64,000 nucleotides of DNA from Selaginella moellendorffii. Taxonomy: Eukaryota > Plantae > Lycopodiophyta. The translations under genes were made by a program, and so were the position numbers. How positions within the stretch are numbered: position 1 is the stretch's first letter; the number at the start of each line of letters is the position of its first letter. The notes beneath the pieces were generated by a model. That model was not told the origin of the DNA. It saw only the letters and a list, made by a program, of their open reading frames with translations, and ran no database searches. Location: assembly GCF_000143415.4 (NCBI RefSeq), contig NW_003314294.1, positions 367,402 to 431,401 of the forward strand. The letters run 5' to 3'. This document shows positions 1-64,000 of the stretch, piece by piece.

Positions 1-1806
1 TTCATTGCAGGGATATGAAAACGTAGCAAAAACATTTCCCTTCACAGAGGACGAGGTACAATTCGTTAGCATTTTCTTGTCTCAGATCTCCAAATCAGGT
101 TCCTCTCAAAAGATTATAAACCATTGCTTTGCCTGTCGTTTAGCCAAGGTTTTCGCGACAACCTTTGAAAGCTCTTCTCGACCATCAACATGAACTTCCC
201 TTCTTTCCAAATCGCTCTAGAGCTTGTTTACACAAATTCGCAGATGAACATAAACAAGGCAGGTACAGGCCACTGCCGTCCAAAGTACTGTTGCTCCAAT
301 TCTCACGTTATTGTTCCTGGTGTAGAAAAAGACGTAGTGGTACCACCATTTTACTGGAAGAATCCTTGCCTCTGGCGTGGATTTCATTTCGGTTTGCTGC
401 CTTCAAGGCTTGGTGGTACCAGCGCTGCGCTGCGAGAGCTCCGTCGGGAAGGCCAGGGCGTGATACTTGGCGTGCTCTACGTACAAATAAACTGTCTTCC
501 ACACACACTAGCTAGAAAAGGAAGGAGAAAGGTATGAGATACCTTTCTTTCGCGTTACACATAGTTTTCCTCCAGCGCTTTTGCGTGTTTTCTGCGAGGT
601 CCAAGCTATACATCCAAAACTCATGGTTTGATTTTTCTTCAAATTTTTAGAGTTTTTTGGTATTTTCTATCCATCGTGAGCAGCACCAACAAACGGAACA
701 GCTCAAAGCGTACCAAAACGAAGGAAGTAAAAAAAAAGGATTTCCGCAACATCAACGTCACTGGAACGTGCAATAGTGTCAGAGAGAAGGAAAAAATTAT
801 TTAGATTCGCAGTATATTCTATTTCGTACGGTTTCTAGGGCATGTACGACCTCCCGCCAAATTTTCTTTAATCCTTCTAGAGGGAGTCGGAACCATATCA
901 TGCCACTCGTGCAATGCTATAGGTTGGTTATAGGTCTCCAATTATGTGTTCTTGGGCATAATGCACGAGGGCGCTCGTTTCTCCATGCTCGCGCGCGGCG
1001 CCTTTGCTCGCTATGATCGATTTTTTAGGTCTAGGGCGCTGATCGGGTCGCGGCGTAGTGTAGCTTCTTGCTAGCGAGCGAGGGGAGTGGCAGTCTCAAT
1101 CTCATCATCTTTGATTGATTGATTGATCTTCTTGCCCAGATTTCTCCCAGAATCGACATTTATTTGCTCGAAATATGGCTCTGGGCCCTGGCAGCGCCAA
1201 TCTTTCCAAGAAATCTCCCGAGGTACCGGCATTTACTCGGATCAACAGTCAAATTTCCGGCCATGGACCCCTTTCCTGTTCCGTTATAGAGCGATCGCGA
1301 GCAATGGCGCCGGGTAGGATTTCTGGAAGCTGTGATGCGGCTGGAAACACCTAATCCGAGCAGCCGAGCTGCGATTAGGTGCCGGGCAGGCGGTCCTGGC
1401 ATCGATCAACGCAGGTATGGTGTGGATCGTTTCTTTAATTGTAAGACTTGATTATTTCTCTTTCGGGATGGATGAATGAATGAATCTGGAAGCTTGTGTG
1501 TTCTTGCAGGCGGTAGCTCAAGAAAAAAAATTCTAGGCAAGAGTTTTTTTCTTCGCGTGATATGGCAACGAGACAGACGACGAGCCAGCACATTGTGTCA
1601 GGTGCCACTTTTTCTTGTCTTGGTTACCTATCGTCGTTATCACACCCTCTTTTTAGCCTGCTCTTCTTGTTTGATTCTGTGTCTTCTAGGATGGCTAGCT
1701 ATGGAGCTTTCACGAAGGCTCTCACTCACCCACTCTCGTGTGTGTTTGTGCTTGTAGGAATTTTTTGAGATAAAAGGAGAAGAGGCACAGTTGGGTCAGG
1801 GAGATC

Positions 1807-4464
1807 ATGCCCCCGTCGGCATCGAAAGCTCCAAATGCGACCGGAGCAGCGGAGGTAAGATACTCTGCTGCTAAACATTCGCCACTTACACCACCAATGG
1901 ATCGAGCCAAGGGAGGCCAGCAGCAACGTCACAGGCATCCTTTTCTTCTGCCCCAGCAGCAGCAGCAGCAGCAGCGCCAGTCTAGCTTTTCCCTGGGCTG
2001 CATTTTTGATAATCCGGTAGCGTTTGAAGACTCTTCGTCGGGTAGAAGGAAAATTGACTACACCGGCATCTCCAGTGAAGCGAGAATGGACATGCTCGAG
2101 TGCCAGATCAAAAGCGTGGACGCTTGGAACGGTGTGACGAGAGCGCCGGACTTGGTTTCCCCTGCACAGCAGCAGAGGGAGCTTAGGATGAAGATGAAGA
2201 TCCAAGCGCAGCAGCGTGAAGCCAAAAGGTGGAAACGGGATGGTGTGGGGGCTTCTCTTCATAAACAGGCAGCGGAGGTGGAAGACGCGAGCTATGATCC
2301 GGCGAGACCAGTGGCGATCCAGACTTGTAGGCGGAAGTTGTGCCTCGATGATCCGTTGACAACAGCAACGACGAATGACAAGGCAGGCTTTAACACCCCT
2401 CTTCTGGACGACTGCGAAATCTACTCGGACGTCTCGGACTCGGTCCCGGAGGATGTGGGCTTCAATGGTTTACCAGCGGCCAGATCAAGGAAAGAGGAGC
2501 GGAACACATCCGGGTTTTGCACGCCAGTTCGTGACGCTCTACAGTCGCGCGCTTGCTCGCCGATTAGTGACGATGGGACTGCCTCTTTGAGATCACTAAA
2601 TGCTCTAGACAATTCCATGGAAGCAGGCTGCTGTGGCATTGAGCTTGAGGATATTGGCACCGACACTTCGAGAAGGGAAAGCTTTCGGTCCTTGAAAGCT
2701 TGTGCCACTGCCCGAGAGGGGCCTTACTTCGTCTATCCAGGTTGGTCCATGTGGAGTAGGGAGCACTCGTACAGGTCCCTGACACAGGATAGTCCGCTCT
2801 CCAAGAATTCTTGCGCCCCGTCGATAAAAAACCTCCCGGGAGTCAAGACGCTGAGGGCGTCCCTCCGGCAGCACCTTGCAGCGGCAGCAGCGGGACAACG
2901 TCACATATCTTCTGGATCCGTGAAGAGATCTTCTAGCACCAACACCAGATCGTCGACAGTCTCAGAGAGTACCTCTATAAGAAAATCACGGAGGGGAGCG
3001 TCTACAACAAACGTTGCTTCGAAATGTGGGAAGTTTACTGTTGTTGAAGAGGCCAGAGTGCCACTGTTGAAGCCGCAGAGGACGGTGAGAAAGCACTTTT
3101 CTCCGAGAAAGCACTGGGAGCCGGTCACGTTTTTCAGGAAGGGGTTGAAGTCCCTGGCCTCGAAGGGATTCCCGCACGATGGCTTCAGCTTCCCGTCGGT
3201 ATTCCCGCTTCCAGGATGCGGCCTTCCTCGGCTCGATCAGAGCCACCTCATGAAGCCAAAGAGGTTACTCTCCGAGAAGCGACGAAGCCTGCTAGAGAAG
3301 ATCCAAGACTCCAAAAACCTGGACGCGACCACCTCTTTCACGGGCTACCTCCAGTGCATCCTCCGGCATGGTCTCACGAGCTACAGCTTCTGGATGGACG
3401 AACTTGACGAGGTACTCGTGGCGCGGCTAGAACAGGGAGATCGTCGAGACAAGTGCTTCTCGTTTTATACATGCAAAGGCAAGGACAAATCCGGGTGGCG
3501 GCACTGGCAGAAGATCCGGAAGCGAGTCGTCAACTTTATCGGGACGATGAGCTTCTCCTGCTGCATATACACGGAAGTCGACCTCAAAGGCGAAGTCATG
3601 CATTTCATGGACTCGGAGTTTTCACTTTTTGACGAGAGGCAACCAGCAAGCACTACTCCGCACCGGCGGACGCACCACTCCAAGTCAAGAGTTGCGTCAT
3701 ACTTGAAAGCTCTCCTGGGAAGCCCGTGGGAAGGTGGCGAGCACAGCGACGCAGGGATGAAGCCCAGGAAGGAGCTCGCAGCGATGGTGATCCGGGTGCC
3801 GCTGGAAGTGAGAAAGGCCAGCGTCACGGTTTCATGCCATCACGAGAAGTTCGCGCTGGAGAAGACGTCGTCCACGACCACGACGTGGAGCAGCATTGTG
3901 GGGGCCAAAGGCGAGAGCATTCACGTCGTACTACCAACAGGGGATCACGGCCATCCCACTTACGGTCTGGAAGGTCCTCGGCCCCTCGTGGAGCGATGGC
4001 GGTCTGGAGGACTGTGTGACTGTGGGAGCTGGGACTTGGGCTGTGGGATGGTCACGCTCTCCAAGGACAAGGACAGCAGCAACAGAGACAACGCAAGCTC
4101 GAGCTCCTCCTTGAATCTCGTCGTCGAGGTGAGGAACTCTTTGAGATCGTTTCAAACCTCTGGAGCTCATGATTTTTGGAAAAACTTTGGACAGGGTGTG
4201 AAGCGCAAGTTCGTGACGATGAGTTTGTCCCCGTGCCGCGAAGATGGTCTCTACCGCTTGAGCTTCCAGAGGCCGCTCATGGGACTCCAGGCATTCGCGT
4301 CGGCCGTGGCGATCCTCCACAGCAAAATCCACACTGGCGGAGAGGTGAGATATGGCAGCGCTAGCGAGACCAAGCTTCCCGTCACGCTCATCGCTCGTCG
4401 CGACAAGAGCTTGCGATCGTCGTGCCATCCAAATCCGCCAGTCTCGCCCATCGAAAGACTGTGA
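1807..4464 (+). CDS. DUF3527-domain plant protein of unknown function
   Basis: 885-aa ORF whose C-terminal region carries the DUF3527 hallmark GPRPLVERWRSGGLCDCGSWDLGC and LQAFASAVAILHS. Probable 66-nt in-frame intron at 4129-4194 (GT..AG). Confidence 0.85.
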   Translation: MPPSASKAPNATGAAEVRYSAAKHSPLTPPMDRAKGGQQQRHRHPFLLPQQQQQQQRQSSFSLGCIFDNPVAFEDSSSGRRKIDYTGISSEARMDMLECQIKSVDAWNGVTRAPDLVSPAQQQRELRMKMKIQAQQREAKRWKRDGVGASLHKQAAEVEDASYDPARPVAIQTCRRKLCLDDPLTTATTNDKAGFNTPLLDDCEIYSDVSDSVPEDVGFNGLPAARSRKEERNTSGFCTPVRDALQSRACSPISDDGTASLRSLNALDNSMEAGCCGIELEDIGTDTSRRESFRSLKACATAREGPYFVYPGWSMWSREHSYRSLTQDSPLSKNSCAPSIKNLPGVKTLRASLRQHLAAAAAGQRHISSGSVKRSSSTNTRSSTVSESTSIRKSRRGASTTNVASKCGKFTVVEEARVPLLKPQRTVRKHFSPRKHWEPVTFFRKGLKSLASKGFPHDGFSFPSVFPLPGCGLPRLDQSHLMKPKRLLSEKRRSLLEKIQDSKNLDATTSFTGYLQCILRHGLTSYSFWMDELDEVLVARLEQGDRRDKCFSFYTCKGKDKSGWRHWQKIRKRVVNFIGTMSFSCCIYTEVDLKGEVMHFMDSEFSLFDERQPASTTPHRRTHHSKSRVASYLKALLGSPWEGGEHSDAGMKPRKELAAMVIRVPLEVRKASVTVSCHHEKFALEKTSSTTTTWSSIVGAKGESIHVVLPTGDHGHPTYGLEGPRPLVERWRSGGLCDCGSWDLGCGMVTLSKDKDSSNRDNASSSSSLNLVVEVRNSLRSFQTSGAHDFWKNFGQGVKRKFVTMSLSPCREDGLYRLSFQRPLMGLQAFASAVAILHSKIHTGGEVRYGSASETKLPVTLIARRDKSLRSSCHPNPPVSPIERL

Positions 4465-4516
4465 GCGCTCGCGAGAGATCCATTTCACTTGTATATAAAA
4501 AAAGCCATATCATTCT

Positions 4517-4660
4517 CCACGTGGCACTACTAGGCACTGCCACGTGGCTGTACTCTCATACTTCCATTAGGCGGCAAAGGGCTTTACATGCCGCCACATG
4601 GCAACGTCGTGTCAGGTTGCCACTTGGTAGATTCCACTTGCCACGTTACATGGCTGCATG
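4517..4660 (+). promoter_or_regulatory. ABRE/G-box cluster upstream of caleosin
   Basis: CCACGTGGC at 4517 and GCCACGTGGC at 4539, plus the variants GCCACATGGC and GCCACGTT and RY-like CATGC, all within about 270 bp of the ATG at 4786. Confidence 0.65.
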
Positions 4661-4785
4661 CTCTTCCATTCACAAGAAGCTTCTCGTTAGCCCTATGCTT
4701 TTCTTATACTTTTGCGGGTTTTTCGTTCTCCCTCGCATTTTTCTCTCTTTCTTTTGTTCTTGCAGATTTTTTGTAGCACGCAGCG

Positions 4786-5788
4786 ATGGCTATGGAGGCT
4801 CGCAAGCGCGAGGCGTTGGAGACAACTGCTGATGGAGCGCCTGTGACCAAAGAGCACAGGGTGGAGGCCAAAGATTACGATAGAATTCCCAAGCCCCGTG
4901 AGTTTTTCTTGAGTTTTCGTGCTCTGTAGAGGAGGTTCTTATCTTTTATTCTTGGTTTTAATTCCAGATGTTCCAAGGGCTTTGTTCGCTGTAGACAATG
5001 ACCATCCGCTGGGATCCCCCGACCACGATCACTCCGGATTGTCTGTGCTGCAGCAGCATGTCGCCTTCTTTGATCGCAACAAGGATGGGATTGTTTATCC
5101 TTGGGAGACTTTTCAAGGTCTGTGCGACGATGTTTTCTTGTCTCATCGAAAATTTCTAAGTTTTGTGCTTGATGTCCAGGCTTCCGAGCCATCGGATTCA
5201 ACTTCGTGTTGGCGTTCATTGGCATGCTTTTCATCAACGGATCCATGAGCTATGCAACTCTCGAGGTTGGAATTTTTAGTTTTAATGGGTTGATATTGTG
5301 TTTTTTTCTAGAGCTGGATTCCGTCGCCCTTGTTTCCCATTTACATAAAGAACATTCACAAGGCAATACATGGCAGTGACACTGGAATATACGACCATGA
5401 GGGACGGTAAGAAATTCTTGCGCTACTTATCAGACCATGGATCTTCACACTTGATACACAGCTTTGTTCCTGCAAACTTTGAGCAACTCTTCGACAAGTA
5501 TGCTCGTACACACGCTGATAGAATGTCATACAAGGAGATCATTGCGATGACTCAAGGCCAAAGAGATGCGTTTGACCTGTTTGGATGGTAAGAGATTTCA
5601 GTCTGTTATCAGTTAAGAGTTGTGATCATTTTTTCCTTAGGACTGCCAATAAGTTAGAGTGGACTGCTACATATTGGATTCTTGGAGAGAAGGGCTACAT
5701 GTCTAAAGATGCTATCAGGGCAGTCTACGATGGGAGTGTTTTTGAATATCTTGAGAAACAACACAAGCATCAACAGAAGTTGCAGTGA
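4786..5788 (+). CDS. Caleosin/peroxygenase (multi-exon)
   Basis: Spliced translation gives [11 protein letters not shown]..., then [26 protein letters not shown] (EF-hand and heme His), [31 protein letters not shown] (proline-knot region), [14 protein letters not shown] and [14 protein letters not shown]. Introns are GT-AG. Confidence 0.95.
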
Positions 5789-5894
5789 ATACTATTAAAA
5801 TGTCTTTTTGGCTTTTCTATTTTTATTAAAGTTTAAATAGAAAAAGTTGGACATTATAAAAGCTTTTATCAGTTTTTTTTAAAATTGGAATTAA

Positions 5895-5918
5895 TATATA
5901 TATATATATATATATATA
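5895..5918. repeat. (TA)n microsatellite
   Basis: About 12 TA units. Confidence 0.9.
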
Positions 5919-5940
5919 TTTATTTATTTATATGCAGAAA

Positions 5941-8900
5941 TTATAAATATGTAAGTGCTTGGAATATAGAAATATGTATATCAATTAACTCAAAAACCCT
6001 GATCTAGAGTGAAATTAATTTGATGGCATTATATTAATATTAGTATATGGTATTATAGCCATATACTTCACATCATCCCCTCTTTTTAAAATGATGACAA
6101 GTAGTTAAGGTTCCTTTGAAGGAACATCAGAAGAAGGCATTAATGGATCTATAAATAGTGTCAATTATTCTTAATCCTTTTGTATGAAGTATTTCAACCA
6201 TAGCACAATTTTTGAAGGATTGGCTTGTTAGATATCATGCCAAAATTTATAAATTTGCAATCTAACTTTCTGCAATATTTGATATGGTCCCTTCCATTGA
6301 GCAAAAAGCCCTTTAAACAAATCACATATATAAGATTAGGAAAATGAATTAACACTAAATCATTTACTTTATACTCTGCAGGTGGATGATGATAGGAGTT
6401 ATAATGTTGTTGTTATCCTATTTGTATGCAACTTAAGTATTTGGCAGACTTTACTTAAACTAGTAGAAGAATGATCGCAAGACCTAACATTGGTAACTTA
6501 TGGCAATTGCGACTCAACTCCATTAATAGTATTAGATCATGATTATATAGGAGTTTATATGTACACCTCACATACCGAAGAGAGAACAAATAACCAATCC
6601 CAATCCGAATACTGAAAGTTCATATACTTTGCAATCATTCCTTTGAATATCCAAACAAGTTGTTCCACCAAACCATTTGACTGTGGATGATAACCACTTA
6701 TGAAAGTGTGGTGTATCCCCAATTAAGATATTAAAACATGAAATACCTTATCCATAAATGTAAGACTATTATCTGAAAGAATTTTCTTTAGACAAGAATG
6801 CTAAAACACCACTCGATTGAGGAGGAAGTATCCAATAGTGGTTGCAGATGCACTAACAAGAGCTTCAATTTCCACCCAATGAGTCAAATAGTCAGAAGCA
6901 ATAATGATATACTCATTGTTAGCAATTGACTGTGTTAAAAGCCCTTATCAGATCAAATGCTACTAATTTAAACAAACAGAAAACTGTAATTGATTCTAGC
7001 CGTCTTTTGCAACACGAGGGGGAGTATTATGAGTTTGGCACTAAATGCAACTACACACATACTAGATAATAAAATTGCATTTCCCAATAAAAAGACTTGT
7101 GCAGCTTCTTGGTCACACAATAATGCCCTATATGCCTGAATAAAATAGGAGAATTATGATAAGCATGGAGAAAACATGGAATAAAAATCGAAAGCATCAT
7201 TAGTTATAAATGATCATCAGGATCCATCCCCACAAAATAAAGGTGGTCATCCTCAAGGTGATATTGAATATGTAAATGCCGAAATGGCAAGTAATAAGCA
7301 AGTGATGTAAGATTCTTAAACCCATTGTAAAAACTTTGGATCCATGGCTCAACATTTTGAGCTTTACAAACTTCATCAATAGAAAGTAAATCTTGTTCTA
7401 CACCTTGTGGACTCTAAACATCAAATACAACAACCACAGAATCATCATTTAAAAATCCACAGATGCTGGAATAATAAACTTGTTAGAAACATGATAAAAG
7501 AGTGAAGAATGAAGAAGAGCTCAAAAAAGAGCATCAATATGAGCCATAGAACTCTCTGGGCGTTGAAATTGTATATCTAAAGCTTCAAAGCCCATTGAGC
7601 AATATGACCAGCTAAGTTCTTTCATTTTCATAATGAAGTAACTACAGCATAATCACTTTTTAGTAATATTTAAAAACCATATAATAAATATGAAGTTTCT
7701 CAAAACCCCAAACTACTACTAAACACTCTTTTTTGTTGTGGAGTAATTCACTTTTACCGGTCGTAATGTATAGCTGATGTATGCAATGGGATGGCACTGA
7801 TTAAGCATACTTGAGCTCTAGTACATCAACACATCTCCAAGACCGATATAAAAAACATCCACGTGCAAAATGAAAAGTCGAGTGTAGTTAGGATATGCCA
7901 AAACTAAAGGAGTTGTCAATAGCTCTTTGAGATACTTAAATGCTTGCTTACAGTCCACAGACTAAGTGAAAGATGATGTTAACAACTTTAATAATGCTTA
8001 CAATAGTGTAGTATGATAAAAAAAGATGACCAATGAAACAATTAAGATATCGCACTTTGTCTAAAAAGTGTTGCACATATCATTCACATATTTTGGAGTA
8101 GTGAATTTAAGAAAAGTCATAGGTTTATCAGAATCAACTTACAAACCTTCACGAGAAATATTATACCCAAGATAAATGGTGTCTTTGGACCCAAATACAC
8201 ACTTTGATCACTTCAACTTTCAACTAACTTTTTGCAACTGATTCAACACCTTATAAATATCATGAATGTGTTCCTCCCATATCCCTTTCAAGTGGATCAA
8301 GACATCATCGATGAAGTCAGAAATCACATCTAGCATATTGCAAAGAACCTCGTTCATCATCCACTAGAAAGTCATTAAAGCATTGTTTAAACAGCATCAC
8401 CAAGAACTCATACAAACTAATGGTATATAAAAGTAATGTTGGGAATATCTTCTTTAGCCATTAGCATTTGCCAATACCCAAAAGCAAAATCTAACTTGAT
8501 GAACTAATGATTTCTTCCCAGATGATCTAAGAGATTAGTAGTGTGAGGAAAAAGATATATATTTGGGATTGTCACTTTGTTTAACTAATGATAGTCAATG
8601 GAGAAATGAATACTCCCATCAGACTTTGTCATAAGATAAGGTTTACAGGCCTAAGGACTTCACGACTTTCAAATAACACTCTTTTCCAACATCTCTTTAA
8701 TGTTTATATATAAAATTTTGATCACTTTTGGTGACCGACGACAAACAAAAACCTTGATTGGACAAGAATCCTCAATTGGAATAGGATAACATATTACAAT
8801 CTTGGTGCCAAACAACATATCAAATTCAAAGAGATCGACATACTCCTTTATAAGTTAGTCAACCATTGTAACATAAAGACCGTTGGAGGGATTGGAAGAG

Positions 8901-10842
8901 GGAATAGAAGAACAAAATAGAAACATAGAAGAAAATAATAAAGAGGCAAAAGTGATAGAAGAAGAGGTAAAAGTAGAGGGATAAAGAGGAACAAAAGTGA
9001 GAGGAACGGAAGAAATATAAAAAAGTATGAGACAAGGGTTAAAAGCACACTTGGCATAATTATATCATAACTAATCTATACTAAGGATGAGGTTAAAAGC
9101 TTAACTCTACACAACCCACAATAATTATAATATAAGCTCGAGATTACCCACACACATAACTAAGTCCGCCTCATACAATGTATATGCGTGTCTACAATCG
9201 TTGTCATAAAGAATGAAAACTAGCTTTGCCACACAACACAAATATAGATAGCAACATATAGCAACAAACTAAGAAATAAAGGATAAAGTTGAGTTTATAT
9301 CAACTAATATGGAAAAAATAATAGGAGACCTCTTATTATAAAACAAGCTTGGAAAATAAACATTACACGAATTGATGCCGAATGAACCCCTTAATGATAC
9401 TCTCGAAAGAACAATAAAGGGGTTACTAACTTACTTGAAGGACCTTCTACTACTCGCGTGACTCTTCATTTCTAGGAAGCATCTCAGTGTCTAGACCTTC
9501 TACTGCAACAATATTAATAGGACATTGTTGACACTAAAGTCTCCACCCAAGAAATGAAAGTTGCTAATCTGCAAAACGTTAACAATGCCAATAAGTGTGA
9601 CAAACTTCATCATACACCCAATAGTGGACATTATAACCATGATTATGTCATTGCCCTTATTCTAGAACTTGGATAGCAATAGCATCAACCTCTATTGGAA
9701 CAAGACCATCTCTTATAGAAAGTGGAGCGAAAGGATATGCAACGAGAAGTGGAAGAGGTGATGTCTTATAACATTGTGCCAAATGAAGAGCATCATCAAG
9801 GGTAGCTAAAACAAGTGTATGTATAATTTTTATAAGATCTTGATAAAATGCTAGCCACAACATTCCCAACTTGATCCACTTTGATATATTTAGCTCTACA
9901 CAAAGTAAAAGGTTTCAGAAACAAATGCCAAATTGCATTACTAACTTGTAATACATTCTATCTCTCTCCCCTTAAATCAACTAAAAAATGAGCAATTATT
10001 TGATAAAAGAGCCCTTAATAGCTAATTTATTCCCATTTATCCCCTAATGTTTTAAGGATCTACAGTGACAGTATATTCAAATTTCATCCCATAATCACAT
10101 GTGCTACATAGATGGCCCTAAACGAAGACAATACAACTATTAGAAAGCATCATCACAATTGCCAACATATCCAAATGCGCATTTGAAGACATCTGGGAGA
10201 ATGCTCCAATCCTCATAAGTGGTTACACTCAAACTATTATATCATTGTAACATTGTTCTTTAAAGACACGTGGAAAACTCACTCAAACGTTGAGCATTAT
10301 CCCAATAATGATATGTGGCAATCACTGTAAAGTGATAAAACCAATGGTACACATAATCCCTAGGACGAGCTTTGGTCAGACACGAGGATTAACACTAAGA
10401 GCAAAAAGAGCTATACCTACCACTATCAATTAAGTCTGATTATTTAATTGTAACCACATAGCATTGAACAACTTGCATCAGCTGTTGCTCCAAAGTCAAA
10501 GGAAAAAGAAGCTGTTGCTTTGTTATGAAGATGAATAAAAAAGAAAAGGCAAAAAAGAAAAAATTGAGAAAATTATAAAGAAAGGGAGATTTAGATGATG
10601 CAAAAGCTAGATCTAAACCAAAATCCCAAATCTAAACACTCCTTAGAGACAACCAAAGTTGCCCCTCACCTCCACCAATATAAGTGCATGGAATATAAAA
10701 ATGAAATATAGAAATGTGTATACCAATTAGCCCAAAAACCCTAATTTATATATAAGAGTAAGTGGTCTAAATTGAAATCAATTCAGCAGCTATTAAAATC
10801 CTACTATGTTAATATTAGTATATGGTATTGTAGTCATACACT
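5941..10842 (-). mobile_element. Decayed full-length Ty3/gypsy LTR retrotransposon
   Basis: Stop-riddled minus-strand motifs: RT (KSDGSIHFSIDYH*LNKVT ~8600; DFIDDVLI ~8310), RNase H (VLAYPNYTRLFILHVD ~7880; NYSTTKKECL ~7730), integrase (GYHPQSNGLVE ~6680; WKGPYQI ~6285). Order is RT-RH-INT. PPT AAAAAGAGGGGATGA at ~6073-6087, similar degenerate LTRs at ~5945-6072 and ~10680-10842, and PBS TGGTGGAGGTGAGGGG at 10677-10662. Confidence 0.9.
9947..10108 (-). mobile_element. Solo LTR (162 bp) of the TRIM family at 11288, nested in the gypsy relic
   Basis: Reverse-complement match to LTR 11288-11449, with the same length and many C>T/G>A changes. Confidence 0.8.
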
Positions 10843-11003
10843 TGGACCTAAGCTATATTAATAAAATTATTTATTAATATTTAATTATATCCATAGATAA
10901 ATTTATTAATTATCATATTAATAAAAATATTTTATAGATTTTAGTGTATAATCTTGTAATAAATAATAATATATGGAGTTGCCATCAGATCTAATTAATG
11001 GCA

Positions 11004-11197
11004 TATAAGCTTTTGAATTTAGACTTTCCGGGAGGTCACCTAGCCCAATACTATTCAAACCTAAAAACACTTAACCCTAAATATCCTAAGACTTTTAACC
11101 GATTGAAAAAGAAGGTGCATTCTTATTCATGGGCCTTTTCCTTTTATACTTAAACCTTATAAATTGTTTCTCAAATCATTCTCTTTGGTTGTTTACA
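11004..11197 (-). mobile_element. Solo LTR of Cassandra-like (5S-containing) TRIM
   Basis: Reverse-complement match to the 5S-bearing LTR family (...ACTTTCCGGGAGGTCACCTAGCCCAATACTATT...). Flanked by a perfect 5-bp TSD, TGGCA. Confidence 0.85.
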
Positions 11198-11287
11198 TGG
11201 CAGCCATTCAATGGTTTATCTATCAAAGGGTTATTTTTCTAACCATGTTAGCAAATGGAAGGTTGCTAATTGCCTAGGGTGAGAGAA

Positions 11288-12469
11288 TGTAGCACATGTG
11301 ATTATGGGATGAGATTTGGATATACTGTCACCGTGGATCCTTGGAACCTTGGGGGATAAATGGGGATAAAATAGCCACTAAGGGCTCTCTCATCAAGCAA
11401 TTGCCCCTTTTCCAGTTGGCTTAAGGGGAGAGAGATAAGGTGCGCTACAGTTGGTATCGGAGCAAATGGCATGGGTTCGATTCCCATTGATTAGTGGCTA
11501 CTTAAAAGTATAATATACCCTTGAGCAAGGTATATTCCTACCCCTAAATTTGAAATCGTACGTATTGGGCATCCATGCATACGTCCTTCCTCTTGTGTGG
11601 AGTATCCACGGACGAAGGTATCCACCGTGGGACTGCGGTACGGGTGGATGACTATCTCACGAGGGCGTGAACTTGCAGGGAAGCGTGGTGGATTGTAAGC
11701 AACCAAAGGGAATAGCTTCCGTTCACGAGGGCATGAACTTGCAGGGAAGCGTGGTGGATTGTAAGCAACCAAAGGGAACGACTCGAGAGACGATCCATTG
11801 GGGTTCAAATATAAAGGGAAAGGGCCCATGAATAAGAGTGCACCCCCTTTTCCAATCGGTTAAGGGTCTTGAGATATTTGGGTTTAAGCGTCTTTGGGCT
11901 TGAATAGTACTGGGCTAGGTGACCTCCCGGGAAGTCCACCGAAGGTATCCACCGTGGGACTGCGGTACGGGTGGATGACTAGTTGCCTCACATGGAATAG
12001 CTGGTCTACACAATGAAAGGATTGGTAGATTGAGTGTGGAAATGGAGGTGCTGGTTCCCCTTGGCTCAGTAGGGGTTGTTAGTCAATAGTCAATGAGGAC
12101 ATTGACATCTCTGAAGGGGGGGTGAATGTAGCGCATGTGATCATGGGATGAGATTTGGATATATTGTTACCGTGGATCCTTGGAACCTTGGGGGATAAAT
12201 GGGGATAAAATAACCACTAAGGGCTCTCTCATCAAGCAATTGCCCCTTTTCCAGTTGGCTTAAGGGGAGAGAGATAAGGTGCGCTACAGAGAAGAAAGTG
12301 GGGTGAGTGTAGCGCATGTGATCATGGGATGAGATTTGGATATATTGTTACCGTGGATCCTTGGAACCTTGGGGGATAAATGGGGATAAAATAGCCACTA
12401 AGGGCTTTCTCATCAAGCAATTGCCCCTTTTCCAGTTGGCTTAAGGGGAGAGAGATAAGGTGCGCTACA
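11288..12469 (+). mobile_element. Young TRIM with 162-bp LTRs, a captured 5S-bearing LTR and an extra tandem 3' LTR
   Basis: LTRs TGTAGC..GCTACA at 11288-11449, 12127-12288 and 12308-12469. PBS TGGTATCGGAGC (tRNA-iMet type) at 11452 and PPT GAAGGGGGGGTGAA before 12127. TSD GAGAA lies before LTR1 and after both LTR2 and LTR3. No retroelement ORF inside. Confidence 0.9.
11881..11937 (+). promoter_or_regulatory. 5S rRNA-derived Pol III internal control region (A-box, IE, C-box) within a Cassandra-like LTR fragment
   Basis: GGTTTAAGCGTCTTTGGGCTTGAATAGTACTGGGCTAGGTGACCTCCCGGGAAGTCC is colinear with plant 5S rRNA AGTTAAGCGTGCTTGGGCGAGAGTAGTACTAGGATGGGTGACCTCCTGGGAAGTCC (consensus recalled from memory). 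Confidence 0.85.
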
Positions 12470-12779
12470 GAGAAGAAGGTGTTATGATGTGTCACATGCA
12501 ATATGTTGATCAACATTGACACTCATGGACACTTGCTATTCTCTAAGGAATTTAATAATTTTTTTGAGGAAATATATCTTCAATTTTTCTTTCAAAGTAC
12601 AATATTTGTTTTTTTTATTCTATTCTAATTTTGTTTTCAATGTAACAAAACTATGACAATTGAAATAGTGTTTTGTAATTGGGAAGCATATGCTAGGCAA
12701 TACCTAGTTAATATCATTTAAGATATATTAGTCTTTTTATATTAGTTTAACGTGTGAATGCCTAATAGAATACAAAATA

Positions 12780-13085
12780 TTTACTGTGTATTGCATGCAA
12801 TAATGCTTGGTTTGCTTAATAGTAGTGTTATTCTTATTTATTAATCTAATTGATTGAATGAAAGTTTATAATTATAAACATGTTTAAAAGATTAATGTTA
12901 TTAAATATCAAACATTAGATGGTAGAATAAACTAGAATATACTAAGAAGTGTTTAGGAAAGTTTATAAATTATAAAAATATTTAGAAATTATAAATACAA
13001 GATTAATTTAAATGAAATGGTAGAATATCCTAAAATATCCTAGCATCTTTTAGGTATATCCACTAGTTTGCTTAAGCAGATTAAC
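12780..13085. repeat. AT-rich dispersed repeat family, copy 1 (unclassified)
   Basis: Shares the blocks TGCATGCAA..TGGTTTGCTTAATAGTAGTG, AAGATTAAT..AAATG and ATGGTAGAATATCCTAAAATAT with ~33460-33620, ~34945-35540 and ~55410-55680. Confidence 0.7.
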
Positions 13086-13159
13086 CAAAAAGCCTTGTAA
13101 TCAATCTGACAATTATCAAAAGCCTATCATATTAAATCATATTAATAATAATATACAAC

Positions 13160-13550
13160 ATCGTAATTGTATGCCCAAGCTTCACATCATCACTTCCTTT
13201 CAAAAGGATGGAAGATAGTTAAATTAAAGTTCTCATGTTGATGGGTTGGGATCTTGAGGAATATAAGGAAAAGACACTAATAGATCTGTAAGTGATACAA
13301 TTTATTCCTAATTTCTTTATACGAAGCACTTCAATTGTTACACATGCATAATTTTTTACGGATCAAAATGTTATATATTATGCCAAAGTTTATAAACTTA
13401 CAATTCAACTTGCTATAATACATGACATACTAAGTAAAGAGTCTTTTAGACATACCACATATTATAAGACTAGGAAAACAAATTAACACTAGATCATCCA
13501 CTTTATACTCAACAAATAACAAATGGATGATTATATAGGACAATTATGAG
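13160..13550 (-). mobile_element. Gypsy 3' fragment (integrase C-terminus and PPT)
   Basis: Colinear similarity to 6065-6410 (cacatcat..ttt, gccaaagtttataaa, aattaacactagatcatccactttatactc). Confidence 0.7.
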
Positions 13551-14865
13551 GTTGTGAAGATAAAACTAATGTATATATGAATGTTCTGTTATAGAATTAT
13601 AGTTAATGAACATATAACACCAAATTCTTCCATTGATTCCAAATTAGGACACCTGATGCAAACACACTTGATAGGTCTGGCCAAGGCCCGAAGCTATCTC
13701 TTGTGATTACCAAGTGCAAAACCACTTAAAGAATATGGTAGGAATACAATAGCTCTGCTCTGTAAGCAAGCTTTAAACACCCTCTTTTGTTGTGAAAATT
13801 GCAAGCAAACAAACCTGTCTCCGTCGCTATGGCTTACTCAAGTCCTTTCCCAAACACTTGTCATCCATTTTCTCATCCCTCTCTCCTACACAAAGATCTC
13901 CCGTTCTTTCTCCCTATCCCTCCTCCGACTCATTTGCACCTTTTCGGCCCCTCCAGCTGCCGTGCATCCCACACTCCTTTCAGGCGATTTTACTGGTATC
14001 CTCGTAGCTGGTTTGGTAGAGCAAAGTCAAAAGCAAAAAACTGTAAGCAAGGATCTTAGATCTCGCAATGACACCGCGCCTTAGCCATATGAACCAATGT
14101 TTCAAGGACAAGGTAGAAAACAAATAGAGTACAAATGGGAGGTTTCAGTGGAACTGGCCGGGTTGGCCCAGAACCAAGGAAATTTTATTTTCTCATCTAC
14201 AAGGAATATCTCTGGGCATCAAACCATGTACCGCCACGTGTAACGCTGCCTCCGGACAAGGTAAAACCACAGTTTCCAGTGAGACATATCTCTGGTTAGA
14301 GTTGTGATCTTGCACGTGGCAGGCTTAGATTGCGCGTAACTTGTCTAGTTATCCGGGTAAAATTACCGGACCTAGCTGCTGAAGCTGGAGGCCTGGCACC
14401 GAGCCTGCCCACTTAAGTAGACTTTGCTCATCCGCCATAGCTAGAGCTTAGAGAAGCGATCGATTCGGTCGATTCATCCCTGAAAATCTTGAAGGGATGC
14501 GCTGCCTAATCTCCTCCCTGGTTTTCGTGGTAAGTCTAATTTGGTTTACGCGAGATCTTCGCGGTTAAAAAGACAAAGAGGAACAAAGAGGCAGCGCTTT
14601 TGCCAAGTGTGGCCAAAGGGCTGCGAGACGAGCGAGTGCACTGCGAGGATCTACAAGCGCGCCGCTTCTACAGTGCTCTTGAATCTCTTCCGGGAAATTC
14701 ACGCCGATCTTCCCGAGAATTTAATGTCAGGGCTTGTAATTGTCAGGGAAAAGCTACCAGGGATGGATTCGGGAAGAGGATAGGGAAGGAATTGGCGAGT
14801 AGAAGGGGAATTAGATTAGAGACTTGGTTGTGCGCGAAGGATAAGCTCTGTAGATAGCACTCGCT

Positions 14866-15749
14866 ATGGCGGCATCCGGCGGTGGTGGGTCTCTTCCCCA
14901 GCAATTTGGAGCGGCCAACGGTGTCTTGGGTCGATCCAATTCGCTACTGGGAGGGCGATTGGGAAGCATGGCTCTCCCGCGGCAGCAATCGATCTATTCC
15001 CTGACGTTGGATGAATTCCAGAGCAGTCTGGGCGAGCCCGGCAAGAACTTTGGCTCCATGAACATGGACGACCTCCTCAAGAACATCTGGACAGCCGAGG
15101 AGAGCCAGGCCATGGCCGCCGCATTGTTTAGCTCGAACGATCCCTCCTCCTCTTCCGCGGGCGCCGTCGTCGCCGCTGAGGATCCCTCTCTCCTCCCCCG
15201 GCAGCCCAGCCTGGGCATCCAGCGCCAGAATTCCCTCACTCTCCTCCCCCTCCCGCAATCGCTCAGCGCCAAGACGGTGGACGAGGTATGGAAGGACATC
15301 GGGCCCCTGGACGGCTACGGTACCGCCGGCGACGCGGCGGTACCGCCCATGAAGCCGCGGCAAGGGACTTACGGCGAGATGACGCTCGAGGACTTCCTCG
15401 TCAAGGCCGGCGTCATGGCGCCCGACGCCATCGACCACGCGCAGGCCGGCTACTACCCGACCACCAGTACCGCGACGGCAAACGGCTCGTACGGAAAGGT
15501 GACGCGGGACGCCGCGGCGGTACCGGGCGGCGGGACGCCGATACTGGGCGGTATGACGGGCCTACTGCCCGGCAAGAAGGAACCGGTGGAGGTGAACGAT
15601 CCAATGCTGGGAATTGGGCTTGGGCCGGCGAGGAACAATCTCTCCTCCCCGAATGGATTCTATGCGGCGTCCAGCGCCGCGGCACAGGCGGCCAAGCATC
15701 AGGCGGAGTGGATCGAGAGCCAGTACAAGAATTCCACGGCGCTGGCGCA

Positions 15750-15781
<32 letters not shown>

Positions 15782-16610
15782 TGGCGGCATACAATGGCAA
15801 CGCGGCGGTATCGACGGGGCTGGGCATGGGACTCAACGGCGGTACCGCCGGCGGTGTGGTGTGCATCAAGGAGACGTCGCCCGGGAGCCCGCTATCGGAC
15901 GCGCTGGACCAAAACGGGGGCTATGGCGGGCTTTCCAACTATGGTGGCGGATTCGATGGCCCCCTCCGAGGGCGCAAGAGGATCCTGGACGCGCCGCTGG
16001 AGAAGATTGTGGAGCGGAGGCAGCGGAGGATGATCAAGAACCGGGAATCGGCGGCGCGATCGCGAGCGAGGAAACAGGTCCGTGATCTTTCAATCAAAAA
16101 AGCTGGTTTTTTGTCGCTCTTTGTTTACGCGAGTTCGTTGTCTCCAGGCTTATACAGTCGAGTTGGAGGCCGAGGTGACACAACTCAAGGAAGAGAACAT
16201 GAAACTCCGGAAAATGCAGGTAAGAAACGAGTTTTTCTTACGTGATTTCTCTGTGGGATCGCTTCATGAGTCGATCGTTTCGTTTCGTGGGCTTTCTCAT
16301 CTAAACCTCCCAAACGGTTTTGCTTTTCTGCTTTCCAGGAGGAGGAGAACATCAAGCGAAAGAAACAGGTAGCGTGATTCTCTTGTTCTCTCTCTCCTTT
16401 TCTCCTTTTTCTTTGTTCCTCTCATTTTCTCGGTTACGTGTTCTGCTGGCTCTCCTCCTCTCTCGAGCTCGAGTGCTTGTAGATCGAACAATCGATCGTC
16501 CCGCCACTGATCAACATCTCTTTTGCTAGCAGCAGGCCTTGGAAGTGATCACTCCAATGACCCAACACCTCCCAAAGATGCTCAAGAGAACGCTCACGGG
16601 ACCCTGGTAA
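14866..16610 (+). CDS. ABI5: Group A bZIP transcription factor (ABI5/ABF/AREB family)
   Basis: Conserved motifs C1 RQQSIYSLTLDEFQ..GKNFGSMNMDDLLKNIWTAEE, C2 RQNSL..KTVDEVWKDI, C3 RQGTYGEMTLEDFLVKAGV, basic region RRQRRMIKNRESAARSRARKQ|AYTVELE and C4 LKRTLTGPW*. Exons about 14866-16077, 16148-16219, 16339-16368 and 16530-16610. The symbol denotes the family, not proven orthology. Confidence 0.93.
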
Positions 16611-17376
16611 CCACGACGCTTGTACGGAAGAACCTTTGATCCATCGCTCTCTCGTAAGAACGGAGGTACGAAAAGGAAGAAACGTTTCCGAGAGGACAAA
16701 CGAGGCCCGGGGCGGTCCCCGCAATCTGATCCGTCCATTGTCCTCTTGCGTGTACTTGGCGATCTACAAAGCCCCACTGTTGCTCCTTATTAGATCGCTT
16801 GGCTCTCTCTTGTTTAAAAGCATTGTTCTATCCAGCTTCCATTCCACTGTACAAGTGTCTCGCATCAATATGGAGAACCTGGGCGATCGATCCAAAAAAT
16901 TCCAAAGCTCCGATAGCTCCATCCATCGATCGATCGATCGCTAGAGAGAAGAAATTTTCCTAGCTCGCCTAGCACAGCCAAATCCAGCTAGAATAATTTA
17001 ATCTAGAACATCGAAGCCCTTGTCCCCTCGAGGGGACAAGAGGATCACATAATAACATAATGGCGCCAGCACACCACGTGGCAGGCCCACACGCAACGCA
17101 AACCCGGGCATCGCTCTCCCCCACGTGTCGGCATCCATGTGGGGCTGCCAGACGTGTGGCGCGAGACTAACTAGTGACCCACCCAGCAGGCGTGAGCCAA
17201 TGAGACGTCGACACCGCGCTCCCTATGGGGTCACGACAGGTGTCCCAGTGTCCGAAAACTCTACCGTCATGCATATCCCTTGGAAAAAGAAAGAGATGCA
17301 TATTCTGGAATAATCTCTGATGTTTATGGCAGGTATATACGGGAATAATCTCCGGGATTTGAAAATTAGGGCTCTT

Positions 17377-18239
17377 CTACTTCTCGTTGGACCATGACGA
17401 TTCCTTGTCCTTGGAGAACGTCACCTGGAGCGCGTCCACCGCCTCGGGCTTGAGGCCGAAGGCTTTGGCGAGGACCGAGTCGGAGATGGGCGGATCGGCG
17501 CCGAAGAGCGACGGGGCAATCTGCTGGGTGCCTGGGTTCTGGCTGCTCAGCGCTGCGAATGCGAGCGCGGTGCCGTAGCCGACGTTCTCCTGGAAGTGGA
17601 CGAGGCCGCGGGGGAAGACGAAGATCTCGTTCTTGTTTACGGTGGCAGTGAAGAGCTTGTTGTTTGTGGCGACGAATCCCACCTTGAGCGAGCCGTCGAT
17701 GACGAGCAGGATCTCGGTGGCGCGCGGGTGAGTGTGTGGGGGATTCACGCCGCCCTTCTTGAAGTCGATGCGAGCGAAGGAGATCCCGAGGGTGTTGAGG
17801 CCCAAGAACATACCGATGTTGGCGGGGGTGACGATCGATCCGACCATGTTGTTTGCGTCGCCCAGATTCACCAGGTTCTTGAAGAGGAAGTCGTCGCCCG
17901 TGACCATGGCTGGGTTCTTGCAGATCGCGCCATTCACGTTGACCACCACCGAGATATCTACAATCACCAATGTTTTGGATCTAAGATCATTGAAAACTTG
18001 CAAGGAGGTTCTAGCTTACCAGAGGAATTCGTGGTAGACATCTGGACCTTGTATGGAGATTCCTCATCCTTATCGTGATCATACTTATCATCGTCTTTCT
18101 TCGACTTTGGTGGTGAGATGTTGATCTTGTTGTCCTTGACAGCAACGCAGAAATCCTGGAGTGGATCGGGATCGGCTCCAAGAACTCCGGACAAGCCAAG
18201 AACACTAGCGATTACAAGCACCAAGAACTTCACCGCCAT
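17377..18239 (-). CDS. Germin-like protein (cupin), 2 exons
   Basis: Signal peptide, DPDPLQDFCVA, VNGAICK, germin boxes GVNPPHTHPRATEI and FPRGLVHFQENVG, and SSQNPG. Intron 18019-17958 (GTAAG..TAG). Confidence 0.95.
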
Positions 18240-18556
18240 GGCAAGAGATTTCTTTTCTCTAGCTTTTCCCTCTTGACTTCCAGGTGGTTTTGCAAGCTCT
18301 CCTTTTTATCGTCTCGTCAAGCTCATTGTCGTATCGCAATGGAATTGCTAAAGAGAGATGTTTGAAAGCGTCAGCGAGAGACTTAGTCGCGACACAAGAC
18401 CGATAGACGCTACCAGCAAGTCAAACTTTCCCTCATGTCATAAGTGTTTTCCCCCCCGAATTCCCTTTCGTCATAGCCTTATCTTGGTCCCAAACAACCC
18501 CACGTCATCATTCCTGTCCGTTTCCGGCCCGAAAAGGAAGAAAAGCTTTTTTTTTC

Positions 18557-20224
18557 TTAGCCGCTTCTACAGATATTTGACATGAGCACGTAATTCCCGC
18601 AGCCTTTCTCCATTTCAAGCCCGCCACCATTCTCCGATTCTCCCAGAGACGAACCAAACGCGAGCCTCGCCAAATCCAAGTTCTTCCCCAGCAGCGTTTT
18701 CCAAGTCACGGAGCTCGGCTCGAAAGGCATGCCGCGAATGAGCTCCAGCGCCTCGTCCAGCCGGTTTGCGCGGCCCAGGAGATCGATCACACAGTGGTAG
18801 TGCTCGATCCGGGGGCTCACTCCAAACCTGGAGCTCATCTCCCGGAAGAACTTGGTGCCGATGTCGACGAGCCCCGCGTGGCTGCACGCCGAGAGCACGC
18901 ACAGCAGCACAGGGCCGCTTGCCGGGACTTTCTCGTCGACCATCTTGTGGAAAAACTCGAAAACTTTGCCGCTGTGATCCCCCTGCCTGCTGTATCCTGC
19001 TATCAACGCGGTCCAAGTCACTAAATCCGTGCTTGCGATCGAGTAGAAGAGCTGCTCGGCGTCCACCATGCTGCCACACTTTCCATAGAAATCCACCAGG
19101 CCGCTTTGCAGCACCTCGTTCTTGCTCTCCAGCCCACGCCGGCAAATCTCCCGATGGACTTCTCGGCCAGTTTCTAAGCTCGGGACTATCGCACAGGCTT
19201 TGAGGACGGCAGCAAACGTTCGAGCGTCTGGAGCTACGTTTGTGGACTTCATGAGCTCAAAAAGCCGTAAAGCCTGCTCGATCTCTCCGTTTTCCACGTA
19301 TCCCAGCAGCAAAGTGTTCCAGGAAACCACGTCCGGATGCTCGATCCGGTGGAAAACTTCACGAGCTCCCCGCAAGTATCCACACTTGACGTACATATCG
19401 ATCAAAGTATTCGCCACCAAAAGCTCCGAGGAAAACCCGGCCTCGGAAGCTTGAGTATGAAGAACCTCCCCCATCTCCAGAGCTTGATCGATATTCTTCG
19501 CAGCGATGGTCGAGCAGGCCTTAACAGCAGCGGCAAACGTGAGAGCATTGGGCCGGCAGCGATCTCGTCTCATACGCTGGAAGACCTCCAGAGAAAAATC
19601 GCCATCGCCATCTTGGACGTAGCCCAGCATGAGAGCCGTCCAAGACACCACGTCGCGATGAGCCATGGTGTCAAACACTGCCTGGGCGTCTCTCACGCTT
19701 CCACATTTCGCGTAGACGTCGATCAAAGCATTGGCGACGAACAAATCTGCTGTGGCAGAGCCGAAACTCCCATGAGCTCGAGCTCTAGAGTGTAAATCCA
19801 TGGCCCTCTCCAGAGATTTCCACTTGACGACGAGCTCTGGCGCGGAAACGAACGCTCCCACCTCCCTGGCGGCTAGATTAGAGCACGCCTGGAGCGCAGC
19901 CACGAAGCTGTGCGAATCGCGGGACGCCATGGCCGAGAAGATTTCCAGCGCGACCTCTTCCTGGTGATTTTGAGCGTACCCCAAGACGAGTGCGTTCCAG
20001 GCGACGATTCCCGGATGGGGGATTCGATCGAAGACATCGCGAGCCTCGGCCATGCTCCCGCATTTGGCGTACATGCTGATGAGCGACGTCCGGATGTAGG
20101 GATTGGAGCAGCCGCCGCTCTGGATCGCGTCAGCATGGATCCGCCGCCCTGATTCTAGATCCCTGGAGCCGCCGCACGACCTCAATTGCGCTACCAACGA
20201 AGCGATGCTGCCGCTCTTCGCCGT
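18557..20224 (-). CDS. PLS-class PPR protein with E domain (organelle editing-factor type); no in-frame ATG at the N-terminus
   Basis: P-L-S motifs (SLISMYAKCGSMAEARDVFD, DVVSWTALMLGY), plus VLSACSHAGLVD, EHYHCVIDLLGRANRL and YVLMSNI. The frame opens at TAG ATC ACG GCG, with ACG at 20224-20222. Confidence 0.8.
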   Translation of the reverse strand, partial: TAKSGSIASLVAQLRSCGGSRDLESGRRIHADAIQSGGCSNPYIRTSLISMYAKCGSMAEARDVFDRIPHPGIVAWNALVLGYAQNHQEEVALEIFSAMASRDSHSFVAALQACSNLAAREVGAFVSAPELVVKWKSLERAMDLHSRARAHGSFGSATADLFVANALIDVYAKCGSVRDAQAVFDTMAHRDVVSWTALMLGYVQDGDGDFSLEVFQRMRRDRCRPNALTFAAAVKACSTIAAKNIDQALEMGEVLHTQASEAGFSSELLVANTLIDMYVKCGYLRGAREVFHRIEHPDVVSWNTLLLGYVENGEIEQALRLFELMKSTNVAPDARTFAAVLKACAIVPSLETGREVHREICRRGLESKNEVLQSGLVDFYGKCGSMVDAEQLFYSIASTDLVTWTALIAGYSRQGDHSGKVFEFFHKMVDEKVPASGPVLLCVLSACSHAGLVDIGTKFFREMSSRFGVSPRIEHYHCVIDLLGRANRLDEALELIRGMPFEPSSVTWKTLLGKNLDLARLAFGSSLGESENGGGLEMEKGCGNYVLMSNICRSG

Positions 20225-20350
20225 GATCTAAGAACCCTAAAATTAGCCCTTAAAAAAGGCCACTAAAGAGCCCTAAATAGTTTATCTATTATTTGGATTT
20301 TGATGCCTTTACAAAACTCCCTAAACAGTTAAAGCGAAGCTTTGCAATCT

Positions 20351-21184
20351 TTATCTTTGAAATTCTTGAATGGATACCACCTTTTTACATATCTTGCATG
20401 TCACCCATTTGCCTTTGGCTGTGCCTTTGCCTGAAGTGAAATTTAGACCAAAGAAGCTTCATAAAAACATATTACTTACCATTTTCCTTCTTGTCGATTG
20501 TTTTCTTAGGTACCTTGAAACCATTAGTCTCGAATGCTTTCAGCTGGAAAAAAAAAGATAAATAAATAAATAACCAAAGAAACAATGAATTACCTGTTTT
20601 ACAAACCCGGGATTTGGATCCACACTTGGACTTGATTTTTTGAGAGAAGCCAAGGCATCTGGTTAAAATCGAGAGGTGAGCTTGGGATTTTTAGAAACAC
20701 CAAGATCAATACCTGCAAAGGACAGCTTCTCCTTCCACATAAGATACGCAATCATAATCGATGGACTGCAAATGCCCAAAGGTAAATCCCCAAATCCTTG
20801 AAGTCCAAACTACGTAAATGCCTACCTGCGGGAAAATCCGCCACCGCAATGGACGAGCACAATCCCCTCTTGGACTCCTCGATTGATGAATTCCAAGCAC
20901 TCCTCGAGGCGCTCGAACAAATTCTCGTCCGCCGAGTCTTCCAGAGGCACAACCTTCCGAATTGGAAGCCCGGAGAAGTCGCACTTGTTCTGGAGCTCCA
21001 CGGAAACCCTAAAAAACGCGTTCGCGTCACTGGGCGGGCCGTAGGGGACGAAATCCTTGCTCTCGTGGTTAGGGCACAGCGGCAGCACCGATAGAACATG
21101 CGTCACTCCAGCTTTCGTGCCCGATAGAAACAGAAGCGCGTCGCCAATGTCGCCCAAATAGAGATCGTCGCGCACTTTCTTCAT
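20351..21184 (-). CDS. Dual-specificity phosphatase, YVH1/DUSP12-like, C-terminally short
   Basis: Five exons give MKKVRDDLYLGDI..THVLSV..PLEDSADENLFERLEECLEFI..VLVHCGGGFSR|SPSIMIAYLM..|DALASLKK..VDPNPGFVKQ|LKAFE..|..CKICKKVVSIQEFQR*. Confidence 0.8.
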
Positions 21185-21621
21185 CACAAACCCTAGAATT
21201 AGGGCTTTTGTAGGGCAACGGTGAGGTGGCGACACGTCAGGGACAGGTGGCGTAAAAAGGATGCCAGGTAGGTGCCATGTCACACACGGTAGCAGCACAG
21301 CAGGCGGAAGTCTGTGTGCTGTGATGATGATGGAGACGCGCGGATGAAACAATGCGTCTTCTAGGGTTTTTCCTCTTCTTTATTTCGTAGGGCTATCCTT
21401 CTTGTTCTTGGCGCCCGGTGTCCTCCGGCATCGATCAGGGTTAGTAATCCAAGGCGGCGATCCATCGATCAATCGATCGGGATTCTTTCTTGGCGGCGGC
21501 AGCGGCCAAGATCGAATTTTCTTTCCGAGGGTTTTCGAGGCAAGGCATGGCCCTATTCTTGATTCTTCCATGATGCGGCAGCGATGCTGCTGACGATGAC
21601 GCTGATCGCCGCCTCTCCGCT

Positions 21622-23460
21622 ATGGCTCCCCCTGGACGCGCTGGTGCTGATCTAGATGGTAGGGATTACTGGAGCGCCATCGTCGCCGGGTTCTTGGAGC
21701 TCTTCATCGCCTGTCTCGTGCTCCTAACGGCCGGCGTCTCGCTCCTCGCCTCCAAGCTCATCAAGATCTTCGACCTGCCGTATCCATGTACGTATCTGGG
21801 GCTCCAGCACGAGCGATCGGTGCTGTGCGAGCAGCACAGGAGGCTGGCGCTGCTCAATCTCCAGCTGCATGACTCGTGTGGCGAGTGCTTGCGAGAGCTG
21901 ACGGCGGCGCGAATCGAGCAGAACGCGCGAGTTCTTCCGCTCTTCCAGGAGCCGCGCGTGAGGGAACTTCACGATGGAAGGGGCGACGATCACCATGACA
22001 ATGAAGAGGACGAGCTGGGTGATGACGGATTTGGGACCGAAGCGATCGCGCACAAGGTGACGAGCGTGGCCGTGGACGACAAGAAAAATCCGGAGGTGCC
22101 GTCGCCTAGAGTTGGAGCTACAGGAGATCGTTGTGTGAAGCGAAAGTTTGCGAAGATATTCGTGGAGGAGCTTCCGCATGATCAGGTTTCGTCCGGCGTG
22201 AAATCTTCCGAGGAGGAGAAAGATAGGGGCGATGCTACCTCGGATCTCTCCGTCGAGAGCGTCAAGGCAGCATTCCAAGCGGAGAAAGACGCTCTGAACT
22301 CACTTTATGTGGAGCTCGAGGAGGAAAGGAATGCGTCGGCCATAGCTGCCAACGAAGCCATGGCGATGATCACTCGGCTCCAGGAGGAAAAGGCAGCGGT
22401 TCAGATGGAGGCTCGTCAGTACCAGAGGATGGTTGAGGAGAAAGCGGAGTACGACCAGGAGGCTATCACTCTTCTCAAGGAGATACTCTTCAAGCGAGAA
22501 CAGGAAAAGTTCGTGCTGGAGAAGGAGGTGGAGTCTTATCGAAAGCGGCTACTGCCCGCGAGAGATGGCGACGACGTCGACGACTGGCTTCCATCGAGGC
22601 TGCTCCTCGAAGGTGGTGGTGGTGGTGGTTTCGGTGCGGGCCAGAGAAAACCAACCGAGCTTTCACGTCGGCAAGGTACCAATCTTCTCGAGGACTTCGA
22701 TCGGGCGAGCTCGCATCACTCCGGGAGTGTATCCGGCGACGAAGCCACAGGGAATGGAGCGGAAGAGCTGGGCTTTCAACGCAACGCAAGCGCTGCAAGT
22801 CCGGGTGGTGATTATGGTGGCGATCCAACAGCGCGTGGTGATATCGATCTCGATCGAGGAAAACGTAGCGATCAAGTGGAAGAAGCTTTGAGCAACGGCA
22901 ACTCCGACCTTGATCTTCGAACCACCTCCATGGTCATGAGAGACAACTTCCGATTGGCCATGGAAAACGACATCCGAGAGCTAACGTCGAGATTGCAGGT
23001 GCTCGAGGACGACAGGCTGCTGCTCACGCAGGTTGTGCAGTCGCTCACGGCCGACAAGCCGGATCATCTCCGAGAGCTCGCGCAACACTTTCGACTCAAG
23101 AAGGCCGCCGCCGACCTCGCAGTTCCTCCAGTCTCTCAGGTACTTGGCTGCCATCACGAATGCATTTTAACATCCTAGGCCAGCTCCGAGCGCGCGAGAG
23201 AGAGAGGGTGATTGGATTTTTTCGTTCTCTACTGTTTTTTCTAGAGAGTGTGGGTGTGTGAGTTCTAGAGGGGGAGAGTAAAGCTATGTCTCGTTGCTTC
23301 GTTTTCTTTCTTTTTTCTCTGGGAGAGAGGTTTCTAGCTCTTCATTTTGTGCAATAAATAAGATCCTCTCGGGCGGCGTTTATATGAAACTTTCTGGTGG
23401 TTTCTTGTGTTCTTGCAGGTGGTCACGAAGAAACGAAGAATGGAAGGAAGCTTTTGGTAG
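21622..23460 (+). CDS. Myosin-binding protein (GTD/Zein-binding DUF593, MyoB family)
   Basis: N-terminal TM followed by F.LP.PC, and coiled coil LYVELEEERNASAIAANEAMAMITRLQEEKAAVQMEARQYQRMVEEKAEYDQEA. Donor at ~23140; the last exon (23419-23460) is tentative. Confidence 0.88.
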
Positions 23461-23862
23461 AAGATCTTGTTTGGAGCATCGAGTCTATCAAGGATTGGAG
23501 TAGAGAATTTGGATTTGGAGCGTTTCGCGAGGATTTGGAGCGCGAATGTAGATTTGTTTCATTCGAGCGTTTATTGTATTTGTAATGTTTGTATTGTATT
23601 TAAAGGAAGGTTATGTATGGTAGCTTGCCCTACCTTTAAAATAATGCTTAGAATTTGGGTGTAATTTAAATATTTTGGTTGGTATGGTGGTTGGCTCCAC
23701 TTTTCTAGGGCTAGAGAAGCGCTAGGGTTTGCGCGTGAGCAATGCAGCCGGATTGATCGGAATCGCCGGTCCTCCGGAGCGATCCCAGAGTAAGGTGAGC
23801 TCTCTCTTTCGGTGCGATCGGTCGCCGGATTTATTTCCAGTGACGAGGACGCGAGCGGCAGC

Positions 23863-26800
23863 ATGGAAGTGACGATCCCAGCTCTTGACAGCTCCGATGT
23901 GCGGCGCAAGAGCTCTTCCACGCGCCCGTGCACGCTTGTCATCACTCACACGGGGCAATGCGTGAATCTGGTCGCGGATTCTTCGAGTGGTCCTCCCGTA
24001 GAGACGGAAGAGGAAATGTCTGTGACAAAGAACGCGTTCTTTGGGAAGCTGAGAGAGACGTTTGAGGATCTAAATCTTCGTGGACTTTTGTGGCTCAATA
24101 GCCAGGGACAAGGCAAGAACATCGACGCAGAGAAGGTACTTTTTTGAATGACTTCTTTGGTTTTCTTCTTCGATTTTATATTCCTTTTTGTCTGCTTCGC
24201 TAGAGAATCCAGCAATCGATTTTTCTTCACTCTGGTTTGTCTAACTGTTCCTTTTCGTTCTTGAACAGGATGTATTGTCTAGATTTCACAACTCTTATCT
24301 TTACGGAGATGTGCCTCTAAGTATCAAGCTTAGGACCGCACTCAGGACTGGGACTTGGAGTCACGTCACGATTTGGGTAACTTCGAAGAATGAACCTCTG
24401 TGATTTTGGTTTTTTTGCTTGAAAGCTAGTAGTTCATGCAGCTGCTCTTTCCAGGTAGAGTTTTTCGCTGCTGTGATTTCCGTGACTGCTTACGTACGGC
24501 AAACGTAAGTGCTGCGAAAGTTTTGGAATGTGTTTAACTATTTGTGTCTGCTCCTCAGGTATACGGAGGAGACACTAGGATGGTCCCAGTTCTTCAGGCG
24601 GGTCTTCTCTTTGTATTTTGCTGCCGACTATGTTCTGAGGATCTTTAGGTAGTTCGTTCGTTCCTTGAAGCAGCATCTTATGCTTGTCGTCTTTCTTTGC
24701 AGTGCTCCTGTTCGTCTCTATTACATATTCTCTACTGCCGGAATTATCGATTTGATAAGCTCGCTGCCTATATTTTACATCTGGAGGTATGTAAAATTTT
24801 GAGGCCGCAATGTTGTTTAACCTTTTTTAATGGTGGCCACAGCGTCGCAGATAATTACAGCGCAGTTCCGCAAATGCTTCGGGTAATACGTGCGCGAAGG
24901 TGCAAGGTTTGCTTTGAAGACAACTCCTGTCAAGGATAATATCGATTTTAATGCACCGTCATCTGGCAGAATACTACCTTACCTGCTTACTTTGGGACTA
25001 GTTGGTGGTACAATTGCTCAGCAGATATTTCTTCTTATAATGTACACTCTAGGAACTGGTACGCAAACTCTCGTTTGTTCTTTATCTTGATTCGTCTTCG
25101 TGCTTCAGTTTTCATAGCTGCTGGAATATTTCAGTGGGTTGAGTACAAGAATACCCCAGCAGATGTAAAAAGAGAAGCTAACTGTGACGAAGCAGGCTGC
25201 TTTACTTTCTATCAAGCTTTTTATTTTCTGATTGTTACGGTGAGTATGCTCTATATTTTTCCAAGTTCCGTTTTCTATTTTGTGCTGTTATAGATAACGA
25301 CGGTTGGATACGGGGATTTCAGTCCGAAGTCTAACTGGGGACGCTTTGTGGCAATCACCGTGATCTTGGCAGCAGTCCTGATACTGCCCTTGCAAATAAA
25401 TAATATTCTCCAGCTTGCGTCCCGCAGGTGAGCACCTATGTTTTCCTTATCACTGCTTTAAGATGTCTTTATGCTTTCCTGGTGCAAGACCGTATGGCGG
25501 AAAACTTGCGTTGCAAAAAGTTGTTGGGTCGCGGTTTATAATATTGAGTGGCAATGTTTCATTTAATACTGTAGAACATTTTCTCTCTGGCTTTTACCAT
25601 CCGTGCCATGACAAAGGTCTTTCTGCTCTTCAAGGTTGCTTACGGCATCCATCCTCTTTCGTGATTGCAGATATGACGGCGTTTCCTATACGTGTTGTTA
25701 TTATGGCACCTTTTAAGCCATCGTATGTTGTTTTTGCCTGACTGCTTGTTGGAAATTGCAATGTTTTCTATTGCAGGTTCGAGTTAAAAACGCTGCTTAC
25801 GGTGTACAAAGACAACGTTGAGTTCATTGAAGGTGTTCCCACGAAAGAAACTGATCTGGTTCGCGCTGGAGCAAAGCTTGCGTCGGCTTTCTTTTTGTTG
25901 GCAGATCATTACGCCAAGGTAAATTGTAGTTGAACAAAATTCTCACTAACATGGATATTTATTTGCAGGATTTTGATGCGGAAGACGCAGCTCAAATGAC
26001 GCGCTCGTTATCTGTTCACCGTCACTGTGGTCCTATGGCTCGAGTGATTGTTGAACTATTAAAACCAGAGAACTGTAAAAGTGCGCTTTGGGACGAGTTT
26101 GAATCGGGTATTGAGGTGCTTTGTCCCGAAGCAATACGTTTTAAGTTGCTTGCAAGAAGGTATATGTCAAGTTTTCTGTCTCAACTGTCACTTTACCATG
26201 TAAATGCAGCTGCCATATCCAAGGGTTTTCGACGTTCATCATCAACCTGTTTCGGTCAGGCTTATTTATCAGAAGTCCCAAAGAGGAGCATTGGATGGTG
26301 CAGTACTATCGAGGCCTTAAGCATGAAGTCTTCCCGGTCATATTACCACCGTGTCTTCATCGTCAGGAGCTAATGTTTGAAGAGGTTAGCATCGTTTGCC
26401 TCGTTTCTGAAGGTTTTCTGATCGTAATATGCTCAGGTGGTGGAAGTGATGTACCTCAAGTATAGAGTGATTCTTTTTGGGCTGGATGTACAGATTGGTG
26501 ACGGGTCCCGAACAGTGGTGCTGTATCCACGGGGGCGCCTCTTGGATCCCTGTGACGTGGGGCTTGTGATTGCCAGCGATCTTGCAGCAGCGGAGCAAGT
26601 TTCTAAGTTTGGGTTACCCGTTCACCAAGCTTGTCCGTATCTTGACTTCTCTCAAGACTTGAAGATCGCCATGGACGACATGGTGTTGCAGCAAGTGAAA
26701 AACAGGTGGAAGGAGTTTCGCCGTAACGAAGAGAAGTGGAAGAGCACGAATAACACGTTTGGTAGCTTGAGGGAAGGTCTCAAGAAGAATTTGGCAGCAT

Positions 26801-27971
26801 GGTCTTCGAGGAAAACAACGGTTACTAGTCTCGAAGATGCTATCGAGGCAGCAACAAGGTGGCCACCTCTCAAGCTGGATAAGCCCGATCCTCCGGTGCT
26901 AGCAAGGAGGGCTCAAATCATCCAGGCGCACTTGCAGAGCAACACGATGAATGTCGTGAGGCTACCTTCTCCACACATTCTTGTTTGCATCGAAGGAATG
27001 TGGCCCGTCAACCTCTTCTACTTTGTTTCCAACTTGAGGATAAACAACGTCATCAACTTGCCGGTAGTTATCCTTCATCCGAACGAGCCGACCGCCGCAC
27101 AATGGGGATGCGTTGGCCTTTTCTCAGACGTTTATTTCGTCCAAGGAACGGCTCTCTACGAGCTCGATCTTATTCGCGCTGGTGTCCTTCAAGCAGGTAC
27201 TGAGAATCTAGACCTTTCGTTGTATATGGATATGTTTTTTTGTCAGGCTTTTCTTTTTTTTCTTACGCTTTGACGTTGCAGAGCGAGTGGTCATTCTGAC
27301 GGAGACGCTCCAGGAGGAATCTATTCAGTCCGATGACTCAGCCTCCATGTCTCAGTCCATCAACATCGCCGACTTAAACAACGTCCGAATTGCAGCGAAC
27401 GTGGAGCGTTTAATTAGCCCTGCAAGAGGTCGTGTTATTGTCGAGCTGCAGCAAGAAAACCAGATCCAGTTTCTGCGGCCCAAGTTCAACATAGATGCCC
27501 GTCTGTTTCACACTGGCATGTACCACCGAGACCACACAGGAAGGTTCCAGTTTGCTCCTCCTTACATCGAAGGGAAAGGCTTTAGTCCTGGAGCACTAAC
27601 ATTTCTTATGTAAGTTCGAGTTCCATTTATGTTTTCTGAGCTGCTGACAGTTAATATTTTCCAGATACGCAACGTTTTTTAATTCCACTGTGATATCTAT
27701 AGTGGAGCAACTGTCATCTGGATGTCCCATGGACCAATTGGACGAAGGGAGTGCTGAAATCCGACACTTCGAACAAATTGCTGTTCCTAGACACTACCAG
27801 GGACAAACTTTCTCGGACCTGTTCCTCGGTTTGCTAGAGCACGAAAGGATGCTCGCGTTGGGACTGTACAGGCCTCTGGGGACGCAGGGATCCGTCGTTT
27901 GCTACGTTTCCACCAATCCTGAGCCGTCCTTGAGTTTGGTTGAAGGCGATCTGGTCTATGTCCTCAAGTGA
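23863..27971 (+). CDS. BK/Slo-family potassium channel (pore plus two RCK domains), multi-exon
   Basis: S4-like PQMLRVIRARR and pore FYQAFYFLIVT|ITTVGYGDFSPKSNWGR. RCK1: IILSGNVSF..FLSGFYHP, EFIEG..DLVRAG..AFFLLAD..EDAAQMTR. RCK2: PHILVC, VYFVQGTAL..DLIRAGV. C-terminus TFSDLF..LALGLYR..YVSTNPEPSLSLVEGDLVYVLK*. Confidence 0.92.
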
Positions 27972-28104
27972 TCGTGATCTCAGCCGTCCGTAAGCTCGAA
28001 AGAAATTCCTTCATGGAACGTCAACTGGGGGCACCAACGGTTGAGATGGTTTTGCCATTCGTGAAGAATGCGTCCTTTGGAGAGCGGCTCTCACATCTCG
28101 TGAA

Positions 28105-29206
28105 ATGGTGAGAGAAGTTGAGATGTCTGGAACCATCGAGCATGTCGACTTTCAGGTACGAAACTCGCTTTCATTTTACCAAACGCATTTCTTTCTCTGT
28201 CTTTTGTATTGCAGAAGGCATTTGGCATCTTGTATGGAGACGAAAAGTTCCAAAAGAGATATCACAAAGAAATCAGTAAAGATCCCGGTGCGGTAGTGTC
28301 CACTTGGACGAGGGAGGGGCGGCGGGAAGTCAAGTTTGCAGCTCCAGTGAGTGCACCAAAAGTAGTACAGATGCTTCTAGGTAATCGATCAGCACAATGT
28401 TTTTTTCGTGACACTGACGAACTTCGCCGTGCTTCCAGGCGCAGACAAGCTGCAAGTGACAGAAATCCAGCAGTATACAAAGCTGGAAGATTCAGTCATC
28501 ATAAAGTCTGAGCCGATTTTCGACGCTCCTGGTGGAAGCAGCTTTCGGACGTTTGGTAAAGTGATACTGGCGCCTGGTGATACAGATCGAAGCTGCCGCG
28601 TCACCATGTTGATATCGTTGGAATGCAAAGCTGGAATGTGGGGAGTACAGGGTACGGTGGTTTTAGTTTACGTGGTGGTGTCTTTGTTAACTGGTGATTT
28701 TCTCAGGAACCGTCGAGAGTTACATGGAGACCCATGCAAGGAAATCTTTTACGGGATGGATGCGCATAGCTCGAATCTTTTGTGAGGAGGAGCTCGGGTT
28801 GACACAGCGGCAGGAGTTTGGAGACGAGGACGAGTACTACGATTTTGAGGACGTGGGATCGGTCTCGGGGTCAGAGACAGGGAGTAGTTCTGGTAGCCTA
28901 GCGGATAGAGACAGGGACGTTGGCTCCAGCAGCGAGGCTCCGTTAGGACTGGACATGTGGTTCGTCCAGTCTGTGTTGAAGGAGCTCAACGGGTTGCAGA
29001 TATCCGGGGACGCATCGCGGACGCATTTAGAGAAGTTGAATGTCAAGCTCCAAAAGATTGAGGACGAGCTTTCCATCGTCAAGTCCCACTTAGAGCGGCA
29101 GAATCGGCGATGGTTACAGGCGACGTGGGGGGTGGTGGCTTTGAGCATTGCAATCGGGTTGATAATCGGTTTCCGACGGCTGTGTGTGCGCACAAACAGG
29201 AGGTAG
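28105..29206 (+). CDS. VASt/StARkin-like lipid-transfer domain protein with coiled coil and C-terminal TM anchor
   Basis: Four exons give ..VVSTWTREGRREVKF..VTEIQQY..IFDAPGGSSFRT..CRVTMLISLEC..WGVQG|TVESYM, followed by an acidic linker, a heptad region and terminal hydrophobic WGVVALSIAIGLIIGF. Confidence 0.65.
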
Positions 29207-29447
29207 CACTGCTCAGACTCCCATGAATTTGGTTGGCATTTATTCGGAGATGGGAACAGGAAAGGAATCCTATGAGAAGGACTCGAGGAAGACACAGGAG
29301 ATTATCATCACGTGAGCTTGTCAGAGGATCGTGAGTGGCAGTGGCACTGGAAAATGGAAGGTCACAGCGCCAGGGAAAGCAAAAAAAAGTCCTTTTTTTT
29401 CTCCGGTTCTACATCTCTCACTCGGCAAAGACACAAGACGAGAGATC

Positions 29448-29957
29448 TCACATCACCTGGTCGACGACTTCGTCTCCTCCCGTGTCCATCGGCTCCACGG
29501 CAGCTTTGTCACCAGACGCATTGCCAGATTCTTCGGCGACGACCTGGCTTAGAACTTTGCGGCAATGCGAGAAGAGAATTTTTTTGGGATCCAAACCTGG
29601 GCCTCGGCTTGCTGGGGCCGTTTCATCGCGTACAAGCTTCGCACAAACTCGTCCTCCATGGACTGGAGATACATGCTGTGCTTCTCGTCCGTCCAGTCGC
29701 TCTCCTGGAGTTTTGGAAGTGTTTGCCATCGCATCGGCGCCGCGTTATTGCCAGTCCCAGGGGACAGGACAGGGAAGGGAACTTACACTATCATTTGGCA
29801 GCTCGGCTCGATCGCCATTCCTTTCGTCATCATCTTCGGCAGCGTCCACGACGTCTCCCGTGTTTTGGTCGCGAATGCGTGAAGTCGCCGCCAGAGGCTC
29901 CGAGTCGTGGAGCTCCTCCTCGATGGTGGAAGAGTGGCTGCTATCCTCTTCTTCCAT
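29448..29957 (-). CDS. COR27: COR27/COR28-like cold/clock-regulated protein
   Basis: Signature WTDEKHSMYLQSMEDEFVRSLY, acidic N-terminus and C-terminal EVVDQ. GT-AG introns; the 3' end may continue to ~29309 through one more exon. Confidence 0.75.
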
Positions 29958-30198
29958 AGCTCCGCGCTCGATCTTCTCCCTGGAAGAGATAGAGAAGAGA
30001 CACAAAGAGGGAGAGAGAGAGAGAGATGGTTCTTCTAGCGAGCTCCAACCAAAGGAAGCTTTTTTCTCTCTTTTCAAGAGGAGGGGGCCACGAATGGATG
30101 GAGTGAAGAAGAATAATTTGCATGAAGCAAGCGACATCCGTGGCATATGAATCCCACAAATGCTGGTTTCCGTGCTTCCGTGGCCAATGGCATCTGCA

Positions 30199-30231
30199 CA
30201 CGTGGCCCCTTATTACTCCGCCAGATATTTT
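30199..30231 (-). promoter_or_regulatory. G-box/ABRE-like site plus Evening Element upstream of the COR27-like gene
   Basis: CACGTG(GC) at 30199-30204 and AAAATATCT (minus strand) at 30231-30223, 240-275 bp upstream of the ATG. Confidence 0.65.
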
Positions 30232-32149
30232 TCTGGGCGTCTCGCGCCAAATATAGAAATATCAACGGAACAGCTTTTTTGGTTGCCGGTTCGAATCCAT
30301 TCAGCGGTTTCCTCTTTCTTTCAGTGTAACTCAGTGTCGTGATAGTTTTGATTTGCAACGCTCTGAAACTGTTCGATTTTGCGAGGAGTTTGCAGAGAGA
30401 TTATCATTCATCATACTACTAACTCCTCCATATTCGTAAAGTATTGCACCATCAGCTTCCCCTGGACGTCCAGCCAATGCATGTCCCTTATTTTAAATCA
30501 TTGTCATGTGAAGCTATCAATCATCCCGGCACGACAGCAGTTACTCTATAGAACGAGGTTGATTTTTGCCAGAAAGATTATTTTCCCTTGTGGTTCTCTA
30601 ACAGAAAATTGGATTATCGCCCTTCTGCTGTTGTTACTAGCAGTCTTTCAAGTGATAAGAACTCCTCAGAATCACCCATCTACAGCTGCTGTGGTGTCTC
30701 ACACTAAGTCAACTTGCAATTCCGTCATGTTCCATAGGGAGAAAAGGAAGTGCCTGTATTAAGCCTTAAAAGGTAATTAACCCCACTGAGATTGCAAAAG
30801 GATTTTGGAATTGTTTTTTATCTAAAATATTATCAATACAATAGAATTAGTGATGGATATGGTTAACCATATCCATCACATAGCAGAGGAGAGGAGGTGC
30901 CTTCGTGGCATAAGCTCTAGACTAAGCTCTAGTGGCCAGAACTATTATGTTGTTCCTATTGAGATTATTCTTTGCCCAAAAGTTGCATGTAGGAAAAGTT
31001 CTCTCCAAAAACTTTGTTGTAAGCAACAAGCTGAGAGGAGCACGTCAATGCCAAGTAGTAGGGAATAGGATATCCGGATGTCCTCAACAAGGATATTCTC
31101 TACTATCTTTGCTGGTTTTCTTTAAAGAAATTTTGGGGGAAGGTAGGCCTGACAAAAAAATGTAATAGCCTACAAGATATATAAATTTAAAATATATGTG
31201 TGCTTGATATAAAGGATATGATTGACCAGAAATTAGTATACAACTGGGTGAAATTGTTAGCTCGATTCCCCCAACTGCTGGATATTGTTGCAGCTCCAAG
31301 ATTAATTATATTGAACTTTGTTGGATCAAGGAAAACAATAATAGAACTTAATATTAAATCTGTATTATTCAAATAGCCATTCAAAAGAATATATTACAAA
31401 TAAAAATCATGAGATAACCCAAAACTTACAAAAATATATCTATTTTAATATAATTCTCTTAATATTTTAGGCTCCAAGAAATAATTTTATTTATGAAAAA
31501 AAAATATTTCTGGTGAAAATATTTATGTGAATTTATATACTTGCATCTTAAAGCATTAGTATAATATATCAACATGATTTTATTTATAAGTTTTTCAATT
31601 TTAAGTATTGTTGAAGATGTTGTTTGCCCACCATATGCACCTCCTCCAGGAATTGTAAGATGAATTTATAAGTTCTAATAGTGATTTTATGAAACATCTT
31701 GGTATTATTTTCAACACGCTTTTGGATGGCACTAGTATTAAAAATGAAATGAAATAAAATATAAAGAAATCAGTGGTGTTTCAGTATGTAACCAAACCTT
31801 ATATCGTTTGAATCAATGCCATAGTTGTTTAGAGAATCTACACAAAGAGATTATATTAGTTGCTCCATATTCAAAAGAAGCACAATTATGTAGTGCTAAC
31901 AATTTATGTTATTTTTGCTATCAAAAATATTCATTTTCCGAAATAGAAATAATAAATTATTTTTGCAATTTTAATTTGGAAGGTTCAAATTCTTTTAATG
32001 ATATTATTAAAAAGTAAATATTTTAAATAATGTGTTGCACATTGTATATAACAATTTTGGTTTGCTTACTAATAGTACTATTCTTGTTTAGTATCATTAT
32101 TAATCTCCTTAACCTATAAATAATTCAATTAAGAATTCTAAAACTACTA

Positions 32150-33460
32150 GAAGAGAAGTTGATTATGAAGACAAATATTCTAGGCATAAACACAAACCAC
32201 ATTTTTCTTCAATAATTTATGCTAAATCTAGTTTATATATAGGAACAAATGGTTTGGATAAAACCAATCCAATGCTAATAACTGTTTTAATTGTACATTT
32301 AGACTTTATATCATCTCCTCCTCTTGAAAAGATAGAAGACAATTAAAGTTTTTATGTTGATAGGCCAGGATCTTAAGGAATATTAAGAGGAGGCACAAGT
32401 GGATCCATAAGTGGTGCAACTTGTTCTTAATCCTTTTATATGAAATGTTTCAGCTGTTACATATTCATAATTTCTAGAGGATCAAATGTCATACTAAACT
32501 TTATAAATTTACAGTTTAATTTGCCAGAACACTTGATATAATCCATTCCACCAAAGAAGCCATTAAGACAAATCACATATTGTAAAATTCGAAAAAAGAA
32601 CTAATACTAAATCATCTATTTTGTACTCTGCAAGTGGATAATAATGAGAATTGTAACACTATTGTTATCCCATTTGTATGCAGCCTAAGTGTTTAGAGAT
32701 TTCACTCGAATTAGTGGAAGAATGGTTATTAAATATTAATCCTAAAATGTAATATCAGGAGCTCATAACAATTATGAAGGTAAACTTAACTTTGTTAACA
32801 ATATAGAATCATGAATATATAAGATTTTTTATGGTAAAGTACCAATTAAAACTTTACACCCCCATGATATACAAATATTAAAAAAATGGTAGATAACCAT
32901 CCTAATCCAAATACTAAAAGTTCATATATTTTGCAATCATCCCTTAAAGGTCTAAACAAATTATTTTACCAAACCATCTATTTATAGATGATAAACACTT
33001 GCTAAAATATGGCATATCTCCAATTGAGATGTCAAAATATAAAATGCATTAACTATAACACAAGACCATTATTTGTTCAGTTCCAACTATATTAATTGCA
33101 CCAATTGTTACTCCAAAGTCACCAGAGGAGGACCAAGAAGCCACTATAATACTTTGCAATAAATATGAAAAAAAAGAGAGGAAAAGTAAAAGAGAAGAAA
33201 TAAAAAAGTTATAGAAACAAAAGTGATTTAAACATTGTAAGAGTTAGATCTAAAAAAAAAAACAAATCGAAGCATTCTTCAAGAACAATTAAGATTGCCC
33301 CTCATCTTATAGAATATAGAAATATACATATCTAATTAGCCCAAAAACTTTATGTTATATGTAGGAGTGAGTGGTTTAGATTGAAACCAATTTAATAACT
33401 ATTAAAATCTCACTATGCTAATAAATATATAAAATCATAGTTATACATTTGGACCTAATA
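32150..33460 (-). mobile_element. Internally deleted gypsy relic, same family as 5941-10842
   Basis: 32310-33070 matches the integrase end/PPT region 6070-6770; 33090-33460 matches the 5' UTR/LTR region 10470-10850. Confidence 0.75.
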
Positions 33461-34944
33461 ATGTTTATAATTATAAATAAAAGATTAATCTAAATGAATA
33501 ACAACTGCTAAATGGTAGAATATCCCAAAATATCTAAAAACTTATTCTAAGTATAGTTTTCTTAAGGAAACTAAAATAATTTCTTCAACAACACTTGGTT
33601 TGCTTTGGAAAACTTTTATTATTAATGATAGCACTTTTACTTATATGACTTATAAAATTATAAATTAATGATTTTAATAATTATATTATTTGAATAATAA
33701 TATTTATATATAAAATCCTAAGAATAATAATACAATTTATTTTGAACTACATTATTTTATTTTAAGTAAATAAAAATTAAAATAGATGAATTCCAAATAT
33801 GAAAAAATATTTTATTTAAAGTAGTATTTAAAATATTATTTAATTAATTAATCTATTAAGATCCTAACTCCCTAGTTAGACTATATCAGCTTGTATAGAA
33901 GATTTTGGAGCAATCTTGACGTGAAGAATCTTTTCAACAAATTATAAACAATACTATTATCTTATGGAGTATAATAATTTTTTGTGGCAATTTTTCATAT
34001 ATATTGTGATGATGATTATTATCTTTTGTTGTTATGCAATCTTCAACTATATAGTTAATTAGAGCTTTATGCATTACTTATGGATGCAAATTCTTTATGA
34101 CAGAAGCTCTAGACTAAGCTCTAATGGCTAAAAATATTATATGGTTTCTATTGAAATTATTTTGATTCTACCTAGGAATTATTTGTCTAAAGAGTCAGCT
34201 CTAAGGATTATGTTGTAAACCTCAGCCAGGAATTGGAAAGGTAAAGGCCAAAGTCTGGGTATATTAATTTTCCCATCACATTGGTGGGAGAAAGTTAAAA
34301 GCCTAAAGCTACTTATATACCTAGCTCATGTTAAAGATAAATTCTTAATGAACCTAGGATGGTAAATAAGGTTGATAAATAATTATATTAATTTTAAACC
34401 AATAAATCAAAGAAAGTTGAAGAGAAAATCACAACTATTAGATTAAATAAATATCTTAAAATATGCTTAAATGTTCTAGATATATTCCTTATACCCTTTT
34501 CTAAAGTAAACAATCAATAGCCATAAAACTTGAAATAAAATCAAAACTAATAAAAAATATTAACTGATAAAATTTAAACCATTCATAAGAATATTTAAAT
34601 TATATTGTTTTCCATTTGAAAAATGTGAATAAACAATATGCATCAACTATTGATGAATTATTAGTTGAAACCAAACCATCATACTACAAACAGTTTCATG
34701 GTGTGTGGATCTTATTCTAGTTCATACTTAATAATAGTTTTGCAGCCAAACTTATAAACATTGATGTTCAATAAAGCTTATTTCTAAGTATCTATAATTA
34801 ACATTTATAAGGAATCACTTCTACTCCAGCTACTCCAATTACCAATATTAGCCATTGATCACATTATAAGATTTAATTTTTAACCATAAAATGTAATATT
34901 TTAAGGATATTTTTAAACACTCAGCAATAACAAACTTAATAATT

Positions 34945-35540
34945 TGTTGTGTTGCATGCAACAACACTTCATTTGCTTAATAACAGTGTCATTGAAATTG
35001 ATCAGTAATTATAAACATGTTTATAATTTATAAATCAAGATTAATTTTATTTCATATTAACCACTAAATGGTAGAATAAAAAAAATATATTAGGAAGTGT
35101 TTAGGAAAGTTTATAAATTATAAGTACAAGATTAATCTAAATGAATAACAACCATTAAATGGTAGAATATCCTAAAATATTCAGGCATATTCTAGGTTTA
35201 TTCATTACCATCTCAACCCTCTATAGGTTTTTCTTAAGCAAACCAAAAAGTTAAAAATAATATTTGGTATAAACCAAGAATAAAATCAAATATTATAATA
35301 AATTGTTATGCCTTGCATATAGCAACACTTGATTGCTTAATAGTAGTGTTATTTTTACTTATTAATCCAATTGATCAAATAAAATTTATATTTATAAGCA
35401 TATTTGTAATTTATAAATACAAGATTAATCTTATTGCATATCAACCATTAAATTATAGAATAAAAACCGCTAAATGGTAAAATATTCTAAAATATTCAAA
35501 TATATTTTAGGCATATCCCTACAAGTTTGCTCAAAAACTG
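34945..35540. repeat. AT-rich dispersed repeat, two tandem units
   Basis: Same blocks as 12780-13085, repeated twice. Confidence 0.65.
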
Positions 35541-35696
35541 GCTTCTTAAATTGTTTATTAGATTTTTCTCTATAAAGAAAATCAAATCCAAGTCACTAGC
35601 GCGATCACGTTGCTAAGACGGCAATCAGTGGAAGAGGTGATTATTTTCTTCTGTCAGATCCAGCTTTCTGGAGCGATGGCGTTTGTCTTCCTCACT

Positions 35697-36853
35697 TCAC
35701 TGCCGTGATCTCTTTCTCTTGGTTGCATCCTCCCATGCATGGAGCACGTAGTCGATTATATCTTGCAATCCTACACCGTGCTTCACCTGGAAGCCAAGGT
35801 TACACACTAGTTCTCGTGGAGAAAATCGAGAAAAGAAAGCTCGACATTGATTTACCTGTGCAAAGACGAATGGACCACCGTCACGCATTCTCAACGCGTC
35901 CCGTTCCATCACTTTCAAATCCGCTCCAACAGCCTGCGCTAGATCCGTTTTGTTGATAACCTGTGCGTTTTCTTCAGTCGAGAGTGGAGCGAGCAAAATG
36001 AAAAGTAACTTACAAGGAGATCGGCTTGCGTGATACCAGGCCCGCCTTTGCGAGGAATTTTGTCGCCCCCAGAGACATCGATAATATAGATGATGTAGTC
36101 GGCTAGTTCCCTGCTGAAGTTTGCCGCGAGGTTATCTGCAAACAAGAAACGAGTTAGTTGCGGTAGAAAACAGTGTTATACCTCCTCCGGATTCGCACAA
36201 AAGTATGTCAGCCGAGAACTTCGTCGAGAGTTCTTCCAGTGGTCCCAAATTAATGCTGATGTCTTCTCGAATTGCAGCGTGGGGGCATCCACCAGTTTCG
36301 ACAGCTCGAATTCGTTCGGGGGCAAGAGCACCGTTTTTAACCAGAAACTCGGCATCCTCTCGTGTAAAAATGTCGTTTGTAACCTGCACGAACCAAGATC
36401 TCTATTTTGCTTTTGACTTCAAAGGGGCTCACTTACGGCTGCGATGCTGTATTTATCTCGCAAGGCCTGGCAAAGAGCAAGCATTAGAGCTGTCTTCCTG
36501 CAAGTCAAAACAAGAAGCAAGCGAAAGTGAGTCAAATTCACAGCAAAAAAGAGGAAAAATGTCACAGACCCTGTTCCAACCGGTCCTCCGATCCCGACAG
36601 TAAAAGCGCGCTCCTCAAAGTTGCGAGATTGCAGAGGCAAAGGTCGCCGTTTGAAGTAGCCAGGAGAATCGAGCTGCTCGTGCGTGTGAGGAGCCAAACC
36701 ATCATGGGAGTGGTAGAGCTTTCCATCCGGACCCTTCCACTCGTTGGCCCTGAAAGAAGAAACGAAAAAGGTTGGCTGCTAGACCCCAAAGAAACACACA
36801 TACCCATGAGCTTCGCCGTAATCGTGATCGTGGTGGTGATGGTGCTCCGCCAT
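35697..36853 (-). CDS. UREG: Urease accessory protein G
   Basis: His-rich N-terminus MAEHHHHDHD, P-loop GIGGPVGTG|[26 protein letters not shown]|[20 protein letters not shown]|VINKTD. Multi-exon. Confidence 0.97.
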
Positions 36854-37367
36854 AGTTGATCTTTTCCTCCCTCTTCTAACAGCCGAGCCGTCGATTTAAT
36901 TTTTTCCGATCGTATCGGTCAAATCAACTTAGAATAGTGGCTGTTTGCCTCGTGGAACTTCAGCGTCGGTTATGCTGCCTGCCTGTAGCATCAAACCACG
37001 ACCACCAATTACGTCGCAATCCAATCGCTCGAGAAACTCGATGAATTACCTCGATCAGCCTGCTGTGATTGAAAGCTTCCAGTATCACATTTTTAAAGAT
37101 TCCTGCGATGCGAAGCTGTCAATCATCCCACCTCCAACAAACTCTGCAGCTCTCATTTACCAATAATCACAGAGCTCCTTCTTAACCCGGCATGGCAGCA
37201 CCTCGATCGATAATCCTTCTCGCAAGGATCAACCTCGTGCTCCGTTAGTGCTATGGTTCTGTAGCCAAGAAAGGAAAGCACCTGTGTTAGTATATAAACC
37301 ACGCGGCATGAAGAGCTTCATCCAACCTCTTTTTGTTCCTTGTGCGCGTTTTTTCTCTTTCGCAAAG

Positions 37368-37742
37368 ATGTGGAAGACGACGACGATCGCTCTCTTGCTG
37401 GTTTTCGCGGCGCTTCAGGCTGAAACGACGAGTAAGCTCAAGTCTTTCTCCCTCCATCCTGTTATTGTTTTCTAAATCTTTCTGGTATCTACAGCCGTTG
37501 TGTATCCGTCCTTGTATCACAGGAAGTTGCTAGAGCAGCAGCCTGGCCAGCCAATCTCGCCGTTTCGGTCCGTTCCATCTGGTCCCGACGACCCTTTGCA
37601 CTACCACCGCCGTCGTGGACACAACGAGTGCGTAGCGAGCGAAGCAAGCGCCTGTTCATCTTCTTCTACTGCGCCAACCGTCGAAAAACCTTTTGCTAGT
37701 GCTGCTACTGCTACTACTACCACTGCCACTGATGGTCCATAA
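37368..37742 (+). CDS. CLE-like secreted peptide precursor (2 exons)
   Basis: TATATAAA at ~37291. Exon 1 is the signal peptide MWKTTTIALLLVFAALQAETT. The phase-1 intron 37432-37494 joins in frame to exon 2, which has RKLL and the CLV3-like motif RSVPSGPDDPLHY. Confidence 0.8.
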
Positions 37743-38022
37743 AGTTCCTGGTTTTCTAGTACTACTCTAGTGCCGAGATGATCAATGCACAAGCTATGTA
37801 TGTGCTCATTGTCACCTTCTAAGTAGATCGGCGTCTACGGAAAAGAGAGAGTGGTGATGGACTGTTTTGCTCCAATACTTTCGTCTCAATATTGCATCTG
37901 GTGGTCGAAAGATTCATAGAGCTGTTAGAAAGAAGAAGAGTTTCTAGAATGCTAAGAAAAACCGTGTACTATCGCCATTCTTGGGGGAAGAATAGGGGGT
38001 TGAATAGTACCTGAGAAAGGGC

Positions 38023-38286
38023 TCAGTCGCAAAATTGCTTGGGCTTGACGATGCTAACGCCGCTGACGCTCGAGCTCTTGAGCATTTCCAGCTGCTTGCA
38101 GCCCTTGTTGAGCAGGTACTCGATCTGGGTGAAATTCTTGCGCTCGATGCCTACCGCATTCCTTCGGAACTCGGCGCTCACGATCGCCTCCATCTCGCGC
38201 CGCGCCTCCGGCGCCTTGCTGCGGGCGACGCGGAGGAAGCTCCGGTAGAGACTGAGGACCTGACGCTGGAGCCCCGAGAGCTTCAT
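38023..38286 (-). CDS. SDHAF1: LYR-motif protein, succinate dehydrogenase assembly factor 1
   Basis: MKLSGLQRQVLSLYRSFLR..EFRRNA..RKNFTQIEYLLNKGCKQLEML. Confidence 0.9.
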   Translation of the reverse strand: MKLSGLQRQVLSLYRSFLRVARSKAPEARREMEAIVSAEFRRNAVGIERKNFTQIEYLLNKGCKQLEMLKSSSVSGVSIVKPKQFCD

Positions 38287-38408
38287 CACTGAAGAGCCCT
38301 AAATCTCTAGGGCTAGGTTAGCAAATTCAAAGCGATTGAATTCCCGCCATATTTAGAGGGCTTGCCAAAAGTCGTTTTGAATTAAAGGAACGCCCTAATT
38401 CTTTGGGG

Positions 38409-40337
38409 CTAAGATTCATAGCAGCAGAGATTGGAGAGCATCACGTATGGCGCGGACAGCCCACGCGTTAGAGGGCTCTCCGCCTCCATGGCGTTCTTGG
38501 CAGCCATGGCAGCCTTCTCCAAGCTCTCGTGGTAATTGGGCGCGCCCAGCAAGGCCGCCCACGTCTCCGCATCCGGCGCAAAAGGCATTGCCGCGATGAG
38601 TTCCTCCGCGTCGCGGATCCGCCCCGCTCGCGCGAGCGCATTGATAATGCACGAGTAGTGGTTCTTCGAGTGCGCCAATCCGTGTGCCGCGATCGCCAGC
38701 CCAAATTCGCGCAGCCCCTGCTCTCCCGCGTGGCCGCGCGCGGCTAGAACGCTCAGCAGCGTGATCTCGTCGGGCCGGAAGCCCTCTAGCGCCATGGATT
38801 CCACCAGCGCGATCGCTGACGCTGGATCTCCCGCCTGGGAGTATGCCGCGACGATCGAATTCCAGGATACGATGCTCTTGATCGGCATCGCATCGAAGAG
38901 CTCTCGCGCGCGATCCAAATGCCCTAGCTGGGCGTGCATGCTCAACAAGCACGTCCACGCCACCACGCCCCTCTCGGGCATCCTCTGGAATATCCCGTGC
39001 GAGCGGGGTATATTCCCGGCCGAGGAATATCCTTGGAGGATCGTGTTCCACGAGACATCGTCCCACTTGGGCATATTCTCGAACGTGGCATCGGCACCTT
39101 CCAGCTGGCCGTTTCGGGAGTAGAGAGCCACCATTGCGTTGTGCGAGACGATGTCTCTGTGGGGCATTGTCTCGAAGAGAATCTTTCCAGTGTGGAGATT
39201 CCCAGACTCGGCATATGCCGTAATCAGTGTGTTCCAGGAGATTACGTCCCAGCGTGGCATCCGGTCGAACATCTGCTGCGCATTCTGGAAGTGGAATTTT
39301 TCAGTGAATCCAGCCAGCATTGCGTTCCAGCTGATGGGATCTCTTCCATCCATCTCGTCGAAAATCTGCTTCGCCGATTCTGTGTCGCTCCTGTGGAACA
39401 ATGCCCGGATCATGAGCGTTGATGAAATTGTGTCTTTCTGCGGCATTGACTCAAACATGGATTGAGCTTTGTCCATCTCTCCGGTTTCAACGTGGCCAGA
39501 GAGAATGGCAGAAAATGTGATTGCATCCCTCTCTGGAATCCTGTTGAAGACATCGTAGGCTTCCTTGAGATTTCTGTGGTCTGAATAAGCTTGGATCATC
39601 GTGTTCCAAGAAACTAGGGTTTTCTCAGGCATCCAATCAAACAAGTTCTTAACATCATCCAAATGCCCAATTCCGGCATTCACTGCTATCATCTCGTTAC
39701 AAGAGACAACATTCCACTCTGGCATTTTTACAGCGACTTCTTTGGCTTCAAGTAACAACCTACTGTGATTTACTCCAGATACTGTGTTTCGAGAAGTGAT
39801 ATTCACCGAGGATGCCTGATTAAACACTTGGATTGTATCCTCCATTTTACCGCTTTGGGTAAATGCGGCAACAAGGATGATCCAAGAGAGTACGTTTCTT
39901 TCTGGCATTGAATCAAACAATTCCTTAGCTTCAACGTGATTTCCGTGGTGTGCATAGACAGTTATCATCGCATTGAAAGTTACCAGATCCCTCTTTGGCA
40001 TAGCATCAAACATGTTTCTCGCGGATTCCAGATGCCCATTCTGGGCATATGCGTGGATCATGAGGCTCCACGAGTATAGATTAAGTTGGCGGATGCCTAT
40101 GAATGCCTGGGACGCATCCTCCACGCTTCCAAGCCTTCCGTACACCTGGATCATCGTGTTCGCAAGAAACCTATTGTCGCAGTGATCGCTGTGGAGGATA
40201 TGGGCGTGGAGGCGCTTGGCATCGGCATAGTTTTTGCATTCTTTGAGGAGCTTGTGGAATCGGTCCTGCCCACGCAGCGCATTCATATCATTCGATGGAA
40301 TCGCCGGGGACGGAGCTCCAGCCCACCAAGGATTCAT
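38409..40337 (-). CDS. PLS-class PPR protein (SS-motif array, E domain)
   Basis: Intronless ORF of about 31-aa repeats (FD.MP..D.VSWN.MI.AY) ending HYSCIINALARAG..YVMLSNL. The start is either 40337 or 40286. Confidence 0.9.
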   Translation of the reverse strand: MNPWWAGAPSPAIPSNDMNALRGQDRFHKLLKECKNYADAKRLHAHILHSDHCDNRFLANTMIQVYGRLGSVEDASQAFIGIRQLNLYSWSLMIHAYAQNGHLESARNMFDAMPKRDLVTFNAMITVYAHHGNHVEAKELFDSMPERNVLSWIILVAAFTQSGKMEDTIQVFNQASSVNITSRNTVSGVNHSRLLLEAKEVAVKMPEWNVVSCNEMIAVNAGIGHLDDVKNLFDWMPEKTLVSWNTMIQAYSDHRNLKEAYDVFNRIPERDAITFSAILSGHVETGEMDKAQSMFESMPQKDTISSTLMIRALFHRSDTESAKQIFDEMDGRDPISWNAMLAGFTEKFHFQNAQQMFDRMPRWDVISWNTLITAYAESGNLHTGKILFETMPHRDIVSHNAMVALYSRNGQLEGADATFENMPKWDDVSWNTILQGYSSAGNIPRSHGIFQRMPERGVVAWTCLLSMHAQLGHLDRARELFDAMPIKSIVSWNSIVAAYSQAGDPASAIALVESMALEGFRPDEITLLSVLAARGHAGEQGLREFGLAIAAHGLAHSKNHYSCIINALARAGRIRDAEELIAAMPFAPDAETWAALLGAPNYHESLEKAAMAAKNAMEAESPLTRGLSAPYVMLSNLCCYES

Positions 40338-42565
40338 TCGCCAGGATCATCAAGTCTTGCGCCATCGCTGGGAATCTCACCCAGGGACGGCGAATTCACT
40401 CTCAGATTCTTAAGAGCAGGCACTCTAGCGACACGTTTCTAGCGAATCTCTTGGTGCAAATGTATGGGAAATGCGGGAGTGTTGACGATGCAGCGAAGGT
40501 TTTCGAGCGGATCAAGCGCCCTAACTCTTTTTCCTGGAGCATTATGATTCAAGCATATGCCCAAAACGGGCATCTTGCTCAAGCACAAGCTTTGTTTGAT
40601 CGAATGCCGGAAAAAAACCTGGAATCTTGGAATGCATTGATTACTGCTTATGCCAGATCTGGTAAACTGGAGAAAGCCCAAGAGATTTTTGACAGCATGC
40701 CTGTGAAGAACACCGTCACCATCAATGCGATGCTCTCCGCATATGCCTCAAACGGGCATATTGGCGATGCTTGGAATCTTTTCGAGACCATGGAGCATCG
40801 CGACCGAATATCCTGGAACACAATGCTTCAGGGATTTTCTCTCAGTGGTCAGCTTGCAAAATTAAAGGATCTTTTTGATGATATGCCATCTGCAGATGTA
40901 GTTTCATGGACTTGTGTGATTACAGCATATGCCCAACATGGGCATTTGGAATATGCCCGTGCCATGTTTGATGCGGCGCCCGTAAGGAACGAGGTCACCT
41001 GGAACTCCATGATCACTGCGTACGGAGAGAATGCCGATGTTTCGGAAGCAAAAGCTTTGTTTGATTCAATGCCAAATCCAAATGTTGTGTCGTGGAACGC
41101 TCTCGTCCAAGCCTATGTCAATGCAGATGATCTCCAAGGAGCAAAGGTGGTGTTTGATCGAATTCCGGAACCGAATGTTATTTCGTGGACCACCATTCTT
41201 GCTGCTTATGCCCAAAGCGGCCAACTTGAGAAAGCGAAGAGAATTTTCGAAGATATGCCGCAAAAGAACGTTGTTTCCTGGACTGTTATGCTCTCTGCTT
41301 ATGCCGAAAACGGGCATTTACGAGATGCGGAGATTCTCTTCGAGCATATACCACAAAAGAACAATCTGACTTGGAACTCAATGTTGCTGGCTTACGTCCA
41401 AAGAGGTGATATAGAGATGGCGAAGAGATTCTTTGACAAGATTCCTTCTCCATGTACAATAGCCTGGAACACAATGCTTCAAGTGTTTATCCAGCTTGGA
41501 AATCTGGACGAAGCTTTGGCTTTCTTTGAGCATATTCCCGATAAAAACTCCACGTCATGGACAACTATGATTCTTGCTCTCGCGAAGAATGGTCGAATAG
41601 ATGAAGCAAAAGATATGTTTGTAAAGTCACTACCTCTCTACGATCTTGTGTCTTGGACTGCATTGCTTGGCGGCTATGCTCAAACTTGCGATGGATTTGT
41701 GGAGGAGGCCAAAACAACCTTTGAAGCTATGCCAGAATGGGATATGGTAACGTGGAACACTATGGTCTCGGTTTATGGCTTGAACAATCGCCTAGAAAAT
41801 GCTAGAGCCTTGTTTGATTCCATGCCAGCATGGGATATAGTTACATGGAACACACTGCTTTCTATCTATGCCCAATCTGGATATAGCGAAGAATGTAAAA
41901 ACCTCTTTGAAAGTATGCCATTCTTAACAGCGATATCTGTAAATGCAATGATATTGGGGTGTGATTCTCTCCAGGAGTCCAAGAGTTACTTTGATACGTG
42001 CATACCTCCTGGAGAGAGGGATATTCTTTGCTGGAGTTCTATGATGCTTGCATATACCCGGGCTGGGCATATACTCAGAGCCAAGAGAATGTTTGATGGG
42101 ATGCCCGAAAAGGACTTGGTGGTGTGGAATATGATGGTGGAGGCGTATGGACAAGGTGGTCATGGAGACAACGCTGTGGAAGTGTTTAGAAAAATGGAGG
42201 TGGAGGGCATCAAGCCTGACAAGATTGCTTATGTGAGTGTCTTGGCAGCTTGCGGCCATGGAGGTCTTTTGGATGAGGCTTGTGCGAATTTCTCCAACAT
42301 GAGCGATGCGCATGGATATGTTCCTGAGGATCAGCATTTGTGTTGCTTGGTGGATGTTCTTGGGAGGACCGGGAAGTTGAAAGAGGCCGAGGAGTTGATC
42401 GAGGCTATGCCGTGTGAGATTGGATCCGTGGCCTGGGAGTGCTTGCTTGGAGCTTGTAAAATCTATAAGAATGCCGAGCATGGGCAAAAGGCAGTCCAGA
42501 AGATTGGAGCTTTGATACCAGAGAAGGCCACTTTGTACTTGTCTATTGAGGCTATATCCCAATAA
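40295..42565 (+). CDS. PLS-class PPR protein (SS-motif array, E domain)
   Basis: 756-aa intronless ORF with a long array of 31-aa repeats, ending HLCCLVDVLGRTG..WECLLGAC. Confidence 0.92.
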   Translation: MESPGTELQPTKDSFARIIKSCAIAGNLTQGRRIHSQILKSRHSSDTFLANLLVQMYGKCGSVDDAAKVFERIKRPNSFSWSIMIQAYAQNGHLAQAQALFDRMPEKNLESWNALITAYARSGKLEKAQEIFDSMPVKNTVTINAMLSAYASNGHIGDAWNLFETMEHRDRISWNTMLQGFSLSGQLAKLKDLFDDMPSADVVSWTCVITAYAQHGHLEYARAMFDAAPVRNEVTWNSMITAYGENADVSEAKALFDSMPNPNVVSWNALVQAYVNADDLQGAKVVFDRIPEPNVISWTTILAAYAQSGQLEKAKRIFEDMPQKNVVSWTVMLSAYAENGHLRDAEILFEHIPQKNNLTWNSMLLAYVQRGDIEMAKRFFDKIPSPCTIAWNTMLQVFIQLGNLDEALAFFEHIPDKNSTSWTTMILALAKNGRIDEAKDMFVKSLPLYDLVSWTALLGGYAQTCDGFVEEAKTTFEAMPEWDMVTWNTMVSVYGLNNRLENARALFDSMPAWDIVTWNTLLSIYAQSGYSEECKNLFESMPFLTAISVNAMILGCDSLQESKSYFDTCIPPGERDILCWSSMMLAYTRAGHILRAKRMFDGMPEKDLVVWNMMVEAYGQGGHGDNAVEVFRKMEVEGIKPDKIAYVSVLAACGHGGLLDEACANFSNMSDAHGYVPEDQHLCCLVDVLGRTGKLKEAEELIEAMPCEIGSVAWECLLGACKIYKNAEHGQKAVQKIGALIPEKATLYLSIEAISQ

Positions 42566-42620
42566 AAAGACCCTCGCGAGCGTCAACTCCAAATCGAAAA
42601 CTTGTAAATGAAGACGAACC

Positions 42621-45600
42621 TCATTTTACGGCTTCAGCCAAAGAGTTAAACTTTGATCCTTTGTCACGCAAGAGCGCCTGTGGATCACCTTGTTCTACCT
42701 GTAATGTAAACGCCATTCATGCTTTCCTAAAAAGTCTATTGCTTCACGTACCAGTCGGCCTCGGTCCAGGACGAGAACTCTCTGGAGATCAGAGATAGTT
42801 GAAAGGCGATGGGCAATTGTGACCACCGTAACGTCTTGGCATTCGTGCGCGATGGTTCTCTTTAAAAGGCGGGTTGTCTCCGGATCCACATTTGCCGTGC
42901 ATTCGTCCAAGCATAAGATCTGTAGCGAAAGTTCGTTATATTGGAGCAAACAAGACCAGGAGCTGGCTTACACGAGAGCGCTTGAGAAGCGAACGAGCAA
43001 GGCAGAGAAGTTGTCGCTGGCCTACAGAGAAGCTCTCGCCACATTCTCGTACTTGAGTATCCAGTCCCGCGGACTCCACTGCAGGCTTAAGGTGGCACTT
43101 TGCTATCATCTCCCAGAGCACGCAATCGCTGGCCTGTCCTGTTGGATCCAAGTTCTCCCTGACAACAGCAACATGTTAGAACTTTCCAGCCAGCACGTAG
43201 AAAAGCATCCTACCTCACTGTTCCTTCAAACAGGAAAGGACTTTGAGGAACGACCGAGAGGCTTTCTCGGAGTTGATGGAGGATGAGTTTTGAGATGTCA
43301 AAGCCATCTATAATGATTCTGCCAAAACTTATAGGCCTCAGTCGAAAGAGCGCACAAAGGATGCTGGATTTTCCTGCACCTGTTCTTCCTGCGATGCCTA
43401 CCTGCGGTATCATCAGCTTCAACGACAGGCTCTGGAAGTTTTTAATACCTTCTCTCCTGCAGCGATTTTGAAGGAGATGTTGCTCAGGGCGGGAGGTAAT
43501 TCAGGACGATACACGAGCTTTACGTTTTCAAACTCCACTTCTCCATTCTCTGGCCAGTTCTCGGGAAGATGGACATCTTCTAGTTCTTGATTGTCACCCT
43601 TTTCTGGAACTTCTATGTCGATCATTAGATACTGTAAGCATTATGTTAGAAGACAGGTTTTATAAAACTCACGAACCTGTTGCACACGCTCAACTGACAC
43701 CATCTCTTTCTCGGTCTCGGAAAATGCAGTGAGAAGATTGTTGAGAAGGGAAATAACTGGCGCAGCGTATGACAATGCCAAACCAATCTGTGTGGATCTC
43801 ACAAGAGAAACAAAGATGACAAAACTTCTTTCGCGTTTCATTACTATATACCAAACCAGCAGTCGTTGAGTTGATAAGTAGATCTTTGTCACGGCTCAGA
43901 ACAGCCATCATGCTCACGAAAAAGACTAGAAACGCTGCCATTATCTGCAAGCAAGCTAAAAACTGTCAGCCTTGGTAAACTCACAACGGAGCTGTAGCAC
44001 CTGGAGCCGAATGGACAGCCACAAGCTTGCTGCGATTTCAGAGAAAGACGCCCGCTGATTCGCTTCGACAAAAGTAACGTTTTGTGCCAAGAACATATCC
44101 TGGAAATGTATGAAGATTAACAACACCAAATGTGGATGAAAACCATCACAAACCTGTCGTTGAAATGCTCGGATGGTCGAGGCACCGTCTAGAGCTTCAC
44201 TGAATGACGCATATATTGGGGACCGGGACACGCTATCAAGCCGCCGCAGCTCACGAGACGTTTCTCGGTAGAATCTCTGCATTTTTTTTATGGTTTATTC
44301 TTCACGGTAAGAAAACCACCCAAGAGCGAACCTGAATCCTGAAATATATAAAACCGAGAGGTATAAGAAGCACCACGATTTCCCACTGAAAAAGAAACAA
44401 CGTAAGCCAGATTAAGATACCAGCCTGAAACTTACTTGGACAAGGCAGAGAACAATGAGAATTCCCAGAAGGCTGAAGCAATGCGCAAGTAATATATTCG
44501 CAATAAAAGGAAGGGAATCATCAATTGTATACAAATCCGAAGAAAACCTGCAATGACTATTGAGGCTTTGCAAATATAACACTCTTTACCTGTTAAGGAT
44601 GCGTCCAACGGGGTTCTTCTCGAAAAACAAAATCGACGCTCGAAGGATATTGTTTAGCAGAGTTTCATGCACTTGGAATGCTGCACGTAAACCTCCGCAT
44701 GCGAATGAAAATGCCCGCAGCAGAGTGAACAAGGAATTGAGACCACCTATAACAAAAAGAATTTTCTGCACAGTCGACGATCCATTCGTGGTCAAAGCAC
44801 AAAAAGAATGAACAACCCACCAAGTAAAACTTCACAGAATGATGATGATCATTACTTGAAGTTTTGTCAACCCAGTGAGCCAGCCACCAGTCGTTTCCAT
44901 TCTTTGTTGCCTGCATCAAGCTTGTACTAGCAACTGTTATTGCTAAGATGGAACAACCAGTAAAAACCGCATAAGTCCTGCACATTAAGCACGGATTAAC
45001 ACCAATATCAAGCACGGACGAAACAAGGGAGAGAATTAACCTGTAAACAGTTGCCTTTACTCGTCCATGATCTCGAGCTTCTTCCTCCACCAGAGAGAAA
45101 GATTTCGCTTCTCGATCGTTGCCGCAAAGCGTACGATCCTCATATGGCGTTACCTCTGTATCAACCTCGATCTCTGACTGGTTATTATCGGAGTTTAAGT
45201 GCTTGCACGGTGTGCTTGTAATACACTTTGCATGCCCGTTTTCCACGAGAACTACAATGTCAGCAAGCGATGCTGCCTGAGATATCAAACACATATCAGA
45301 TTAAACAAAGAAAAACAAACAAATCATCAACCTGGTGATGGTGTGTGCATAAAACTCGAGTCTTGTCGCGTAACAAAGGCCCTTGAATCGCGTGATGCAT
45401 AAGCCAGGCAGCTACATGTGGATCAACAGCGCTGAGCGGATCGTCAAGCAAGTAGATGTCACAATCTTGATAAATCGCCCTGTGGCCACGGCAGTTCGTA
45501 AAGCGCTGCAATTGTACCAGAAAAAAGATTCTCACCTTGCAAGTGCCAAGCGAGCCTTTTGTCCACCGGATAGATTGCATCCTCGTTCGCCTATCTCACT

Positions 45601-47860
45601 CAAATCTTTCTTGTGCATGAGTTCCACGTCAAAATCAAGAGAGCACGCTCTTACAACCTGATCGTATCTGCAAAATAATTGCAGTTCGAAGCTTTCACAA
45701 GAACAAGTTACCCACCTGTCTTCGACATAGAGCCGTCCAAAAAGAATATTTTCCCGCAGAGATCCAGATCTTATCCATGGGGTCTGCAAGGAGTGGACAC
45801 CAGGTGTTAAATCACCAAAAGAGATCTGTTTCGATTGGACCTGTGAAACAAATGCAGTAGAACCTGAGACATAGACAGAATCCCGTTCACAATTCATCTC
45901 GTTTAAGATTGCGTGAAGAAGGGAACTCTTCCCAGATCCCACCTGCATCAACTTGTTATACAGAGGAAGCCCTGCGACGTAACTTACTTGGCCGAGAACG
46001 ACCACCAGTGATCCTTTTGGAATATCGAGTGAGATCCTTTTCAGAGTCGGCAAAGAAGAAGACCAGCTAAAGTCCATCTCAGACACCTTTAAGGCCGTAT
46101 TGCGGTCCATCTCAGGCGTGGTTCGAGAAAAAGTTTGTGAGGAATCGGGAGAGCTCAAAAAGCGTTGCAGCCTCTGAATAGACACCCATGCCTGGTTTTC
46201 TTTCATCGTCAAGGCGTGAAGAGAACGCAAAACAAATCAAGCAGCTTACCTCTACGATTCCAGTAATAACCCATGGAAAAGAGTTCAGTGGAGATATTAA
46301 AATGTTGAAAAGAGCAAGGCTGGTGAACACCTGAGCAGAGAAATACAGTCAGTCAGTCAGCTTTTGATAGTTACCGTGGCTGCATCCAGAGTATGTCCTA
46401 GGAACGTAAACAATCCAAACGTAAGGACCGAGAATAAAGTCGGTGTGCAGGCCCAGAAATAAACGCATAGAGCATCCAAGTATTTACGCGTCTGCAGGAA
46501 AAGACTGAAAGTTTAATTGATATCTTCGCAAGGCCAGACACTTACGGACAAGTGCTTCATTTCCTCGTTTCTGACTGTCCTGATTTTGTGAGCAAAAAAC
46601 GTTTCCCAGGCATACATCTTCACAGTCCAAATGTGAGTCAAAAGCTCACTTGTTCTCCGGATCCTGATATCCATGGAAGATTAAACAAGAACTTTTAAAA
46701 CATTTACAAGTCACCTCTCGTCTTTCTGAGCCATCATAAAAGTGTTTGCTTCACCAATTTTCACAGCTATCCATCGGTTCACTGCGTACCGAATTGTTAA
46801 CTTCGTCAAACGAAACCAGAACAGAAATTACCCGGTATGAGAAGGATAACCACGGCAAGCCCCGCTAAAAAGGAGTACTTGACTTGCATGTAAAGCATAC
46901 ACAAGGCCACAACTATCTGCAATGGAAGACTAGCCTTTAAAACGTTAATTCTAGCTCGTGAAAGAACACAAATGCTTACCTCCACAAGTCATGCACACTT
47001 GAAAAGAGATTAATCGTCCTGTCGGCATCTACAGACATCAGCGTTTGGATTTCTCCAGTGGAAAAAGAGTTGCGCTGAGCAACACGTATGCTCAAAGCCT
47101 GTGGATCTTTCACTCAGACAGTATCCAAGACAATTTAAGTCGAGCCTACCTTGCGATAGACAATTGTTGTTAATCCTGCCTTTAACTTTAGCCTCAGCCT
47201 TGCTACTAGAAAACTGTAGTGCGTTCCCATAAATCCTCTAGCAACAAAGCAAATTAGCTGCGCAAACCAACCAAACAAGCAATTCTACCTCAACAGCGAA
47301 ATACCTCCGATTCCACAAGCATACCAATAGCCACGTCCATGGCTGGTATGTTTACCTTTAAATCAACACCTTAAAACACAAATAGATCTCAAGGAGAACA
47401 AGCTCACCAGATTGCAGATACTTCATTATTGCATTGAGAAACAATGGGCCCGAGAAACTGAGGCAGTCATTGACAACCTGCAAATACTTGTTTTTTCAGT
47501 AAGTAGAGAATTGGTAGTCAAACCTTCAACAGTCCGATGAAGAAAAAACTCCATCCATAAGACCGGAAGATCGCCCAGAACAGCGACTTGTTTTCTGATT
47601 CTAAACAAGCTTCCCACAGTCGATCGCGGCATACTTCTGGATCGAGGTCCCCGGGCAATGGAAATAAATCGTCTTGGCAAAGTTGCTTGCCAGAACCAGC
47701 ATTCATGAGAGGATTCACCCATGAAAACGTTAGTGTGCTCCAGATCGAGGCACTCTAAAAAGGAGATGAAGTTTTAGAAGGAAAAGATCCTTGAGACAAG
47801 CACACCTGAGATGACGATGAAGCAGACTGTAGCAGAGGCTCTCTCTCTCCCTGTTTGAAG
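42621..47860 (-). CDS. ABCC13: ABC transporter C family, ABCC13/MRP7-like; many exons, 5' end unresolved
   Basis: Lasso [17 protein letters not shown]1: GQ|[34 protein letters not shown]2: [27 protein letters not shown]2: [31 protein letters not shown]. Stop TGA at 42623-42621. Confidence 0.88.
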
Positions 47861-48544
47861 CTGTAGCAAAACTTGGCAACTTATACAAGGAGCTCTGGTC
47901 AAAGAAAGAGCTTCTCACCTGTCTGATCCAAGCAAAGATAGAACCATGCTGGGAAGACTCGAATCAATCCTTCCCGAGGAAACCACCTCGATTACCTTCA
48001 CGAGGAAAAAAAAGGCAGCGATCCCCCGATCAAAGCACTATCACAGCTTACCAGCACTACTCAGCTTGAGAGAGGAATAAATCCTTCGCTCCTGAAGAAG
48101 CAAGAAAAGTTCTAGCTTCTCAGAACGAAAAATCTTAAAACCGTCACTTACCTCGCGCCAGGCAACTCCCTGGCTCATACATTGTCGATGCTTAGCTCAA
48201 AAGCAGAGTGATCGCTTCCAAATGAGCTGAATAACAAGCACATCCAGCTACAAACCATAAAAAAAAAACTCTCGAATGATGATCACGCGTGATGATAAAA
48301 AAGGAAATCGTACCTGTGCGCACAAAGAGATTCCTGACGCTGATGGATCCATCCCCCGAAAAACACCATGCCCTAGCACCAAGAACGCGCGCCGAGGGAG
48401 AGCGAGCGAGTAAACCTAGCTCATGCTTTAGGTGGCATTTCCTGGGCCGAGAATCGATCCGGCGCCATCCAACGTTTCCAGAAACTATTATTAGTCAGCG
48501 ATGGTTAAAGGCAAGGTCAACTGTCAACTCAAATCTATCTATCT

Positions 48545-48960
48545 AACTTGATTTCACTCTGGGTGGGTTTGGTCATAGTCTGTGGCTCGACACCAAACTC
48601 AAAACAACACGTCCTGGAGATTAATCCAGCACTTGAGAGTGATCAACCCCAACCAAGAACCACAGACTTACCATCTTGATCTGGAGGGTAATCCGCACCC
48701 GCATGATCTACCTTGTATGTATTGGGCTTCCACATGATCCATGGGTGATGAATACTTTCGCGAGAGCTAAAGTGCTCTGCTGAAATGCAAAAAAGAACTT
48801 CAGGTATGATCCAAAACAAGATGGGCTCTTCTGTTGATTCTTGGGATATCTACATTGTTGTAGCTCACTGTTCACTATACGGTGTGGTTTGAACCTGGGT
48901 TTGGCGTTGAGGATTTGCTCAACAGTGAAGCCAAGGCTGCAGAAGCGTGGAAGGGAAGGT
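48545..48960. pseudogene. Rearranged USP-like gene fragment with an internal inversion
   Basis: 48545-48700 matches the minus-strand 3' part of the USP copy at 62226, while 48700-48940 matches its middle part in plus orientation and has an in-frame stop. Confidence 0.6.
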
Positions 48961-49319
48961 CTGGGCTGTGAAGGGCGAACTCAAAACCTTGCAATGGGTT
49001 CTTACGGATAACGGTTTTCATTATATATAGTCTTAAAAAAAATTCTATTCGGAGTATATTATATTTTAACCTTAACTATTTTAACTCATTCTGTCACAAA
49101 AAAAGCATCTATTAATCACACACGCTTCCCATGGTCCACGATCAACCACGCCTCTGGTACGTCGGTCCAGACGGGAGGATAGAAGTCATAATGAAACCAC
49201 TTGAAGTTTCCATCTCCATCGCCATAGCCATGACTCGACGATATGGCCAAGAACAAGCGTAAGACTCTTCCAGAAAAAACCACCTAGGTTAACAAAAGTC
49301 AGCGATCGTGACTACTAAC

Positions 49320-50045
49320 ACTGACTACAGCTCGAAGACTTTCTTCCATGGCAGCAAAGGTGAAGAAGAACCCGACCTCTTATGAGAACTCCCAGGGACT
49401 TTTCGTGCCTCTTCTGGAAGTTGGCAAAGATGAAAACTCTGGCGCAAAGCTCCACAATTAATGTACTCTTCAAGCACATCCAGGTTATCGATCTGCGGCG
49501 GTCTCTGGTCTCCCGATACCGTAGCCAAGAGAGTCGCATTTCCTTTCAAGGGTTTCTTTCTATGTTTCTTTAACAGGGAGTGCTATTGAAGGATACGGCA
49601 GTGATCTCTGAAACCAGTGACTCTTCGTTAATTGCCAAAAGCTGAAACTTCCAGATGGTTGGTGACAACTACTATCTCTTCTTCCTTTGGTTTGTATCAC
49701 TCAGTCGTGATTGCTTGTGTGAAATTTTCCAACGGAACTATTGGCTGGTCCGTCGGTGCATTGCTTGGCTACGCACAAGGCGCAAAAGAGCGTGTGATCG
49801 CTTGCATTGGAGATGGAAGCTTTCAGGTACCCCTAAGTCTTCCACAAGTACAAGAAAAAGAGTCTTTTTTCTGCCAGGTTAAAGCACAAGATGGTATCAT
49901 GATTCGTTACACCCCATCACAGTCCTGGTTAACAGCGGTGTCGAAGTGGAGATCCACGACAGCCCCTACAACACGATCAAAACTTGGGATTACACCCAGG
50001 TGGTGAACACTTTTCACAACAATGACGGTGCTGGATAGCCAAGGT
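49320..50045 (+). pseudogene. PDC: Pyruvate decarboxylase 3' fragment
   Basis: [44 protein letters not shown] and [11 protein letters not shown], with frameshifts and deletions. Confidence 0.8.
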
Positions 50046-50309
50046 AGAAATATCTATATCTCCCAAGTTTGTCACCATTGTCTCCATCTCTTTTCTTGTA
50101 CAAGGCGTGTCGATGTTAGAATGTTTTAAAAAATGTTGTGAGGGTGCCAGGATTCGAACCCGGAGATACCATTTTGATGATTTTCTTTTTTTGGCCCCCT
50201 TATACTTATAGATGTATTTTCTCAATAAGATTAATTTATTTCATGACAAAAATTATCTTAAATAAACGCAGAATATACTACAAAATTTTAGCCGGACTAT
50301 ACGCTGGTT

Positions 50310-50735
50310 GAAGAGAGAACTCAAAGCCTGGCGTTGGGTTCTGGTGGAAAGATACGATCTACCTTGTATGTATTGGACGTCCACAGGATCCATGCATGAA
50401 TACTTTCACGAGAGCTAAAGCACTCTGCCAAAATGCAAAGAAAGAGCTTCCGGTATGATCATCCAAATCCTCTTTTTGTTCTCACTATTCACTGCACGGT
50501 GCGGCGTTTTGGTGACCACCCTGTTGAGATGCAAGGCCGTGGGTGATTACCTGGTGTCAAGACCTTGGTAAGTTTGTGGTTCTTGGTTGAATCGATCATT
50601 CAATTGCTGTCCATTTGATCTCAGGGAGGGGAGGGAATCTCTTAAGCCGGACAGTCAATTGGAAAACAATGACGAGATCTGCCTGAAAGCAAGAAAGTGC
50701 AACCCCCAAAAGGATCGCAACCCCCCAAGCTTCAT
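50310..50735 (+). pseudogene. USP-like pseudogene (multiply deleted copy of the 63452 type)
   Basis: Colinear with the reverse complement of 63470-64000 but with several short deletions. Confidence 0.65.
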
Positions 50736-51047
50736 TTCATTCTAAGATCAATCTTTAATTTGATTATTTTTTTTACATTCTTGGCCTGGAGTGGTTTGCA
50801 GTTTTTTTATTTGGCAAGCAGCTTCTCAAAACGATCTTTGAACCTCACTTAGTATTGTGAGCATCAGGCCGTAAGCGTCGGCCAACTCGATAAGAGACCT
50901 GCAGTGCACAAAACGAAAAATCTTAAAATCTTTAGCTCAAAACTAGAATAACAAGCACATCCAGCTTATCATAAAAAAAACCCATCCAGCTTGTTCAAAA
51001 AATTATATTATTATAGGATCAACTTTCAATTCAAAGGGAGACGATCG

Positions 51048-51616
51048 TCAACTTGAAGCTTTGGGGGGCTTGCGATTGGGCTTCACAGAGATCACATCAT
51101 AGTCTCCTACACATGGCTCTTCCGGCTCAAGAAACTCAAAACAACACATCCTGGAGGTTAAATCCAGCACTTTTGAGTGTGATCAATCGAACGAAGAAGC
51201 ACAGAACGTACCTGCTTGATCTCGCAGACACCAGGTAATCCGCACCCACAGCCTTGGCTTCACTGTTGAGCAAACTCGCAACACTGCTTTCATCACGATG
51301 CCGCGCCGTGTAGTGAATGGTGAGCTAAACAAACGCAAACATAATAAAGCACCAGTTTTAACGATCATTCAGATTATACCTGAAGCTCTTTCTTTGAATT
51401 TTGGCAGAGCGCTTTAGCTCTTTCGAAAGTATTCATCACCCATGGTTCCTCTAGAAGCCCAATACATACGAGATAGATTGTGTCCTTGGCGTGCAACCGG
51501 TTATCCGCAAGAACCCATTTCAAGGCTTTGAGTTCTGTCTTCACAGCCACAACCCACACCTTCCCTTCCTTTTTCCCAGCAACATCCTCCAGGCACACGC
51601 GGATGCTTTCTCCCAT
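51048..51616 (-). CDS. Divergent universal stress protein (USP)-like gene, 3 exons
   Basis: Open spliced frame MGES..KVWVVAVKTELKALKWVL..DTIYLVCI..KELQ|LTIHY..LLNSEAKAVGADYLVSARSSR|MCCFEF..YDVISVK..*. TATA upstream. Confidence 0.7.
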
Positions 51617-51924
51617 TGCTAGTAGATGTATCCTTGTGGTTTTCAATATATATCGTCTAAGTGGCTAAAATTTCGTTTGCTATTTTTCGACCTCCGTATT
51701 AGGGCTGCCTGGGACAAAAAAGAAAACCGAGTTTTTCATTAAAGTCTTTATATGGACCCTTTTCAAGACTGCTACAAATTAATTTTTTAATTAATTAGAA
51801 TCTTTTTATTATAGCAGAATCAATTTCTTTTTTAGTGTAAGAAGGACCTAAATTAATTATGTCTACATTCTAGCATATACTAAGATATTTAACTCATAAG
51901 GAAATAAGAAAAACAAAATGAATT

Positions 51925-52000
51925 GGGGGTGTAGTGGTTTATCCCAAAACAAAAAAAGAAACCAAAATGGTATCTCCGGGTTCGACTCCCGGCACCCTCA
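51925..52000 (+). other. tRNA-like 76-nt element (acceptor-like stem and T-arm with B-box, A-rich centre)
   Basis: GGGGGTG can pair with CACCCTC-A, and the T-arm is CCGGG-TTCGACT-CCCGG followed by T-runs. Other copies at ~59269-59344 and, partial on the minus strand, ~50140-50175. Confidence 0.4.
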
Positions 52001-52087
52001 CTTATTTTTAACATTTTTACCGGTTTTGAGCGCTTCAGTCGAAACCTTCCAGGAAAAAAGTGAGATGGTGAATATGAACTTGACAGA

Positions 52088-54209
52088 TACCTTGGCTGTC
52101 CAGCATTTGCCATCATTGTTGTGGAAAGCGTTCACCACTCCAGTGTAACCCAAGTTTTTTATCGTGTTGTAGGCTCCGTCGTGGATCTCCACTTCAATAG
52201 TGTCGCCACTGCTGTTAATCAGGAATATGATGCTCCTTTGGCCGTAACGAATCATGGTACCAACATCTTGTGCTGCAACCTGGAGAGACATACCAGGTTA
52301 AAAAAGAAAAGAAACTCTTTTTCTTGTAGACTTCGGCGTACCTGAAAGCTTCCATCTCCAATGCAAGTGATAACACGCTTATCTTTTGTCCGTGCCAAGC
52401 AGGGCACCGACAGAACAGCCAATAGCTCCGTATTGCATCTGGAATTCATATCTGGAATATATCCGAGTGATAGAAAACAAATGAAGAAAATATTACAGTT
52501 CTCACCCGCAACCATCCGGAAGTTTCAGCTTTTGACAATTAAACCAAGAATCACCCGTTTCAGAGATCACTGCCGTACCCTTTGATAGCATTCCCTGTAG
52601 AGACAAGAGAGAAGGAAAGAATTTTAAGAAACCATTGAAAGAAAGGGTATGTGCTTGAAGAGTACATTAACTCGGAGCTTTGCGCCAGAGTTTTCCTCGC
52701 CGCCAACTTTCGCCAGAGGCACGTAAAGTCTCACGAAGTTCTCGTAGGAGGTCGCGTGCTTCTTCACCTTAGCCGCGAGGCCGTAGAGAAAGTCATTCAT
52801 GAGCACGCATCCAAACGAGAGGCCTCCACCGATGGTCACTCTCTTGGGCTCGACCATTATAGCTTTCTCCTTCTTGATCAGGAGTGAGTATCCCACGGAG
52901 CTGTAACCGTTGAAGATCGGCCCGGCAAAGAGATAAGCGTCGGCCGACTCGGACAGCTTCGCAGCAGCATGGAGAGCTCACAGCTCACCAGTATGTCCCG
53001 AGGAAACGTTTTTGGTCGACCAGTGCATTTTTTTATTGGTTTTTTATGGTTTGTAGCTGCTTGTTATTCGTCTTTATATTATTATTGGTCAATTTTCAAG
53101 TCAAAGCAAAGGGAGACGATCGTCAACTTGAAGCTTTTGCGATGCTTTCTCTTAAAAAGAACAAGCGGGTTTTTTTATAGAGTCTCAATTGATCAGAAGA
53201 ACCCTAATGCACTAGCATTTGAATCATTCATTCATTTACATGGTATTGTGGTGCCTCCCAAGAAACATGGGACCAAATAAGTTGCCAGGATAGTTTGGCA
53301 GCTGCCACTGGGTTCTAGGTCTCTTGCGCTTCCAGCCTGTTGCCCCTTAGTGAAGCTGCAAGTGAGGGCTTGGCGTTTGAGTTCCATTTCCCGTATCGTC
53401 CATCTTAGACCGCTGAGGAGCCTGCAGAGGTGTTTATATTCGGACACATCGTCCACCTTTTCAAGACAGGTGAAGCAAAATGATTTTAGCTCTCACAAGT
53501 ATTCATACCATTGCCAGACCTAAATTGATTGTGTCTATGGTTTATCCCAAAACAAAAAAAAAAAACCAAAATGGTAACAGCAGCGGCCCCCATTCGAGCA
53601 GCTCCTTGCTCGCGATGCTCATTGCTGTGGAAAGCGTTCACCACTCCAGTGTAATCTTTTTTCAGCCACCGTTGTTAATCAGGAATATGATGCTCCTTTG
53701 GCCGTAAACCTAGACAGACCAGGAAAGAAGTTCCACAAAAGAGCCAAGTTCCTATAAAAGCTTTGTCTTGGTTCCCATAAATGCTTGTGTTATGTCAGCA
53801 CAAGGGTTTCCAAACAAGACACAAATCTTCCACGCAAAAACCATCAAAATCATTGATGAGAGATTCCATGCTCCACAAAATAAACAAGTTTTCAATCGCA
53901 AGAGCAATGGATGTTCCACACAGAAAGAAGAAAAAGAGAGAAAAAATTTCGTTACCTGTGATGAAAGAATTCGAATTGGGGCCTCCAACGATGCAAATCA
54001 CCGGTAAATTCTCGCTGTAGGAGCCCGCGATGGTTGATGACGCTAAGCCCCCCAACAGTGAAGGTCACGGCGCAAGCTCCCACGCCTTTGGCCCGCGCGT
54101 AGCCATCGGTGGCATACCCAGTATTGAGCTCGTCGCAATAGCCCACGAAATTCAGCAGATTAAAATCCCCCAGCACACCGAAGAGATCGGTTACGCCGCT
54201 CTCTGGCAA
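52088..54209 (-). pseudogene. PDC: Pyruvate decarboxylase pseudogene, copy A
   Basis: VTDLFGV.GDFNL (followed by a deletion), [57 protein letters not shown] and EIHDGAYN. Middle exons are missing and there are frameshifts. Confidence 0.88.
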
Positions 54210-54505
54210 ATCTTGGCAAATCTCTAAGAACTTGACAAGTATTATAATATTAATACTTAAAAATATTATTAAAACATGTAAACAATAGCGAACTGTATTT
54301 TGTGTACAAATGTCATGAACAAATGGTACTCATCCTTAATGATTTTTATTATTTAAAACTAATAATTAAAACATTGAGAAAAAACACATGGCTTTATAAA
54401 ATAGATATATAGTTTAATTGCTTATTTCTTATTTGTAATAACGAGCTTTAAAATTTTATTATTAGTCATTTTTTATTTTTCTTTTCTTGAAAGCTATTAT
54501 GCACA

Positions 54506-54605
54506 NNNNNNNNNNNNNNNNNNNNNNNNNNNNNNNNNNNNNNNNNNNNNNNNNNNNNNNNNNNNNNNNNNNNNNNNNNNNNNNNNNNNNNNNNNNNNNN
54601 NNNNN
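54506..54605. other. Assembly gap (100 N)
   Basis: Run of N. Confidence 1.
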
Positions 54606-54860
54606 ATTGACATACCAATCAATCCTGGGCCAGATGGATATTTATTTCAAGAATCAATAAGTGTTGCTTATCAACAAGTTATTATTCGAATTTATATATT
54701 TCGTGATGCTTTATGGGGTTTTAATTGTAGATCACTTCCTGAAGGCTTGCATTTACTGCACGATATTTACAAGAAACATTTACTTAAATATTACGACTTG
54801 TAGAATATTATGCACGTCTTTATGGTTTACAAGAAATTATTATTATTATTATTTTGCTAG

Positions 54861-55356
54861 TGGACCAATAATAAGAGATCCTGATGATCCAATACCTTCT
54901 TTAGAATATCCAAAAGGTTTACCTGATGATAATAATCCACCTAGAGATATTTTAAATGGTGATTTTGATACTTCACAATGTTGGGCATATAGAACACAAT
55001 TAATAAGTGGATATAAATATAGAATTGGTACATATATAATTAATGGCAATGCTTTAGTATCATCAAATAATCATTATAGAGCAACCCTTATCAATTGTAA
55101 TTTAATAATTGAAAGTATTCTTCATGAACAAAGTATATGGTCCACAAATTCAGAAAAATTTGATGCTTCTTGTTATTTACATCTTCAATATAGTGGTCAT
55201 TTACTTATAAATGAAGATGATAATATTATATGGGAAAATGATAATTATTGTTTAGAATGCATACTTTTTGCTTTATTAACACTTGAAGATAATGAAAAAT
55301 TAGTTGTATCAAGTCATATTGGTAACTCAAAAAATATAATTTGGAAAAATAGTTAG
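54861..55356 (+). CDS. Bulb-type (B-)lectin-like domain, probably the last exon of a gene cut by the gap
   Basis: LVSSNNHYRATLINCNLII..IWSTNS..CYLHLQYSGHLLI..IIW..LTLEDNEKLVV..IIWKNS follows the three-repeat B-lectin pattern. Candidate acceptor TTGCTAG ends at 54860. Confidence 0.6.
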
Positions 55357-56691
55357 AAAATTCATTATAATATATAAATTTATAGTAATTTGTAAGATTA
55401 AAAACTTAATTTGATGCATATTGCACACAACAATATGTGGCTTGTTATTCCTGTTTAGTAATGCAATTGACCAATATGAAGTTTATAATTATAAATATAT
55501 TTGTAATTTATAACTACAAGATTAATCTTATTGCATAAGATGGTAGAATAAACTAGTATATACTAAAAAGTGTTTAGGAAAGTTTATAATTTATAAATGC
55601 AAAATTAATCTAAATGAATAGTAACTTTAGATGGTAGAATATCCTAGAATATCCAAGAATATTCTAGGCATATTCATTACCAACCAAAATATAAGTGAAG
55701 TTTAAATGAGGAAAAGAAAGAAAATAACTTAATAAAAGTTATAATATACATCAATTTAAACCTGGCAAGCTTTGGCTTTAAATAAGAAAATTTATATTTT
55801 GAGATCTAGGTGTAATATGACAATGCTATATACTATTATTAATATAGTGGGATTTTGGTAACCATCAAACTCTTTTTAATTTAGACCACTTACTTTTATA
55901 TATATTGTCTAGATATGTTGGTTCTTTTGTTTCTTAGAGAGTTCTTATTATGTGTTTTCCACATTGATAGTGATAAGGGGCACCTTTGATTGTATATGAT
56001 GAGTGGTTTGATTTGTGCTTTTGGTTTCAGATCTATCTTTTATATTCTAGATCTCTTTTTCTTTTATAACTTTTCAATTTTTTCTCTTTTTTTTCCTTCA
56101 TTTAATTTATCTTTATGGCAAAGTAGTAGCCTTTTCCTCTTCCTCTGACTCTAGAGTAGCAATTAGTGTAATTATTGAATGATGTATGGTCATAGTTGAC
56201 CAATTAAACTCATTTGATAGTGGCATTTATAATGTATGGTGCATTCTTATTGCCAACTGTTGCATCTAACTGGAGTTTTTATTTGGGAATCTTAGGGATG
56301 ATGTGTATTATTAGTTCAATCATTTTATGATGATTACCACTTATTATTCTTGGGATGATGCTCAACATTTACTCAAGTTTCCCATGTTTTTAAAGGATAA
56401 TATTATAGTGGTGTAATGGTTTAAGGATAGCCACTTATATGGACTAAAGCCTTATCTTAGATGTATTTAAGTACACATTTGGATTTGTTGATGATTGTGA
56501 TGATGCAATTCAACAATTGCATCATCTCCTTCAAAAGTTGTTTAAGTTAGTGATGTAATTTGGTATTTACTTTTGAAGTCAATTACTTCATATGGAGCTA
56601 AATATGCTAGAGCAAATCAAGTTGAAAATGTTATGGCTAATGCTTCATTAAAATCTTGTGAGCCTTATGCATGTATTTACTCTTACCATCC

Positions 56692-56888
56692 TATAAGCAA
56701 ACTAAAAAAATAATTCAAAAGATAATCTATAGGGGTTCAAATATAGAGAAAAAAGAGCTTATGAATAAAAGTGCATCCTTTTTTTCTAATTAGTTAATCT
56801 ACTTGGAATATTTAAAGTCAAATATCCTTTGATTTAAATAGTATTAGGCTAAATAACCTCCCAAAAAGTCCAAATCTAAGAGCTTACA
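56692..56888 (+). mobile_element. Old solo LTR of Cassandra-like TRIM
   Basis: Aligns to 11760-11937 plus the terminal AAATCTAAGAGCTTACA. The flanks CATCC and CACCT are consistent with a C>T-eroded TSD. Confidence 0.75.
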
Positions 56889-57325
56889 CACCTTTAATAA
56901 CACTCTTTGATTAACATAATGTTATGAGATATTTATTGCACAAATTTCAACTCCACTTTGTATAAAAGATGATCTTGTTCTAGTGGAAGTTGATGTTATT
57001 GTTGCCCATGTTCAAGGGCAAAGGCAAAAATGTGGTCAATGATTATTTACAATTGATGGTGCATTTGGTTTTTATTTCATGCTTTCTCCATGCTTATTAT
57101 AACTTTCTTATTCTAGGCAAGTATATAGCATATCATTGTGTAACTAAGAAGTTACATAGGTTTATAACTTTTCTATTCTAGGCAAGTATATAGCATATCA
57201 TCTTGTAACTAAGAAACTATATAGGTTTTTCTATTGGTCGGAGATATAATATGATAAGAACTCGTGATAATGTAGTGTATTTCTAGACGAGATATTAAAA
57301 CATGGCTATAAATGTAGAACCATTA

Positions 57326-57956
57326 TGTAAGCTCCTGAATTTGGACTTTCTGGGAGGTCACTTAACTTAGTATTATTTAAACCCAAGGACACCTAACCCC
57401 AAATATTTCAAGACCCTTAATCAATTGAAAAAGAGGGCGCACACTCTTGTTCATAAGCCCTTTCCCTCTATATTTGAACCTTTATAAATCGAAACTATAG
57501 CTCTTCTGAAAGCCCCGCTCTCTTGACACCCTACCCCTTGGGTCGAGCCCAACTTGAGCAAACTAAACCTATCAAATGTTAATTAATATGTGGTGTAATT
57601 CTCCTAAGCCAATTAACAGAGTTGGACTTGAGACCTCTGCAATTCTCAATCAATATATGGTGTGATTCTCCTAAGCTAATTAATAGAGTTGGACTTGAGA
57701 CCTCTACAATTCTCTTAGGCCAACTAACAGAGTTGGACTTGAGACATCTTTAATACCAAATGTAATCTCCTGAATTTGGACTTCTTGGGAAGTCACCCAC
57801 CCTAGTATTATTCAAACCCAAGGACGCTTAACCCAAATATCCCAAGACCCTTAATCAATTGGAAAATGAGGTGCACACTCTTATTCATAGGCCCTTTCTT
57901 TTTATATTTGAACTTTTATGGATTGTTTTTCGAGTAATTCCTTTTGGTTACTTACA
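57326..57956 (-). mobile_element. Full-length Cassandra-like TRIM (631 bp)
   Basis: 5' LTR 57956-57761 (TG..CA), PBS-like TGGTATTAAAG at 57758, short internal region with tandem repeats, PPT AAGGGGTAGGG at 57539-57529, 3' LTR 57528-57326 and perfect TSD CATTA. Both LTRs carry the 5S segment. Confidence 0.9.
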
Positions 57957-58417
57957 CATTATCTAAGAAAATTTGCTCTAGACAGGAATATTAGAACACA
58001 ACTCAATTAAGGAGGTATCCAATAGTAATCATAAATGCACTAGCAAGAGCACCAACTTCTACTGGGCAAGTTAAGTAGTTAAAATCAATAATAACATATT
58101 CATTGCTAACAATTAACCATGAAAAATGCTCGATCAAATCAAATGGCACTAACTCAAATAGATGAGAAATTGTAATTAACTCTAACAATCTTTTTGTAGC
58201 ACAAAGAGGAGTATTATGAACTTGGTATCAAACACAATTATATATATACCAAATAATATCAAGCACAGACAACTACAGCTCACCACCGGGAAGAGACCTT
58301 GTGCACGGCGTTCTAGCTTCTCAAAACTAATAACTAAACTTCTTACAATCTTTATCTCAAAACCAGAATAACAAGCACATCCCCATCCAAAAATTATATT
58401 ATTATACGAGACAATCG

Positions 58418-58980
58418 TCAACTTGAAGCTTTGGGGGGCTTGCGATTGGGCTTCACAGAGATCACGTCATAGTCTCCTACACATGGCTCGTCCGGCTCAA
58501 GAAACTCAAAACAACACATCCTGGAGGTTAAATCCAGCACTTCGATGACCATCCAACGAAGAACCACAGACGTACCTGCTTGATCTGGCAGACACCAGGT
58601 AATCCACTCCCACAGCCTTCGCTTCACTGTTGAGCAAACTCTCAACACTGCTTTCATCACGATGCTGTGCCGTGTAGTGAATGGTGAGCTAAACAAACGC
58701 AAACATAATAAAGCACCAGTTTAAAGGATCATTTAGATTATACCTGAAGCTCTTTCTTTGAACTTTGGCAGAGCGCTTTAGCTCTTTCCAAAGTATTCAT
58801 CACCCATGGTTCCTCTAGAAGCCTAATACATACGAGGTAGATCGTGTCCTTGGCGTGCAACCGGTTATCCGCAAGAACCCATTTCAAGGCTTTGAGTTCT
58901 GTCTTCACGGCCACAAACCACACCTTCCCTTCCTTTTTCCCAGCAACATCGTCCAGGCACACGCAGATGCTTTCTCCCAT
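58418..58980 (-). CDS. Divergent USP-like gene, 3 exons (near-identical paralog of 51048-51616)
   Basis: Open spliced frame ..KELQ|LTIHYTAQHRDESSVESLLNSEAKAVGVDYLVSARSSR|MCCFEFLEPDEPCVGDYDVISVKPNRKPPKASS*. Confidence 0.7.
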
Positions 58981-59459
58981 TGCTAGTAGATGTATCCTTG
59001 TGGTTTTCAATATATATCATCTAAGTGGCTAAAATTTCGTTTGCTATTTTTGTATTAGGGCTGCCTGGAAAATGTGCGCTGCAATGGATGCGTTTTTCAA
59101 TAAAGTCTTAGTGCATATTTATACTGCTACAAATTAATTGTTTAATTAGTTAGAATCTTTTTATTATAGCAGAATCAATTTCTTTTTTAGTGGGCAGGAC
59201 CTAAATTAATTATCTAGCATATACTAAGATATTCAACTCATAAGGAAATAAGAAAAACAAAATGTATTGGGGGTGTAGTGGTTTATCCCAAAACAAAAAA
59301 AGAAACCAAAATGGTATCTCCGGGTTCGACTCCCGGCACCCTCACTTATTTTTAACATTTTTACCACTCAAATAGATTTTTCTACTAAACATGTGGTTTT
59401 GAGCGCTTCAGTCGAAACCTACCAGGAAAAAAGTGAGATGGTGAATATGAACTTGACAG

Positions 59460-61345
59460 ATACCTTGGCTGTCCAGCATTTGCCGTCATTGTTGTGGAAT
59501 GCGTTCACCACTCCAGTGTAATCCAAGTTTTTTATCGTGTTGTAGGCTCCGTCGTGGATCTCCACTTCAATAGTGTCGCCACTGCTGTTAATCAGGAATA
59601 TGATGTTCATTTGGCCGTAACGAATCATGGTACCAACATCTTGTGCTGCAACCTAGAGAGACATACCAGGGAAAAAAAGAAAAGAAACTCTTTTTCTTGT
59701 AGACTTCGGAGTACCTGAAAGCTTCCATCTCCAATGCAAGCGATAACACGCTTATCTTCGCACCTTGTCCGTGCCAAGCAGGGCACCGACAGAACAGCCA
59801 ATAGCTCCGTATTGCATCTGGAATTCATATCTGGAATATATCCGAGTGATAGAAAACAAATGAAGAAAATATTACAGTTCTCACCCGCAACCATCCGGAA
59901 GTTTCAGCTTTTGACAATTAAACCAAGAATCACCCGTTTCAGAGATCACTGCCGTACCCTTTGATAGCATTCCCTGTAGAGACAAGAGAGAAGGAAAGAA
60001 TCTTAAGAAACCATTGAAAGAAAGGTGTAACCTGTATGTGCTTGAAGAGTACATTAACTCGGAGCTTTGCGCCAGAGTTTTTTCGCCGCCAACTTTCGCC
60101 AGAGGCACGTAAAGTCCTGGACGTTCTCGTAGGAGGTCGCGTTCTTCTTCACCTTAGCCGCGAGGCCGTGGAGAAAGTCTTTCATGAGCACGCATCCAAA
60201 CGAGAGGCCTCCACCGATGGTCACTCTCTCGGGCTCGACCATGATAGCTTTTCTCCTTCTTGATCAGGAGTGAGTATCCCACGGAGCTGTAATCGTTGAA
60301 GATCGGCCCGGCAAAGAGATAAGCGTCGGCCGACTCGGCAACCTCGCAGCAGCATGGAGAGCTCACAGCTCCCCAGTAAGTCCCGATGAAGCGTGGATGC
60401 GTCTCCGGCCGATGGCATCACAGCAGTGGCATACTCGCACGAGTTTGCGAGCTCCACAAACGCCTCTCTGGCTTTGGCTACTCGAAGCTTTGGACCGGCA
60501 ACGAGAACTGGCTTTGCGGATGCATTGAGGAAATTTGCAGCAGCATCAATGGCAGCATGCAAGCTGTTTTGATTGCTCAGCCTAGTTTGTCGATCACGAA
60601 AAGCTGGAAGTTAAATTGGTTTTCCATTGAGAAAAGTTTGTACCAAGACAAAGCTTTTATAGGCACTTGTGGAATTCTCCATGTCACAGGTTGTTGTCAA
60701 GGACCTGGAGGATGCTCACGAGTTGATCGACTAAAGTATCCATCTTTCGGCAACCATACTGCATCGGGGCCATAAAGCTATGAAAACAATGCTTGTGTTT
60801 TGTGTCAGCGAGGAGAGCACGAGGATTTCCAAACAAGCACAAAACAACAAGAACAAAGTACTGCAGAACAAAAATCTTCCACGCAAAAACCATCAAAACC
60901 ATTGATGAGAGATTCCATGCTCCAGAGAAAACCAAGTTTTCAATCGCAAGATCTTGATGGATGCTCCAAAGGAAGAATTTTGGTACCTGAGCACAAGTAA
61001 CTGGCTTGAAGCATGCGAGCTCCTGAGTAAAATCCGCGACTCCAATCGTGGAATGAAGAACTCGATTGCTCCATTCGCCTCCAACGATGCAAATCACCGG
61101 CAAATTCTCGCTGTAGGAGCCCGCGATGGCATTGGTGACGCTAAGCCCCCCAACAGTGAACGTCACGACGCAAGCTCCCACGCCTTTGGCCCGCGCGTAG
61201 CCATCGGCGGCATACCCAGCATTGAGCTCGTTGCAACAGCCCACGAAATTCAGCCGCGGCTCGGCGATGAGCTCGTCGAGTAGCAGCAGATTGAAATCCC
61301 CCGGCACGCCGAAGAGATCGGTCACGCCGATCTCCGCCGAGTCCG
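59460..61345 (-). pseudogene. PDC: Pyruvate decarboxylase pseudogene, copy B (most complete)
   Basis: [64 protein letters not shown] and CIGDGSFQ. Deletion after CIVGG, frameshifts near 60390 and 60245, and no recognisable start. Confidence 0.88.
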
Positions 61346-61421
61346 GCAAGAACCCTAAATCTCTAAGAACTTGACAAGTGTCAGAGACATGTGGACGATT
61401 CATTAACTTAGATAACGTTAA

Positions 61422-61493
61422 GTTGAGATGGTCGAACTGGTCTAAGGCGCCGGATGGTCCGCAAGGGTGTGGGTTCGAATCGCACTCTCAAGA
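61422..61493 (+). pseudogene. tRNA-Leu pseudogene lacking the anticodon loop
   Basis: GTTGAGATGGTCGAACTGGTCTAAGGCGCCGGAT-GGTCCGCAAGGGTGTGGGTTCGAATCGCACTCTCAA has the D arm, variable arm and T arm of plant tRNA-Leu, with about 8-9 nt of the anticodon arm deleted. Confidence 0.75.
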
Positions 61494-62054
61494 AAATAAA
61501 CTGCGACTTCTTGGAGGCATGCAATGCAAGAATCTCAGTGTAGAAACGATCGATCCAATTCTCCAAGTCAATCTTGGGTCGGTTTAGAGGCTTGTGGACT
61601 TTGCGATATTTTGGTTGGAGTTCTTCTTTCTTCCGTGACTTCTGGGACTGTTTCGAGCGTGAATCCAACCACACACACCTCTTCGAGAAGCCAAAGAGAG
61701 ACCAAAATTCTTCCAACTTCCAAGTACCAAAGCTCGCGCTCTACGAGCTTTGGTACGAGCGCGTGAAAATTCCTTGACCAGCTATAACTAGAAATGAGAT
61801 CCACACTGGAAAGAATCACGATTTTGGGAAGAAAATCTACAAAGAACGAAAACAAGGACACAGGAGACACACACACAAAAAAAGGAGCGTACGAACCTCT
61901 TTTCCTACGTTGAACTCCAGGCGAGGGTTCACGGCTCGCGTAAATACATTGAGAGTCAACACTCCCCAGTAACCTACAGCAGCGAGAGAGAATTCTCATC
62001 AGCCATTATCGAAGTCCCTGGCAAAAACACCATACCCTAGCGCCAAGAACGCGC

Positions 62055-62059
<5 letters not shown>

Positions 62060-62088
<29 letters not shown>
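62060..62088. repeat. (GA)n microsatellite
   Basis: About 14 GA units. Confidence 0.9.
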
Positions 62089-62092
<4 letters not shown>

Positions 62093-62225
62093 CAAACCTC
62101 GCATGCTTTAGGTGGCATTTCCTGGGCCGAGAATCGATCCGGCGCCATCCAGTTTTTTCAAAAAACTATTATATTATTAACGTCAAAGGCAAGGTCAACT
62201 GTCAAGTCTATCTATCTTAGAATGT

Positions 62226-62763
62226 TTAGGATGTCAACTTGATTTCACTCTGGGTTTTTGTCTTCACGGAGATCACGTCATAGTCTACCCGTGGCTCGAC
62301 AACAAACTCAAAACAACACATCCTGGAGATTAAATCCAGCACTTGAGAGTGATCAATCCAACCAAGAACCACAGACTTACCGTCTTGATCTGGCAGACAC
62401 AAGGTAATCCGCACCCACCGCCTTGGCTTCACTGTTGAGCAAATCCTCAATGCCAAACATGGGCTCAAACCGCGCCGTATAGTGAATAGTGAGCTACAAC
62501 AATGTAGATGTCCCAAGAATCAACAAAAGATCCCATCTTGTTTTGGATCATACCTGAAGTTCCTTTTTTGCACTTTGGCAGAGCGCTTTAGCTCTCACGA
62601 AAGTATTCATCACCCATGGATCATGTGGATGCCCAATACATACAAGATAGATCGTGTCCTTGGCGTGCAGCCGATTATCCCCAAGAACCCATTGCAAGGC
62701 TTTGAGTTCGCTCTTGACAGCCACAACCCACACCTTCCCTTCCTTCTTCCACGCTTCTGCCAT
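62226..62763 (-). CDS. Divergent USP-like gene, 3 exons
   Basis: MAEAWKKEGKVWVVAVKSELKALQWVL..|LTIHYTARFEPMFGIEDLLNSEAKAVGADYLVSARSR|RMCCFEFVVEPRVDYDVISVK..*. Confidence 0.72.
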
Positions 62764-63451
62764 TGCTAGTATAAAACGATATATGGTGTTCAACATATAT
62801 AGTCTAAGCTGTAGGCTAAAACTTCGTTTGCTATTTTTTATTCGAAAAAAGGCTAGTATTCCTTAAGCTTAACTATTTTAATTCAGTTACTTTGATGTTG
62901 CGAACTTGGGTAAAAACATATTGACATTAACTCTTTCACAGTAGTATATCTTGTACAGAGAATTGATCCTTGTAAAAGTAAGACTGAGATCGAAGCTGTA
63001 TCAAAATTATACAAGGTGCTCAAAAACAGCGTAGACACCATGCCCACGCTTCCAATGTCTTATCACCTGTGACCAACGTTTCTGGGTCCAAACGAGAGGA
63101 TAGAAGTCATAATGAAACTACTTGAAGTTTCCATCTCAGCCATTGCTATGACTCGACACTATCCAACCATAAACGATGGCAGATGTTATTTGGATGACAC
63201 ATGAGAAATTGTCACGAAGACTCTTCCAGAAAAAACCACCTAGGTTAACAAAAGACACAATACTGGCGCGAGATAATTTTGAAAGGCTAGAACTTTAAAA
63301 AAAACTTCAAACCATACAAAAACTCCGGGATCCGGCACGCGTGATGATCCTAAATCATTCTTTATGTGGCATTTCCTCGGCGCACCAGCTTGATTGGTCA
63401 GCAAGGGTCGTCAACTTTCAAGTCAAAAAATTAATGAAATTAAGATTGATC

Positions 63452-64000
63452 TTAGAACCACCCTTTCGGGGATTGCGATCCTTTTGGGAGTTGCGGTTGC
63501 AATGCTTTCACTCTGGGTTTGGCCTTCACGCGGATCTCGTCATATTTTTCATAGTTTTCCAATTGACTGACCGGCTTAAGAAATTCAAAACAACCCTCCC
63601 CGTCCCTGAGATCAAATGGACAGCAATTGAGTGATCGATCCAATCAAAAACCACAGACTTACCAAGGTCTTGATCTGGCAGACACCAGGTAATCCGCACC
63701 CACGCCCTTGGCTTCACTCTCGAGCAACATCTGAACAGGGTTGTCACCAAAATACCGCGCCGTACAGTGAATAGTGAGCTACAACACCTCATGATCCCAT
63801 GATCATGAATCAACAAAAGGGGGATTTGGATAATCATACCTGGAGCTCTTTCTTTGCATTTTGGCAGAGTTCTTTAGCTCTCGTGAAAGTATTCATGACC
63901 CATGGATCCTGTGGACGTCCAATACATACAAGGTAGATCGTGTCTTTGGCCTGTAATCGGTTTTCCGCCAGAACCCAATGCAAGGCTTTGAGTTCGCTCT
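63452..64000 (-). CDS. Divergent USP-like gene (5' end beyond the window)
   Basis: ..ELKALHWVLAENRLQAKDTIYLVCI..KELQ|LTIHCTARYFGDNPVQMLLESEAKGVGADYLVSARSRPW|DGEGCFEFLKP..*. Confidence 0.65.

What the first reader, a model, noticed from the sequence alone, without database searches (positions are those of the whole stretch)
11288..12288. Chimeric TRIM that has captured another TRIM's 5S-promoter LTR as internal cargo
Seen: a young TRIM (near-identical 162-bp LTRs, iMet-type PBS, PPT, TSD GAGAA) whose own LTRs have no 5S sequence. Internally it carries the purine-rich upstream region and almost the whole LTR (11760-11937) of the Cassandra-like family. The cargo ends exactly at the end of the 5S match (GAAGTCC) and lacks the last ~17 bp of the LTR. 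It has no 5-bp TSD but is bracketed by a ~42-bp direct repeat (11613-11654 and 11940-11981), and it includes a ~56-bp duplication of the PPT/LTR-start. It is the least eroded 5S-LTR copy here. Inference: capture by RT template switching between co-packaged RNAs rather than nested integration, giving a non-autonomous element a borrowed internal Pol III promoter.
Basis: partly seen in the sequence, partly recalled or inferred. Interest (0 to 1): 0.78.

Follow-up and report, generated by a model that had tools for sequence, protein, structure and literature searches.

The report
Chimeric spikemoss TRIM carrying Cassandra fragment
A tiny gene-less retrotransposon in the spikemoss Selaginella moellendorffii really does carry most of the end-repeat of a second tiny retrotransposon (the 5S-bearing Cassandra type), joined by copying errors rather than normal insertion. 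It is one example of a kind of chimera already described in plants, and nothing shows that the borrowed promoter does anything.

Summary
The anatomy is real. A TRIM lies in Selaginella moellendorffii with 162-bp LTRs (157/162 identical), an iMet-type PBS, a PPT and the TSD GAGAA. Inside it sit 285 bp that include 179 of about 196 bp of a Cassandra-like, 5S-bearing LTR. The insert has no 5-bp TSD, lacks the LTR's last 17 bp, and is bracketed by a perfect 42-bp repeat of host sequence. It also holds a 56-bp internal duplication.

- A third LTR, made by a 181-bp tandem duplication that includes flanking DNA and so came after integration.
- A significant 24-nt motif shared by the two LTR families.
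- The promoter's position downstream of the PBS, so RNA made from it could not replicate.

Integrase-mediated nesting is excluded. Copy-choice during reverse transcription is the best explanation (about 0.5). The donor is another iMet-primed TRIM, and the insert's left edge was reached twice at the same base, as at a physical template end. DNA-level repair after integration is not excluded (about 0.25).

The decisive test, other copies or the other haplotype, could not be run. Chimeric TRIMs with a donated LTR are already published for sugar beet. This scan has also noted other Cassandra chimeras elsewhere in this genome. Interest is modest.

The parts
11283..11287 (+). 5' target-site duplication GAGAA
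   Evidence: the same 5-mer follows LTR B (12289-12293) and LTR C (12470-12474)
11288..11449 (+). Host TRIM 5' LTR (A), 162 bp, TGTAGC...GCTACA
   Evidence: 96.9% identical to B and to C; two private transitions
11452..11463 (+). PBS TGGTATCGGAGC, matching the iMet-type PBS at 11/12
   Evidence: canonical TGGTATCAGAGCC is printed in PMC4717578
11464..11612 (+). Host internal domain, 5' part, including a tRNA T-arm-like hairpin at 11468-11487
   Evidence: no other match in the window; T-arm match 14.2 bits, E 4.3, not significant
11613..11654 (+). Left copy of the 42-bp host direct repeat
   Evidence: 42/42 identical to 11940-11981
11655..11722 (+). Start of the insert: 2 filler bases, a first copy of a 56-bp block (37 nt of purine-rich non-LTR sequence plus LTR bases 1-19), then 10 filler bases
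   Evidence: the 56-bp block matches 11723-11778 at 55/56
11723..11759 (+). Second copy of the 37-nt purine-rich sequence immediately upstream of the captured LTR
   Evidence: family origin not demonstrable in this window
11760..11938 (+). Captured Cassandra-like LTR, bases 1-179 of about 196; the last 16-17 bp are absent
   Evidence: 82-84% identical to copies at 11004-11197(-) and 57761-57956(-); it departs from all four copies right after GAAGTCCA
11838..11937 (+). 5S-rRNA-like segment of the captured LTR, with TATAAA at 11810-11815 and a T4 run at 11848-11851
   Evidence: Rfam RF00001 20.3 bits, E 0.56, below the gathering score of 38
11940..11981 (+). Right copy of the 42-bp host direct repeat
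11982..12126 (+). Host internal domain, 3' part, ending in the PPT GAAGGGGGGGTGAA (12113-12126)
12127..12288 (+). Host TRIM 3' LTR (B)
12119..12481 (+). 181-bp tandem duplication (2.0 copies, 97% identical, no indels). Each unit holds the last 8 bp of the PPT, an LTR, GAGAA and 7 further flanking bases. It creates LTR C at 12308-12469
   Evidence: TRF. It contains the TSD and flank, so it arose after integration

Best explanation
A TRIM of a 162-bp-LTR family (about 674 bp without the insert) integrated here with the TSD GAGAA. Its internal domain holds a 285-bp mosaic copied from a Cassandra-like TRIM: 37 nt of upstream purine-rich sequence plus LTR bases 1-179.

The most likely origin is copy-choice during reverse transcription inside a virus-like particle that held templates of both families. 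In this model, minus-strand synthesis on the host RNA:
1. left the host at 11940;
2. copied the Cassandra-derived template down to a physical 5' end;
3. re-copied its last 56 nt after a 10-nt filler;
4. returned to the host RNA 42 nt behind the point of departure, which duplicated those 42 nt.

The chimera then integrated as one unit. Later, at the DNA level, a 181-bp tandem duplication added a third LTR.

Shown: the anatomy, the exclusion of integrase-mediated nesting, and the post-integration timing of the 181-bp duplication. Inferred: the RT stage, co-packaging and the order of switches.

The captured 5S-type promoter is best read as a passenger. It lies downstream of the PBS, so its RNA could not be replicated.
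For: - The insert has no 5-bp TSD, a truncated LTR end, and non-LTR sequence at its left end, and is bracketed by a perfect 42-bp host repeat. This excludes ordinary integration.
- The donor is another TRIM with the same replication hallmarks. It has an iMet-type PBS (57747-57758), 5-bp TSDs (TAATG and TGCCA), TGTA...TACA termini, and a significant shared 24-nt LTR core (z about 7, 0/1000 shuffles). That is expected for a co-packaged template and unlikely for random filler DNA.
- Both copies of the 56-bp block start at exactly the same base (11657 and 11723) behind unrelated bases, and that base lies 2 nt from the edge of the insert. A physical template end predicts this. By chance it would occur about 1% of the time.
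- Short fillers of 2, 10 and 1 nt sit at the joins, and TCCAC and CTCAC microsimilarity lies beside both outer joins. This resembles RT-switch chimeras (PMC5131818).
- Multi-unit read-through Cassandra transcripts that contain whole internal LTRs exist (PMC7215508).
- The nearby inverted Cassandra-like solo LTR is only 82% identical, so it was not the donor.
Against: - Only one locus was available; no other copy or allele could be examined.
- The host segment is duplicated, whereas published LTR-mediated retrocopies replace host sequence.
- The internal duplicates differ at 1/98 sites against 5/162 for the LTR pair. This leans toward a younger, post-integration event but is not significant (Poisson p about 0.1-0.2, counts).
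- The locus has undergone at least one DNA-level duplication after integration.
- A canonical Pol III Cassandra RNA has only about 18 nt of R (Kojima). It would not carry PPT plus 179 nt of LTR in one piece, so a non-canonical template must be assumed.
- The 42-bp repeat's hairpin is no more stable than shuffles (z -1.5).
Confidence: 0.5

Rival explanations
1. Post-integration DNA-level event. A double-strand break or stalled fork inside the already integrated TRIM was repaired by templated synthesis (SDSA filler DNA or MMBIR-type switching) from an ectopic Cassandra copy. This left a 42-bp flanking duplication, short fillers and a partial re-copy.
For: - The same locus carries a clear post-integration 181-bp tandem duplication that includes the TSD and flank.
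- The internal duplicates are slightly less diverged than the LTR pair (1/98 against 5/162).
- Fillers and microsimilarity at the joins fit end-joining or replicative repair equally well.
- There is no constraint on which part of a Cassandra copy is taken, which fits the odd extent of the insert.
Against: - A random genomic donor would rarely be another iMet-primed TRIM. All TRIMs together make up 1.19% of this genome (PMC4717578).
- The only nearby Cassandra copy is 82% identical and was not the donor.
- A chromosomal donor has no physical end that would explain why both copies of the 56-bp block begin at the same base.
Confidence: 0.25
2. The chimera is an established, mobile subfamily, and the captured 5S-type Pol III promoter is active and useful to the element.
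For: - The captured LTR is the least decayed Cassandra-like copy in the window.
- It keeps TATAAA at about -28 and the 5S box A, IE and box C region.
- The intact LTRs, PBS, PPT and TSD show the element was competent when it inserted.
Against: - The promoter lies downstream of the PBS, so its transcript has no PBS.
- The 5S match is far below the Rfam threshold (20.3 against 38).
- No second copy was found in the window or in any reachable collection.
- No expression data exist.
Confidence: 0.08
3. Ordinary nested integration of a Cassandra element into the TRIM, later trimmed by deletions.
For: Nested TE insertions are common. Cassandra-like copies in this window insert with 5-bp TSDs.
Against: This needs at least three further independent events: loss of the 5' LTR and most of the internal domain, loss of the last 17 bp and the TSD, and creation of a perfect 42-bp flanking repeat plus the 56-bp re-copy.
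Confidence: 0.05
4. Assembly artefact that joined reads from two TRIM families.
For: The region is repeat-rich and has perfect short repeats at the joins.
Against: The insert is only 285 bp between unique host sequence, so a single read would span it. The junctions carry specific fillers rather than a repeat-mediated join.
Confidence: 0.03

Closest known systems
Chimeric non-autonomous LTR retrotransposons of sugar beet (TRIM-08 elements with an extra LTR donated by TRIM-01 or TRIM-05; PMC13570524)
   Same: A TRIM of one family carries an LTR donated by another TRIM family, and this is attributed to template switching or recombination.
   Different: Here the donated LTR is a 5S-bearing Cassandra type. 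It is truncated by 17 bp, comes with 37 nt of upstream sequence, is partly re-copied, and is bracketed by a 42-bp host duplication. The host plant is a lycophyte.
LTR-mediated retroposition by microsimilarity-dependent template switching (Tan et al. 2016, PMC5131818; maize Bs1; yeast Ty1)
   Same: Foreign sequence sits between intact LTRs with one outer TSD, and short fillers and microsimilarity mark the switch points.
   Different: The cargo is another retroelement rather than an mRNA. The host sequence is duplicated rather than replaced. The microsimilarity is offset from the joins by 3-5 nt.
Complex LTR insertions by template switching in Triticeae (Sabot and Schulman 2007, PMC1950507) and tandem or read-through Cassandra arrays (Kalendar 2020, PMC7215508)
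   Same: Abnormal strand switching in reverse transcription fuses two parental sequences into one inserted daughter element. Read-through Cassandra RNAs could supply a template that contains a whole LTR.
   Different: Those cases join whole elements at shared LTRs. Here a fragment is embedded in the internal domain.
Cassandra / TRIMp3 (Kalendar 2008; Kojima 2024, PMC10886601)
   Same: The donor family has TRIM size (631 bp), LTRs of about 196 bp with a 5S-like segment, an iMet-type PBS and 5-bp TSDs.
   Different: In true TRIMp3 elements the Pol III promoter sits in the LTRs, so the RNA includes the PBS. In this chimera it sits once, in the internal domain downstream of the PBS. The papers read here describe Cassandra from ferns and seed plants, not lycophytes.

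Membership tests
TRIM (terminal-repeat retrotransposon in miniature) | Two short direct LTRs with TG...CA ends, flanked by a 5-bp TSD | tested here: met
   162-bp LTRs, 96.9% identical, TGTAGC...GCTACA ends, GAGAA on both sides
TRIM (terminal-repeat retrotransposon in miniature) | PBS next to the 5' LTR and PPT next to the 3' LTR | tested here: met
   PBS 11452-11463 matches the iMet PBS at 11/12; PPT 12113-12126
TRIM (terminal-repeat retrotransposon in miniature) | About 1 kb or less, with no coding capacity | tested here: met
   1001 bp with the insert and about 674 bp without it. The longest ORF, 112 aa across the junction, has no relatives
Cassandra / TRIMp3 (the donor family) | 5S rRNA-derived sequence with Pol III control elements inside the LTR | tested here: inconclusive
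   Rfam RF00001 gives 20.2-23 bits in three copies, below the gathering score of 38. The 3' two-thirds of 5S is clearly aligned, and TATAAA lies at about -28
Cassandra / TRIMp3 (the donor family) | TRIM architecture with an iMet PBS and 5-bp TSD | tested here: met
   Element 57326-57956(-) has TSD TAATG and PBS TGGTATTAAAGA. Solo LTR 11004-11197(-) has TSD TGCCA
Cassandra / TRIMp3 (the chimera itself) | The promoter-bearing small-RNA sequence lies in both LTRs, so the transcript includes R-U5-PBS | tested here: not met
   The host LTRs have no 5S match at E<=1. The single 5S-like segment lies in the internal domain, downstream of the PBS
RT template-switch chimera (LTR-mediated capture) | Foreign sequence between intact LTRs sharing one outer TSD, with no TSD of its own | tested here: met
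RT template-switch chimera (LTR-mediated capture) | Microsimilarity or short de novo filler at the switch points | tested here: inconclusive
   Fillers of 2, 10 and 1 nt are present. TCCAC and CTCAC lie near both outer joins but are offset by 3-5 nt. No simulation was made
RT template-switch chimera (LTR-mediated capture) | The chimera predates integration (same junctions at other loci, or the chimera absent as a whole from the empty allele) | not testable with these tools
Scans were blank

The most novel reading that the evidence does not exclude
The chimera is a mobile subfamily. Because the two families share a 24-nt core at the predicted start/terminator (R-like) position, transcripts that run from the host 5' LTR to the captured Cassandra R-like motif could be reverse-transcribed into elements with hybrid LTRs (Cassandra U3 plus host U5). 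That would be a live route by which a Pol III 5S promoter moves from one TRIM lineage into the LTRs of another. It would offer an alternative to the proposed SINE3-insertion origin of Cassandra-type elements.
Probability: 0.07. Interest if true: 0.65.

Novelty: new member of a known kind. Interest (0 to 1): 0.3.

Why it matters
If the capture happened in a virus-like particle, it is physical evidence that this TRIM family and the Cassandra-like family are packaged and reverse-transcribed together. They would then share an autonomous helper, and Cassandra's helper is still unknown (Kojima 2024). It also adds a lycophyte case to the picture of modular reshuffling among non-autonomous LTR elements. 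As a single unresolved locus it does not change that picture. The promoter-borrowing idea has no mechanistic advantage as the element is built.

Tried and rejected
- Fetching the allelic or paralogous locus through the neighbouring bZIP gene.
- Looking for translated copies of the junction ORF among 5.8 billion proteins. There were no hits.
- Exact-pattern scans of metagenome and prokaryote genome collections for the host LTR. Both were blank, as expected.
- The scan's own notes for this family. They were blank by sequence, by relatives and by several word sets.
- Testing whether the host LTR is a Cassandra LTR without the 5S part. Only the 24-nt core is significant, and the heads and tails are not.
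- Testing whether the host internal domain is related to the Cassandra-like internal domain. It is not.
- Testing whether the 37-nt upstream block matches the pre-3'-LTR region of the window's full Cassandra-like element. The match is not significant.
- Testing whether the 42-bp repeat is an unusually stable hairpin that would stall RT. It is not (z -1.5).
- Testing whether the PBS-proximal region is a tRNA-like Pol III unit. There is only a T-arm-like hairpin (E 4.3), and ARAGORN finds no tRNA.
- Considering the nearby inverted Cassandra-like LTR as the donor. It was rejected at 82% identity.
- Kalendar 2008 and Maiwald 2021 are not held in the paper library.

Full report
**Source.** The window comes from the spikemoss Selaginella moellendorffii. 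The ORF at 14866-16245 is 98% identical to SELMODRAFT_443424 and 89% identical to SELMODRAFT_266892. The finding lies in an AT-rich, repeat-rich intergenic stretch, about 2.4 kb upstream of that ABI5-like bZIP gene.

**The host element.**
- Three copies of a 162-bp repeat with TGTAGC...GCTACA ends lie at 11288-11449 (A), 12127-12288 (B) and 12308-12469 (C). An old copy lies at 9947-10108 on the minus strand.
- A and B match at 157/162.
- All six variable sites among A, B and C are transitions. Two are private to A, two are shared by B and C, and one each is private to B and to C.
- A is followed after two bases by TGGTATCGGAGC. This matches the iMet-type PBS at 11/12; the canonical string is printed in PMC4717578.
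- B is preceded by a G-rich PPT.
- GAGAA flanks A on the left and B on the right.
- There is no coding capacity.
- This is a TRIM. S. moellendorffii is known to hold eight TRIM subfamilies and about 10,000 copies (PMC4717578).

**The third LTR.** Tandem Repeats Finder reports a clean 181-bp duplication at 12119-12481, with 2.0 copies, 97% identity and no indels. Each unit holds the last 8 bp of the PPT, one LTR, GAGAA and seven more flanking bases. Because the unit includes the TSD and flanking DNA, this duplication arose in the chromosome after integration.

**The insert (11655-11939).**
- It consists of, in order:
  - 2 filler bases;
  - a 56-bp block, made of 37 nt of purine-rich sequence plus bases 1-19 of a Cassandra-like LTR;
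  - 10 unrelated bases;
  - the same 56-bp block again (55/56 identical), continuing through the LTR to base 179;
  - 1 odd base.
- A perfect 42-bp repeat of host sequence brackets it, at 11613-11654 and 11940-11981. No such match is expected by chance.
- The window holds four other Cassandra-like LTRs:
  - a solo LTR at 11004-11197(-), with TSD TGCCA;
  - both LTRs of a full 631-bp element at 57326-57956(-), with TSD TAATG;
  - a solo LTR at 56692-56888.
- Aligned with these four, the insert begins at the family's TGTAAGC start. It departs from all of them immediately after GAAGTCCA, where they continue for 16-17 bp to ...TTACA.
- The insert is 82-84% identical to the best two copies.
- It is the least decayed copy by composition: GC 0.48, 6 CpG, and 13 of 68 transition-polymorphic columns in the decayed state against 25-46 in the others.

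**The 5S content.**
- Rfam's 5S model matches 11838-11951 at 20.3 bits (E 0.56, gathering score 38). Similar sub-threshold matches occur in two other copies, at 20.2 and 23 bits.
- The aligned part is the 3' two-thirds of 5S. From general knowledge of 5S genes, that part holds box A, the intermediate element and box C.
- TATAAA lies about 28 bp upstream.
- The family is therefore Cassandra-like, although the papers read here describe Cassandra from ferns and seed plants only.
- The host LTRs give no 5S match.
- The host LTRs do share a 24-nt core, CCCCTTTTCCA-T-GG-TTAAGGG, with the Cassandra-like LTR. This is significant (z about 7, 0 of 1000 shuffles), while the rest of the LTRs is unrelated.
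- In the Cassandra-like LTR this core sits at the start of the 5S-like segment and contains a T4 run. Kojima's account of Cassandra places the start and end of the Pol III transcript, with its 18-nt terminal redundancy, in the 5S sequence of the LTRs.

**How the insert got there.** Ordinary nested integration is excluded. There is no 5-bp TSD, the LTR end that integrase needs is missing, non-LTR sequence lies on the left, and 42 bp of host sequence is duplicated. Two copy-choice routes remain.

I favour switching during reverse transcription, for three reasons:
1. The donor is not random DNA. It is another TRIM with the same primer type, the same TSD length, similar termini and a shared LTR core. 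That is what a co-packaged template would look like. All TRIMs together are only 1.19% of this genome.
2. Both copies of the 56-bp block begin at exactly the same base, behind unrelated bases, and that base is 2 nt from the edge of the insert. A polymerase that twice ran to the physical end of a template molecule explains this. A chromosomal donor has no such end. By chance the coincidence would occur about 1% of the time.
3. Short fillers and nearby microsimilarity (TCCAC and CTCAC) resemble documented RT-switch chimeras (PMC5131818).

A template that holds a PPT region plus a nearly whole LTR is not the canonical Pol III Cassandra RNA. Read-through multi-unit Cassandra transcripts are documented, however (PMC7215508). 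A plus-strand strong-stop DNA with its primer still attached would also fit, but that is speculation.

Several points count against the RT route:
- Published RT-mediated captures replace host sequence rather than duplicate it.
- The internal duplicates are slightly less diverged than the LTR pair (1/98 against 5/162, not significant).
- The locus has demonstrably undergone a DNA-level duplication.

I therefore put the RT route at about 0.5 and post-integration templated repair at about 0.25.

**Function.** The captured promoter lies 375 bp downstream of the PBS. An RNA started at about 11838 would run through the host 3' internal part into LTR B, where the shared core supplies the next T4 run (12247-12250). 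It would have a PPT and short terminal redundancy but no PBS, so it could not be reverse-transcribed. The 'borrowed promoter' is best read as a passenger.

**What could not be done.** The decisive test is whether other insertions share these junctions, or what the other haplotype carries at this site. That needs the plant genome, and none of the collections on hand holds it.
- A protein-level search with the 112-aa ORF that spans the left junction found nothing.
- DNA pattern scans were blank.
- The scan's own notes hold no look-alike of this element.
- Those notes do list several other Cassandra chimeras on other pieces of this genome. I did not check them.

**Comparison with the literature.**
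- Chimeric TRIMs with an extra LTR donated by another TRIM family are reported in sugar beet (PMC13570524).
- Template switching as a source of complex LTR elements has been documented since 2007 (PMC1950507).
- This locus is thus a new member of a known kind. The odd details are the Cassandra donor, the 42-bp host duplication and the twice-used left edge.

**A lead not tested with tools.** By eye, the 37-nt block (11657-11693) resembles the 5' half of initiator tRNA-Met in sense orientation.
- It shares a 9-nt exact run, plus collinear CAG, GGCG, GAG and TCA/CA blocks, with two printed sequences: the 31-nt 5'-tiRNA-iMet in PMC13625232 and a wheat small RNA in PMC5411081.
- The resemblance begins at the block's first base.
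- If this is real and specific to this event, it would point to the primer tRNA having served as a template, which would strongly favour the RT route.
- If it is a normal feature of the family's pre-LTR region, it is a separate curiosity.
- The window cannot decide between these.

Noticed in passing
window 11404-11427, 12243-12266, 12424-12447 (host LTRs) and 11843-11866 (Cassandra-like LTR): Two otherwise unrelated TRIM LTR families share a 24-nt core (CCCCTTTTCCA-T-GG-TTAAGGG; z about 7, 0/1000 shuffles). In the Cassandra-like LTR it lies at the predicted Pol III start/T4 terminator position. It may be a shared R-like or helper-recognition motif.
   Followed up: partly
window 11657-11693 and 11723-11759: By eye, the 37-nt purine-rich block upstream of the captured LTR resembles the 5' half of initiator tRNA-Met in sense orientation, starting at the block's first base. 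The comparison was with sequences printed in PMC13625232 and PMC5411081. No statistical test was run.
   Followed up: partly
window 11468-11487: A perfect elongator-type tRNA T-arm hairpin (GGCAUGGGUUCGAUUCCCAU) lies 5 nt downstream of the host PBS. The Rfam tRNA match is 14.2 bits, E 4.3, which is not significant on its own.
   Followed up: partly
window 10999-11202 (-): A Cassandra-like solo LTR (11004-11197) with a perfect 5-bp TSD TGCCA lies in inverted orientation only 80 bp upstream of the host TRIM's TSD. At 82% identity to the insert it was not the donor.
   Followed up: yes
window 57321-57961 (-): A full 631-bp Cassandra-like TRIM with TSD TAATG and a decayed iMet PBS. Its internal domain holds 44-67-bp tandem repeats (TRF) that resemble the LTR's 3' end. 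The first ~35 bp of its 3' LTR do not align with the 5' LTR.
   Followed up: partly
window 9651-10354 (-) and 56301-57027 (+): Two copies of a ~700-bp repeat, 73-78% identical. One is interrupted by an old solo LTR of the host TRIM family (9947-10108). The other is interrupted, at a different position, by a Cassandra-like solo LTR (56692-56888, decayed TSD CATCC/CACCT).
   Followed up: partly
window 1807-4464, 18557-20197, 38409-40337, 40295-42565, 21622-23178, 14866-16245: Intronless-looking genes surround the repeat-rich stretch. They include three PPR proteins, a DUF3527 protein, a zein-binding-domain protein and an ABI5-like bZIP 2.4 kb downstream of the TRIM.
   Followed up: partly

What the first reader, a model, noticed from the sequence alone, without database searches (positions are those of the whole stretch)
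37368..37742. CLE-like peptide gene with a 13-residue motif (extra Asp) and a long C-terminal tail
Seen: the gene only appears after splicing: signal peptide, RKLL, then RSVPSGPDDPLHY (37566-37604), HRRR and a ~40-aa Cys/Ser/Thr-rich tail. Known: CLV3 is RTVPSGPDPLHH, the 12-residue length is nearly invariant, and the receptor clamps both peptide ends. Inference: the duplicated GAC codon shifts the C-terminal register, giving a variant ligand, an antagonist, or a ligand for a co-evolved receptor. Fixed-length motif searches would likely miss it.
Basis: partly seen in the sequence, partly recalled or inferred. Interest (0 to 1): 0.7.

Follow-up and report, generated by a model that had tools for sequence, protein, structure and literature searches.

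The report
Spikemoss CLE-like gene, extra Asp
This is a real, already annotated but uncharacterised small secreted-protein gene of the spikemoss Selaginella moellendorffii. Its CLV3-type peptide-hormone motif is one aspartate longer than normal and ends in tyrosine, and nothing yet shows that it is expressed, conserved or active.

Summary
Window 37368-37742 (+) is a two-exon gene with a 63-nt phase-1 intron. It encodes a 103-aa precursor: signal peptide, RKLL, RSVPSGPDDPLHY (37566-37604, GACGAC at 37587-37592), HRRR, and a 41-aa tail.

The tail is Ala/Thr/Ser-rich with only two Cys, so it is not Cys-rich.

The spliced product is exactly RefSeq XP_024537968.1, an 'uncharacterized protein' of Selaginella moellendorffii. 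The second haplotype scaffold carries an allele (XP_002964993.1, SELMODRAFT_406665) with the same motif, so the extra codon is not a single-scaffold error.

The gene is absent from the published SmCLE1-15 motif list and from a fixed-length CLE catalogue.

No relative turned up in an exhaustive search of 1.84 billion proteins, a word search, or a metagenome scan.

The two haplotypes differ by 6 nonsynonymous and 3 synonymous changes (pN/pS 0.69; neighbouring genes 0-0.29). None alters the motif block, but this is not statistically significant.

The scan met this gene before, on the other haplotype (s1-408488, same verdict). Unchecked scan notes also describe 13-residue 'GP[DE]DP...QY' CLE variants in SmCLE7 relatives, which this motif resembles.

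Verdict: a CLE-derived length variant of unknown activity, of modest interest.

The parts
37291..37298 (+). TATA-like box (TATATAAA), 70 nt upstream of the ATG
   Evidence: Read directly. TATATAA is kept in the other haplotype (alignment A1). Promoter function is inferred, not tested.
37368..37431 (+). Exon 1 (coding part): start codon, signal peptide and three Thr
   Evidence: Identical to the N-terminus of RefSeq XP_024537968.1 (P0007).
37368..37421 (+). Predicted signal peptide, residues 1-18: Lys3 n-region, hydrophobic core I7-L16, likely cleavage after LQA
   Evidence: Kyte-Doolittle 9-residue means of 1.3-3.1 over residues 7-14. UniProt names the allele D8R128 'Secreted protein'. No dedicated signal-peptide predictor was available.
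37432..37494 (+). Intron, 63 nt, phase 1, GTAAGC...TACAG
   Evidence: One substitution between haplotypes, with both splice sites kept. Retaining the intron gives a stop at 37473-75.
37495..37742 (+). Exon 2: variable region, CLE-like motif, basic site, tail, and stop TAA at 37740-42
   Evidence: Its translation finds SELMODRAFT_406665 at E=1e-42.
37521..37532 (+). RKLL in the variable region. Similar R-K/R-x-L strings occur in SmCLE5 and Sm408679.
   Evidence: sequences of Sm411648 and Sm408679 in the PMC7552357 supplement. A role as a processing site is inference only.
37566..37604 (+). 13-residue CLE-like motif RSVPSGPDDPLHY
   Evidence: Identical in both haplotypes. Ten of the 12 positions match SmCLE9/10/11 RLVPSGPDPLHH, plus one inserted residue.
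37587..37592 (+). GAC GAC, the tandem Asp codons; one of them is the extra residue
37605..37616 (+). His followed by Arg-Arg-Arg, a probable C-terminal processing and trimming site
   Evidence: One synonymous difference between haplotypes (codon 61). Processing is inferred from the basic residue that follows the 12-mer in other CLE precursors.
37617..37739 (+). 41-residue Ala/Thr/Ser-rich tail (A9, T8, S7, C2)
   Evidence: The Atlas model of the allele is disordered (pLDDT 0.52, pTM 0.17).

Best explanation
This is a native Selaginella moellendorffii gene (RefSeq LOC112348875; the allele on the other haplotype is LOC9633624 / SELMODRAFT_406665). It encodes a 103-residue secreted prepropeptide derived from the R-type, CLV3/SmCLE9-11-like branch of the CLE peptide-hormone family.

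Shown: the gene model, the signal-peptide-like N-terminus, the motif with one extra Asp between Asp8 and Pro9 and Tyr in place of His/Asn12, and its presence in two roughly 3% divergent haplotypes.

Inferred: the precursor enters the secretory pathway, is cut before Arg1, and is trimmed back through the HRRR stretch. This would give a 13- or 14-residue peptide, RSVPSGPDDPLHY(H), probably hydroxylated or arabinosylated on the PSGP prolines as CLV3 is.

The N-terminal eight residues are canonical, so they could occupy the N-terminal site and the Gly6-Pro7 kink pocket of a CLV1/BAM-type receptor. The Pro-Leu-His-x end is displaced by one residue. The most likely outcome on canonical receptors is weakened agonism or binding without activation. 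Real signalling would need a receptor that tolerates the longer C-terminal half.
For: - Gene model and motif. The motif is far beyond chance.
- Exact identity of the spliced product to RefSeq XP_024537968.1; the allele is XP_002964993.1 / UniProt D8R128 'Secreted protein'.
- Both haplotypes keep the ORF, both splice sites, TATATAA and the identical 27-residue block PGQPISPF-RSVPSGPDDPLHY-HRRRGH. All 6 amino-acid differences lie outside that block.
- The gene lies between the same cobW-domain and LYR genes on both scaffolds, so it is native and syntenic.
- The motif matches SmCLE9/10/11 RLVPSGPDPLHH at 10 of 12 positions.
- TDR-TDIF structure: a common Gly6-Hyp7 kink pocket, plus read-out of both peptide ends (PMC4979064).
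- CLV3 structure-activity work: Pro9Ala abolishes activity, Asp8Gly leaves about 1%, Pro9 is needed for activity but not for binding, and Arg1, His11 and His12 are read by CLV1 (PMC3023850).
Against: - No evidence of expression.
- No orthologue or paralogue beyond the allele: exhaustive phmmer of 1.84 billion representatives, word searches of 5.8 billion clusters, and a metagenome scan.
- pN/pS between haplotypes is 0.69, against 0.00, 0.26 and 0.29 for three neighbouring genes, which suggests weak constraint.
- The clean motif block (P about 0.16), the absence of indels (P about 0.3) and the absence of stops (P about 0.66) are all compatible with neutrality (my estimates).
- The insertion sits at the Asp8-Pro9 junction, the most activity-sensitive spot, and position 12 is Tyr rather than the His/Asn that define the family.
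Confidence: 0.55

Rival explanations
1. Decaying or neutral CLE paralogue. The one-codon insertion and the His12-to-Tyr change inactivated the ligand. The ORF is still intact only because too little time has passed, and the gene does nothing.
For: - pN/pS of 0.69, well above three neighbouring genes.
- No orthologues or paralogues found.
- No transcript evidence available.
- The insertion is at the Asp8-Pro9 position, where small changes reduce CLV3 activity about 100-fold.
- An earlier follow-up on the other haplotype also found no evidence of expression (s1-408488; unchecked).
Against: - The ORF, signal peptide, both splice sites, TATA-like box and whole motif block are intact in two haplotypes with pS of about 0.04-0.06.
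- High pN/pS outside the motif is normal for CLE precursors, whose variable regions evolve fast (established knowledge of the family).
- NCBI's annotation pipeline models the gene on both scaffolds.
Confidence: 0.3
2. Member of a lycophyte class of one-residue-longer CLE-derived peptides (pattern GP[DE]DP...x[QH]Y) that also occurs in SmCLE7 and its relatives. The class is kept by selection and read by its own or a relaxed receptor, so the 13-residue length is a family trait and not a one-off slip.
For: - Scan notes s1-346898, s1-420840, s1-408353 and s1-351364 describe conserved 13-residue 'GP[DE]DP'/'DPxQY' motifs in SmCLE7 relatives, one of them reported as expressed.
- The motif here contains GPDDP and ends DPLHY, so it fits that pattern apart from His for Gln.
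Against: - Those notes are unchecked AI notes and I could not fetch their sequences, so no alignment was made.
- No protein of 57-180 aa shared enough 5-residue words with residues 30-70 to become a candidate, so any likeness is confined to a few residues.
- This motif is otherwise much closer to canonical SmCLE9-11 than that pattern implies, so independent origin by codon slippage is equally possible.
Confidence: 0.12
3. Sequencing or assembly artefact, or a mis-annotated ORF.
For: None found. Both scaffolds come from one Sanger assembly of one plant.
Against: - The same GACGAC lies in two scaffolds that differ by 9 substitutions in this CDS and about 3% around it.
- An in-frame 3-nt error arising twice is implausible.
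- Signal peptide plus CLE motif in one spliced frame is far beyond chance.
Confidence: 0.03

Closest known systems
Arabidopsis CLV3 (mature 12-mer RTVPSGPDPLHH, 13-mer RTVPSGPDPLHHH)
   Same: Small secreted precursor. The gene has an intron, unlike most CLE genes. Arg1, Val3, Pro4, Ser5, Gly6, Pro7, Asp8, then Pro-Leu-His. An extra His follows the motif, and there is a C-terminal extension after the peptide.
   Different: One extra Asp between Asp8 and Pro9. Tyr where CLV3 has His12. No similarity outside the motif. No expression, processing or receptor data.
Selaginella moellendorffii SmCLE9/10/11 (RLVPSGPDPLHH; e.g. Sm408679)
   Same: Same species and same R-type Asp8/His11 motif, identical at 10 of 12 positions. 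Basic residue(s) follow directly after the motif, and there is an R-[KR]-x-L-L string in the variable region.
   Different: Those are canonical 12-mers ending HH, with a 6-residue tail in Sm408679. This gene has a 13-residue motif ending HY and a 45-residue C-terminal part. It is not in the SmCLE1-15 list.
13-residue CLE-derived motifs of SmCLE7 and its relatives (scan notes only, pattern 'GP[DE]DP'/'DPxQY')
   Same: Same genome. One residue longer than a CLE, an acidic residue inserted after position 8, and a C-terminal Tyr.
   Different: Known to me only from note titles. The sequences were not seen, so register and flanks are unverified. Here His precedes Tyr where that pattern has Gln, and the N-terminal half is fully canonical.
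Synthetic MCLV3 analogues altered at Asp8-Pro9 (Kondo et al., PMC3023850)
   Same: Perturbation at the same dipeptide. Those analogues can keep receptor binding while losing activity, which is the behaviour proposed here as most likely on canonical receptors.
   Different: Those are substitutions in a 12-mer, not an insertion. They are synthetic. No natural counterpart or antagonism in planta was shown.

Membership tests
CLE (CLV3/ESR-related) peptide precursors | N-terminal signal peptide on a small (about 60-250 aa) precursor | tested here: met
   103 aa. Lys3, hydrophobic core I7-L16, LQA|E. UniProt names the allele 'Secreted protein'. No dedicated predictor was run.
CLE (CLV3/ESR-related) peptide precursors | Conserved 12-residue CLE motif [RH]-x-V-P-x-G-P-[DN]-P-[LI]-H-[NH]; family peptides are 12-13 residues with C-terminal HN or HH (PMC8462819) | tested here: not met
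   The strict 12-mer pattern finds nothing in the window. The motif matches only when one extra residue is allowed after position 8, and it ends HY. All other consensus positions are met (R1, V3, P4, G6, P7, D8, P, L, H).
CLE (CLV3/ESR-related) peptide precursors | Sequence relatedness to known CLE precursors beyond the motif, or a family-model hit | tested here: inconclusive
   No Pfam family above threshold. phmmer against 1.84 billion representatives finds only itself. Lack of similarity outside the motif is usual for this family, so this neither supports nor excludes membership.
CLE (CLV3/ESR-related) peptide precursors | Listed in published CLE catalogues of the species | tested here: not met
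   Absent from the SmCLE1-15 motifs (PMC6089843 supplement file 2) and from the 8 S. moellendorffii CLEs of PMC7552357. No paper holds the motif or the locus id.
CLE (CLV3/ESR-related) peptide precursors | Processed to a mature Hyp/arabinosylated 12-13-mer | not testable with these tools
   Needs peptidomics. Only the PSGP context identical to CLV3 and the HRRR site can be read from the sequence.
CLE (CLV3/ESR-related) peptide precursors | Perceived by a subfamily XI LRR receptor kinase (CLV1/BAM/TDR type) | not testable with these tools
   No complex modelling or binding assay was available. The expectation rests on PMC4979064 and PMC3023850.
CLE (CLV3/ESR-related) peptide precursors | Expressed gene | not tested
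The protein collection holds the proteins only on genome scaffolds.
13-residue CLE-derived motifs of SmCLE7 relatives (scan notes) | Motif one residue longer than a CLE, with GP[DE]DP and a DPxQY end | tested here: inconclusive
   The motif here has GPDDP and DPLHY. The comparison is with a pattern quoted in note titles only. The sequences had no reference that I could fetch, so no alignment was made.

The most novel reading that the evidence does not exclude
Selaginella keeps a small class of natural CLE peptides that are one residue longer (GP-[DE]-D-P-x-[HQ]-Y). This gene would be its most CLV3-like member. They would act as endogenous competitive modulators of CLV1/BAM signalling, or as ligands of a receptor with a re-spaced C-terminal pocket. 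Ligand length would then be an evolvable specificity determinant in the CLE system, one that fixed-length catalogues have hidden.
Probability: 0.12. Interest if true: 0.7.

Novelty: new variant of a known kind. Interest (0 to 1): 0.38.

Why it matters
CLE peptides control stem-cell pools in all land plants, and structures show the receptors reading the central kink and both ends of a 12-13-residue ligand.

A natural ligand with an internal one-residue insertion at the Asp8-Pro9 junction would be a ready-made probe of how much register shift these receptors tolerate. Synthetic work shows that binding and activation can be separated at this junction. Such a ligand would also test whether plants make their own CLE antagonists.

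The gene also shows that 12-mer-window catalogues under-count the family in early-diverging vascular plants.

Without evidence of expression or conservation, it may equally be a dying paralogue, so the value at present is that of a cheap, well-defined hypothesis.

Tried and rejected
- **Homologue searches.**
  - Exon-2 translation by reference and residues 30-70 of the database record P0007 found only the allele.
  - Exhaustive phmmer gave five further hits. All are long low-complexity proteins without any CLE-like motif and were rejected.
  - The metagenome scan found nothing.
- **Exon 1.** At 21 codons it is too short for the search tools.
- **Joined models.** I submitted no self-joined spliced model to any search. 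The full-length proteins searched were database records (P0001, P0007). Exons were joined only inside a script, to count codon differences.
- **Other protein tools.** Pfam gave only sub-threshold noise (VWA_N2, IMUP). The ESM Atlas gave no usable feature hits and a disordered model.
- **Literature.** Miwa 2009 (PMC2688290) is not held. Supplements of PMC8462819 and PMC11771683 are not held. The SmCLE1-15 motifs came from PMC6089843 instead.
- **SmCLE7 relatives.** Full sequences of the SmCLE7 relatives, SmCLE5 and SmCLE9-11 had no reference and were not typed in, so I made no alignment with this gene and no test of the 13-residue-class idea.
- **Scans of the region.** The bacterial promoter/terminator scan is irrelevant and empty. 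Rfam found no hit in the window.
- **Readings rejected.**
  - A 12-mer read in a shifted register (SVPSGPDDPLHY or VPSGPDDPLHYH) puts no residue on its consensus position.
  - Tyr sulfation lacks the Asp-Tyr context of PSK, RGF and CIF.
  - A nematode or fungal CLE mimic, or contamination, is excluded because the gene is syntenic between plant genes on both haplotypes.

Full report
**Organism and locus**

The translation of exon 2, given by reference, finds one protein in 5.8 billion clusters. It is SELMODRAFT_406665 of Selaginella moellendorffii (P0001, 103 aa, E=1e-42, 94% identity).

Its 90% cluster has one other member, P0007 = RefSeq XP_024537968.1, 'uncharacterized protein LOC112348875'. 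P0007 is encoded on scaffold GL377598.1 at 404769-405143 and is letter for letter the spliced product I derived from the window. P0001 (XP_002964993.1, EFJ33831.1, UniProt D8R128 'Secreted protein') lies on GL377570.1.

The two scaffolds are collinear. Both carry a cobW-domain gene, this gene, an LYR gene, two PPR genes and an ABC transporter. They are about 97% identical in genic DNA and about 85% identical in AT-rich stretches. They are therefore the two haplotypes of the sequenced plant.

**Checking the observation**

- Exon 1 is 37368-37431, with donor ACGA|GTAAGC.
- The intron is 63 nt, phase 1, at 37432-37494.
- Exon 2 is 37495-37742.

Without splicing, the exon-1 frame ends at 37473-75, and the nearby AG at 37521-22 is out of frame.

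The motif RSVPSGPDDPLHY occupies 37566-37604, with GAC GAC at 37587-37592. It is followed by H-RRR (37605-37616) and a 41-residue tail. The tail has 9 Ala, 8 Thr, 7 Ser and only 2 Cys, so 'Cys-rich' is an overstatement.

The N-terminus has Lys3, a ten-residue hydrophobic core and LQA|E. A TATATAAA box lies 70 nt upstream of the ATG.

A relaxed CLE pattern that allows 12 or 13 residues is expected 3e-5 times in the six frames of the window. It occurred 0 times in 300 resamples and once in the real sequence.

**Is the extra codon real?**

The alignment of the two haplotypes (A1) shows GACGAC in both. The CDS differs at 9 sites, 6 nonsynonymous and 3 synonymous. The intron differs at one site. 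There are no indels in the CDS, whereas the 200 nt upstream hold a 3-nt and a 13-nt indel.

A single-scaffold sequencing error is therefore excluded, and the insertion predates the split of haplotypes with pS of about 0.04-0.06. Both haplotypes come from one plant, so this does not show fixation in the species.

**Is it under selection?**

The evidence is weak. pN/pS is 0.69, against 0.00 for the LYR gene and 0.26 and 0.29 for the two PPR genes next door. All six amino-acid changes fall outside the 27-residue block PGQPISPF-motif-HRRRGH.

With six changes, that has a chance probability of about 0.16. The absence of indels (about 0.3) and of new stops (about 0.66) is also unremarkable; these are my estimates. 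Fast-evolving variable regions are normal for CLE precursors, so the ratio alone does not prove decay.

**Relatives**

None was found apart from the allele.

- Exhaustive phmmer over 1.84 billion representatives gave five other hits, all long low-complexity proteins with no CLE-like motif.
- The word search restricted to residues 30-70 had a single candidate, the allele's cluster.
- A JGI metagenome scan gave nothing.
- Pfam and the ESM Atlas were uninformative, and the Atlas model is disordered, as expected for a propeptide.

These tools cannot see canonical CLEs through a 12-residue motif. The blank says that no close orthologue of 45-180 aa is in the collections. It does not say that the gene is unrelated to CLEs.

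**Comparison with known CLEs**

The SmCLE1-15 motifs listed in the Whitewoods 2018 supplement are all 12-mers. The closest, SmCLE9/10/11 (RLVPSGPDPLHH), matches this motif at 10 of 12 positions once one gap is allowed. The differences are the variable position 2 and His12-to-Tyr.

Against the CLV3 13-mer RTVPSGPDPLHHH, the local string RSVPSGPD-D-PLHYH differs by Thr2Ser, the inserted Asp and His12Tyr.

The gene is absent from that list and from the eight S. moellendorffii CLEs of Zhang 2020, which scores fixed 12-residue windows. No held paper contains the motif or the locus id.

Tails after the motif are not unusual. SmCLE5, SmCLE14 and Sm409888 carry 13, 23 and 67 residues.

By the strict family definition (12-13 residues ending HN or HH, PMC8462819) the motif fails on internal length and on the last residue. 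I therefore file it as a CLE-derived variant, not as a canonical member.

**How it probably works**

Shown: a secretory-type N-terminus, a canonical N-terminal CLE half including the PSGPD context that is hydroxylated and arabinosylated in CLV3, and basic residues after the motif as in other CLE precursors.

Inferred: secretion, cleavage before Arg1, trimming through RRR, and a 13- or 14-residue product.

Two published results bear on receptor fit. [quoted passage not shown] In CLV3 structure-activity work (PMC3023850):

- Pro9Ala abolishes activity.
- Asp8Gly leaves about 1%.
- Pro9 is needed for activity but not for binding.
- Arg1, His11 and His12 are the residues read by CLV1.

The insertion lies exactly between Asp8 and Pro9. 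It keeps both the Pro-Asp and Asp-Pro dipeptides but moves Pro-Leu-His one residue away from the kink. On a canonical receptor I therefore expect weak agonism or binding without activation. Real signalling would need a receptor that tolerates the longer C-terminal half. None of this was tested.

**Earlier notes of this scan**

Note s1-408488 is the same gene on the other haplotype. Its follow-up reached the same verdict: a real, annotated gene with an extra Asp and a Tyr end, and no evidence of expression, conservation or activity. My allele comparison agrees with and extends it.

Notes s1-346898, s1-420840, s1-408353 and s1-351364 report conserved 13-residue CLE variants of the type 'GP[DE]DP'/'DPxQY' in SmCLE7 and its relatives. 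The present GPDDPLHY fits that pattern except for His in place of Gln.

If those notes hold, the extra residue may be a family trait and not a private slip. I could not fetch those sequences, because they have no reference and I did not type them, so this stays an untested lead.

**Verdict**

This is a real gene and a real 13-residue CLE-derived motif, uncatalogued as a CLE but annotated as hypothetical, with unknown activity. The two live readings are a modified peptide signal (about 0.55, including the 13-residue-class version) and a decaying paralogue (about 0.3). Interest is modest until expression or conservation is shown.

Noticed in passing
window 38409-40286 (-) and 40295-42565 (+): Two intronless PPR-repeat genes (625 and 756 aa) lie head to head, with their start codons only 8 nt apart. 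The stored Pfam field showed '-' for both, but hmmscan gives PPR at E=1e-89 and 1e-133. pN/pS between haplotypes is 0.26 and 0.29.
   Followed up: partly
window 38023-38289 (-): Intronless Complex1_LYR (SDHAF1-like) gene, 280 nt from the stop of the CLE-like gene and convergent with it. From the Met on, the protein is identical in both haplotypes, with 3 synonymous changes.
   Followed up: partly
window about 31457-35218, versus L001 4394-8107: The AT-rich stretch (GC 25-35%) upstream of the cobW gene is only 85-87% identical between the two haplotypes and has many indels, against 97% in the genic part. This may be fast-decaying repeat DNA.
   Followed up: no
window 1-64000: No Rfam family reaches its gathering score anywhere in the window. 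That includes the places where first-reader notes propose Cassandra-like TRIMs with 5S rRNA promoter boxes (57326-57956 and 11288-12288).
   Followed up: no
window 35697-36853 (-) and about 42620-47768 (-): A cobW-domain gene lies divergent from the CLE-like gene (about 515 nt between the two start codons), and a full-size ABC transporter lies further downstream. Both are syntenic on the other haplotype.
   Followed up: no
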